DNA from: a virus
Taxonomy: Duplodnaviria; Caudoviricetes
IMG/VR virus record: IMGVR_UViG_3300031228_000019
Coordinates: 1 to 35,964 of that record
Strand: one strand, 5' to 3'
Length of the DNA: 35,964 bases
Shown: positions 1 to 35,964 of the stretch, piece after piece
Position numbering within the stretch: position 1 is the stretch's first letter
How the letters are laid out: each line of letters starts with the position of its first letter
Made by a program: the position numbers and the translations under genes
The notes under the pieces: generated by a model
The model's input: only the letters and a program-made list of their open reading frames with translations
Databases searched by the model: none
Told to the model about the DNA's origin: nothing

Positions 1-114
1 GTCACCGTCGACCGGATCATCCCCGGCTGCAAGGGCGGCACCTACCGCCGCGACAACATCCGCCCGGCCTGCGGGCACTGCAACTCCGAGACCGGCGGAG
101 GGCTCCGCTCATGA
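1..114 (+). CDS. HNH endonuclease, C-terminal fragment (5' truncated by window edge)
   Basis: Frame 1 reads VTVDRIIPGCKGGTYRRDNIRPACGHCNSETGGGLRS*, matching the HNH pattern D-x-I-I-P...GG...N-x-x-x-x-C-x-x-C-N. The stop overlaps the next ATG (ATGA at 111-114). Confidence 0.8.
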   Translation, partial: VTVDRIIPGCKGGTYRRDNIRPACGHCNSETGGGLRS

Positions 115-263
115 ACGCCCACCAGTACGGGCCGTATCGACCCGACGAAGGCATCACGCCCGAGGGCCTCGAGCAGTGGAACGGCCACAGCTTCGACGAC
201 CTCGAAGGCATCCCGGACTGGCTGCACGAGCAGCGCCGACAGATCGCCGAGGCCACCGCATGA
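111..263 (+). CDS. Small hypothetical protein (50 aa, MNAHQYGPYRPDEG...)
   Basis: Not in the ORF track. ATGA overlaps at both ends couple it to its neighbours, and GC3 is high. Confidence 0.65.
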   Translation: MNAHQYGPYRPDEGITPEGLEQWNGHSFDDLEGIPDWLHEQRRQIAEATA

Positions 264-1084
264 CGCTTCCCGCGATCCCGGCCCTGCCCGAGCACCTCAC
301 CCAACGCGGCGGCAACCCCGACCTCGTCCGCGACGAACTCCTCGACATCATCAAGAACGCCATCACCAACCACCCCCGCTCCCTACAAACCCGGATCGGA
401 CCCTCCGAAGTCGCCCACCCCTGCGCCCGCCGCATCGGCTACATCCTCCTCGGCCACCCGAAGACCGAGTTCCCCAACGACGTCCCCTGGCTCCCCACCA
501 TCGGCACCGCCGTCCACGCCTGGGCCGAAGAACAGTTCCTCCTCCACGGCGCCGGCCGCGACCAGGTCCGCTACCTCGTCGAGCTCACCCTCGACGTCGG
601 CGAAATCCTCGGCATCCCCGTCACCGGACACGGCGACCTCTACGACCGGGCCACCGCCACCATGATCGACTGGAAGATCGTCGGCCCCACCCCCCTGAAG
701 AAGTACCGCAGCCAGGGCCCCGGCGAGCAGTACCGCGGCCAAATCCACCTCTACGGCCGCGGCGTACGCCGACGCGGCCTGCCCTGCGACACCGTCATGA
801 TCGCGTTCCTCCCCCGCAACGGGGAGCTGCGCGACGCCTACTTCTGGCACGAGCCCTACGACGAACAGGTCGCCCTCGCCGCCCTCGAACGCGCCAACGG
901 AATCGCCCTCGCCGCACAGTCCCTCGGCCCGGCCGCACTGCCGATGCTCCCCACCGCCGACGCCTACTGCCAACGCTGCCCCTACTACCAGCGCGGCTCG
1001 GTCGACCCCACCCAGGGCTGCCCGGGCGATGAGGCAGTTCAGGCTGGGATGCCCGAGCCCGCGTTGACGTTGGCGGGCCCATGA
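260..1084 (+). CDS. Cas4-like / RecB-family PD-(D/E)xK exonuclease
   Basis: IGPSEVAHPCARR, IGTAVH, GHGDLYD, IDWK, QIHLYG and C-terminal CQRCPY...C (Fe-S cluster type cysteines). Start reassigned to the ATGA at 260. Confidence 0.85.
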   Translation: MTLPAIPALPEHLTQRGGNPDLVRDELLDIIKNAITNHPRSLQTRIGPSEVAHPCARRIGYILLGHPKTEFPNDVPWLPTIGTAVHAWAEEQFLLHGAGRDQVRYLVELTLDVGEILGIPVTGHGDLYDRATATMIDWKIVGPTPLKKYRSQGPGEQYRGQIHLYGRGVRRRGLPCDTVMIAFLPRNGELRDAYFWHEPYDEQVALAALERANGIALAAQSLGPAALPMLPTADAYCQRCPYYQRGSVDPTQGCPGDEAVQAGMPEPALTLAGP

Positions 1085-1512
1085 GCCTCTGTCGGTGCGG
1101 GTGCGGACAAGTCACACCCCTCAGCGCCTACTCCGATAACCGGGACGGTCGTGTGAAAGGCGAGCCGCTCCGCTTCATCCGTGGTCACAACGCACGCAGC
1201 CATCCGTTAGCGGCTGACCGGTTCGCGGCCAAGGTCGACCAGCGTGGCGAGGACGACTGCTGGCCCTGGCTCGCCTCGACCAACGCCAAGGGATACGGCC
1301 ACATCTGGATCGACGGACGCTACGAGCAGGCCCACCGCTACGCCTACATCCTCGCCGTCGGTCCCATCCCTGACGGGCTCCACATCGACCACCTGTGCCG
1401 CAACACCAGGTGCGTCAACCCCCAGCACCTCGAAGCAGTCACGCCCGAAGAGAACTCACGTCGCCGACGCGCGGCCGAGCAGGAAACAACCACAACAAGG
1501 AGATCAGCATGA
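1081..1512 (+). CDS. HNH endonuclease (HNH_3 / homing type)
   Basis: N-terminal CRCGCG; CWPW, GYG, AHRYAY, HIDHLCRNTRCVNPQHLEAVTPEEN. Confidence 0.9.
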   Translation: MSLCRCGCGQVTPLSAYSDNRDGRVKGEPLRFIRGHNARSHPLAADRFAAKVDQRGEDDCWPWLASTNAKGYGHIWIDGRYEQAHRYAYILAVGPIPDGLHIDHLCRNTRCVNPQHLEAVTPEENSRRRRAAEQETTTTRRSA

Positions 1513-2285
1513 GTGAAGGATTCGACCTCGGCGGCAACGGGGGCCAGTACTTCTCGTTCGGGGCGCCAGGCGCTGACCCCGGCGCCCATATCTCGGGCTA
1601 CGTCCTCGACATGAAGGAGGTGCAGGCCACCAACTTCACCACGAAGGAGCTCGAGTTCTGGGATGACGGCAATCCCAAGATGCAGTACAAGGTCACCCTG
1701 CAGACCGAGCTCCGTGAGGACCAGACCGACGACGGGAAGCGCGACGTCTACCTCGACGGCCGGCGCTCTCTCAGTGACAACGGCACCAAGTCGAAGCTGT
1801 TCGCCGTCCTCGACGCGGTGCGCAAGGTGACAGGAGGGACGCAGCTGCAGCGTGGCGGCAAGCTGACGATGCAGTGGGTCTCGGGCAAGGGAGTCGTGGG
1901 GGACCCGCGTCACTACGAGGCGTGGTACGAAGCCCCCGCCGTTGATCTCGCTCCTGGCCCGCCTCAGCAGACGGTGCAGCAGACCGTCGCCCACCAGGCC
2001 GCCACCGGCCAGCAGCCCCCGCAGTTCGCCCAGCAGGCCGCCCCGCCTGTTGCGCCGCCGGTCCAGCAGCAGCTGGTGCCCACCGAGCATGGGCCCGTCA
2101 ACCCCGCCACCGGCGAGATCACCGGACCACCCCCCGCCCAGGCAGCACCGCCCGCGGCCGCACCGGTGTCGCAGTTCGTCAACGCCCAGGGCGTACCCGC
2201 CACCCGGGAAGCCGTCGCCGGCCTCAAGGCCGCGGGCATCGACCCGGCTGCTGTGTACGCCGGCTACGACGGCTCCCTCGGCTGA
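1509..2285 (+). CDS. Putative single-stranded DNA-binding protein with Gln/Pro/Ala-rich tail
   Basis: EVQATNFTTKELEFWDDGNPKMQ...LQT pattern typical of actinophage OB-fold SSBs. RBS AAGGAG precedes ATG 1509. Lies next to the Cas4-like exonuclease. Confidence 0.65.
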   Translation: MSEGFDLGGNGGQYFSFGAPGADPGAHISGYVLDMKEVQATNFTTKELEFWDDGNPKMQYKVTLQTELREDQTDDGKRDVYLDGRRSLSDNGTKSKLFAVLDAVRKVTGGTQLQRGGKLTMQWVSGKGVVGDPRHYEAWYEAPAVDLAPGPPQQTVQQTVAHQAATGQQPPQFAQQAAPPVAPPVQQQLVPTEHGPVNPATGEITGPPPAQAAPPAAAPVSQFVNAQGVPATREAVAGLKAAGIDPAAVYAGYDGSLG

Positions 2286-2298
2286 GGGCTGCTGGACA

Positions 2299-2336
2299 GG
2301 CCACCCGGGTCGACCTCGACCCCGACCCGGGTGGCC
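2299..2336 (+). terminator. GC-rich hairpin after SSB gene
   Basis: Perfect 14-bp inverted repeat GGCCACCCGGGTCG / CGACCCGGGTGGCC with a 10-nt loop and no U-tract. Confidence 0.5.
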
Positions 2337-2385
2337 GCTCGAGCAGCCACAGCACCCCAGCAAGGCCGACGACCAGGAGCAGACG

Positions 2386-2880
2386 ATGACGTACAACCAC
2401 GACCTCCCGCCAGAGCCCCAGTTCCTGGCCGACCCGCAGGTGTTGAACGACCTCGACGAGTACCACAACAAGCACCGCGAACGCCGCACCGCAGCCGAGG
2501 CTACCGACCCAGGGCGACTCCCGAAGCCGCCGCTCGGGTTGCGCCCCAAGTGGCTGGCCGACGAACAGCGGATCGCCGAAGTGCTCGCTGCGATCAGCCG
2601 ATACGAGACGGCCGGTTGGGATGTGCCCCAGGAATGGCGAGACGAGGTAGCCGTCCTCGCCGCCCAGACCACCGACCCAGGGGCAGGCGAAACCGTCACC
2701 GAGTGGGGCGTGCGATTCAGCGCAGACGTGGTGGAGGAGTACGCCGACGACGAGACGACTGCCCGCTTCGATGCGGAGCGTACGTCTGGGCGAGTGCTGT
2801 TGCGGCGGACGCGGACCAAACATCCCGACACCGTGTCCGACTGGCAGCACGTCGATCCCGAGGAGGTCACCTTTCCGTGA
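2386..2880 (+). CDS. Hypothetical protein (MTYNHDLPPEPQF...)
   Basis: RBS AGGAG before ATG 2386. The stop overlaps the primase GTG (GTGA). Confidence 0.7.
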   Translation: MTYNHDLPPEPQFLADPQVLNDLDEYHNKHRERRTAAEATDPGRLPKPPLGLRPKWLADEQRIAEVLAAISRYETAGWDVPQEWRDEVAVLAAQTTDPGAGETVTEWGVRFSADVVEEYADDETTARFDAERTSGRVLLRRTRTKHPDTVSDWQHVDPEEVTFP

Positions 2881-5465
2881 CCCTGCTCGACGCGGCCCTC
2901 GACTACGCCACCCACGGCTGCTCCGTCGTCCCCGTCCGCCCCGACGGCTCGAAAGCCGTCGCCGTCCCCTGGAAGCCCTACCAGACCACCCCACCGCACG
3001 CCGACCAGCTCCGCACCTGGTTCACCCCCAACGGCACCGGCCAGGCGTACGACGGGCTCGGCATCATCACCGGCACCGTCTCCGGCAACCTCGAACTCCT
3101 CGAGCTCGAAGGCCGCGCCGTCGACGAAGGCCTTCTCGCCCAACTACCTGCCCTCCTGGCCGACCACGGCTACGGCGACCTGTGGGCCCGGATCTGCGGC
3201 GGCTTCCTCGAACGCTCACCCTCAGGCGGCATGCACTGGCTCTACCGCGTCGACGGCCAGGTCGCCGGCAACACGAAACTCGCCCGCCGACCCTCAACCA
3301 CATCCGAGCTCGAGCAGGATCCCAAGGACAAGATCAAGGTCCTGGTCGAGACCCGCGGCGAAGGCGGCTTCGTCGTCGTCGCACCCTCCGCCGGCCGCAC
3401 CCACTCCACCGGCCTGGCCTGGACCATGCTCGCCGGCGGCCCCGACACGATTCCCACCATCACCGTCGACGAACGCGACGCACTCCACGCCATCGCCAAC
3501 ATGCTCGACCAGATGCCCGCCATCGACGCCCCAGCACCCCGGGCCAGCAGCGGCAGCACCAGCACGCCTGGTGACGGACGGCGGCCAGGCGACGACTACA
3601 ACGAGCGTGCCAACTGGCACGACATCCTCGAACCCGCCGGCTGGACCCCCTCGAAACGGTTCGGGCCCCGCTGCATCGGCTGGACCCGCCCCGGCAAGGA
3701 GGCCCACAGCGGCATCTCCGCCACCACAGGACGCAACGACGGCGACAACCTCTACGTCTTCTCCTCGAGCACCGAGTTCGAGCCCGAGACCCCCTACAGC
3801 AAGTTCGGGGCCTACGCGCTCCTCGAGCACGGCGGCGACTACGCCGCGGCCGCCAGCAAGCTGCGGACCGCCGGCTACGGCGACCCCATGCCGCAGCCCG
3901 TCCTCGAGCTCGTCCCCGGCCCAGCCGACCCGCCCCGCCCCGAAACCGTGACTACGAGCCTCGAAACCGGATCAAGACCCCCGGAAAGCGGAACAGCGGC
4001 CGCGGCCACCCAGGGCGCCACCGTCACCCAGCTGCAGCCCCGCCCCAACACCATGCTCCGCAGCGAGGACGGCCACGCCCACCAGCTCATCAACGCCTAC
4101 GGCGACCTCATCCGCTACTGCCCCGAACGCGGCCGCTGGCTCGTCTGGAACGGCTCACGCTGGGCCTGGCAGCCGCCCGGAGGCGGCCACGTCCGCGAAT
4201 ACGCCAAGAAGGTCGCCCGCGACCTTCCCGGCAGCGACAACGCCGAGATCACCCACAAACGCCGCTGCCTGTCCTCCGCCGGGATCTCCGGGTGCCTCAA
4301 ACAGGCCGAGACCGACCACCGCGTCACCGTCGCCATCAGCGAACTCGACGCCGACCCCTGGACCCTCAACACCCCCGCCGGCGTCGTCGACCTCCGCACC
4401 GGCCACATCCACCCCCCCGACCCGACCAGCCTGTGCACCAAAACCACCCGCGTCGCACCCGTCCTCGAGCAGCCCGACCCCGCCTGGGCGGCGTTCCTCG
4501 CCGACACCTTCGGCGACGACCATGAGACCCGCGACTACGTCCAACGACTCGTCGGGCTCACCCTCATCGGCCAGGTGCGCGAGCAGCTCCTCGCGTTCCT
4601 CCACGGCATCGGAGCCAACGGCAAATCCACCCTCGCCGAAACCCTCATGCACGCCCTCGGCGTCGGCGAAACCGGCTACGCCATCGCCGCACCCGCCGAG
4701 ATGCTCATGATCCGCAAACACTCCGAGCACCCAGCGGAGCTCGCCCAGCTCGCCGGCGCGCGCCTCGTCGTCTGCTCCGAGCTCGACGAAGGCCAACGCT
4801 TCGCCGAGGCCAAGATCAAACAGCTCACCGGCCGCGACTCCATCAACGCCCGGTTCCTCTACGGCCAACCGTTCACCTTCACCCCCTCCCACACCATCTG
4901 GCTGCTCGGCAACCACCGACCCCAGGCCCGCACCGGCGGCATGGCGTTCTGGCGCCGCGTGAAGACCATCGAGTTCGGCAACGTCGTGCCACCGGAACGA
5001 CGCGACCCAGCGCTCGGCGACAAGCTCGCTGCGGCCGCCGGCACCGTCCTAGCCTGGGCGATCGCCGGCGCCCTCGACTACCTCACCGGCGGCATCCGCG
5101 AACCCGCCTCAGTCTCCGAAGCCACCGCGGCGTACGCCGCCGACCAAGACACCATCGGACGTTTCGTCACCGACGTCTGCCACCGCGCCGACTCCGACAT
5201 CGTGCGCATCCCCGTCAGCGAGCTGCGGGCCGCCTACGAGACCTGGTGCCGCGAGGTCGGCGAAGAGCCGGCGACCGCGAAGCGCCTCACCCAGGAGCTC
5301 CAAGACCGGTTCGCTGTCGGCGACGGCAAGTCCAACGGCCGGCGCTTCTACACACGCATCACCATCCTCGAAGAGCCCGAGCCCGATAGTGATCCGACCC
5401 TCGACCTGGGCACAGATGCGGCACCCCAATCCGACCCTCCAGCGAGCCTCCCGGGGCTCGCATGA
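2877..5465 (+). CDS. Bifunctional DNA primase/polymerase fused to P4/D5-family SF3 helicase
   Basis: N-terminal prim-pol (ALDYATHGCSVVPV...WKPYQ, LELLELE, SPSGGMHWLY, ETRGEGGFVVVAPS). D5_N region (DADPWTLNTPAGVVDLRTG). Walker A GIGANGKST, IKQLTGRDSINARFLY, AFWRRV. Start reassigned to GTG 2877. Confidence 0.92.
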   Translation: MTLLDAALDYATHGCSVVPVRPDGSKAVAVPWKPYQTTPPHADQLRTWFTPNGTGQAYDGLGIITGTVSGNLELLELEGRAVDEGLLAQLPALLADHGYGDLWARICGGFLERSPSGGMHWLYRVDGQVAGNTKLARRPSTTSELEQDPKDKIKVLVETRGEGGFVVVAPSAGRTHSTGLAWTMLAGGPDTIPTITVDERDALHAIANMLDQMPAIDAPAPRASSGSTSTPGDGRRPGDDYNERANWHDILEPAGWTPSKRFGPRCIGWTRPGKEAHSGISATTGRNDGDNLYVFSSSTEFEPETPYSKFGAYALLEHGGDYAAAASKLRTAGYGDPMPQPVLELVPGPADPPRPETVTTSLETGSRPPESGTAAAATQGATVTQLQPRPNTMLRSEDGHAHQLINAYGDLIRYCPERGRWLVWNGSRWAWQPPGGGHVREYAKKVARDLPGSDNAEITHKRRCLSSAGISGCLKQAETDHRVTVAISELDADPWTLNTPAGVVDLRTGHIHPPDPTSLCTKTTRVAPVLEQPDPAWAAFLADTFGDDHETRDYVQRLVGLTLIGQVREQLLAFLHGIGANGKSTLAETLMHALGVGETGYAIAAPAEMLMIRKHSEHPAELAQLAGARLVVCSELDEGQRFAEAKIKQLTGRDSINARFLYGQPFTFTPSHTIWLLGNHRPQARTGGMAFWRRVKTIEFGNVVPPERRDPALGDKLAAAAGTVLAWAIAGALDYLTGGIREPASVSEATAAYAADQDTIGRFVTDVCHRADSDIVRIPVSELRAAYETWCREVGEEPATAKRLTQELQDRFAVGDGKSNGRRFYTRITILEEPEPDSDPTLDLGTDAAPQSDPPASLPGLA

Positions 5466-5680
5466 CACAGGGTCACGTCATCCGAAACAGGGTCACTTAC
5501 TCCGAAACCTCGACCTCGCACAGGGTCAGGTCGTCCGAACATTCGAGCCGCAAGCCGCTGACCTGCGCAAACACGCAACAGGGTCGGGAGGGTCAGGTAA
5601 TCCGGAAAGTCCTCTCGCGTACGCGCGTGACGCGCGCGGGGAGAGAAGTTCTGGAACACCCGACCCTCCCGACCCTGCCG
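5466..5680. repeat. Iteron-like repeat cluster, probable replication origin
   Basis: ACAGGGTC at ~5467, 5487, 5520 and 5578. CAGGGTCGGGAGGGTC (~5579-5594) is inverted at ~5662-5677 around an imperfect CGCG-rich palindrome. Lies directly after the primase-helicase. Confidence 0.6.
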
Positions 5681-5700
5681 GCCCCCCAGCAGGTGCCGGC

Positions 5701-6195
5701 ATGACCACCCAGCCCGAGCTCTTCGAGCAGCCCACCACGATCCCCATCACCCGGCCGGCCACCATCCAGGCCGCCCCCGAACGGTGGCTCCTCGACCACC
5801 TCATCCGCACCGGCCACCTCACCGAAACCGGCCTATCCCGACGAGCACGCATCCGCACCTGCCCCTGCCACCAGCTCGTGCTCGCAGGCCTCGACGAAGA
5901 CATCTGCGCCTTCGAAGTCGCCTGCGACCCCAACCCCCTCAGTCCACTCGGCGAAGCCCTCGCCCTCGTCGAAGGACGACGCACCCTCGCCGTCCACCGC
6001 GACCGCGGACGCTGGGTCCTCGACCGCCGAGACCACCACGACATCGCCGCCGACCCCGCCGGCACCAAACACCGCGAAGACGTCGTACGCGAACACCGCT
6101 GCACATCCCCGCCACCACCCCACGGCATGTACACCGACAGTCGCTTCCCCGAAACCACGCCGCCCCTACCCGCCGACGCCCAGCCCACCTTCTGA
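5701..6195 (+). CDS. Hypothetical protein with Cys/His metal-binding motifs
   Basis: ATG 5701 after CAGGTG; CPCH and EHRC motifs; C-ending codon bias matching neighbours. Confidence 0.7.
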   Translation: MTTQPELFEQPTTIPITRPATIQAAPERWLLDHLIRTGHLTETGLSRRARIRTCPCHQLVLAGLDEDICAFEVACDPNPLSPLGEALALVEGRRTLAVHRDRGRWVLDRRDHHDIAADPAGTKHREDVVREHRCTSPPPPHGMYTDSRFPETTPPLPADAQPTF

Positions 6196-6206
6196 GAGAG
6201 GACCTG

Positions 6207-7178
6207 ATGACAGACCCCCGCTGCCGGTACGTCGGCGACGACCAGGCCCGGATGCTCCGCACCCACCTCAAGGACTGCAACACCTCCGGCTGCCCCGGCT
6301 GCGAACCCTGCCCCGAACGCCACTGCCAGCTGTGCAACAAAGCCCACGTCACCGTCGACGGCCGCGGAGACGACCAGACCTGCATCACCTGCCTCGGCGC
6401 CACCCGCACCAACCTGACCGGGATCCTCAAGCTCTGCACCCGGCTCCTCGGCGAAGCCATCCTCCGAGGGATCAACTCCGAAGCCGCCATGCTGATCGGC
6501 CCCGCCGCCGACCCCGAAGCCTGGGGCTACCGACGCATGTCCGCACTCGCCGGCCGCATCGACCCCGCCTGGCTCGAAGACTGCCGAGACGAACTCCACC
6601 CCACCTGGGTGCTCGGCACCTGGAACCTCCTAGCCCGCGACCACCTCGACCAGGTCAACGGCGTACGCCCCACCCTCACCGAAGCCAAGGCCTACCTCGA
6701 CGGCAAGCTAAGCCACCTCGCCCACGACCCCACGTTCGCCTTCGACCAACTCGCCGCCGACGTCGCCCGCTGCCACGCCCACCTCGAGAACGTGCTCGCC
6801 GAAGGAGACCGCCCCGACACCGGCGCCCCCTGCCCCGTCTGCGGACACAAGGCCCTGGTCAAGGACTACGGCAACGACCCCGACGACGACGTCATGTGGC
6901 ACTGCCCCAGCTGCGACAACTGGTGGACCGACAAGAACTACCGGGACAAGATCCTCGGCGTGTACGTCGGGGTCGCCGACCGGCTCACCGCCTCCCAGAT
7001 CCAGCAGCAGTACCACGTCAACGAGTCCACCGTTCGCACCTGGGCCGACCGAGGCAAGACCCTCAACGGCCAGGTGTTCAAGGTCCGACGCCGAGGCCGA
7101 GACGACCAGGGTCGGATGCTGTACGACGTCGACGACGTGATCGCTGTGCGCGACGCCGCCGCCACAAGATCCGCGTGA
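6207..7178 (+). CDS. Cys-rich Zn-ribbon protein with C-terminal HTH, possible late-gene regulator
   Basis: RBS GAGGA. Multiple CxxC pairs, CPVC...CPSC ribbon, and HTH-like LTASQIQQQYHVNESTVRTWADRG...LYDVDDV. It is the last long gene before the packaging module. Confidence 0.7.
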   Translation: MTDPRCRYVGDDQARMLRTHLKDCNTSGCPGCEPCPERHCQLCNKAHVTVDGRGDDQTCITCLGATRTNLTGILKLCTRLLGEAILRGINSEAAMLIGPAADPEAWGYRRMSALAGRIDPAWLEDCRDELHPTWVLGTWNLLARDHLDQVNGVRPTLTEAKAYLDGKLSHLAHDPTFAFDQLAADVARCHAHLENVLAEGDRPDTGAPCPVCGHKALVKDYGNDPDDDVMWHCPSCDNWWTDKNYRDKILGVYVGVADRLTASQIQQQYHVNESTVRTWADRGKTLNGQVFKVRRRGRDDQGRMLYDVDDVIAVRDAAATRSA

Positions 7179-7217
7179 TCTGCGCACATGCCCGAGCACG
7201 ATCGGCTAAGGTCTGAG

Positions 7218-7252
7218 ACTGAAGGTGCCCCTGATGTGTGGGCACCTTCAGT
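7218..7252 (+). terminator. Hairpin between early and late regions
   Basis: Perfect 13-bp stem ACTGAAGGTGCCC / GGGCACCTTCAGT with a 9-nt loop. Confidence 0.55.
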
Positions 7253-7262
7253 GCGTTCGGGG

Positions 7263-7574
7263 GTGAACGTGAGCAAACCCCGCTACCGCCACGCACACCA
7301 GCAAGAGCGCAAGCGCTGGGCCCCCGTCGTCGCAGCAGGAGACGCATACTGCGCCGAACCCGTGTGCCTCATGAAGAGCCGATGGATCCCACCCAACTGG
7401 GCCACGACCCAGCTCTGGCACCTGTGCCACGACCCCAGCGGAACCATCGTCATCGGCGTCGGCCACCGCAAGTGCAACCTCAGCGAGGCCGCCAAGCGAG
7501 GCAACAAGATGCGCTCACGCAAGGCCAAGCCGCCGCCCACGAAGAAACGGCCGACGAACCGCTGGGTTCTCTGA
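7263..7574 (+). CDS. Packaging-associated HNH endonuclease (HK97 gp74-like position)
   Basis: YRHAHQQERKRW...CAEPVC...WHLCHD...HRKCNLSEAA, immediately upstream of the terminase genes. Start uncertain (GTG 7263 or 7269). Confidence 0.7.
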   Translation: MNVSKPRYRHAHQQERKRWAPVVAAGDAYCAEPVCLMKSRWIPPNWATTQLWHLCHDPSGTIVIGVGHRKCNLSEAAKRGNKMRSRKAKPPPTKKRPTNRWVL

Positions 7575-7700
7575 AAAATTTCCGCGAAAATTCCGCGAGA
7601 AAAATTCGGGGAGGGCCGGTCAAAAGTTCAGCGCGATCGCCAGAAGACCGCCGCCGTCTTCCTTCTTCTCTCTCCGCTCCGTCACGAGTGGCGGCGTCAC
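7575..7700. other. Putative cos/packaging region (joined genome ends)
   Basis: Non-coding gap between HNH and terS. Contains three AAAATT(T)C repeats ~13 bp apart and a pyrimidine tract TCTTCCTTCTTCTCTCTCC. The plus strand changes from C-rich to more G-rich across it. Confidence 0.5.
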
Positions 7701-7715
7701 GCTAAGGAGTACGTC

Positions 7716-8168
7716 GTGAAGACCTGCGAGGCGCCTGACTGTGACGTGGAGTTTGAGCCGGCCCGGTCGACGGCCCGGTTCCACACGGCGACCTGTCGGC
7801 AGCGCGCGGCTCGGGCCCGCAAGGCCGCGGACGCCCACGAGATCGACGAGGCGAAGACGGACACCCTGGCTGAGCACGGCCTGGTCAAGGCGGTCCGGAC
7901 CGAGCTCGAGCAGGCGAAGAAGGACCAGACGTTCAGCGGTCAGCTCGCTATCCAGCTGGCGCGCCGGCTGGCGAACCCGGAGGAGTCCGGCAGCACGGCG
8001 CTGTCGAAGGAGCTCCGCGCGGTGATGGCTGAGGCGTTGGTGTCCGTCGTCCCGCCGGCCGCTGGTGCCGGGTCTGAGCCGGCGCCGCCGGTCGAGGACG
8101 ACCAGGTCAGTCGAGCGAGGAGGGCCCGTGAAGACAAGGCCCGCGCGGCGGCAGCTGGTCGAGCCTGA
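7716..8168 (+). CDS. terS: Terminase small subunit
   Basis: RBS AAGGAG. N-terminal CEAPDC...FH...C Zn motif and helical LAIQLARRL...ALSKELRAVM segment. Located before terL. Confidence 0.7.
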   Translation: MKTCEAPDCDVEFEPARSTARFHTATCRQRAARARKAADAHEIDEAKTDTLAEHGLVKAVRTELEQAKKDQTFSGQLAIQLARRLANPEESGSTALSKELRAVMAEALVSVVPPAAGAGSEPAPPVEDDQVSRARRAREDKARAAAAGRA

Positions 8169-9696
8169 CTTCTGGACCTGCCCTCATGGCGTTCGTGTCC
8201 GGCCGGAGCCGTCGCTCACCTACGGTCCCGAGGTCGCGGACATCTGTGCGGGCGCCGGTTATGCGCCGGACCCTCAGCAGGAGCTCGGCCTCGACCACAT
8301 CTTCGCGATCGAACCGGACGGGTCGCCGTCGACGTTCGAGTTCTGCGTCATCTGCAGCCGCCAGAACCTGAAGACCGGGCTGTTCCTGCAGGCCGTCATC
8401 GGCTGGGTCTATGTGCTCGACGTTCCCGAGGTGGTCTGGTCGGCGCACGAGATGTCGACGACCCGGGCCGCCCAACGCGACCTGGCCAACATCCTCCGTT
8501 CCTCGCCGGCCCTGCGGAAGCGGATGCTGCCCCAGCGCAACGAGGGCATCTACGACGCCAACGGCGAGGAGCGCATCGAGCTCCTCGACCCGGAGACCGG
8601 GATGACCCAGGTCATCTGGTTCAAGGCCAGGACCCGCGACGGCGGCCGCGGCCTGGCGAAGCCGAAGCTGGTGCTCGACGAGGCGTTCGCGTTGAAGGCC
8701 GCGATGATGGGCGCGCTGATCCCGATCATGCTGGCCCAGCAGTGGCCGCAGGTTCTGCTCGGGTCCTCGCCGGGCAAGGCCGACAGCGAGGTCCTGTTCG
8801 ACATCCGCGACCGCGGTCGCAACCATCGGTCGCCGGCCATGACGTACCTCGAGTGGAGCAACGGCATCCGCCCTGACTGCGAGGACCCGGCCTGTCTCCA
8901 CCCGAAGTCGGGGTTCGAGGTCGGCGCCCCGTGTGTGGCGAACCGGATCGAGCTGATCGAGCATGCGAACCCGACACTGGTCAGCACTGACCGGATCACG
9001 CTCGGGACCCTGGCCAACGTCCGCCAGATCCTGACGGCGGCCGAGTGGTTCCGCGAGTGCGAGGGCTACTGGGAAGAGCCCGAGAAGGTCGAGACTGTTC
9101 CCCCGATCTTCGGCGAGGGCCGGTGGGAAGCGTGCGCCGGGCAGCCTGAGGAGTGGCCGGAGAAGCCTGCGGCGCTCGGTGTCGCGGTCTCGGTCGACCG
9201 CACCTGGGCGTCGATCGCCTCCGCGTCGGTGGTCGAGGTGCTCGAGGACCCGACTGACCCGGAGGCCGAGCCGGTTGACCGGATCTTCGTCGCGGCCACT
9301 GACCGACGTGAAGGCGTCGGGTGGCTGGTCGAGGAGCTGAAGCGGATCCAGGGTGCGACTGACTGCGTGATCGTGATCGACGAGAAGGGCCCGACCAAGG
9401 CCCTGCTCCAGGACCTCGAGGACGGCGACGTCGCCGTCGAAACGGTGAACCTCGAAGAGTACGCGGAGGCGTGCTCCCGGTTCCACGACAAGGTCCGCGC
9501 CGGCAACCTGCTGCACCCCGCCAGTGCGGGGCTCGAAGCCGACGAGGTCGACGAGCTCGACGAAGCCGTGAAGGGCGCCGTGTGGCGGACGGTCGGAGAC
9601 CGCAACGTCTACGGCCGGCGCAAGTCAGTGACCGACGTGTCCATGCTCGAAGCGGCGACCCTCGCCGCCCAAGGCGCCGAGAAGTTCGGATGGTGA
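8128..9696 (+). CDS. terL: Terminase large subunit
   Basis: DPQQ motif, Walker A-like SRQNLKTG, GRG, Walker B LVLDEA, GSS coupling motif, YLEWS, ANPTL, FRECEGYW. Confidence 0.92.
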   Translation: MKTRPARRQLVEPDFWTCPHGVRVRPEPSLTYGPEVADICAGAGYAPDPQQELGLDHIFAIEPDGSPSTFEFCVICSRQNLKTGLFLQAVIGWVYVLDVPEVVWSAHEMSTTRAAQRDLANILRSSPALRKRMLPQRNEGIYDANGEERIELLDPETGMTQVIWFKARTRDGGRGLAKPKLVLDEAFALKAAMMGALIPIMLAQQWPQVLLGSSPGKADSEVLFDIRDRGRNHRSPAMTYLEWSNGIRPDCEDPACLHPKSGFEVGAPCVANRIELIEHANPTLVSTDRITLGTLANVRQILTAAEWFRECEGYWEEPEKVETVPPIFGEGRWEACAGQPEEWPEKPAALGVAVSVDRTWASIASASVVEVLEDPTDPEAEPVDRIFVAATDRREGVGWLVEELKRIQGATDCVIVIDEKGPTKALLQDLEDGDVAVETVNLEEYAEACSRFHDKVRAGNLLHPASAGLEADEVDELDEAVKGAVWRTVGDRNVYGRRKSVTDVSMLEAATLAAQGAEKFGW

Positions 9697-9706
9697 GGAG
9701 CCGCTC

Positions 9707-9907
9707 ATGACCGCTGGAATCCTGGAGATCATCGGCTGCTTCCTGGTCGTCGTCGGCGCCGGCACCATCGTGGGCGCCGCGGCCCTGATCTCGACGGCCC
9801 TCGCTGTCCTCACCGCCGGCGCCTTCCTGGTGCTCTTCGGCATCGTCATCGTCTACGTGGCGATGTCGCTCGAGGCGGCCAAGCCGAAGCCGGCACGTAG
9901 CGCATGA
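9707..9907 (+). CDS. Small two-TM membrane protein between terminase and portal
   Basis: RBS GAGGAG, hydrophobic throughout, ATGA overlap with the portal gene. Confidence 0.75.
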   Translation: MTAGILEIIGCFLVVVGAGTIVGAAALISTALAVLTAGAFLVLFGIVIVYVAMSLEAAKPKPARSA

Positions 9908-11220
9908 CCCTGTTCGGCGCCGTGCGCCAGGCGCGCAACGCAGTCGACGCCGAGAACCCGCTGATCCCGTTGACCTCCGAGTCGCTGCTGCAGTACCTCG
10001 GCGTCGAGGAGACCTACACCGGGAAGAACGTCAGCGAGGTCACCGCGCTCGGCATGAGCGCCGTGTGGCGGGCGGTCCAGGTCTCGTGCAACGTGCCGGC
10101 GTCGCTGCCGATCCACGCCTACCGCGACGAGGACGATGCCCGTGTCGCGGCTACGGGGCAGGGCGCGATCCTGCTCGACGACCCGCACCCGGACATGACG
10201 CCGTTCGAGTTCTGGCAGACGGTCTTCATGCACCGCAAGCTGTGGGGCAACGCCTATGTGCGGAAGCTGCGCAACCGGCTCGGCCAGATCGAGGAGCTCT
10301 GGACGATCCACCCGGGTCGAGTGAAGGTGGGCCGCACGTCCGACGTCGGCGCGAAGGTCTACGCGATCGACGGCGGCAAGGAAGTCCTCTCCGACAACGA
10401 GATCCTGCACCTGCCTGGCCTCGGCTACGACGGCATCTGCGGCGTCTCCCCGATCCGCGCGGCCCGCCAGTCCATCGGTCTCGGCCTGGCCGCGGAGGAG
10501 TTCGGCGCGAAGCTGTTCGGCAACGGCTCACTGGCGACCGGCATCCTGCAGACCGAGCAGCGGCTGACCCAGACCCAGGCCGACAAGCTCGCCGAGCGGT
10601 GGAACAGCAAGCACTCGGGGCTGACGTCGGCGCACGGCACGATCGTGCTCGACAAGGGCGCGCAGTTCACGCAGCTGACCATCCCGCCGGCCGACGCCCA
10701 GTTCCTCGAGTCGCGTCGCTTCCAGATCGTCGAGGTCTGCCGCTGGTTCGGCATGCCGCCGTTCCTGATGTTCGAGACCGAGAAGTCGACCAGCTGGGGC
10801 ACGGGCCTGGAGCAGCAGGCGCTCGGCTGGGTGAAGTTCGACCTCGGCCCCGACCTGGTCGCCGTCGAGCAGCGCGTCACCAAGCACGTTCTCCGGCCGC
10901 CGTCGGCGATCCGCGGCCGCCCCACCGGGCCGGTCGACTACGCGAAGTTCGGGATCGAGGGTCTGCTGCGCGGCGACTCCGCCGCACGCTCGGCCTTCTA
11001 CACGTCCATGTGGAACCTCGGCGCGCTGTCGACCAACGAGATCCGCGCCTACGAGGAGAAGCCCCCGGTCGAGGGCGGCGACGTCCGCTACCGGCCGCTG
11101 AACATGGGCGAGCTCGGCACCACTGACACCGGTAGCACTCCCGGCCCGGGGCAGCCCGTCGACATCAACGGCCAGCTCGTGCTCGCCGGCATGCCCTCTT
11201 CACTGAAGGAGACACCCTGA
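9904..11220 (+). CDS. Portal protein, HK97 family
   Basis: SAVWRAV, LWGNAY, EILHL, GVSPIRAARQSIG, DAQFLESRRFQIVEVCRWFGMPP, LLRGD, NEIRAYE. Confidence 0.95.
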   Translation: MTLFGAVRQARNAVDAENPLIPLTSESLLQYLGVEETYTGKNVSEVTALGMSAVWRAVQVSCNVPASLPIHAYRDEDDARVAATGQGAILLDDPHPDMTPFEFWQTVFMHRKLWGNAYVRKLRNRLGQIEELWTIHPGRVKVGRTSDVGAKVYAIDGGKEVLSDNEILHLPGLGYDGICGVSPIRAARQSIGLGLAAEEFGAKLFGNGSLATGILQTEQRLTQTQADKLAERWNSKHSGLTSAHGTIVLDKGAQFTQLTIPPADAQFLESRRFQIVEVCRWFGMPPFLMFETEKSTSWGTGLEQQALGWVKFDLGPDLVAVEQRVTKHVLRPPSAIRGRPTGPVDYAKFGIEGLLRGDSAARSAFYTSMWNLGALSTNEIRAYEEKPPVEGGDVRYRPLNMGELGTTDTGSTPGPGQPVDINGQLVLAGMPSSLKETP

Positions 11221-12146
11221 TGAGCGACGCCCCGACTGGTCCGACCTACCGTTTCCACGGCCGCAACCGGCCGGAGGCCGGCAAGCGCACCGCGGTGCTC
11301 AACACCGCCGACGTGGTGGGCGTCGAGGACGGTGTCGCCACCCTCCGCATCTACGACCCGATCGACTCGTGGGGAGGCGAGTGGGGAGTCTCGGCGAAGG
11401 AGTTCGCTCGCGCGGTCGACTCTCTGCCGGACGACACGAACGAGATCCGGTTGCACATCAACTCCCCGGGCGGCGAGGTCTTCGAGGGTCTGGCGATCCT
11501 CAACCAGCTGCGCAACCACCCGGCGCGCGTCGTGGCCGTCATCGACGGACTCGCCGCTTCGGCTGCCTCGTTCATCGCTTCCGGCGCCGACGAGGTCGTC
11601 ATGGGCCGCAACACCCAGCTGATGATCCATGATGCATGGGGCCTGTGCGTCGGGCCCGCGGTCGACATGCGCGACACGGCCGACCGGCTCGACAAGATCA
11701 GCAACAACATCGCGAGCGTGTACGCCGAGAAGGCGGGCGGGTCGACCGACGACTGGCGCGCCCACATGCTGGCCGAGACCTGGTATGACGCTGACGAGGC
11801 TGTCGCCGCTGGGCTCGCGGACCGGGTCGAGGGTGAGGTCGACGCTGAGGCGGCGAACCGCTTCGACCTGTCGATCTTCGCCCACGCCGGCCGCGAGGAC
11901 GCTCCTGCTCCGCCGCTGCCGGCCGACGATAACGAGCCGACCGCGGTGAAGATCACCGTCGTCGCACCGGTCGCCTCGTCGAAGGCGGAGATCGGTGCCG
12001 AGGTGAAGTCCGCGCTGGATGCCTACTACCGCTCGGCCACCGCCGTTGCAGACGCGGCCACCCCTGCAGACGCCGCGGCCGTCGCTGCCGCGATGGACCG
12101 CCGGCACCGCCTCAACGCACGCCGGCTCCCCGTCGCGCAGCGCTGA
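11220..12146 (+). CDS. ClpP-like head maturation protease with C-terminal extension
   Basis: LHINSPGGEVFEG, IDGLAASAASFIA (catalytic Ser), LMIHDAW (His), ETWYDADEAVAAGLAD. Confidence 0.93.
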   Translation: MSDAPTGPTYRFHGRNRPEAGKRTAVLNTADVVGVEDGVATLRIYDPIDSWGGEWGVSAKEFARAVDSLPDDTNEIRLHINSPGGEVFEGLAILNQLRNHPARVVAVIDGLAASAASFIASGADEVVMGRNTQLMIHDAWGLCVGPAVDMRDTADRLDKISNNIASVYAEKAGGSTDDWRAHMLAETWYDADEAVAAGLADRVEGEVDAEAANRFDLSIFAHAGREDAPAPPLPADDNEPTAVKITVVAPVASSKAEIGAEVKSALDAYYRSATAVADAATPADAAAVAAAMDRRHRLNARRLPVAQR

Positions 12147-12221
12147 CCCACCGCAACACCCCACGAACCCCCTGGCCAACCGGGCCCGGGCGAGCCCCAT
12201 GCTCACGAGAGGAAACATCAC

Positions 12222-13469
12222 ATGGCTACGACCAAGCTCCGCGAGCAGCGGGCGAACGTCTGGGAGCAGATGAAGGCCTACATCGACGAGGCCACCAAGG
12301 ACGGCGGAGCCGGCTGGACCGCCGACCTCACCGCCTCCTACGAGAAGGCCGAGGTCGACTTCGACAAGCTCGACGCCGACATCGAGCGCGAGGAGCGCTT
12401 CGAGGCCAAGGCCGAGAAGAACACCGGCGTCGACCGCACGGGCGTCGTCTCCCCGGACGAGATGCCCGAGCCGACCAACGAGGCCGAGGCGCTGTACTTC
12501 AACGCGTTCAAGAAGTACGTCGCCTTCGGCATGGCGGACCTCGACAGCGAGGAGCGGGCCTCGCTGCGCGCCAACTTCGGCGGCAAGGACATCCGCAACG
12601 CCCAGGGCATCGGCACCGGCTCCGCCGGCGGTTACCTCGTGCCCGAGGGCTTCCGCAAGCAGATCGTCGAGAAGATGAAGGCCTACGGCTCCGTTCAGTC
12701 GGTGGCCACGGTGCTGCAGACCTCGACCGGTGCCACGCTGCCGTGGCCGACCAACGACGACACCGGCAACGTCGGTGCGCTGCTGGCCGAGAACACGCAG
12801 GCCACCGAGCAGGACATCGAGCTCGGCACGGCCGACCTCGGCGCGTACAAGTACACGTCGAAGATCGTGCGGGTCTCGCTCGAGTTCCTGCAGGACGTCG
12901 ACTGGCTCGACGCCGAGGGCTTCATCTCCCGCAAGTTCGCCGAGCGGCTGGCCCGGATCCACAACCAGCACTTCACCACGGGCACCGGCACGAACCAGCC
13001 ACAGGGCATCGTGACCGGCGCGGTCTCGGGCGTGACCGCTGCCAGCGCCACGGCGATCACCGCGGACGAGTTCATCGACCTGCAGCACTCGGTCGACCCG
13101 GCCTACCGCAACGAGCGCTCGAAGTACATGCTCACCGACACCGCGCTCAAGGGCGCCCGCAAGCTCAAGACCAGCGGCTCGGGCGAGTACGTCTTCCAGC
13201 CCGCCAACGTGGCCGGCGGAACGCCCAACCAGATCGCGGGTGCCGGCTACGTCGTGAACAACGACATGGCCGTCCCGGCGACCGGCGTGAAGTCCGTGCT
13301 CTACGGCGACTTCGAGCTCGGCTTCGTGGTCCGGCTCGTCAAGGCGTTCGAGCTGATCCGGCTCAACGAGCGGTACGCGGACTTCGGCCAGGTCGGGTTC
13401 ATCGCCTTCGACCGCGCCGACTCCGTCGTCCAGGACGACAGCGCCTACCGGGCGCTCACCCAGGCCTGA
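12222..13469 (+). CDS. Major capsid protein, HK97 fold
   Basis: N-terminal coiled-coil delta domain, AGGYLVPE, GTGTNQPQGI, YGDF, GQVGF...RAD. Confidence 0.95.
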   Translation: MATTKLREQRANVWEQMKAYIDEATKDGGAGWTADLTASYEKAEVDFDKLDADIEREERFEAKAEKNTGVDRTGVVSPDEMPEPTNEAEALYFNAFKKYVAFGMADLDSEERASLRANFGGKDIRNAQGIGTGSAGGYLVPEGFRKQIVEKMKAYGSVQSVATVLQTSTGATLPWPTNDDTGNVGALLAENTQATEQDIELGTADLGAYKYTSKIVRVSLEFLQDVDWLDAEGFISRKFAERLARIHNQHFTTGTGTNQPQGIVTGAVSGVTAASATAITADEFIDLQHSVDPAYRNERSKYMLTDTALKGARKLKTSGSGEYVFQPANVAGGTPNQIAGAGYVVNNDMAVPATGVKSVLYGDFELGFVVRLVKAFELIRLNERYADFGQVGFIAFDRADSVVQDDSAYRALTQA

Positions 13470-13510
13470 GCCGACCCGGCCCAGGAACGCTCAGAGGAAG
13501 GAGGCACGAC

Positions 13511-13681
13511 ATGGCACTCAGCACCGACAGCGCCAAGAAGGCCGAGACCCCGGCCAAGCCGGTCACCGAGGAGGCGCCGGCCCACGACAGGGTCGTCGGC
13601 TACTCGTACAAGGCCGACGGCTCGGTCGACGGCATCGACCCCGAGCTGATCGGGGAAGCCGCCAGCTCCGACAAGGGCTGA
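13511..13681 (+). CDS. Small hypothetical protein after capsid (56 aa)
   Basis: Strong RBS AAGGAGG before ATG 13511 (MALSTDSAKKAETPAK...). Confidence 0.7.
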   Translation: MALSTDSAKKAETPAKPVTEEAPAHDRVVGYSYKADGSVDGIDPELIGEAASSDKG

Positions 13682-13691
13682 CCCCACCAGC

Positions 13692-13729
13692 GCTCGCCCA
13701 TCCGCGCTCAGTCCCGCGGATGGGCGAGC
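13692..13729 (+). terminator. Hairpin after capsid operon segment
   Basis: Perfect 15-bp stem GCTCGCCCATCCGCG / CGCGGATGGGCGAGC with an 8-nt loop. Confidence 0.6.
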
Positions 13730-13762
13730 ACCCCCTTGCACCAACGCCTCGAGGAGGTCGTC

Positions 13763-14104
13763 ATGGCTGTCACCGTTGAAGACCTCCGCGAAGAAGTCGG
13801 CGCCACCACTGCCGACGACGCGCTGCTGACGCGCTGCCTGACCGTCGCGGTCGAGCTCCTGACGAAGTACATCGTCGACAACATCGAGGTCGAGGCCGAC
13901 CGGCCCGGCGAGGAGCTCACCGACGAGGCGACGCTCGCAACCGGCGCCCAGCTGTTCGACCAGAGCAAGGCCCCCAACGGCTTCCTCAACCAGCAGTACG
14001 AGGGCGTCGACGGCACCGAGTCCATCCCGGTGCGGATCGGCACAGACCCGCTGCGCAGGGCCCGCGGGCTCCTCGACCTCTACGTCATCCCGGCGATCGG
14101 ATGA
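13763..14104 (+). CDS. Head-tail connector (gp6/gp15-like adaptor)
   Basis: RBS GAGGAGG; VTVEDLREEVG...LLTRCL...EATLATGAQLF...APNG...DPLRRARGLLDLY. Confidence 0.8.
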   Translation: MAVTVEDLREEVGATTADDALLTRCLTVAVELLTKYIVDNIEVEADRPGEELTDEATLATGAQLFDQSKAPNGFLNQQYEGVDGTESIPVRIGTDPLRRARGLLDLYVIPAIG

Positions 14105-14484
14105 GCAACGCGCTGACCGAGCTGCGCGAGCGACTGAAGACGGCGCTCGAAAGCGCCGACCTCAACGCGTTCCACATCGTCCCCGAGAAGGCGACACCGC
14201 CGCTGGCCTGGGCCGGGCCGAGCGACCCCTACGTCACCGGCGAGGGCGCCAGCTACGGCTGCATCCTCGTCCGCCACGAGATCACCATCGCCGCCGGCAA
14301 GGGCGTCAACGAGGTCATCGCCGCGCAGGTCGACGACATGTTGCTCAAGGTCCTCGGCCTGATCCCCGACGACTTCGCCGTCGAGGCGACCACGGTCGGC
14401 CGGGTCGAGGTCAACGGCCAGCGCTACCTCGGCGCCGTCGTCAACCTGCTCACCGAGATCCAGCTACCTGAGGAGACCCCGTGA
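14101..14484 (+). CDS. Neck protein, probable tail terminator
   Basis: Position, size and the VPEKATPP motif; ATGA coupling. Confidence 0.6.
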   Translation: MSNALTELRERLKTALESADLNAFHIVPEKATPPLAWAGPSDPYVTGEGASYGCILVRHEITIAAGKGVNEVIAAQVDDMLLKVLGLIPDDFAVEATTVGRVEVNGQRYLGAVVNLLTEIQLPEETP

Positions 14485-14870
14485 CCATCACCCTCGAAGA
14501 CGTCCGCGAGCAGCTGGCCGCGTTTGATCCGGCCGTCGTCGGCGACTGGTCAGACGAGACCATCACCGCCGTGCTGGCGGCCGAGGCGGCGGCGCAGCGC
14601 TCCGTCCTCAAGATCCCGGCCACACGGCCCGCAGCGTTGGACCAGGCACTGATGATCCGGGTGCTGCACAACCTGGCCACCACGAACGGCGTGCCGCTCG
14701 TCCGTGTTGGCGTGAAGGGCGAGGGCGTCCGCGAGCTCGAAGCGCCGTACAGCAGGCGAAGCGCCAGCGCCGAGCCCGACCCGGGCTCCACCAAGCTCCG
14801 CGGCTCGAAGCCCGCCGCGAAGAAGACGGCTGCCACCACGGCCGCCACCACCCAAGGAAGGAACAGCTGA
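14481..14870 (+). CDS. Second gp6-like head-tail connector paralogue with basic low-complexity tail
   Basis: ITLEDVREQL...WSDETITAVLAAEAAAQ...PAALDQALMIRVLHNLA...PL...VRELEAPY. RBS GAGGAG. Confidence 0.65.
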   Translation: MTITLEDVREQLAAFDPAVVGDWSDETITAVLAAEAAAQRSVLKIPATRPAALDQALMIRVLHNLATTNGVPLVRVGVKGEGVRELEAPYSRRSASAEPDPGSTKLRGSKPAAKKTAATTAATTQGRNS

Positions 14871-15289
14871 TGGCAGCCATCGGTACACGCAAGCTCAAGC
14901 TCGAGGTCGACGGCAGCGAGTACTCGCCGGAGGTCTCCAACGTCCGCATCACCTCCGGTGAGGCGGAGAGCGACTTCGTCACGTTCGAGGAGGCCGCGCA
15001 GGGAGGTGCCCGCGACTACGCCCTGGTGGTCACCCTCGTCCAGGACGCGGCCGCCGGGACCCTGTGGTCGGAGGTCTTCGACAGCGCCGGCGCCGACGTG
15101 CCGTACTCGGTGCAGCCCTACGGCAACGCCGCACCCTCGGTCGGCGAGCCGCACTTCGAGGGCACGTGCACCATCACCGAGCCCGACGGCGACCTGCTCG
15201 GCGGCGAGGCCAACAAGTCCAACACGGCGAAGATGACCATCGAGGTCACCTTCCCGTGCACGGCCAAGCCGACCAAGGTCACCGTCTGA
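14870..15289 (+). CDS. Major tail (tube) protein
   Basis: Acidic, beta-rich 139-aa protein (LVQD...LW, QPYGN...PHFEGTCTI) upstream of the chaperone and tape measure genes. Confidence 0.8.
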   Translation: MAAIGTRKLKLEVDGSEYSPEVSNVRITSGEAESDFVTFEEAAQGGARDYALVVTLVQDAAAGTLWSEVFDSAGADVPYSVQPYGNAAPSVGEPHFEGTCTITEPDGDLLGGEANKSNTAKMTIEVTFPCTAKPTKVTV

Positions 15290-15292
15290 CCC

Positions 15293-15676
15293 ATGGTCGA
15301 TCGCCTGGGCTTCCGCGTCGAGGGTCTATCGCAGGTCGTTCGCGCCCTGCAGACCCTCGGCGTGGAGGTCGAGGACCTGAAGGACGCCTTCGGCGAGATC
15401 TCCCGCGAGGGCGCGCAGCTGGCGTCCCAGTACGCCCCCCGCCGGTCCGGCCGGCTGGCGGGCGACATCCGCGGCAACCGAGCCAAGTCCAAGTCCGTCA
15501 TCACCGCCGGCCGTGGCTCAGTGCCCTACGCCGGGCCCATCAACTACGGCTGGGCCAAACGCAACATCGAGCCCTCCGGGTTCATGCAGAAGGCCGACCA
15601 GGCGCTGCAGCCCTACGCGCTGCGGCGGCTCGAGGAAAACATCAATCGCAAGATCCAACGAGAAGGACTGACCTGA
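15293..15676 (+). CDS. HK97 gp10-like tail completion protein
   Basis: RVEGLSQVVRAL, APRRSGRLAGDIR, VPYAGPINYGW, FM motifs. Confidence 0.8.
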   Translation: MVDRLGFRVEGLSQVVRALQTLGVEVEDLKDAFGEISREGAQLASQYAPRRSGRLAGDIRGNRAKSKSVITAGRGSVPYAGPINYGWAKRNIEPSGFMQKADQALQPYALRRLEENINRKIQREGLT

Positions 15677-16008
15677 TGAGCACCAGCCCCATGACCCTGA
15701 CTGAGACGGTCGAGAGCCTCAACGGTTTCGAGGAGATCGCGATCGAGACCAACTTCGGCGCCGACATCGAGACCCTGCTGGAGACCAAGGCCACCAAGGC
15801 GTACCGCGCCCTGGTCGCGGTCACCCTGGCCCGCGGTGGCGCGAACGCCAAGGAGGCGAAGAAGCAGGCGATGAGCCTCACGATCAAGGAGGCCACCAAC
15901 TACTTCGCGAAGGACGAGGAGGTCAACGAGGAGGACCCGGTCACCGACTCGGGAAAAGGCGACTCCTCGCCCGAGGGCGAGCCGACGAGCTCGCAATCTT
16001 CTGCCTGA
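15676..16008 (+). CDS. Tail assembly chaperone (G, unshifted product)
   Basis: TGATG coupling at 15674-15678. Directly upstream of the tape measure and contains GGGAAAA at 15951-15957. Confidence 0.85.
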   Translation: MSTSPMTLTETVESLNGFEEIAIETNFGADIETLLETKATKAYRALVAVTLARGGANAKEAKKQAMSLTIKEATNYFAKDEEVNEEDPVTDSGKGDSSPEGEPTSSQSSA

Positions 16009-16100
16009 TCACCCGGCAGCCGCCTGACGTCTACTACCAGCTCACGCGCCTCGAACGTGAGCGGTTCCTGAAACACGCTCCGGCCCTGCGCGGCCGCTGA
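15951..16100 (+). CDS. Tail assembly chaperone -1 frameshift extension (GT product runs 15676-16100)
   Basis: G GGA AAA is in the correct phase. The -1 frame reads RRLLARGRADELAIFCLITRQPPDVYYQLTRLERERFLKHAPALRGR* and stops 18 nt before the tape measure start. Confidence 0.85.
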   Translation, partial: GKRRLLARGRADELAIFCLITRQPPDVYYQLTRLERERFLKHAPALRGR

Positions 16101-16118
16101 CCCGGAAGGCGGTGCGCG

Positions 16119-19100
16119 ATGGCTGGACCGATCCGCATCGCCGTCCTGGCGAACGCCTCCCAGGCCACCAAGGAGCTCCGCGGGGTCGCGGGCACAGCCG
16201 ACAGCATGGGCTCCAAGGTCGCGAGCGCCGCCAAGAAGGCGGCGCTCGGCCTTGCTGTTCTCGGGGCCGGCGCGGCGATCAAGTTCACCAAGGACGCCGC
16301 GGTCCTCGACACCAAGATGCGCGAGGTCGTCACCCTCTTCGGTGAGACCGGCAAGGCCGCCGAGCGGTCCCTGGGCGTCGTGCGCGGCCAGGTGCGGTCC
16401 CTGTCCGACGAGTTCGGGATCGCCCAGGAGACGCTGACTGGCGGCCTCTACCAGGCGATCTCGGCCGGGGTGCCGCGGGACAACGCGCTGGAGTTCATGC
16501 GGGTCGCCTCGAAGGCGGCCATCGGTGGTGTGACCGACGTCGAGACCGCGGTCGACGGGCTCTCCTCGACCATCAACGCCTACGGCCTCGACGCCAAGGA
16601 CGCGAGCAAGGTCGCGGACTCGATGTTCACCGCCGTCAAGGGCGGCAAGACCACGTTCGAGGAACTTTCGTCCAGCCTCTTCAACGTCGCCCCAGCCGCC
16701 GCGGCGTCCAAGGTGTCGTTCCAGGAAGTCAACGCGGCGATCGCGACCCTCACCGCCGGCGGCACCCCGACCGCTGTGGCCACCACCCAGATCCGGGCGG
16801 CCCTGACCGGGCTGCAGCGCCCGTCCGCGGACCTCACCAAGATCTTCCAGGCACTCGGCTACGAGAACGCTCAAGTGGCGATCGAGTCGAAGGGCCTCGG
16901 CTTCGCCCTCGACGCCGTCAAGGACGCCTCGAAGGGCAACAATGGCGAGCTGCAGAAGCTGCTCGGCAGCTCCGAGGCCGTGGCCGCCGCGAACGTTCTG
17001 GCCGGCGACGGCGCGAAGAAGTTCACGGCCGAGCTGAAGAACCAGAAGAAGGCGGCCGGGGCTGCCGCCGACGCCTTCGACACCGTCAACAAGGGCGCCG
17101 AGCGGCAGTTCGAGATTCTGAAGACCAACCTCCGCAACGTTGGGCTCAGCGTCGGCCAGGCACTTCTCCCGGCCCTGGCCAAGGTGTCGTCCTACCTGGC
17201 CAGCGAGGTCGGCCCGGCCGTGGACCGAGTCACCCAGTACCTGTCGGAGAACAAGGACGAGTTCCGCGCGACCGCCCAGACCGTGGCGGACACGGTCCTC
17301 CCGCCCCTGAAGACCCTCGGCGAGATTGTCGTCGGCGTCACTGGCTTCCTCGCCGAGCTGCCCGCCCCGGTCAAAGAGATCGGGATCCAGGCCGGCATCG
17401 CCGCCCTCATCCTGCCCCGGCTGACGGCGGGAGTCACCGGCGTCACCGCGTCAATGTCCTTGGGCATCGCTCGCGCCAGGCAGTACTCCGCCGAGATGAC
17501 CTACACGGCCACCCGGACTCAGGCTGCCACCGCCATGATGGGTCGGCTTTCTACGGCGGCACGAGGTGCCGCCGGTATCGGCGGCCTGCTCGCGCTCTCC
17601 GCGGGGGCCAGCACCGCCAACCAGTCTTTGAGCTTCCTGGCCAAGGCCGGTGGCGGCGCCATGTTGGGGTTCTCCCTCGGTGGTCCTGTCGGGGCAGCCA
17701 TCGGCGCCGGGGCGGGCGCGCTCTATGGTCTGGCGTCGGCGACCTCGACCAGCGCTGTCGAGATGGTGACCGCCAAGGACAACACCAAGGCGTATGCCGA
17801 CACCCTCGACCAGTTGACCGGCGCGATCACGGCAACGACTCGAGCGCGGGTGAAGGAGCGGCTGCTCGCCGACTCGGCGACAGCGGCCAACGCCCAGGAT
17901 GCCGTCAAGTACGGCGCGTCGATGCGAGACATCATCTCGGCGACGCTCGGACAGGAGGGCGCGCTGAGGCGGCTGCGCACCGCCCAGCGTGACGCGAACG
18001 AGGAATTCCGGCGGCTCCAGGACATACACGGATTCGGTTCCGAGGAAGCCGAGGGCGCACGCCAGCTGACCAGCGCCCTGCTGCTGCTCCTCCCGCAGCT
18101 CGGCGCGGAGCGGCGCATCCTGAAGGAGAACGCTGAGGCGGCCAGGCAGCACGCCCTCGACACCCAGAAGCTGTCGAAGGTGTACGCGGGCGTCCCGCCG
18201 CGGGTGATCACCAAGATCCGGGCGGAGGGCGGTGAGGTCTCGATCGGCCTGGCCAAGCGGCTGATCCGGCAGTTCCAGCTGACCCCCAAGCAGGTCCAGA
18301 CTATCTTCCGCGCGAACAACATCGAGAAGACCGACGCCCAGGTCCGGGGGCTGATCAAGCGCGTCCTCGAAACTGAGCCGGCGAGCAGGCGCGCGAACGC
18401 TGGACTCAGCAAGGTGGGCGACGCCAAGCCGTCGAACAAGTGGGTCCAGCTCTTCCAGCAGGACGCGAACCGTGGCGAGCGACAGTCCCGCGAGGCGTCG
18501 CAGGCCGTGCAGCGTTTCCTCAAGCAGGCCGGCGAGCAGAGGCCCAACATGCAGCCGTTCCTCGGTGGGCTGACCGCCGGGATCACGACCAGTAAGGCGC
18601 GTGCCGCAGCTGGCGGGCGTGAGATCGGCGGAGCACTGAAGTCCGGCCTCGAAGGCGGGTTCTCCGGCGCGATCTCCAGTCTCTCCACCATGGCCCGCAA
18701 CGCCGTGGCGGGGGCGATCGCGGCCGGCCGCCGCGCAGCGAAGGCGCAGTCCCCCTCGCGGGAGACGATGAAGCTAGGCAAGGACCTGGGCGACGGCCTG
18801 ACCATCGGGCTGGCCAGGACGCGCGCCCAGCAGAAGAAGGCCGGCCAGGATCTGGTGGCTGCACTGCTGTCCGGGGTCGGCGGGTCGGATCAGGTCGGCA
18901 AGGCCCTCGACAAGATCCGGTCGCTGGTCGAGAGGACTGTCAAGCACAAGAAGGACAAGGTCGAGTCGGCCCGCGAGCGCGAGATCCTGAAGCACCTGAA
19001 GGACCGGTTCGCTGAGCTGACCAAGATCGGCCGAGCCCAGGACAAGGCCAAGTCGGACCTGAGGGAACAGCGCGACCTCTACAGAGGCCTCGTCCAGGGG

Positions 19101-19892
19101 GCGAGGGAGTACGCGGCGGGGATCCGTGACGCGGTCGTCGAGTCCGGCAATCTCACGACCCTCGGCAAGGACGAAGAGGGCAACGTCTCGCTGGGCGGCA
19201 TTCTCTCGGACCTGAAGGACAAGGTCGCCCGGGCCGTGCGCTACTCCGGGGTGCTGAAGCAGCTCGCGGACGCGAAGCTCAGCGGGACCGCATTGCAGCA
19301 GCTGATCGACGCCGGCCCCGAGGGCGGGCTGGCCACGGCGGCGGCGATCGCGGCCGGCGGGAAGGCGGCGGTCGACGAGGTCAATACCCTCACCGGGCAG
19401 CTGGTCACCACCGGGCAGGGTCTCGGCACCGCCATGTCGGCTGAGTTCCACACGGCCGGGATCAATGCTGCGGCTGCCCTGGTGCGCGGGCTGGAGAAGG
19501 ACTCGGCCGCCCTGGACCGGGCCGCGAAGAGGCTGGCGAGGCGGCTCGCTGCGGCGGTGCGTAGCGAGCTCGGGATCAAGTCTCCGTCGCGGGTGTTCAT
19601 GAAGATCGGCGACGAGGTCATGAAGGGCCTGGAGATCGCCCTGGACGAGACGCGGGCGGCGAGCCTCGGCACCGGTACGGCGAAGTCGCTGGTGCAGGGC
19701 TTCGGAACTCCGTCGCTGGACTCGTTCAACGCGGTCGCCGGAGCAGCCAGCGCCAGCACGGGGTCGACGACGGTGAAGATCTACGTGACCGCCCCGGTGG
19801 GTTCGTCCAAGGCTGAGATCGGCGCTGAGGTGAAGTCCACTCTGGATGCCTACTACAACTCCGGCGGTCGAGACCTGGCGATCGGCGGATGA
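16119..19892 (+). CDS. Tape measure protein (TP901-family core)
   Basis: 1257 aa, Ala/Gly rich. GLYQAISAG, ADSMFTAVKGGKTTFEEL core; Gly-rich hydrophobic segments; AQSPSR and LGIKSPSRVF motifs. Confidence 0.95.
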   Translation: MAGPIRIAVLANASQATKELRGVAGTADSMGSKVASAAKKAALGLAVLGAGAAIKFTKDAAVLDTKMREVVTLFGETGKAAERSLGVVRGQVRSLSDEFGIAQETLTGGLYQAISAGVPRDNALEFMRVASKAAIGGVTDVETAVDGLSSTINAYGLDAKDASKVADSMFTAVKGGKTTFEELSSSLFNVAPAAAASKVSFQEVNAAIATLTAGGTPTAVATTQIRAALTGLQRPSADLTKIFQALGYENAQVAIESKGLGFALDAVKDASKGNNGELQKLLGSSEAVAAANVLAGDGAKKFTAELKNQKKAAGAAADAFDTVNKGAERQFEILKTNLRNVGLSVGQALLPALAKVSSYLASEVGPAVDRVTQYLSENKDEFRATAQTVADTVLPPLKTLGEIVVGVTGFLAELPAPVKEIGIQAGIAALILPRLTAGVTGVTASMSLGIARARQYSAEMTYTATRTQAATAMMGRLSTAARGAAGIGGLLALSAGASTANQSLSFLAKAGGGAMLGFSLGGPVGAAIGAGAGALYGLASATSTSAVEMVTAKDNTKAYADTLDQLTGAITATTRARVKERLLADSATAANAQDAVKYGASMRDIISATLGQEGALRRLRTAQRDANEEFRRLQDIHGFGSEEAEGARQLTSALLLLLPQLGAERRILKENAEAARQHALDTQKLSKVYAGVPPRVITKIRAEGGEVSIGLAKRLIRQFQLTPKQVQTIFRANNIEKTDAQVRGLIKRVLETEPASRRANAGLSKVGDAKPSNKWVQLFQQDANRGERQSREASQAVQRFLKQAGEQRPNMQPFLGGLTAGITTSKARAAAGGREIGGALKSGLEGGFSGAISSLSTMARNAVAGAIAAGRRAAKAQSPSRETMKLGKDLGDGLTIGLARTRAQQKKAGQDLVAALLSGVGGSDQVGKALDKIRSLVERTVKHKKDKVESAREREILKHLKDRFAELTKIGRAQDKAKSDLREQRDLYRGLVQGAREYAAGIRDAVVESGNLTTLGKDEEGNVSLGGILSDLKDKVARAVRYSGVLKQLADAKLSGTALQQLIDAGPEGGLATAAAIAAGGKAAVDEVNTLTGQLVTTGQGLGTAMSAEFHTAGINAAAALVRGLEKDSAALDRAAKRLARRLAAAVRSELGIKSPSRVFMKIGDEVMKGLEIALDETRAASLGTGTAKSLVQGFGTPSLDSFNAVAGAASASTGSTTVKIYVTAPVGSSKAEIGAEVKSTLDAYYNSGGRDLAIGG

Positions 19893-21463
19893 CGCTCCTC
19901 GACAACCTCCGGGTCGGCCTTTTCGTGCCGAACACGGGGACGCTGAACGAGATCCGCAACCCTTCGGGGGAGAACGGCACCACCTCAGGGTGGGAGGAGG
20001 TCAACACCCTCGACCTCACCGCCTCGGCGACGTCAGACGGCCCGCTCGACCACGGAATCGCAGGCCCGAAGTTCATCGGCGCGACGGCCGTGAGCGGCGG
20101 CCCCGTCGGGAAGGCGCAGACGATCGGCTACCCCTACGTCATCTCAGAGTGGGTGGCGGTCAAGTACGAGGTGCCTTATGTCGACGGCTTCTACCGGGTC
20201 GGGTTTCAGTTCCTAGCCTCCAACGGGGCCGTGCAGGAGACCAGTCAGTCGGGGTATCTCACTGCCGGCGGCGCCGTCGCCTACGGGGCGATCCAGGCGG
20301 CCGCCTTCGGCATCGAGTCCGTTCGTGTCGTGTTCTGGCACTACTCGACCAACACCGGTACGGCCGCCACGGCGGGCCAGGAACTGATTTTCCGCAACGT
20401 GCAACTCGGGATCGCGGCCACGGCGCTAGAAGCGCTGGACATCGTTGACCGGGGCGAGTGGCACGACGACATCCTGGGGCCGCACACCTCCCTGTCGATC
20501 ACCCGGCGACCCATGGAGCGGGGGTCGGTGGGCGCGGTTCTCGACTCTGCGCGGTTGCCGGCGGGTCGTGACGCGGAACTCAAGCCGGGCGCCGGCTACC
20601 GGATCCGTCTCGGCTCCGAGGATCTGGTGTCGTGCCTGTTGGTGGAGCGCCGGCCGGAGGAGTCGAACCGTCCGCAGCCGCTGACCGTGCTGGAGGGGGC
20701 GGACAACGTCCGCGTGCTGCAGGTGAGGCCCGAGTACCGGGTCACGGAGGGCACGTTCGGGACCCTTCCCCTTGAACCGCTGTGGGAGGTCTTCTCTGAC
20801 TCCGAGATCCCGTGGAAGATCAACGGCTCCTCGGCGGCAGGCCCGGGCATGGAGGGTGAGGGCGTCGTCAACACGAACATGACGGCGATCGACCAGGTCG
20901 TCCTGGCGCGCGACAGCAATGCGCCGGCCTATGCGTGGTTCGACCGAGCCGGGATCGGCATCGTGAACGACCTCGCCAACATGCCTGTCGCGCCGGTGGC
21001 CACCGTCAACGAAAGCGTCTACTCCCAGTTCGTCACCGGCTTCAACATGGACGCCTGCTTCAACCAGGTCACCGTGAAGAGGATCACTGGGGAGGACCTG
21101 GGGACCTATGTCGACGCCGAGTCGGTCGAGGAGTGGGGCGAGCGGCCGGTCACGGTGAGGGTCCCTAATCAACGCTCATCGGTCCAGTCGCTCGCGCAGA
21201 CGTTCCTGGACCTGAACAAGGACCCGGTCTTCCAGGTGCTGTCGGTGCAGATTCCGCTGCACCGGATCAGCAACACCGCGGTCGCGTTGCTCGACCTGTA
21301 CGACACGGTCACCGTGAAGAACAAAGAGCAGGGCATCGACGAGGACTACTGGGTCACGTCGATCCATCACGAGATCACGCCTGAGCGGTGGATTCTCACT
21401 CTCGGGTTCACCGTCCCGGGGATCGCCGCGATCCCGCAAGTCCTACCCGACATGCCGACGTGA
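19889..21463 (+). CDS. Minor tail / baseplate hub protein
   Basis: First gene after the tape measure. N-terminal NEIRNPSGE beta-sandwich-like region; C-terminal DAESVEEWGER and LDLYDTVTV...VTSIHHEITPERW hub-like motifs. Confidence 0.75.
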   Translation: MTLLDNLRVGLFVPNTGTLNEIRNPSGENGTTSGWEEVNTLDLTASATSDGPLDHGIAGPKFIGATAVSGGPVGKAQTIGYPYVISEWVAVKYEVPYVDGFYRVGFQFLASNGAVQETSQSGYLTAGGAVAYGAIQAAAFGIESVRVVFWHYSTNTGTAATAGQELIFRNVQLGIAATALEALDIVDRGEWHDDILGPHTSLSITRRPMERGSVGAVLDSARLPAGRDAELKPGAGYRIRLGSEDLVSCLLVERRPEESNRPQPLTVLEGADNVRVLQVRPEYRVTEGTFGTLPLEPLWEVFSDSEIPWKINGSSAAGPGMEGEGVVNTNMTAIDQVVLARDSNAPAYAWFDRAGIGIVNDLANMPVAPVATVNESVYSQFVTGFNMDACFNQVTVKRITGEDLGTYVDAESVEEWGERPVTVRVPNQRSSVQSLAQTFLDLNKDPVFQVLSVQIPLHRISNTAVALLDLYDTVTVKNKEQGIDEDYWVTSIHHEITPERWILTLGFTVPGIAAIPQVLPDMPT

Positions 21464-21473
21464 GGAAGCCACG

Positions 21474-21926
21474 ATGATCGGGACACCCGGCACCATCGCC
21501 ACCGCCACCGTCCGCGGCCGACCCGGCGTGCGCGTCATGGCCACCAGCGACGGCGACACGCGCACAGCGTGGATGAGCGCCACCCCCATCGCGTCGTTCA
21601 CCTGGCACCCCGACCATCTCGTGACCGACGTCGTGGTCCTGACCGCCGCCACGGTCACGGCCGCCGACCTGGCCGCCCTCACCAACGCCGGCGGCGCAAC
21701 CCTGCTCGCGCTCCGCGACAAGCTCGCCGCCGCACAGACGCCGCCGCCCAAACCCAACGAACCCCTCACGCGCGGCGCCGTCGTCCTCGACGTCGACGGC
21801 CGCCAGTGGGTCCGTGCCGCCGCGTCCGGGGTCAACCGCGCATGGGTGCAGTTCGAGACCCGCAAGACCGGTGTCGCCTACGGCGACATCCTCGCCGTCC
21901 AGATCATCGACAACGTACCGAGTTAG
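21474..21926 (+). CDS. Hypothetical protein
   Basis: RBS GAGGAAG, strong C-ending codon bias, fills the gap between tail genes. Confidence 0.7.
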   Translation: MIGTPGTIATATVRGRPGVRVMATSDGDTRTAWMSATPIASFTWHPDHLVTDVVVLTAATVTAADLAALTNAGGATLLALRDKLAAAQTPPPKPNEPLTRGAVVLDVDGRQWVRAAASGVNRAWVQFETRKTGVAYGDILAVQIIDNVPS

Positions 21927-21937
21927 GGAGTCTGACC

Positions 21938-22336
21938 GTGGGCATACTCGCACCGATTGTGGAGCAGTCACAGCCCGCCTACCTCGACGAGGGTTTCGAT
22001 TCCGGCGGGGTCGAGGGAGCCACCTGGCGGATCAAGTTGGGCGTCCTTCGCGACGAGGCTGGCGACCCGATCGACCTGACCGGGATCACGGGCGATTCGT
22101 TCTGCAAGGTCTACGACGGGTTCGAGGGCTCCCTCGTGGCGACCTTCACGGTGACGGGCCACGTCGGCGGGCAGTTCACGCTCGAGCTCGACGAGGCGAC
22201 GACGGCAGGACTCGCTGGGGCTGCTGAGGTGTCGGGCCGCGAGTGCGTGTGGGAGTGCGTGCTCGACGACGGCACCGACGAGGCACAGATGTGGATGACC
22301 TCCAACAGCCCGTTCACCATCTACCAAGGAGAGTGA
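21938..22336 (+). CDS. Minor tail protein, Ig-like fibre adaptor (BppU-like)
   Basis: RBS GGGAG before GTG 21938; GATW...DEAGDPIDLTG...GQFTLELD...T pattern; precedes the fibre gene. Confidence 0.6.
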   Translation: MGILAPIVEQSQPAYLDEGFDSGGVEGATWRIKLGVLRDEAGDPIDLTGITGDSFCKVYDGFEGSLVATFTVTGHVGGQFTLELDEATTAGLAGAAEVSGRECVWECVLDDGTDEAQMWMTSNSPFTIYQGE

Positions 22337-22337
22337 C

Positions 22338-23816
22338 ATGGGCCAATTGACGACGAGGACCGGAACCAAGCTGAGGCTGAAGCCGAGCAGCACGGGCGAG
22401 GTCATCATGCCCGCGATCCGTCGTGGGGCGGTTGGCGACATTGGTCCAGCGGGTCCGACCGGCGACGTGACCCCGGAGGCGCTGGCCGCCCAGGCTGCAG
22501 CGGAGACCGCGGAGGCGAACGCTGAAGCCGCCCAGGCCGCAGCAGAGGCCGCCGCCGCAGACGCCGAGGCGATCACTGGGCTCACGGGCGAGGACGCGGC
22601 TGTCGCGTTCCTGGTCGATGACACCGGGTCCGCCACCCATGCCGCCGCGAACACGCGCATCTCGGACAAGGTCTCCACCGACATTACGAACGGCGCCAGC
22701 ACGACACGAACCGCGATTGCCAGCGAACTACTTGCCGTCACGGACGGTGGTTTGATCGCCGGGGCGGGTGGCCCGACCAGGCCGAACGTACAACTCGGCG
22801 GTGCCCTGAACGGCACCACGATCGACACCGACCAGATCCACGGCGTCATCCTCCAGCCCGGCGGCCCTGGCTACAACAACATCATCGGCGGCGACGGCAC
22901 CGCGACAGTCGGGACGGTCACCCCCAACGTGGTCGACCCAGCTATCGGGAACTGCGGAGTGTCGCTGATCGGCGGCTACGACAACGTCGCTGGACAGATC
23001 TCCTCGAAAATCATCGCCGACCACTCCTACACCGAACCCGGCGGCTCCGGCCACAACGGCATCTACGGCGGCACCGGCCACATCATGCGCACCGCAGCCA
23101 ATCACTCCATGATCGCGGGCGGCAGGTCGCTCGACGTGGGCGGCGCGTTCTCACTGACCACTGGCGACCAGAACGACAACAACGGTGCCCACTCGTTCGT
23201 GTCGGGATGGACGAATGTCTTAGCGTCGTCGCAGGCGAGCGTGGTTGGCGGCCAGTCGAACACGGTGAACACTTCCTACGCCAACGTCACGGGCTACCAG
23301 AACACCGCCGACGCTGCCGCCTTGTTCGCAGATATGCACGGCGCGAACGGTAAGGCCCGCGCGCCGTTCGTAACGGTCAGGTCGTCGGGCAAGATCTCCG
23401 CAGACGGCGACTCCCAACACGCAGAGGCCCACTACCGGGGGCAGTCCACGTCGGCCACCCAACTGCTGCTGATCGCGGCCTACACCGGCGCGGGCGCCAG
23501 TAGCCAGTACCTGATGGTGGAAGGTCAGACCGCGGTCCTCACCGCCACGGTCGTCGCAAAGACCGCGGCCGGAGCCACGGTCGGGGCGTGGACCATCCGA
23601 GGCGTGGCCCAGTGGCTCACTGGCGGCGGCGCACCCACCTGGCTGGGCGGCACACCCGCCCCCACCGCGCTCTACACAGACGGCAGCGCCGCCACCACGT
23701 CCCTCCTCCTAGGCGCTGGCGGGTCCGCTGGTCGCGTGTTCGTGGCCTGCACAGGGATCGCCGCGACCACGATCAACTGGTCCGCCAAGTTCGAAGCCGT
23801 AGAGGTAGTCGCATGA
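22338..23816 (+). CDS. Tail fibre / receptor-binding protein
   Basis: Short G-x-y collagen-like run (GAVGDIGPAGPTGD), Ala/Glu coiled coil, repeated S-x-x-x-GG-x-x-N beta-roll units, and a C-terminal beta domain. Confidence 0.8.
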   Translation: MGQLTTRTGTKLRLKPSSTGEVIMPAIRRGAVGDIGPAGPTGDVTPEALAAQAAAETAEANAEAAQAAAEAAAADAEAITGLTGEDAAVAFLVDDTGSATHAAANTRISDKVSTDITNGASTTRTAIASELLAVTDGGLIAGAGGPTRPNVQLGGALNGTTIDTDQIHGVILQPGGPGYNNIIGGDGTATVGTVTPNVVDPAIGNCGVSLIGGYDNVAGQISSKIIADHSYTEPGGSGHNGIYGGTGHIMRTAANHSMIAGGRSLDVGGAFSLTTGDQNDNNGAHSFVSGWTNVLASSQASVVGGQSNTVNTSYANVTGYQNTADAAALFADMHGANGKARAPFVTVRSSGKISADGDSQHAEAHYRGQSTSATQLLLIAAYTGAGASSQYLMVEGQTAVLTATVVAKTAAGATVGAWTIRGVAQWLTGGGAPTWLGGTPAPTALYTDGSAATTSLLLGAGGSAGRVFVACTGIAATTINWSAKFEAVEVVA

Positions 23817-24178
23817 TGTCCACCGACTCCGCGATCCTGCTGATGCTCGCTGAGCAGCGACAGACCATCGCCGCCTTGCAGGACGAGGTCGCCGCGATTC
23901 GGCAACAGCCGCAGGAGTTCGAGCTCTCGTCCGAGGCGCAGGAGCCGGCGGTGATGCCCACCCCACACGACCCTGTCGCCGCTGGTGACTCCTCCTGCTC
24001 CAGGGTCGAATGCTGCGATGAGCTCGCCCTTCGCCGACAGATCGCTCAAGAGATGCTGGACGAGGCCGCCGCATACGAGCGGATGCCACACGGCGCTAAC
24101 GCGGCTGCCATCTTTGTAGAGGCTGCGCGACTGGTTGTCAGCTCTCTTCCAGATCCCGAGCGTCCCGCCACCTCGTGA
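23813..24178 (+). CDS. Hypothetical protein with N-terminal coiled coil
   Basis: ATGA overlap with the fibre stop. The 3' end overlaps the convergent HNH gene by ~40 nt. Confidence 0.55.
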   Translation: MMSTDSAILLMLAEQRQTIAALQDEVAAIRQQPQEFELSSEAQEPAVMPTPHDPVAAGDSSCSRVECCDELALRRQIAQEMLDEAAAYERMPHGANAAAIFVEAARLVVSSLPDPERPATS

Positions 24179-24689
24179 GGAACACCTCTCCCTTTTCCGT
24201 GAGCATGTACCCCTCACGCTGGTTCATCACGACGCCGGTGGGCCCCGACGTGACCATGGTGTTGTTGGGCGAAGCCACCTTCTTCATCAGGCCGTCTCTC
24301 AGCAGATACCACATCTGGATGTCGAGACCGCCGGGCAGATCGAGAATCTGACCGACCTTCATGTTGTTCAGAACGGCGAGTTCGAGGCATCGCCGCTCTA
24401 GGTCGCCGTAGCGGTTGGTTACCAGCGCGAGGTTGGCTTTGTACTGGAGCATCGCCAAGCGATCGATCTCTCCGATCGTGGCGCGGTGATGACACACGGC
24501 GCACAAGCAGATCAGGTTGTCGAAGTCGTGTCTCTTGACCTTCACCCAATCCACGATGTGGTGCACCTGGAGAGCAGCTGTTCCCCGACATGTGGGTATA
24601 GCGCAGCGATGCCCAGCCTCAATCATGACCTGCCGCCGTAGAGGGCGCGGAATGTCCCGACCAGCGTCCTTGGGGTCCGGATCTGCCAT
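24138..24689 (-). CDS. HNH endonuclease with C-terminal extension (moron)
   Basis: RDIPRPLRRQVMIEAGHRCAIPTC...VHHIVDW...HDFDNLICLCAVCH. Antisense to the late operon and visibly more AT-rich. Confidence 0.88.
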   Translation of the reverse strand: MADPDPKDAGRDIPRPLRRQVMIEAGHRCAIPTCRGTAALQVHHIVDWVKVKRHDFDNLICLCAVCHHRATIGEIDRLAMLQYKANLALVTNRYGDLERRCLELAVLNNMKVGQILDLPGGLDIQMWYLLRDGLMKKVASPNNTMVTSGPTGVVMNQREGYMLTEKGEVFLTRWRDARDLEES

Positions 24690-24841
24690 GCGCGGAGCCT
24701 CTCACCCGTCGAGTCTTATCGCCAGGGCGTCCAGATTGAATCCGTCGTCGCCGTACAGCGGCTCGGCATGGGCTTCCGCGCGTTGGGCATTCGCCGCCGT
24801 CCAATCACATCGAGTCGATCCCAACCGCGAGGAGCCCACCG

Positions 24842-25048
24842 ATGCCCCCACGCTTCCAGCTACCCCTGGCCCTACTCGTCACCGGCCTCTTCATCACCGC
24901 CGTCCACGACTACGCCTACCGCCGCATCGACCAAGGCGAAGGCGACTACGAACTCTGGGGCGCCATCTCCCACGCCGGCTCCGACATGATCGTTACTACC
25001 CTCGCCCTCGTCACCATCGCCCTGTTCTGGCCCGGTGAGCGAAGGTGA
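24842..25048 (+). CDS. Small two-TM membrane protein
   Basis: RBS GAGGAG and two hydrophobic segments. Confidence 0.7.
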   Translation: MPPRFQLPLALLVTGLFITAVHDYAYRRIDQGEGDYELWGAISHAGSDMIVTTLALVTIALFWPGERR

Positions 25049-25146
25049 GCGCCCTCCACCTGGGCGGCTGGCACCTCGCCCACTCGGCGTTCATCGTGGT
25101 CCCACTCGTCGTCCTAGCCGCGCTCATCATCTGGAGGCGGCGATGA
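25045..25146 (+). CDS. 33-aa single-TM microprotein (MSALHLGGWHLAHSAFIVVPLVVLAALIIWRRR)
   Basis: Not in the ORF track. GTGA overlap upstream and ATGA overlap downstream; TM helix followed by RRR. Confidence 0.6.
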   Translation: MSALHLGGWHLAHSAFIVVPLVVLAALIIWRRR

Positions 25147-25607
25147 GAAACACCTGGGACCGCTTCAAGGCCGCCTTCCTCCTCCAGCCCTACCAACTCC
25201 CCATCGTGCTGGCGGCGGCGGCCCTCGCCATCGTGTTCACCATCTGGCCCCAGGCTCTGGACCACGCGCCCATCGCCTTCGAGCGGCGCGGCATCATCCA
25301 CCACATCTGGCACTACAGCCTGTTCGCCGGTTCGTTCGTCGCCCTCTACGGCATGTTCTCCGAATCCGCGCGACGCCTGCAGATCGAGTTCGCCGGCCTA
25401 CTCACGCTGCTGGTCGTCATTGCGCTGAACACGATCGCGCTCGCCGCCGACACCATGACCAACCCGCCCGGCGCCGAATCAGGTCTCGGCCTCGCGCTGC
25501 GTTGCGCTGTCCTCGCCGGGTTGGGGGGCCGCGGGTACACGCTGCTCCGACAGCCCACCATCCACGTCTCCCTCGAGCCACGGAGGGGCGACGATGGGGG
25601 CCTCTGA
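25143..25607 (+). CDS. Four-TM membrane protein (holin-like, lysis cassette)
   Basis: RBS GGAGG before ATG 25143 and four hydrophobic segments. Confidence 0.7.
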   Translation: MRNTWDRFKAAFLLQPYQLPIVLAAAALAIVFTIWPQALDHAPIAFERRGIIHHIWHYSLFAGSFVALYGMFSESARRLQIEFAGLLTLLVVIALNTIALAADTMTNPPGAESGLGLALRCAVLAGLGGRGYTLLRQPTIHVSLEPRRGDDGGL

Positions 25608-25986
25608 GTACGTCAGCCTCGCCGTGATCGTGCTCGGCTCCGGTGTCGGCGTCCTGGCCTACTTCAAGTACAAGCCCGGGCAACGCGAACAGGTCGACAT
25701 GACCATCGCGCAGGCCACGATGAACGTCGCCCAGGGCACGTTTCAGCTCGTCACGACCGAGTTGGAGGACCAGTTCACCCGCATGTCCACAGAGATGCGG
25801 AAGATGCGCGAGGAGCACGCCCAGTACCGCGCCGACACCGATGCACGTCTCGCCGAACTGTCGGCCGAGCTACGCAACGAGCGCGCCGAGAAGCAACACT
25901 TCAAGGCCGAAGCCGGGCGACTCTCCCTCCGGGTCAGCGAGCTCGAGGCCGAGGTTGGCCGACTCAAGGCCGAACGGCGTCCCTGA
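25594..25986 (+). CDS. N-terminal TM plus coiled-coil protein (lysis cassette)
   Basis: VSLAVIVLGSGVGVLAYF followed by a long heptad-rich helix; RBS GGAGG. Confidence 0.75.
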   Translation: MGASEYVSLAVIVLGSGVGVLAYFKYKPGQREQVDMTIAQATMNVAQGTFQLVTTELEDQFTRMSTEMRKMREEHAQYRADTDARLAELSAELRNERAEKQHFKAEAGRLSLRVSELEAEVGRLKAERRP

Positions 25987-26048
25987 CTCTGCGCCACCGT
26001 CTCCGCGTCTACCTGGCGCGGCTCATCACCCGACCGCTGGAGGTCGCC

Positions 26049-26363
26049 ATGCCCGAACACCTCACCCTCGCCGACCTCGGCATCGACGACGACCCCGGCA
26101 CCAGATGGCACCCTCACGCCGACAAGGCCGGCCTAGCAACCCGCCTGGACAACCTGGAAGCCCTGGTCGCGCAGATCGCCGACCAGCAACGCACCCTGGC
26201 TGCCCACGAGCACCGGATCACCGAGCTCGAGAACGCCCGCGTCGAACGGGTCGCGACCCAGCTGGAGTCCACCGCCATGTGGGAGGGCATCGGCCGTCTC
26301 CACGACCAGCCGTCCGGCACGCCCGAACAGATCGACCCACCACCAGCTGAGGAGACGCCATGA
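26049..26363 (+). CDS. Hypothetical coiled-coil protein
   Basis: RBS GGAGG; ATGA overlap with the endolysin. Confidence 0.7.
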   Translation: MPEHLTLADLGIDDDPGTRWHPHADKAGLATRLDNLEALVAQIADQQRTLAAHEHRITELENARVERVATQLESTAMWEGIGRLHDQPSGTPEQIDPPPAEETP

Positions 26364-27013
26364 TCGACCCCTACGCCCGGACCATCTTCCGCGACAAGGT
26401 CCTCGACAACGCCACCAAGTACGCGCTCCTCCAGGCGGAAGCCGAGCTCGGCTACCCGCTGACCATCATCCAAGGCGTCGGCGGAGCGGCGGCCAGCTCC
26501 GGCACCCACCTCGGCAAGAACGGCGAAGGCGGCCGCGCGGTCGACCTCACCGACAACGACGCCGCACGGAAGGTTCGGGTGCTCCGCGACCTCGGCTTCG
26601 CCGTCTGGCTGCGCCCCGAACGACCCGGCGTCTGGGGTCCCCACATCCACGGCGTGAACATCTTCGAGTCCCGCGCCAACCGGCGCGGGATCGCGGACCT
26701 GGCGTTCGACCAGATCCGCAAGTACGACGCCGGACAGGACGGCCTGTCCGGCTCCTCTCGGGACCCCAACCCCTACCGACCCAGCCCGCCGGCGGTCTAC
26801 ACGCTGGCCGAGTTCAGAGAGGACACGGTGCCACCCATGAACGACGTCGAGAAGGCCCGAGACAGCATCGTCCGCGCCCGTCACCACATCGGCAACGCGA
26901 TCGCCTACTGCAAGGACGCGGAGGGCCGCACCGTGGTCCAGAAGGCCATCCCCCAGCTCCGGGCCAAGCGCCGCGAGCTGCTGGCCCTCCTCGAGCACAT
27001 GCCGAAGAAGTGA
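26360..27013 (+). CDS. Endolysin, Zn peptidase (M15 / Hedgehog-DD-peptidase like)
   Basis: IIQG...ASSGTH...GRAVDL...LRDLGFAVWLR...WGPHIH (H...D...H zinc ligands), followed by a short helical C-terminal domain. Confidence 0.8.
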   Translation: MIDPYARTIFRDKVLDNATKYALLQAEAELGYPLTIIQGVGGAAASSGTHLGKNGEGGRAVDLTDNDAARKVRVLRDLGFAVWLRPERPGVWGPHIHGVNIFESRANRRGIADLAFDQIRKYDAGQDGLSGSSRDPNPYRPSPPAVYTLAEFREDTVPPMNDVEKARDSIVRARHHIGNAIAYCKDAEGRTVVQKAIPQLRAKRRELLALLEHMPKK

Positions 27014-27020
27014 CGAGGCG

Positions 27021-27860
27021 ATGATCCGCCTCCTGCTTCTTCTCTTGCCGATCCTCGCGGCGCTGGCCGACCGGCGCCCCTTCGCGAACGGTCACGACCC
27101 CGACCGGCCGTGGTGGACCGTGACCACCATCAACGCCCCGCAGGCCGTCAGGGGCACCAAGCGCCGGCTCCTGCGGTGGCCGGCCCGCGGCCGCCGGCTG
27201 CGCCAGCTGCTCCGAGACCACTGGGTCGTGCTGGCCGGTCTGCAGGAGGCTGGCCCGAAGACGCTGACCGGGTTCAAGAACGCCGCCCGCTGGGCTGTCC
27301 GGCTCGCCACCCCGAACGAGAAGCGCGGCAACTGGGAGGTCTGCAACGGCATCGTCACCTGGCTGGCGGTGATGCGCCGGCTCCACCGCCGTACCTTCCG
27401 GATCAGGCGGATCAACTTCCGCACCCCCCGGTGGCTGTTCATCCCCGTCCAGCTCTGCGCCGACACCGTCACCGGTGACCGGCTGATCTTCATCTCCGGG
27501 CACGCCGACCGCAAGAAGACCGCACCCGCCGCGAACCGGTACGTCCTCACCCAGATCGCCAAGCTCGGGAAGTGGCTGCACCAGGCCACCGGCTGCCCGG
27601 TGTCGGTCGTGATCGACGGCAACAACGACAAGGGCGCCGACGACATCTTCCACGCCCAGGGCGCCAGCCACCTGGCCGGCGACCACATCGACAAGGTCTA
27701 CGGCTGGGGCCTCGAAGGCCGCAACGCCCGGACCCTCACCGGGTTCACCCGCGTCGTCACCGACCACGGCAACCCGCCCGCCGTCGACGTCTCCCCGCTC
27801 CAGGACTGCCGCAACTTCGACCTCAACAAGATCCCCCGCCTCCCCAAGGAGCTCCGATGA
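27021..27860 (+). CDS. Endonuclease/exonuclease/phosphatase (EEP) fold protein with signal peptide
   Basis: Ordered EEP motifs TTIN, GLQE, ISGH, IDGN, IDKVY and TDH. N-terminus MIRLLLLLLPILAALA. Confidence 0.7.
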   Translation: MIRLLLLLLPILAALADRRPFANGHDPDRPWWTVTTINAPQAVRGTKRRLLRWPARGRRLRQLLRDHWVVLAGLQEAGPKTLTGFKNAARWAVRLATPNEKRGNWEVCNGIVTWLAVMRRLHRRTFRIRRINFRTPRWLFIPVQLCADTVTGDRLIFISGHADRKKTAPAANRYVLTQIAKLGKWLHQATGCPVSVVIDGNNDKGADDIFHAQGASHLAGDHIDKVYGWGLEGRNARTLTGFTRVVTDHGNPPAVDVSPLQDCRNFDLNKIPRLPKELR

Positions 27861-28135
27861 AGAACCCACTCCTCATCTGGTCCAGCATCCTGGTCGGCCT
27901 CCAGATCCTCGCCGGCGGCGCAGCCCTCGGCGACGTCGTCGGCCTCCAGGCCGCTGGCCTGTTCGTCCTGATCGTGGCAGCCCTGCAGGGCGGGACGCAG
28001 TTCTACCAGGCCGGCCAGGTCACCGCATCAGCCGAAGTCGTCGCTGTCGTCGGGCCACAGGGCGACACCGTGGCCGGCCCAGCATCCGTCGAAAACGACG
28101 GCACCCCCGTCAACGTCACCCCCAAGCTGCTGTAG
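27857..28135 (+). CDS. Holin-like two-TM protein
   Basis: RBS AAGGAG and ATGA overlap; two hydrophobic helices then QVT; near the end of the lysis cassette. Confidence 0.7.
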   Translation: MKNPLLIWSSILVGLQILAGGAALGDVVGLQAAGLFVLIVAALQGGTQFYQAGQVTASAEVVAVVGPQGDTVAGPASVENDGTPVNVTPKLL

Positions 28136-28137
28136 CC

Positions 28138-28356
28138 ATGCAGTCCCCACCGGCCGAGCTCGGCACAGACCTCCTCGCCGCCCTGCTCAAGAACACGATC
28201 CGTGCGCAGGGTGAGGCCGACTTCGACACGATCAGCGAGCAGATCCGCGCGCTGGTCGAGAGGTGTCCGCACGGCCGGCCGCTGCTGTACGTCGGCGTCA
28301 GCCTGCTCGCCGCGGGATTCATCGAACACATCGATCGGCCGCTACGACGCCACTGA
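28138..28356 (+). CDS. Hypothetical protein
   Basis: ORF between the holin and the terminator; weak RBS. Confidence 0.5.
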   Translation: MQSPPAELGTDLLAALLKNTIRAQGEADFDTISEQIRALVERCPHGRPLLYVGVSLLAAGFIEHIDRPLRRH

Positions 28357-28377
28357 CCCGCTACCGCAGGAGTTCGC

Positions 28378-28410
28378 CCCCCCACCGCTTCGGCGGTGGG
28401 GGGCTTTCTT
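28378..28410 (+). terminator. Intrinsic terminator ending the late operon
   Basis: CCCCCCACCGC-TTCG-GCGGTGGGGGG followed by CTTTCTT, located between convergent genes. Confidence 0.9.
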
Positions 28411-28415
28411 GCGTT

Positions 28416-28592
28416 TCAGTTCAGCGACGCGAGGATGCGGTCATCGTCTGCGGTGAGCTCCAGGCCCGCGCAGCCGTGCTCACGACAGTCACACGGCAGG
28501 ATCGCCATCTCGCCGTCAGCGATGAACTGGAGTAGATCGCGCTGCTTCAGCGGCCACCGGCCGAGCGGTCTCGTGTTAGGGAGCTGCTTCAC
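28416..28592 (-). CDS. Small hypothetical protein (58 aa, CDCREHGC motif)
   Basis: GTGA overlap with the upstream gene; RBS GAGGAG. Confidence 0.6.
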   Translation of the reverse strand: MKQLPNTRPLGRWPLKQRDLLQFIADGEMAILPCDCREHGCAGLELTADDDRILASLN

Positions 28593-28957
28593 CGCCACTC
28601 CTCGCGCCATTCGTCGCTGTCGGACCAGATGGCGGCGAGGGCGCGGATTGTCGGGCAGGGCCACTCCACGCCGTCGTGCCTGTTGTAGTCGTGGCACGTC
28701 GTGCAGAACTGCTGCCCAGCCAGGTGCGGCGCGTCCTCGCGATGCAGCTCCACGATGGCCCGGAGTGCGGCGACGGTGCGGAGAACGTGGGCTGGGTGGT
28801 GGCGTGCGATGTGGGTCCGCGCCTCGAAGTTGATGCCATGGTCGGCCAGCCACTCCCATCCGCCGAAGCCGCGTTCGAGGGCCTGCTCCGCCGCCGCCTC
28901 GTCGGCATCCAGCCTGTCCGTGATGAACGACGTGATGGTGGCGGTGTCGGCGGTCAT
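28589..28957 (-). CDS. DUF6221-like actinophage protein
   Basis: FITDRLDADEAAA...HIARHHPAHVLR...RAIV...PCPTIRALAAIWSD...EEW signature. Confidence 0.75.
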   Translation of the reverse strand: MTADTATITSFITDRLDADEAAAEQALERGFGGWEWLADHGINFEARTHIARHHPAHVLRTVAALRAIVELHREDAPHLAGQQFCTTCHDYNRHDGVEWPCPTIRALAAIWSDSDEWREEWR

Positions 28958-29343
28958 CGAGTCGCCTCGTTCGCGAGCTGGGCCACGCGCTGATGAGAGA
29001 CCCCGAAGAGGGTGCCGATGTCACGCATCGGCACCTCGGCCTTCACGAGTGTTCGGATCGTCGTGCGGGTCATCGTGGCGGCGTGGGCTTCGAGGTCGGC
29101 GGCCTGCTGTCGCATTGCCTCGATCTCCTCGACGACGTCGCCGACGTGGCCGACTGCGTCGAGCACGATGTCGACGCGGCCGAGCTCGATACTCGATGGC
29201 GCTACGTCCTCTGTCACCGCGATGAGCGAGCGGGCCTGATCCTCTACCTCGGACACTCTGCGGGCCTGGGTGAGGCCGTCGATCGCGGGGACCTCGATCA
29301 TCCACCAGCGGCCATCGCGGGTCACGTTCACGTCGTACTTCAT
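28954..29343 (-). CDS. hicB: HicB-family antitoxin with C-terminal HTH
   Basis: YDVNVTRDGRWWMIEVPAIDGLTQARRVSEVEDQARSLIA and MRDIGTLFGVSHQRVAQL. Start reassigned to ATG 29343. Confidence 0.88.
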   Translation of the reverse strand: MKYDVNVTRDGRWWMIEVPAIDGLTQARRVSEVEDQARSLIAVTEDVAPSSIELGRVDIVLDAVGHVGDVVEEIEAMRQQAADLEAHAATMTRTTIRTLVKAEVPMRDIGTLFGVSHQRVAQLANEATR

Positions 29344-29345
29344 GA

Positions 29346-29540
29346 TCACCCTTCCTCGATCGCTTTGCGGCATTTCCGGACCACTCCGGCCGAGATGGTC
29401 TTGTGGCTCTGCGGCAGCGGGAAGGTGTGCTTCCCGCACGGGCAGCCGTACACGGTGTGACGGCCGTCGGACCGGATCACCGTCCAGCCAGCGTCCTTCA
29501 GTTCCTTGACCATCTTCCGGGTGGGCTGCTCGCTAACCAT
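29346..29540 (-). CDS. hicA: HicA-family mRNA interferase toxin
   Basis: 64-aa basic protein: MVKELKDAGW...GRH...LPQSHKTISAGVVRK, directly upstream of hicB. Confidence 0.9.
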   Translation of the reverse strand: MVSEQPTRKMVKELKDAGWTVIRSDGRHTVYGCPCGKHTFPLPQSHKTISAGVVRKCRKAIEEG

Positions 29541-29546
29541 GATGTT

Positions 29547-29587
29547 AGTCTAGCCCCCTAGACAGTTTCTAGTAAAGAGGTACTAGA
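29547..29587 (-). promoter_or_regulatory. hicAB promoter and operators
   Basis: TTTACT-N18-TAGACT-N6-ATG (leaderless), overlapped by palindromes GTCTAG-N4-CTAGAC (29548-29563) and TCTAGTA-N6-TACTAGA (29568-29587). Confidence 0.7.
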
Positions 29588-29653
29588 CACTTTTCTCAAT
29601 ACGGCCTGACGAAACCGACTACTCGCGCGGCCGTTGAGGTCTAGCCTCGCCGC

Positions 29654-30007
29654 ATGAAGACGAAGAAGGCCCTGGCGCTCGGGGCGGCGGCCATGGTCGC
29701 CCTGGGGGTACTGCTGGTCGTGCGGCTCGGCGGCGAGGACGCGCCTCCGTACACCTACAGCGAGCTGTCGGAGGCCGACATCGAATGTGACGCCGAGGAT
29801 CTCGCTGTTGCCCTCCGGGGCAGCCAGTCGCCCCGCGATGCGGTCGAGGACGGGTTCTCCGCCGGCGGATGGAGCCAGGCCCACTACGAGTGCATCGAAG
29901 ACAAGCTGCCTGAACTGTCCGAGAAGGAGATCGATGACTTCTCTGACACCATGGAGAAGGTCCGCGACTACGAGTTCGAGCGCGAGCTGGAGCGCGAGTC
30001 GCGCTGA
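29654..30007 (+). CDS. Membrane-anchored or secreted acidic protein (accessory)
   Basis: MKTKK plus a hydrophobic helix, then an acidic domain with two Cys. TAGCCT lies 6 nt before the ATG. Confidence 0.75.
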   Translation: MKTKKALALGAAAMVALGVLLVVRLGGEDAPPYTYSELSEADIECDAEDLAVALRGSQSPRDAVEDGFSAGGWSQAHYECIEDKLPELSEKEIDDFSDTMEKVRDYEFERELERESR

Positions 30008-30151
30008 GGGCATGTCGGCGCGGCTCTGACGGCCCGGGGCGGGAGTGGCGGACTCCGAGCCCGCCGTCACCCTGTGCGGGAATTGGGCCGCAACCCGAGG
30101 TTGTCGTGAAACCGCCGTCCGCCATCGTGCCGGACCCGAGGGTCATCAGGC

Positions 30152-30210
30152 GAGTGACAGGCGAGTGACACGGTTGTGTCATTCCGGAGTGACACGGTTG
30201 GGCGTAGCGT
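30152..30210 (+). promoter_or_regulatory. Operator-like repeat array and leaderless promoter
   Basis: GAGTGACA at 30152, 30163 and 30187; GAGTGACACGGTTG twice; palindrome TGACAC-GGTT-GTGTCA; -10-like TAGCGT 6 nt before ATG 30217. Confidence 0.6.
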
Positions 30211-30216
30211 GGCGGC

Positions 30217-30381
30217 ATGACTGAGCCCTGTGGGATCTGCGGATCACCTGTCCAGATCGTGCCCGTGAAGCAGCCGCACCGGGCCGGCGACGACCTGTTG
30301 CCAACGATCGAAGGGCGGGTGTGTACGAGTGCATCCTGCGAGAGCAACACGGGCACGATGCGCTCTGGCGACAGAGTCTGA
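30217..30381 (+). CDS. Zn-ribbon microprotein A (54 aa)
   Basis: Not in the ORF track. MTEPCGICGSPVQIVPVKQPHRAGDDLLPTIEGRVCTSASCESNTGTMRSGDRV; paralogous to the next ORF. Confidence 0.75.
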   Translation: MTEPCGICGSPVQIVPVKQPHRAGDDLLPTIEGRVCTSASCESNTGTMRSGDRV

Positions 30382-30392
30382 GGGGGGGCGTG

Positions 30393-30560
30393 ATGAGTGA
30401 GGAGCCGTGCCGGATCTGTGGTGGCGAGGTCAGGGTCGACAGCGAGCGGGGACCGAAGAGAATAGGCGCGACTGAGGGTGAACTGCGTGATGTGCGGGTG
30501 TGCACGAACCCGTCGTGTCGGATGAACACGGGGCCACGCAAGATCGGCGACCGGGTCTGA
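30393..30560 (+). CDS. Zn-ribbon microprotein B (55 aa)
   Basis: MSEEPCRICGGEVRVDSERGPKRIGATEGELRDVRVCTNPSCRMNTGPRKIGDRV; G-rich RBS. Confidence 0.75.
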   Translation: MSEEPCRICGGEVRVDSERGPKRIGATEGELRDVRVCTNPSCRMNTGPRKIGDRV

Positions 30561-30608
30561 CCGGTCATCGTTCGCCGGCCTTCGGGAGTCGGGGCGTGGC
30601 CGCGTTCG

Positions 30609-30794
30609 CTACCGACGACGCCGCGGATCCTCGATCGGCGGGTGATCCCGCACGTACCGCTCCAGGGCACGCACGAGCACGTCGGTCAGGGTCTCGCCGT
30701 TGTCGGCGGCGGCCCGCTGCGCCGCCTCCCACAGCTCGTCCCGCACACGGAACGAGTGGTTCGGCGTAGCAGGCTGGTTGGGCACGAGGGGCAC
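30609..30794 (-). CDS. Ribbon-helix-helix DNA-binding protein
   Basis: TPNHSFRVRDELWEAAQRAAADNGETLTDVLVRALERYV. Start is GTG 30794 or 30785. Confidence 0.85.
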   Translation of the reverse strand: MPLVPNQPATPNHSFRVRDELWEAAQRAAADNGETLTDVLVRALERYVRDHPPIEDPRRRR

Positions 30795-30804
30795 CCTCTA
30801 CCAA

Positions 30805-30825
30805 GGTGTATATACACCCGGTCAA
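30805..30825 (-). promoter_or_regulatory. Palindromic operator upstream of RHH gene
   Basis: Perfect 14-bp palindrome GGTGTATATACACC (30805-30818) next to a TTGACC -35-like hexamer on the minus strand. Confidence 0.7.
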
Positions 30826-31727
30826 GCGCTTGCAGCCTCCATTGCCGCCCGGACCGCCAGCGCCGGGATCAACGTGTAGAGCGCCGTGGTCTCGGGCTTC
30901 GCGTGGCCGAGCAGCTCCTGGACGGCCCGGAGGTCGCCGCGTGAGGCGTAGGCGACGGTCGCGCACCGGTGCCGCAGCGTGTGGCACGTCCACCCTTCCG
31001 GGAGCAGCCGGGAGACGACCTTGCCGACGTGCGCCGGCGTCAGGTGCCCGCCGCCCCGAGCGGTCGAGGGGAACAGCCATCCCGGCGGCATCGCCAGGAT
31101 GGTGCGCGCCAGGTCGTCGGGCAGCGGCACCATCCGCTCGTGCCCGCCCTTGCCGAGGACCCGCAGCGAGTGGCCGACCAGGTCTCGCACGACCGCCTCG
31201 CGGTGAGCCCGGGCGATCTCGCCGCGCCGCAGGCCGCACACCGCGGCGAGCTGCACGATGAGCCAGGCGCGGTCGTCGGCGTCGAGGAGCGCCTGCCGGT
31301 AGATCACCTCAGGTGTCGGGCGCGGCACCCGCCGCGGCAGCTTCACGCTCGGGATCAACAGTGCGGGGTTGTCCTGTCGTCGGCCGGTCGCCTGCGCCCA
31401 CGTGTAGAAGCCGCGCAGCGAGGCGCGGTAGGACCGGCGGGTCTCCGCCCCCCATACCTGCGCGCCGAGGTAGTCGACCAGGTCCTCCGCGGTCAGTGAC
31501 CAGGGGTCGATCCCGACCTCCCGCATCACCCGCCTGAGGTGGTACGTGCGCAGCTCGATCGTTGTTGCCGGGCGACCGGCTGCGCGCAGCCAGGTGGCCC
31601 ACCTGTTGATTTCATGTTCCGAGAGAGCCACGTCGCGCATACGATCACAGTCCGTGGATGTTACGGACGAGAACGGTAAAATCTTCTCTGAATTGCCTTG
31701 ATCCCGAGACAGGTCCCGGTCAGTCAT
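30822..31727 (-). CDS. int: Tyrosine integrase (short, XerC-like)
   Basis: GLRRGE (R), GKGGHER (K), HTLRHR, LLGHA and TALY catalytic residues; no N-terminal arm-binding domain. Start may be 31640. C-terminus MEAASA. Confidence 0.93.
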   Translation of the reverse strand: MTDRDLSRDQGNSEKILPFSSVTSTDCDRMRDVALSEHEINRWATWLRAAGRPATTIELRTYHLRRVMREVGIDPWSLTAEDLVDYLGAQVWGAETRRSYRASLRGFYTWAQATGRRQDNPALLIPSVKLPRRVPRPTPEVIYRQALLDADDRAWLIVQLAAVCGLRRGEIARAHREAVVRDLVGHSLRVLGKGGHERMVPLPDDLARTILAMPPGWLFPSTARGGGHLTPAHVGKVVSRLLPEGWTCHTLRHRCATVAYASRGDLRAVQELLGHAKPETTALYTLIPALAVRAAMEAASA

Positions 31728-31736
31728 GCCACCGGT

Positions 31737-31994
31737 TCAGGCCGACACGGCAGGTAGGGAAACATCGCCCCGGGTGCCGTCGTGCACGGGACACCCCGCG
31801 TCGTATCCGCCTACCTCGATGTGCCTCGGGTCGCAGGCGCAGCCGGTCGGCTGCTCCACGGGTTCCGGGATACCCCAGGTCCTCGCCGGCCCCACGTGCA
31901 GTCCGCAGACCATGAGCGCGAGCGAGACGCCGCGCATCACCTGTGTCTCGGCGGGGCGCCGGCAGAGCGCGAACTCGCATCGTTGCGCGGTCAT
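31737..31994 (-). CDS. Small Cys-rich hypothetical protein
   Basis: CEFALC, VCGLH and CAC...CPVH motifs; ATGA coupling. Confidence 0.6.
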   Translation of the reverse strand: MTAQRCEFALCRRPAETQVMRGVSLALMVCGLHVGPARTWGIPEPVEQPTGCACDPRHIEVGGYDAGCPVHDGTRGDVSLPAVSA

Positions 31995-32212
31995 CTCGGC
32001 GACCTCCCGCCGGCCCGGCCGAACGCCGCGGTGATGTGCTCGACGGTGCTCGTCGGCCAGCCCGCCAGCCAGGCCAGCGACTTCGCCTCGGCGTCGGTGA
32101 GCTCGACCCCGACCAGGGCGTGCGCGATCAGGCCCAGGTTGTGCTCGGTGATCGGGTCGGGCGGCGGCCAGTCCGTGGCCGCCGCAGCCTCGAGTCGTCC
32201 GGTGTCGGCCAT
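31991..32212 (-). CDS. Hypothetical protein
   Basis: ALVGVELTDAEAKSLAWLAGWPTSTV; TGATG coupling to the upstream gene. Confidence 0.7.
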   Translation of the reverse strand: MADTGRLEAAAATDWPPPDPITEHNLGLIAHALVGVELTDAEAKSLAWLAGWPTSTVEHITAAFGRAGGRSPR

Positions 32213-32646
32213 CAGGTGTCCCACTCGTCGCGGATCAGTCCGCGCTGCACGATCACCCGCAGGGCGGCCGCGGCCGTCCGGCCGGGTAGGTCGAGCACGG
32301 TGCAGGCGGGGTCCTCGGAGACCACGTCGCGGGCCGCGTCGAGGAGCAGGTCGCTGAGCTCACCGGAAGCGGTCTGCTGCTGGCGGCGGGTCAGGGTCGA
32401 GCGGAGGTCGTCGAGCAGGCCGGTGATGAAGCCGAGCGCGTGCACCGCCTCGTCCTCGTCCGGGTGCGGCGCGACCAGGCGTGTCACGGTCGGCGGGTCG
32501 GCCGAGGCTGCGGAGCCGGACGGCTCAGTCTCGACGGTCTCGGGGGGCCGCTGTTCGCGCTGGGGCAGGGCGAGTACCACGGCCAGCGGCCGGGTGGCTC
32601 CGGACGGGTGCAGCACCTCGCCGTCGGCGGTGCGGGTCAGCGTCAT
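32212..32646 (-). CDS. Hypothetical protein (MTLTRTADGEVLHP...)
   Basis: ATGA overlap with the upstream gene; part of the repressor-integrase operon. Confidence 0.6.
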   Translation of the reverse strand: MTLTRTADGEVLHPSGATRPLAVVLALPQREQRPPETVETEPSGSAASADPPTVTRLVAPHPDEDEAVHALGFITGLLDDLRSTLTRRQQQTASGELSDLLLDAARDVVSEDPACTVLDLPGRTAAAALRVIVQRGLIRDEWDT

Positions 32647-32966
32647 CCCGCCACCGCCTGCGGGCCGATGCCGCCGCCACCGGCGAGCTGGCGGATCCGG
32701 TGCTCGACCCGCTCGGCGAAACGCTTCCGCGCCGCCTGCGGGGTCGTGCCCAGTCCGGAGGCGATGTAGGGCCACGACTGGCCGTTCGCGCGCATCCCGG
32801 CGACCGCGACGACGAGGGCCTCATCGACCAGTTCGACGAGGCCGGCGAGCTCGGCCAGGTCCGGTTCGTCGCCGTGCGCGACCCGGTGGCCGGCGGCCCG
32901 CACGATCCGCTTCACCATCGCGAGGTACTCGGTGGTCTCGACCGGCTCGCGGCGGCGGGCGCTCAT
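32643..32966 (-). CDS. HTH DNA-binding protein
   Basis: AVAGMRANGQSWPYIASGLGTTPQAARKRF; ATGA overlap with the repressor stop. Confidence 0.8.
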   Translation of the reverse strand: MSARRREPVETTEYLAMVKRIVRAAGHRVAHGDEPDLAELAGLVELVDEALVVAVAGMRANGQSWPYIASGLGTTPQAARKRFAERVEHRIRQLAGGGGIGPQAVAG

Positions 32967-33499
32967 GACGCACGCTCCGAGGTGACCAGGCGCAGCGGGA
33001 GGCCGAACCCTGTTATCGGAAGGTTCGGGGTTCGGGGCTCGGTGGTCACCGGGCCCGGGGTCGGGACGACGACGTCAGCGAGCTCGGCGCGGGCGGCGGG
33101 GACGAGCGTCAGCCAGCGCTCAGGCTTCAAACCAGCGGGTTCGGGGTTCGAGTCCCTGATGCCGTACCGAGATCCAAGCACGAAGGTGGAGCCCCCTCCC
33201 GGCGCAGTCCGGAGGGGGCTCTCTTCGTTTGCCCAGGCCTGTGGCACGTAATCCGAGCCGGGCATCAGCTCCTCGAGCGTGAGCCCGAAGAAACGCGACA
33301 CGACCAGGATCTCGTCGGCGCTCCAGCCTCGCTGACCGGCCAGCTTCTTGCTGAGGTTCGACTGGCTCATGCCAAGCATGGGCGCGGTTTCGAGTTGCGA
33401 CATCCGACGCCGCCGCATCTCTAGAGAGACGCGCTCACCGATGTAGTCGTCGGCTGACGCGTAGGGGACGGGCTCAGGCGCCCGGTGTGCTGTCGTCAT
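32963..33499 (-). CDS. Immunity repressor, XRE-family HTH, containing attP
   Basis: IGERVSLEMRRRRMSQLETAPMLGMSQSNLSKKLAGQRGWSADE. Start reassigned to leaderless ATG 33499 (TAGGAT 7 nt upstream). The internal GIRDSNPEPAG is an antisense tRNA T-arm. Confidence 0.88.
   Translation of the reverse strand: MTTAHRAPEPVPYASADDYIGERVSLEMRRRRMSQLETAPMLGMSQSNLSKKLAGQRGWSADEILVVSRFFGLTLEELMPGSDYVPQAWANEESPLRTAPGGGSTFVLGSRYGIRDSNPEPAGLKPERWLTLVPAARAELADVVVPTPGPVTTEPRTPNLPITGFGLPLRLVTSERAS
33133..33168 (+). other. attP core: 3' half of a host tRNA (resembles actinobacterial tRNA-Lys CTT)
   Basis: CAGCGGGTT-CGGGG-TTCGAGT-CCCTG-ATGCCGT-ACC has a T-arm and 3' acceptor strand but no D-arm or 5' half. Confidence 0.85.
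33189..33230 (+). terminator. Phage-supplied terminator for the reconstituted tRNA
   Basis: 11-bp stem GAGCCCCCTCC / GGAGGGGGCTC followed by TCTTCGTTT, ~20 nt downstream of the att core. Confidence 0.8.
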
Positions 33500-33635
33500 G
33501 CGGAGCATCCTAGCGCGTTCTGGACGAATTGGACTAGAGGCGACACGCCCAATTAGAACCACATGCTTGTAATTCGTCCATCCGGTGCCTTATGGTCCGC
33601 TACATGCCATCAGATCGGAATACACCGGACGAAGT
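33500..33635. promoter_or_regulatory. Divergent lysis/lysogeny promoters and operators
   Basis: Leftward -10 TAGGAT (33507-33512). Rightward TTGTAA-N18-TATGGT-N7-ATG. Inverted 10-mers TGGACGAATT (33521-33530) and AATTCGTCCA (33571-33580); third partial copy GGACGAAGT (33627-33635). Confidence 0.7.
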
Positions 33636-33810
33636 GGCCGGATCGGCGCTCCTCATGCCTCGCGAGGTCATGAAGCGGCTCCGGGTCTCACGTCAGACGC
33701 TCGCGCGGTACGTCGCCGGCGGGCACCTGGCCGCAGTCGTCCTTCCCTCCGGTCACCGCCGATATCGCGAGGCCGACGTCTGCGCGATGGAACGGACGGT
33801 GACGGCATGA
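33604..33810 (+). CDS. Cro/excisionase-like MerR-type HTH protein
   Basis: LLMPREVMKRLRVSRQTLARYVAGGHLAAVVLPSGHRRYREADV; divergent from the repressor. Start 33604 (leaderless) or 33592. Confidence 0.88.
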   Translation: MPSDRNTPDEVAGSALLMPREVMKRLRVSRQTLARYVAGGHLAAVVLPSGHRRYREADVCAMERTVTA

Positions 33811-34250
33811 GCGACCAGACCGCCCGCATCGCGGATGCCCGGCTCTCGGGCTTAGAGGCCCGCTGCTGCAACCTTCGCTCGCAGCTGGTGGACCTCGAGG
33901 CTCAGGCGACCGACCAGCGTGAGGATCTCCGCGCCGGTGGTCAGCGCCAACTCGGTCAGGTCCCGGGGTCCGCCCGAGACGCCGATCGGGTCGTCGCTGT
34001 AATCCCGCTGGCCGATCTCCTGCATGGCGGCGATGAGCTTGTCCTGCGCCTTCGACACGTCGTCGGCGATCTCTTTCGTCATGGTGACTCCAATTCTTCG
34101 GTTGCTGGTCCTTCCGAAGGTAGGCGCGGCGGCGGAGATGAGCCCGCCGCCGCGCCGTCACCGACGTCCGACCCGGCAGCGCTCGGTCGTGAGGTCAAGC
34201 GAGTCCTAGACGCCTACTACCGGGCCGGTGGCCGGCAGCGCGCCCCCTAA
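33807..34250 (+). CDS. Early ORF (147 aa) ending in a tape-measure C-terminus-like motif
   Basis: ATGA-coupled to cro/xis. Ends DPAALGREVKRVLDAYYRAGGRQRAP*. The middle section is the antisense of 33852-34082. Confidence 0.55.
   Translation: MSDQTARIADARLSGLEARCCNLRSQLVDLEAQATDQREDLRAGGQRQLGQVPGSARDADRVVAVIPLADLLHGGDELVLRLRHVVGDLFRHGDSNSSVAGPSEGRRGGGDEPAAAPSPTSDPAALGREVKRVLDAYYRAGGRQRAP
33852..34082 (-). CDS. Small helical protein nested antisense in the early operon
   Basis: RBS GGAG 5 nt before the ATG, -10-like TACCTT upstream, good codon usage, amphipathic sequence MTKEIADDVSKAQDKLIAAMQE... Confidence 0.7.
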   Translation of the reverse strand: MTKEIADDVSKAQDKLIAAMQEIGQRDYSDDPIGVSGGPRDLTELALTTGAEILTLVGRLSLEVHQLRAKVAAAGL

Positions 34251-34410
34251 GCCCACGAGCTCCGGCCCGGAGCGGGGGCTGTCCACTCCTTCCCTCGCAC
34301 TGGTCCGGCGGGCCGGGACCACCGCAGGGGTCCCGGCCCAACCACTCCCTACCGCCCTGGCTCACGTCGAGACGACGTCGGCCTTCCTCGTCACGCCTGG
34401 AGGCTGACCG

Positions 34411-34572
34411 ATGGACCACGACATCTACATCGGCAAGACCGAAGACGGCCTGAACGTGCTGGTCACGGTGTACACCGACGGCTTCGCCACGATCGCGACC
34501 CGAGCCGACGCATCGGTCAGCTGGTCCGCCGCCGTCGAGCTGGAGCGCAGCCCGATCGAGGTCCCGTGCTGA
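34411..34572 (+). CDS. Small hypothetical protein (53 aa, MDHDIYIGKTEDG...)
   Basis: Not in the ORF track. RBS GGAGG, high GC3, overlaps the next start. Confidence 0.7.
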   Translation: MDHDIYIGKTEDGLNVLVTVYTDGFATIATRADASVSWSAAVELERSPIEVPC

Positions 34573-34796
34573 CCGGGCTGGCGATCCCGGGCCCAGCTGA
34601 CGCCGGGTCGCTGCTCGCGGCTGCACCGCTTCTCCTCGCGGCAGTGGTGCTGATGCTCCCGATGGCGGCTGTCCGCGTCCTGGTCTGGATCGACGAGGGG
34701 ACGCCGGGCATCGCCGGGCGACTCTCTGCCGACCGCCGTCGACCCTCGACGGCCTGCCCAACCTCGCCGGACTCCACGCATGGAGTCGCTCGATGA
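34566..34796 (+). CDS. Small membrane protein
   Basis: Hydrophobic LLAAAPLLLAAVVLMLPMAAVRVLVWI; ATGA coupling to the next gene. Confidence 0.5.
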   Translation: MLTGLAIPGPADAGSLLAAAPLLLAAVVLMLPMAAVRVLVWIDEGTPGIAGRLSADRRRPSTACPTSPDSTHGVAR

Positions 34797-35089
34797 GCGG
34801 CGACCTGGGCGACAGCCTCGACTTGCCGTTCGAGGTGGGTCCGCCGGGCGAGCTGCTCGACGACAACGTGCACTACTCCGGCGGCGTCGTGGTGATGGCC
34901 TCCACCGTCGATGTGCCCGACGTCGGCGTCATGCCGGCGCTGGTCTTCCGGTTCGCCAATCCGCTCGGCGGGTTCTACCCGGCGATCGTGCTCGTCACTG
35001 ACGACGACCAGATGGCCAAGCTCCGACCTCTGCTCATGGAGGCGATCGCGGCGGCCCGCCGCGGCGCGAAGACCGGCGGCACGAAGTGA
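34793..35089 (+). CDS. Hypothetical protein
   Basis: RBS GGAG; overlaps with both neighbours. Confidence 0.7.
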   Translation: MSGDLGDSLDLPFEVGPPGELLDDNVHYSGGVVVMASTVDVPDVGVMPALVFRFANPLGGFYPAIVLVTDDDQMAKLRPLLMEAIAAARRGAKTGGTK

Positions 35090-35460
35090 CCGGCGTGAGC
35101 CTCGGCGCCCGGCCGGCCGACAACCCCGACGAGCTCGCGCTCTTCGCCGACGGCTGGACCGTGCTGAACAAGCCGGTCGCTGACCGGTTCCGCGAGGCCT
35201 GCCGCGCCGACGCCGACGCGCACGACGGCTGGGTCAACCCGAACCGGGTGCGGGAGCACTTCCTAGTCGACGGCGAGCTGGCGGTCGACCCCCGGCAGTA
35301 CTCCGCTCTCTGGTCGAAGGCCTGCGCCCGCGACGGCTACCTGGTCGTCACCGACGTCAAGGTCCCGATCAAGGGCCCGGGCAGCAAGGGCAACGGCAAC
35401 AAGGACATCCGGCTGCGTCGCTTCGCCGACGACCCCGAGCCCGTCGAGGAGACGCCGTGA
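35086..35460 (+). CDS. Hypothetical protein
   Basis: GTGA coupling; globular-looking sequence with high GC3. Confidence 0.7.
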   Translation: MTGVSLGARPADNPDELALFADGWTVLNKPVADRFREACRADADAHDGWVNPNRVREHFLVDGELAVDPRQYSALWSKACARDGYLVVTDVKVPIKGPGSKGNGNKDIRLRRFADDPEPVEETP

Positions 35461-35558
35461 GCAATAGCCCCGTCGAGCCCGCTGCCGACCTGCGGCAGCT
35501 GGCAGCAGGCCCTCACGATCATCGGTCAGATCCTCGCGGCCAACAGAGGCGGCGAATC

Positions 35559-35964
35559 ATGAGGTTCGACGGCGCCGACCTGGCGCACACGTGGCTGGCC
35601 GTCGCCCAGGCATCGGCGACCGACAAGAGGTCTGACCCGCTCCTCTTCAAGACGGTCGCGATCGAGGAGTTCCACAACGGCGTGCGGCTCACCGCCACCG
35701 ACCGGTTCATGCTCCTGACCGCCTGGATCAGCGACGTCGACTCCGACAACCCACCCAGCCTGGACGAGGCACCCGACCGGGTGATCGTCGCCCGCGACGC
35801 CGACGGCCGCGCCCGCAGCCTCATGGGTTACGTGTGCGCGCTGCACGCCCGGCTCGACAAGGAGTCCCGCGAGCTCGACGGCATCGACGTGGAGATCACC
35901 TTCGACGCCCGCCTGCCCGCCGGCTCCCAGATCCCGCCCACCCTCGACGGCCTGGAGCCGACCT
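35559..35964 (+). CDS. DNA sliding clamp (DnaN/beta)-like protein, 3' truncated by window edge
   Basis: Not in the ORF track. MRFDGADLAHTWLAVAQASATDKRSDPLLFKTVAIEEFHNGVRLTATDRFML resembles the beta-clamp domain carrying the ATDxxRL motif. The frame is also open from GTG 35457. Confidence 0.6.
   Translation, partial: MRFDGADLAHTWLAVAQASATDKRSDPLLFKTVAIEEFHNGVRLTATDRFMLLTAWISDVDSDNPPSLDEAPDRVIVARDADGRARSLMGYVCALHARLDKESRELDGIDVEITFDARLPAGSQIPPTLDGLEPT

What the first reader, a model, noticed from the sequence alone, without database searches (positions are those of the whole stretch)
11946..12035. Tape-measure C-terminal motif grafted into the prohead protease
Seen: the protease tail has VKITVVAPVASSKAEIGAEVKSALDAYYRS (11946-12035). 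The tape measure (TMP) ends with VKIYVTAPVGSSKAEIGAEVKSTLDAYYNS (19773-19862). By my alignment 25 of 30 residues are identical, and 8 of those identical residues use different synonymous codons, pointing to selection on the peptide rather than a fresh DNA duplication. In the protease the motif interrupts an Ala/Pro-rich linker before the terminal helix. Established: siphophage TMP C-termini engage the tail tip and are often proteolytically processed. Inference: the motif could be a shared docking or cleavage signal linking head maturation to tail assembly, or an abundant decoy for a factor that binds the TMP end. I know of no described head protease carrying a TMP tail.
Basis: partly seen in the sequence, partly recalled or inferred. 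Interest (0 to 1): 0.88.

Follow-up and report, generated by a model that had tools for sequence, protein, structure and literature searches.

The report
Tail-tip peptide copied into head protease
A soil phage carries the last 30 residues of its tail-length protein a second time inside its head-maturation protease and a third, foreign-type copy near its early genes; no relative found shares this, so it is likely a tolerated recombination leftover, though it could be a decoy against defences aimed at the tail tip.

Summary
Observation confirmed: 25 of 30 residues identical, 8 synonymous codons, 72 of 90 bases. A contig from a second assembly spans the locus unchanged (probably the same sample). 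The motif is the conserved C-terminal tip of a tape-measure (TMP) family, so TMP is the donor. New here: a third copy, of another TMP subtype, at 34152-34250 (50 bits).

Against a shared signal: 0 of 203 complete related proteases carry it, including 4 phages whose TMP has this tip. The insert lacks the family's near-invariant Gly-Gly end and free C-terminus. The site is a hypervariable linker holding other unrelated inserts. The codon argument is weak: a sister TMP allele shares 2 of the 8 synonymous codons, and 3 of 5 substitutions are the family's commonest residues.

Best reading: a lineage-specific graft, likely a tolerated passenger (0.55). Main rival: a decoy for a Tab-like factor aimed at TMP ends (0.22), since two independent extra tips in one genome is unusual (no other of 321 loci).

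The parts
11220..12146 (+). ClpP-fold prohead protease, 308 aa; core about residues 32-204; Ser114 invariant, His137 and Glu186 near-invariant among 56 aligned rows
11937..12035 (+). TMP-tip insert (residues 240-272; the 30-residue motif is 11946-12035): strand-turn-helix part of the tip, without Gly-Gly-Arg and stop. DNA match to the L081 TMP runs about 9 bases further upstream
12036..12146 (+). Rest of the Ala/Pro linker and the terminal basic helix, which close relatives share
16119..19892 (+). Tape measure protein, 1257 aa
19773..19892 (+). Native TMP tip (strand, turn, amphipathic helix, Gly-Gly-Arg, stop overlapping the next start): donor lineage of the insert
19889..21463 (+). 524-aa gene after TMP; no PHROG or Pfam match; a baseplate or hub role is inferred from position only
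34152..34250 (+). Third copy: TMP tip of another subtype, lacking the strand, keeping helix, Gly-Gly-Arg and a stop at the natural place; expression not shown
34122..34155 (.). Perfect 13-bp GC hairpin directly before the third copy, where the tip's strand would be (ends approximate)
33852..34082 (-). 76-aa orphan gene with GGAG and good codon use, antisense inside the early operon next to the third copy; function unknown
33807..34250 (+). Open frame P0280 (147 aa) whose ATG overlaps the excisionase stop and which ends in the third copy; mostly the in-register antisense of the 76-aa gene, poor codon score, doubtful as a gene

Best explanation
The protease carries an in-frame copy of its own lineage's tape-measure tip, likely captured by non-homologous recombination into an insertion-tolerant linker, where it likely rides as a tolerated passenger. 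Shown: TMP is the donor; the insert is closest to this phage's TMP and its sister allele; relatives lack it; the site varies freely in length and content. Inferred: the donor was an older or sister allele of this TMP, which explains most of the differences. Only an in-frame piece cut before the TMP stop would spare the terminal helix, which would explain the lost Gly-Gly-Arg end. The piece would be packed into the prohead with the protease and digested there (general knowledge of HK97-type maturation, recalled), away from the tail assembly pathway. The third copy would be a separate, older relic of a foreign TMP end.
For: 0 of 203 complete related protease frames (138 distinct C-termini, from 216 loci searched) score above 4 bits with the tip profile; the insert scores 47.6. 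A search with residues 205-308 among 1527 candidates returned only the protein itself and P0002, which lacks the insert. In 4 other phages with both a tip-bearing TMP and this protease type (L073=L137, L113, L176, L278) the protease has none. The tail after the FDL motif is 33-109 aa in 51 of 76 relatives measured, 94 here and 58 in L001, and carries unrelated inserts in L005, L018, L049, L043 and L130. Among the 150 best of 583 profile hits, 132 of the 136 new ones have the motif within 12 aa of the C-terminus, the other 4 are repeat proteins, and none matches a protease profile; 25 of 25 mid-length hits tested match TMP PHROGs. The insert's nearest tips among 180 are the own TMP and L081 (25 of 30 each), then 23 and 22. 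Polarised codons and residues. Third copy has weak codon use (0.16 against a gene mean of 0.50) and no supported gene call.
Against: Two independent tip copies, of different subtypes, in one 36-kb genome is hard to get by chance: no other of 321 loci (3.97 Mb, partly redundant) has a second copy, nor do 5 tip-bearing Nocardioidaceae-group genomes outside TMP genes. The insert keeps gene-like codon use (0.68) and a synonymous excess (p 0.013 and 0.053). The third copy still scores 50 bits, keeps its stop and lies in a frame with a coupled ATG; only 1.6% of off-frame windows reach its codon score. No complete close relative was available: L081 holds only the tail region, and the closest proteases (72-88% identity) lie on fragments without a TMP end. 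A 50%-cluster library can hide such inserts; this protease itself was not listed.
Confidence: 0.55

Rival explanations
1. Decoy. The extra tips would soak up a host- or prophage-encoded factor that binds TMP C-termini and blocks tail assembly (Tab-like). The protease is translated ahead of TMP in the late operon and in more copies (inferred), so it would present the own tip in excess. The early-region copy would cover another subtype. The antisense 76-aa orphan beside it is a candidate for the phage's own blocker.
For: Tab inhibition maps to the TMP C-terminal region, TMP is present in only 3 or 6 copies, and tab lies on the minus strand inside an operon beside its counter-defence gene (PMC10884400, passages). 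Tai and its counter-defence form a similar non-contiguous operon (PMC11364771, passages). Here two independent extra tips share the helix core, and one lies beside an antisense orphan gene. No other locus examined has extra tips.
Against: No Tab-like or TMP-tip sensor is identified in this host group; the 76-aa gene has no PHROG, PADLOC or credible Pfam match and no viral relative. The two papers do not describe anti-Tab or Ati as target mimics in the passages seen. The one TMP sensor mapped, Avs18, binds a central 130-residue segment, not the tip (PMC13581612, passages). A useful decoy would be expected to recur, and it does not in the data searched. Expression of the third copy is doubtful.
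Confidence: 0.22
2. Co-opted structural piece. The tip helix, a trimeric coiled coil in solved virions, would now bundle protease tails or lengthen the helix that tethers the protease inside the prohead, giving a small head-assembly benefit unrelated to the tail.
For: The model makes the insert helix continuous over residues 255-278, next to the terminal helix 282-301 (pLDDT about 60-79). TMP tips form trimeric coiled coils in JBD30, T5, 80alpha and Douge (PMC11445458, PMC13033339, passages). Codon use of the insert is gene-like.
Against: Relatives manage with linkers of 33-60 aa and with unrelated inserts. It does not explain the third copy. ClpP rings are heptamers (recalled; PDB hits have 7 or 14 chains), a poor fit to a trimer.
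Confidence: 0.1
3. One reading: a shared docking or cleavage signal that links head maturation to tail assembly (the protease docks on the hub, or cuts both itself and TMP at this motif).
For: TMP tips dock in the baseplate hub and are proposed to be cleaved off (PMC11445458, PMC13033339, passages). The insert keeps strand and helix of the tip.
Against: Absent from 203 of 203 related proteases and from 4 of 4 phages with both parts. The near-invariant Gly-Gly and the free end are lost (162 of 180 tips keep it). Heads and tails assemble in separate pathways. A hub-binding tip on an abundant head protein would be expected to hinder tail assembly (inference).
Confidence: 0.06
4. A DNA-level element (binding site, or template and variable repeat of a diversity-generating retroelement), or an assembly artefact.
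For: Three same-strand copies share a short DNA core; the third is probably non-coding and follows a hairpin.
Against: Differences fall mostly on third codon positions and are not adenine-specific (5 of 18 on the TMP side, 2 of 18 on the insert side). No reverse transcriptase among the 29 ORFs scanned. Both extra copies are bridged by independently assembled contigs.
Confidence: 0.05

Closest known systems
ClpP-like (Pfam PF00574; PHROG 2976/94) prohead proteases of HK97-type siphophages
   Same: Same fold, catalytic Ser and His positions, gene order portal-protease-capsid, and terminal basic helix as its close relatives.
   Different: About 36 extra residues in the C-terminal linker, 30-33 of them from the TMP tip; seen in none of 203 complete relatives.
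Siphophage TMP C-terminal plug (JBD30 gp46, T5, 80alpha, mycobacteriophage Douge)
   Same: Last 30-40 residues of a TMP with an amphipathic helix, by position the part that docks in the baseplate.
   Different: This sequence family has no PDB or Pfam match, so likeness to the solved plugs rests on position only. The protease copy is internal and lacks the Gly-Gly end.
Tab/anti-Tab (PMC10884400) and Tai/Ati (PMC11364771) tail-assembly defence and counter-defence pairs
   Same: Tab acts through the TMP C-terminal region; the defence gene lies antisense in an operon beside its antidote, a layout echoed at 33807-34250.
   Different: No sequence link shown; those systems are proteobacterial, sit in or near the late genes, and their antidotes are not described as copies of the target in the passages seen.
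Avs18 TMP sensor (PMC13581612)
   Same: Shows that bacteria can sense TMP directly.
   Different: Binds a central segment of about 130 residues, which the extra copies do not contain.

Membership tests
ClpP-like prohead protease | ClpP (peptidase S14) domain by profile and fold | tested here: met
   PF00574 106 bits over cut-off 20; Foldseek ClpP, rmsd about 1.5-2 A over 170 residues
ClpP-like prohead protease | Catalytic Ser-His-acid residues | tested here: inconclusive
   Ser114 invariant, His137 and Glu186 near-invariant in 56 rows; their catalytic roles are inferred from ClpP, with Glu where ClpP has Asp (recalled)
ClpP-like prohead protease | Position between portal and HK97-fold capsid genes | tested here: met
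ClpP-like prohead protease | Cleaves the capsid precursor and itself in the prohead | not testable with these tools
   needs mass spectrometry or in vitro assay
TMP C-terminal tip (this actinophage family), for the protease insert | Strand-turn-amphipathic helix sequence pattern | tested here: met
   47.6 bits with a TMP-only profile
TMP C-terminal tip (this actinophage family), for the protease insert | Gly-Gly after the helix and a free C-terminus within about 12 residues | tested here: not met
   Gly in 21 and 20 of 21 tips, absent in the insert; 36 residues follow; 132 of 136 hits are terminal
TMP C-terminal tip (this actinophage family), for the third copy | Helix, Gly-Gly-Arg and stop at the natural place | tested here: met
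   50.4 bits, 1 residue from the stop
TMP C-terminal tip (this actinophage family), for the third copy | N-terminal strand and a TMP body upstream | tested here: not met
   replaced by a hairpin-forming stretch and an antisense gene
Tab/anti-Tab-type system | Antisense defence gene next to a lytic-strand antidote | tested here: inconclusive
   layout present at 33807-34250, but in the early region and with a doubtful plus-strand gene
Tab/anti-Tab-type system | Homology to Tab, Tai or their antidotes | not tested
   no direct comparison made; the 76-aa gene has no PHROG, PADLOC or credible Pfam match
Tab/anti-Tab-type system | Blocks tail assembly of other phages; antidote relieves it | not testable with these tools
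   needs plating assays
Diversity-generating retroelement | Adenine-specific differences between repeats and a reverse transcriptase | tested here: not met

The most novel reading that the evidence does not exclude
The phage mass-produces copies of its own tape-measure tip as decoys against a tail-assembly blocker: one built into the prohead protease, one ending an early frame that overlaps, antisense, a 76-aa orphan that could be the phage's own Tab-like blocker. That would be counter-defence by self-mimicry, made by grafting the target epitope onto an abundant essential protein, and a first pointer to TMP-tip-directed defence in Actinobacteria.
Probability: 0.17. Interest if true: 0.82.

Novelty: new variant of a known kind. 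Interest (0 to 1): 0.42.

Why it matters
As a passenger it is a clean snapshot of sub-gene mosaicism: a 100-base functional tip moved in frame into another essential virion-assembly gene, and it marks the protease linker as a site that accepts inserts. If instead the two extra tips are decoys, they name the exact epitope that a tail-assembly defence attacks, which is still unmapped for Tab, and they give ready bait peptides for finding such factors in Nocardioides-like hosts.

Tried and rejected
Complex prediction of the 76-aa orphan with the TMP tip: no verdict, score 0.01; not evidence either way. Single-sequence protease model: unusable, pLDDT 45; replaced. Other non-TMP carriers of the tip: P0256 (141 aa) first looked like one, but residues 46-136 align weakly with the end of an annotated TMP and it has no relatives in viral contigs or a clear Atlas match, so it is ambiguous. 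P0169 (60 aa) is too short to classify and lies on a 1.8-kb contig. 80 of 86 classifiable hits under 700 aa have a TMP-like body, 6 were too short; the 20 new short hits look like TMP-end fragments. Weak genome hits L227-L229, L231, L246 (17-20 bits, internal in unrelated genes) were set aside as chance, and the two frames of L226 are one frameshifted TMP end. A joint that skips 11897-12069 in X1 and X2 has only 21 letters on one side at 80% likeness; I read it as another organism's DNA. Runs X3-X5 gave no listed piece across the insert, which proves nothing. DNA patterns for the motif found only TMP ends in viral contigs (1 and 3 loci). No relatives of the third-copy frame or of the 76-aa gene (1 weak hit in 401 genomes, not examined). 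Cultured phages gave no significant tip match. No protease of this type in the 9 prophage regions fetched, so they could not test co-variation. No sigma-70-type promoter near the third copy. Genome-wide searches scored only 18 candidates per genome (8 of 401 and 3 of 401 genomes matched). DGR and misassembly rejected as above. Literature searches (listings only) showed no report of a TMP tip in a head protease or of a TMP-tip decoy; supplements were not read.

Full report
Setting. The window is a 35,964-base linear virus record, 69% G+C, with terminase, portal, ClpP-like protease, HK97-type capsid, TMP, primase, integrase, repressor and excisionase genes: a temperate siphophage. Named TMP relatives are from Nocardioides and the nearest protease relatives in genomes are actinobacterial, so a Nocardioides-like host is inferred. 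The runs that hold the locus are soil metagenomes.

Residues 243-272 of the protease and the TMP stretch ending 9 codons before its stop share 25 of 30 residues, 8 with synonymous codons, and 72 of 90 bases; E 5e-19 within the window. One independently assembled contig bridges the whole protease with 0 differences, probably from the same sample. The protease core is ClpP-like by profile, model and fold search; the insert lies in the lower-confidence tail, predicted as a helix before the terminal helix.

What the motif is. TMP relatives end in the same pattern: strand, turn, amphipathic helix, Gly-Gly-Arg, stop. A 24-row profile hit 583 of 1.84 billion representatives. Of the 136 new proteins among the best 150, 132 have the motif within 12 residues of the end, 4 are repeat proteins, and none matches a protease profile; 25 of 25 mid-length hits tested are TMP pieces. 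The motif is thus a TMP tip and the protease is the recipient. In solved siphophages the last 30-40 TMP residues form a trimer anchored in the baseplate (PMC11445458 and PMC13033339, passages seen). This family has no PDB or Pfam match, so that role is inferred from position.

Is the graft shared? No, within reach of the data. Three collections gave 214 protease loci, one being the window's own record. Of 216 non-own loci then held, 213 had a protease frame and 203 ran to a stop (138 distinct ends); none scored above 4 bits with the tip profile, against 47.6 for the insert. A direct search with the tail found only the protein itself and an insert-free relative. After adding 80 TMP-based loci, 4 other phages held both a tip-bearing TMP and this protease type, all without the insert. 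The linker is hypervariable: 33-109 residues after the FDL motif in 51 of 76 relatives measured, with unrelated inserts in several. Limits: the closest proteases and the closest TMP (L081) lie on separate fragments, and clustering at 50% can hide inserts.

Is it under selection in the protease? Not shown. dN/dS is 0.24 against the own TMP (p 0.013) and 0.33 against the sister allele L081 (p 0.053). L081 shares 2 of the 8 synonymous codons and about 9 upstream bases with the insert. Three of the 5 substitutions are the commonest or tied-commonest residue among 21 TMP tips (10, 12 and 9 of 21) where the own TMP has rare ones (0, 3 and 0 of 21); only 2 are private to the insert. The nearest tips among 180 are the own and L081 alleles. 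This fits capture from an older or sister allele, with much of the change on the TMP side. The insert has lost the Gly-Gly present in 21 and 20 of 21 tips, and has 36 residues after it.

The third copy. At 34152-34250 lies another tip, 50.4 bits with a profile that excluded it and bridged by contigs of two runs of one sample. It is of a different subtype (best 20 of 31 identities, to other TMPs), lacks the strand, keeps Gly-Gly-Arg and the stop, and follows a 13-bp hairpin. It ends a 147-codon frame whose ATG overlaps the excisionase stop, but most of that frame is the in-register antisense of a well-supported 76-aa minus-strand gene (codon scores -0.17 against 0.62). The copy's own codon score is intermediate: 12% of 214 gene windows score as low, 1.6% of off-frame windows as high. 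No other of 321 loci has a second tip, nor do 5 tip-bearing bacterial genomes outside TMP genes. Two independent extra tips in one genome is the one observation the passenger reading explains poorly.

Mechanisms. Most likely (0.55): non-homologous capture into a tolerant linker; only an in-frame piece cut before the stop would spare the terminal helix; it would be encapsidated and degraded with the protease (recalled HK97 biology). Decoy (0.22): Tab blocks tail assembly through the TMP C-terminal region and sits antisense beside its antidote (PMC10884400, passages); Tai is arranged alike (PMC11364771, passages). Against it: no such factor is identified here, the mapped TMP sensor Avs18 binds a central segment (PMC13581612, passages), and the graft does not recur. 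Structural co-option in the prohead (0.10). Shared docking or cleavage signal (0.06): contradicted by absence in relatives, loss of the conserved end, and separate head and tail pathways. DNA element or artefact (0.05): differences are not adenine-specific.

Novelty. Both parents are known kinds; the fusion was not listed in my literature searches (listings only, no supplements read) or in the scan's index. Two earlier notes describe a different TMP-end module in podophage proteins, untested here. Verdict: real, apparently unique to this lineage, most likely without function, with a specific and testable minority reading. Interest 0.42.

Noticed in passing
window 33852-34082 (-) with 34122-34155: Orphan 76-aa gene, antisense inside the early operon after the excisionase, with its own GGAG and a 13-bp hairpin upstream; moron-like.
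   Followed up: partly
L005, L018, L049/L051/L134, L043, L130 (protease C-terminal linkers): Other unrelated inserts at the same linker, several Cys-rich; the site seems to collect short foreign modules.
   Followed up: no
window 28954-29540 (-): HicA-family gene (PF07927, above cut-off) followed by a 131-aa HTH gene, probably a HicAB toxin-antitoxin pair; the HicB label is inferred.
   Followed up: partly
window 24138-24689 (-): Minus-strand HNH gene inserted between tail and lysis genes (PF01844).
   Followed up: no
window 30208-30557 (+): Two overlapping frames encode 44%-identical Cys-containing peptides of about 57 aa, a small tandem duplication.
   Followed up: no
window 176-1084 (+): Exonuclease with a weak CRISPR-associated (Cas4-like, label recalled) PHROG match, next to an HNH gene and a polymerase/primase.
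   Followed up: no
window 15000-20500 versus 10500-14843: In run X1 the tail region breaks into short contigs at up to about twice the depth, with variant alleles: related phages sharing the tail but not the head seem to co-occur in the sample.
   Followed up: no
P0256 and P0169 (stored proteins): Short proteins ending in a full TMP tip with atypical N-termini; either decayed TMP ends or further grafts.
   Followed up: partly
G347:C1:4215477 and 4256453: Two equal-scoring TMP tips about 41 kb apart, suggesting a tandem double prophage.
   Followed up: no

Follow-up and report, generated by a model that had tools for sequence, protein, structure and literature searches.

A tape measure protein C-terminal module repeated on unrelated proteins of a temperate phage genome, with a parallel in Gordonia phages and a putative decoy function

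The analyzed window is a whole virus record of 35,964 bases (estimated completeness 53%; 68.7% G+C). Its gene layout is that of a temperate siphophage, with genes for a portal protein, a ClpP-like head protease, a capsid protein, a tape measure protein (TMP), an integrase, a repressor and an xis/cro-like protein (Table 1). Since the closest cultured matches by protein are actinophages, the host is probably an actinobacterium. One short motif was distinguished at three positions, with its LDAYY residues encoded at 12015 (protease), 19842 (TMP end) and 34206, all on the same strand; the three occurrences are referred to as copies 1, 2 and 3, respectively. The region of copy 3 is represented in public sequencing runs: contigs of runs X1 and X2 (one sample, possibly the source of the record) are identical to the window over 33790-34330, and a contig of run X3 matches it over 33914-34190. 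These matching contigs rule out an assembly error as the cause of copy 3.

Table 1. Coordinates of the genes, motif copies and sequence elements considered in this study.
Feature	Position	Strand
Terminase genes	7716-9696	
ClpP-like head maturation protease (PF00574, phrog_2976), carries copy 1	11220..12146	+
Copy 1: TMP end grafted in frame (30 codons) into the head protease linker	11946..12035	+
Tape measure protein (TMP), 1257 aa (PF10145)	16119..19892	+
Copy 2: native TMP C-terminal module (extended segment, helix, GGR)	19773..19892	+
xis/cro-like HTH gene (HTH_17); stop overlaps start of the 147-codon frame	33592..33810	+
147-codon frame, ATGA-coupled to xis/cro, carries copy 3; translation putative	33807..34250	+
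Gene encoding 76 aa, preceded by a GGAG ribosome site; codon use resembles that of genes; neither family nor relatives found	33852..34082	-
Segment upstream of the module, common to copy 3 and P0049	34111..34154	+
Perfect 13-bp hairpin, encoding the RRGGGDEPAAA stretch of the + frame; likely leader or terminator	34123..34156	
Copy 3: helix-GGR part of the TMP module, with stop where TMPs end	34161..34250	+
Small minus-strand genes before the TMP gene (Gordonia phages)	L229:9218-9538; L227:9226-9561; L231:5634-6161, 4297-4644	-

A profile of the copies was searched against 1.84 billion representative proteins (50% clusters), a search that is blind to grafts hidden behind a cluster representative, and gave 49 matches, five of which were dropped as repeats. 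Once the phage's own TMP had also been removed, 43 matches were left: 34 were tape measures according to PHROGs and 9 had no family. Since 34 of the 43 matches are tape measures and the motif is C-terminal in all 43 proteins scanned, it is, as judged by sequence, the terminal module of an actinophage TMP family. The module consists of an extended segment, followed by a helix and a GGR sequence; the helix is predicted at residues 12-28 of a 38-residue model (pLDDT 81). No solved structure in the PDB matches the TMP-end family by sequence, and neither Pfam nor PHROGs holds a model of the module itself. Two more short proteins of atypical context (P0051 and P0052, on contigs of about 1 kb) also end in the module, and may be TMP fragments or stand-alone mimics.

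The initial annotation had placed the motif in an early frame, a head protein and the TMP. An HMM based solely on the ends of 41 TMPs and TMP fragments agrees, finding exactly three copies in the window, with 52.0 bits (iE about 1e-13) for copy 1 and 48.5 bits (iE about 1e-12) for copy 3, which covers model positions 14-41 and whose match ends one residue before the stop. The carriers of these two copies are not tape measures: one is the ClpP-like protease, the other a 147-codon frame without a family, and neither has a TMP body in the tail operon. The complete module (extended segment, helix, GGR and stop) is present in neither of them, as copy 1 lacks the GGR and stop, and copy 3 the extended segment.

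The identity of 14 of 25 residues between copy 3 and the TMP end, noted in the initial annotation, was reproduced (15 of 26 in a self-comparison of the window). Chance, named there as the explanation that would undo the match, is contradicted by a BLOSUM62 score of 74, reached by 0 of 300 shuffled queries compared with all six frames of the window (maximum 54; Gumbel P about 5e-6). The protease copy scores 112. In a six-frame self-comparison, the two best internal duplications of the genome both correspond to the TMP-end segment (49.3 and 30.4 bits), while the next, unrelated one (28.1 bits) lies in Arg-rich frames. At the protein level, no self-duplication other than that of the TMP end thus rises above background in this genome, and that one is found twice. 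A template repeat of a diversity-generating retroelement was considered and rejected (46 of 81 bases identical, with mostly synonymous change); no reverse transcriptase was found among the 42 ORFs scanned of this incomplete record.

Copy 1 is a 30-codon in-frame insertion that follows the ClpP domain of the protease and precedes its conserved C-terminal tail. It is absent from all 80 related protease loci, including relatives at 73-88% identity, and is, by this comparison, a lineage-specific in-frame graft. Searches for relatives of the grafted protease found none, the protein searches with the graft region returning only the protein itself or nothing, as did those aimed at short proteins. Copy 1 shares 25 of 30 residues with the phage's own TMP; 17 codons are identical, 8 differ synonymously and 5 are changed (dN 0.13, dS 0.62). 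Since the residues changed in copy 1 also occur in sibling TMPs, part of this low dN/dS may predate the graft. As part of the reading frame of a head-assembly gene, copy 1 is almost certainly translated.

Copy 3 is a true homologue of the TMP end, and its carrier is uncertain. Its 23-residue core scores 60.7, compared with a leave-one-out median of 58.0 for the 41 TMP family members, and all 10 columns conserved at ≥80% are intact except for one Ile-to-Leu change. The module's N-terminal extended segment (7 residues) is missing. Copy 3 resembles other family members (17 of 23 residues identical with P0013) more than it does the phage's own TMP. As had been annotated initially, the + frame is open, is coupled to the stop of the upstream gene by an ATGA overlap and ends in the motif. 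The further proposal that this is an early ORF which makes the motif before any TMP was not borne out: 77 of its 147 codons are the in-register antisense of the 76-codon minus-strand ORF, and such open shadows are normal in the window (2464 of 3275 77-codon windows, i.e., 75%). The codon-use score is 0.47 for the minus ORF vs. -0.18 for the + frame, and public gene callers chose the former. The 29 codons that follow the shadow pass through the perfect 13-bp hairpin and also score as non-coding, so that the + frame is non-coding-like over 106 of its 147 codons (0% of gene windows score as low). It also contains a weak terminator-like site at 34052. No independent start codon is present between 34083 and copy 3, and no sigma-70 promoter match was found; the position of the + ORF as second in an early transcript is suggested by the layout. 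That the frame runs unbroken from the coupled ATG into copy 3 would be expected by chance with a probability of roughly 4% (0.75 x 0.56 x 0.85 times two frame choices of 1/3, where the frame odds are our assumption), which counts in favor of a decoy role. On balance we lean somewhat against translation of the 147-codon frame, and the early ORF is the weakest of the copies.

No relatives of the + ORF were found in viral contigs, cultured phages or the protein collection, nor any match in Pfam, PHROGs or PADLOC 2023. When viral, metagenome and genome collections were scanned for the pattern, only the window itself, unrelated proteins and one further record (L081, identical to L133) came up; in this record the match is a TMP end, and the record stops before the early region. 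A 60-aa protein, P0049, the nearest relative of copy 3, has both the module and a stretch upstream of it in common with copy 3, and 0 of 20,000 shuffles reach this match. In the upstream part, four residues match in the +1 frame, followed by eleven in the frame of the motif. Since the upstream stretch is common and these four residues lie in the +1 frame, copy 3 appears to descend from a P0049-like sequence by a one-base frame change and a short deletion. This frame change, together with the loss of the N-terminal strand, is a second point against the + ORF as an early source of the motif. A programmed frameshift at 34121 was considered, and no slippery heptamer was seen there by eye. P0049, which like P0051 and P0052 comes from a short contig (1.0-1.8 kb for the three), is perhaps encoded by a mini-gene of its own, or else is the end of a TMP whose start was wrongly assigned; viral contigs, cultured phages and the protein collection hold no relative of it, and the ESM Atlas gave small clusters at 0.93, which serve as leads only.

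The minus-strand gene within the + frame is a candidate for expression in the lysogen. Its 76-aa product has no match in Pfam, PHROGs or PADLOC 2023 and no homologue in viral contigs, cultured phages or the protein collection; unnamed ESM Atlas clusters (under 0.9) are again leads only. The gene borders a structured region (34083-34415; z -3.1 on the + strand and -3.8 on the - strand) with two perfect hairpins, the one of 13 bp at 34123-34156 and another of 11 bp at 34310-34339. On the minus strand, the bases adjoining the start of the 76-aa gene are paired in a helix, and the region is possibly a translational control leader. No Rfam match at gathering score and no whole tRNA were detected in the window. 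In run X4, one contig (depth 2.4) shares 34094-34211 and not the DNA to the left, and this single low-depth contig gives a weak hint that the minus gene is exchangeable.

Several further features were observed in the surrounding immunity region. A perfect 10-bp inverted repeat (33521-33530 / 33571-33580), with a near copy at 33627-33637, lies between the repressor and xis/cro genes; these repeats are likely operators. The 3' part of the repressor frame (32963-33499, minus strand) includes a stretch resembling the 3' half of a tRNA (33120-33207), to which a great many contigs align, and the last part of the integrase is rich in Ala. Actinophages are known for integration-dependent immunity, which the tRNA-like stretch of the repressor and the integrase tail resemble; in the window, several genes separate the repressor and the integrase. 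Run X1 also contains a second version of 34386-35200 (85-90% identical, with two replaced segments), which represents a co-occurring mosaic relative.

The initial annotation had proposed a search for TMP C-terminal motifs in non-tail genes, and the same phenomenon was indeed encountered in holin-like proteins of Gordonia phages. The TMP end of Gordonia phage Powerball was found at 166 places in 125 records (GenBank and RefSeq duplicates included), i.e., at 41 extra places. In all three whole or near-whole genomes examined (DobbysSock, Twinkle and Ebert), the extra copy sits in the tail of a holin-like protein encoded after the endolysin, with scores of 73, 74 and 79, respectively, compared with shuffle maxima of 46-50. 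The tail that carries the graft looks cytoplasmic. The same holin-tail graft was found in the lysis regions of three further phages (Dorito, RavenCo17 and Vasanti), and the lysis cassette of Suerte carries a graft of the DobbysSock type; Powerball itself has no holin graft. Queries with the two holin tails matched 156 places (124 records) and 152 places (126 records), and among the 60 matches listed for each, at least 16 and at least 13, respectively, fall on holin-like genes. Between the two holin types, the membrane parts show no relationship (their score was reached in 193 of 1000 shuffles). The tail is missing from sister holins that are as much as 98% identical over residues 1-121, with coverage below 80% in 27 of 55 records. 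Within holin types, dN is below dS in five of six pairs (0.15/0.71, 0.08/0.44, 0.06/0.16, 0.27/0.71 and 0.36/0.64), giving dN/dS of about 0.2-0.4 in most of them, while the tails of DobbysSock and Twinkle differ by 4 non-synonymous and 0 synonymous codons; all of these values rest on 27-30 codons. The DobbysSock tail scores 83 on the TMP end of Ebert and 73 on its own.

The Gordonia holin cases are independent repeats of the pattern seen in the window. Since the Gordonia TMP end is unrelated to the motif of the window (scores 16-19), at least three or four independent graft events are implied. The pattern is not found in every TMP family. Among 27 other records with an identifiable TMP, many of them fragments, none has a second copy of its own TMP end at this level: the best scores were 29-44, including a borderline 44 for L184 (shuffle maximum 43), and G031, with 59 in an Arg-rich frame (shuffle maximum 60), is also borderline. 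The TMP families of Techage and phiC31 gave one place per record (83 of 83 and 19 of 19, respectively), and the search with the window's own motif gave exactly one match in 15 of 31 records. Grafting of TMP ends is a real and partly general pattern, with a likely function and a putative mechanism. As a separate observation, Gordonia phages with the Powerball-type TMP have small minus-strand genes just before the TMP gene (Table 1); these are candidate lysogen-expressed genes and, speculatively, candidate TMP-end binders.

In solved siphophage tails, the TMP C-terminus anchors, as a trimeric helix, in the baseplate core where tail assembly starts (PMC11445458), and the TMP is a low-copy target, with three to six copies per virion (PMC10884400). 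The protein Tab blocks tail assembly with an effect that maps to the TMP's C-terminal region, and phages encoding it need an antidote in lytic growth (PMC10884400). In Pseudomonas phage JBD26, tab is a minus-strand gene with its own promoter, located beside a plus-strand antidote gene coupled to the gene upstream (PMC10884400), and this layout is echoed by 33852-34082 together with 33807-34250, with the difference that in the window the plus frame encloses the minus gene. By this analogy of layout, the 76-aa gene is a candidate blocker. The resemblance has limits: the tab pair lies between the two terminase genes (small and large), whereas the locus in the window adjoins the immunity region, and the available text on anti-Tab does not describe it as a TMP mimic, whereas the mimic in the window is a short graft on unrelated proteins (PMC10884400). 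As in the anchors of siphophage TMPs (JBD30 gp46, T5 pb2 and 80alpha), the copied segment is the extreme TMP C-terminus and is predicted to be helical; the known anchors, however, occur only on the TMP, as far as the available text goes (PMC11445458).

Other systems make the TMP or tail assembly a recurrent target of defence, a pressure which a decoy would answer: Avs18 senses a central TMP segment (PMC13581612), Rta maps to TMP residues 314-387 (PMC12987554), NBJ gp45 to residues 144-345 (10.64898/2025.12.12.693979), and Tai belongs to the same group (PMC11364771). In the available parts of these reports, unlike in the present case, the proteins act on internal TMP regions or on other tail parts, and the escapes reported are TMP substitutions or a replacement TMP, not decoys. 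A survey of the holin-like proteins found in Gordonia CZ phages includes Suerte's lysis cassette and describes long C-terminal regions, but its available text does not link them to the TMP (PMC9671378). TMP-end grafts are also not mentioned in the portions available of a study of fragment shuffling (PMC10684548), and those of two further papers (PMC12184496 and PMC13728456) add nothing on them. The literature searched, comprising few subscription papers and no supplements, gave no description of TMP ends grafted on other proteins; grafts on holins and other carriers are so far undescribed in it.

The explanation that we prefer, at a little under an even chance, is that the TMP-end copies are self-mimicking decoys against Tab-like blockers of tail assembly. 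An inhibitor that binds the TMP end would block tail initiation, and C-terminal TMP modules on unrelated proteins would soak up such a stoichiometric inhibitor and relieve the block. The carriers would be made in lytic growth in more copies than the TMP, and, by presenting the graft in the cytoplasm, would titrate the binder. Since the carriers are unrelated while the cargo is shared, it would be the cargo that matters and not the carrier. Translation of the 147-codon frame would make copy 3 an additional, early dose of decoy; without translation, copy 3 would be a decayed decoy or a relic. The TMP-end homology of all copies, the in-frame grafts in protease and holins, their absence in sister loci and the excess of synonymous change in most graft comparisons are in favor of decoys, while the non-coding character of the + frame, the terminator-like site, the strong hairpin and the partial, frame-changed, relic-like state of copy 3 speak against them. 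The failure to find relatives of the + ORF, the minus gene or the grafted protease, the single TMP end in the 27 other records and in the Techage and phiC31 families, the DobbysSock-Twinkle pair and the action of Avs18, Rta and NBJ gp45 on other parts of the TMP also count against decoys. A sensor that triggers cell death fits more poorly as the decoy target than a stoichiometric blocker, because decoys might themselves trigger it and because Avs18 reads the central TMP segment. The TMP self-mimicry proposed in the initial annotation is thus partly supported: the module is genuine and is the only self-duplication above background, and the protease graft and the Gordonia parallel stand beside it.

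A somewhat unlikely alternative is that the copies are neutral debris, i.e., 3' ends of sibling TMP genes pasted by illegitimate recombination into tolerant places with little harm, with copy 3 as untranslated DNA that is now part of the structured leader of the minus gene. The grafts are indeed optional and patchy, copy 3 carries two indels in a folded region in a frame that is a shadow, the low-depth contig of run X4 shares 34094-34211 and not the left-hand DNA, and phages are described as shuffling protein fragments (PMC10684548). Against such debris, one genome, with no other self-duplication above background, has captured the same short gene end two times, at least two further captures occurred in Gordonia holins, the conserved columns are intact, and synonymous change exceeds non-synonymous change in five of the six within-type holin pairs. 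It is unlikely that the graft is a docking tag, which would bind whatever the TMP end normally binds (the baseplate hub or other TMP ends) and thereby couple its carrier to the assembly of tails, for example by holding the holin until tails are built or by bringing the protease to the TMP. The trimeric coiled coil that TMP ends form in the baseplate core (PMC11445458), the fact that both Gordonia grafts sit on lysis-timing candidates and the closeness of copy 1 to its own TMP fit docking, but the carriers are functionally unrelated, close sister phages lack the graft, and the holin tails do not always score best on their own TMP, as the DobbysSock tail demonstrates.

Quite improbable, finally, is a dominant-negative weapon, in which the free helix would jam the baseplate of competitors with the same TMP family and sequence divergence would provide self-immunity. 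The greater similarity of copy 3 to other family members than to its own TMP would suit a weapon, and interference with tail assembly is a known prophage strategy (PMC11364771). All carriers, however, lie in lytic transcripts by layout, copy 3 has no start codon of its own downstream of 34083, and copy 1 and the holin tails are similar to the TMP of the phage that carries them.

Returning to the decoy explanation and its docking counterpart, we propose, tentatively and with some doubt, that temperate actinophages repeatedly graft the docking end of the TMP onto lytic proteins, either as decoys or as a tag that links lysis or head maturation to the tail, and that the 76-aa gene and its antisense ORF are a blocker and an antidote encoded on opposite strands of the same DNA. 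If so, TMP-end grafting onto holins, a head protease and an overprinted early ORF would be a general and so far undescribed strategy. Tail assembly has only recently been recognized as a target of defence; the escapes described in papers are TMP mutation, TMP replacement and a dedicated antidote, and a phage with grafted copies of the target would have a further route. The exact surface bound by an inhibitor or partner would be marked by each graft, which would provide bait for it. The Gordonia cases are cultured phages that grow on a standard laboratory host and offer natural pairs with and without a graft, such as the holins of Ebert and Eyre, 98% identical over the membrane part. If the docking alternative is true, the timing of lysis would be linked to tail completion.

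Three other regions of the window contain genes of minor interest for the present analysis: (i) two ORFs (217 and 279 aa) in the lysis position (26360-27860), without Pfam or PHROG family, which are candidate parts of an unusual endolysin; (ii) a HicA-like gene (PF07927) with a downstream HicB-like HTH ORF (28954-29540, minus strand), located between the lysis genes and the integrase gene; and (iii) a gene encoding an HNH protein with a weak winged-helix C-terminus (24138-24689, minus strand), inverted in the late region and with weak PADLOC hits, which is possibly a lysogen-expressed defence gene.
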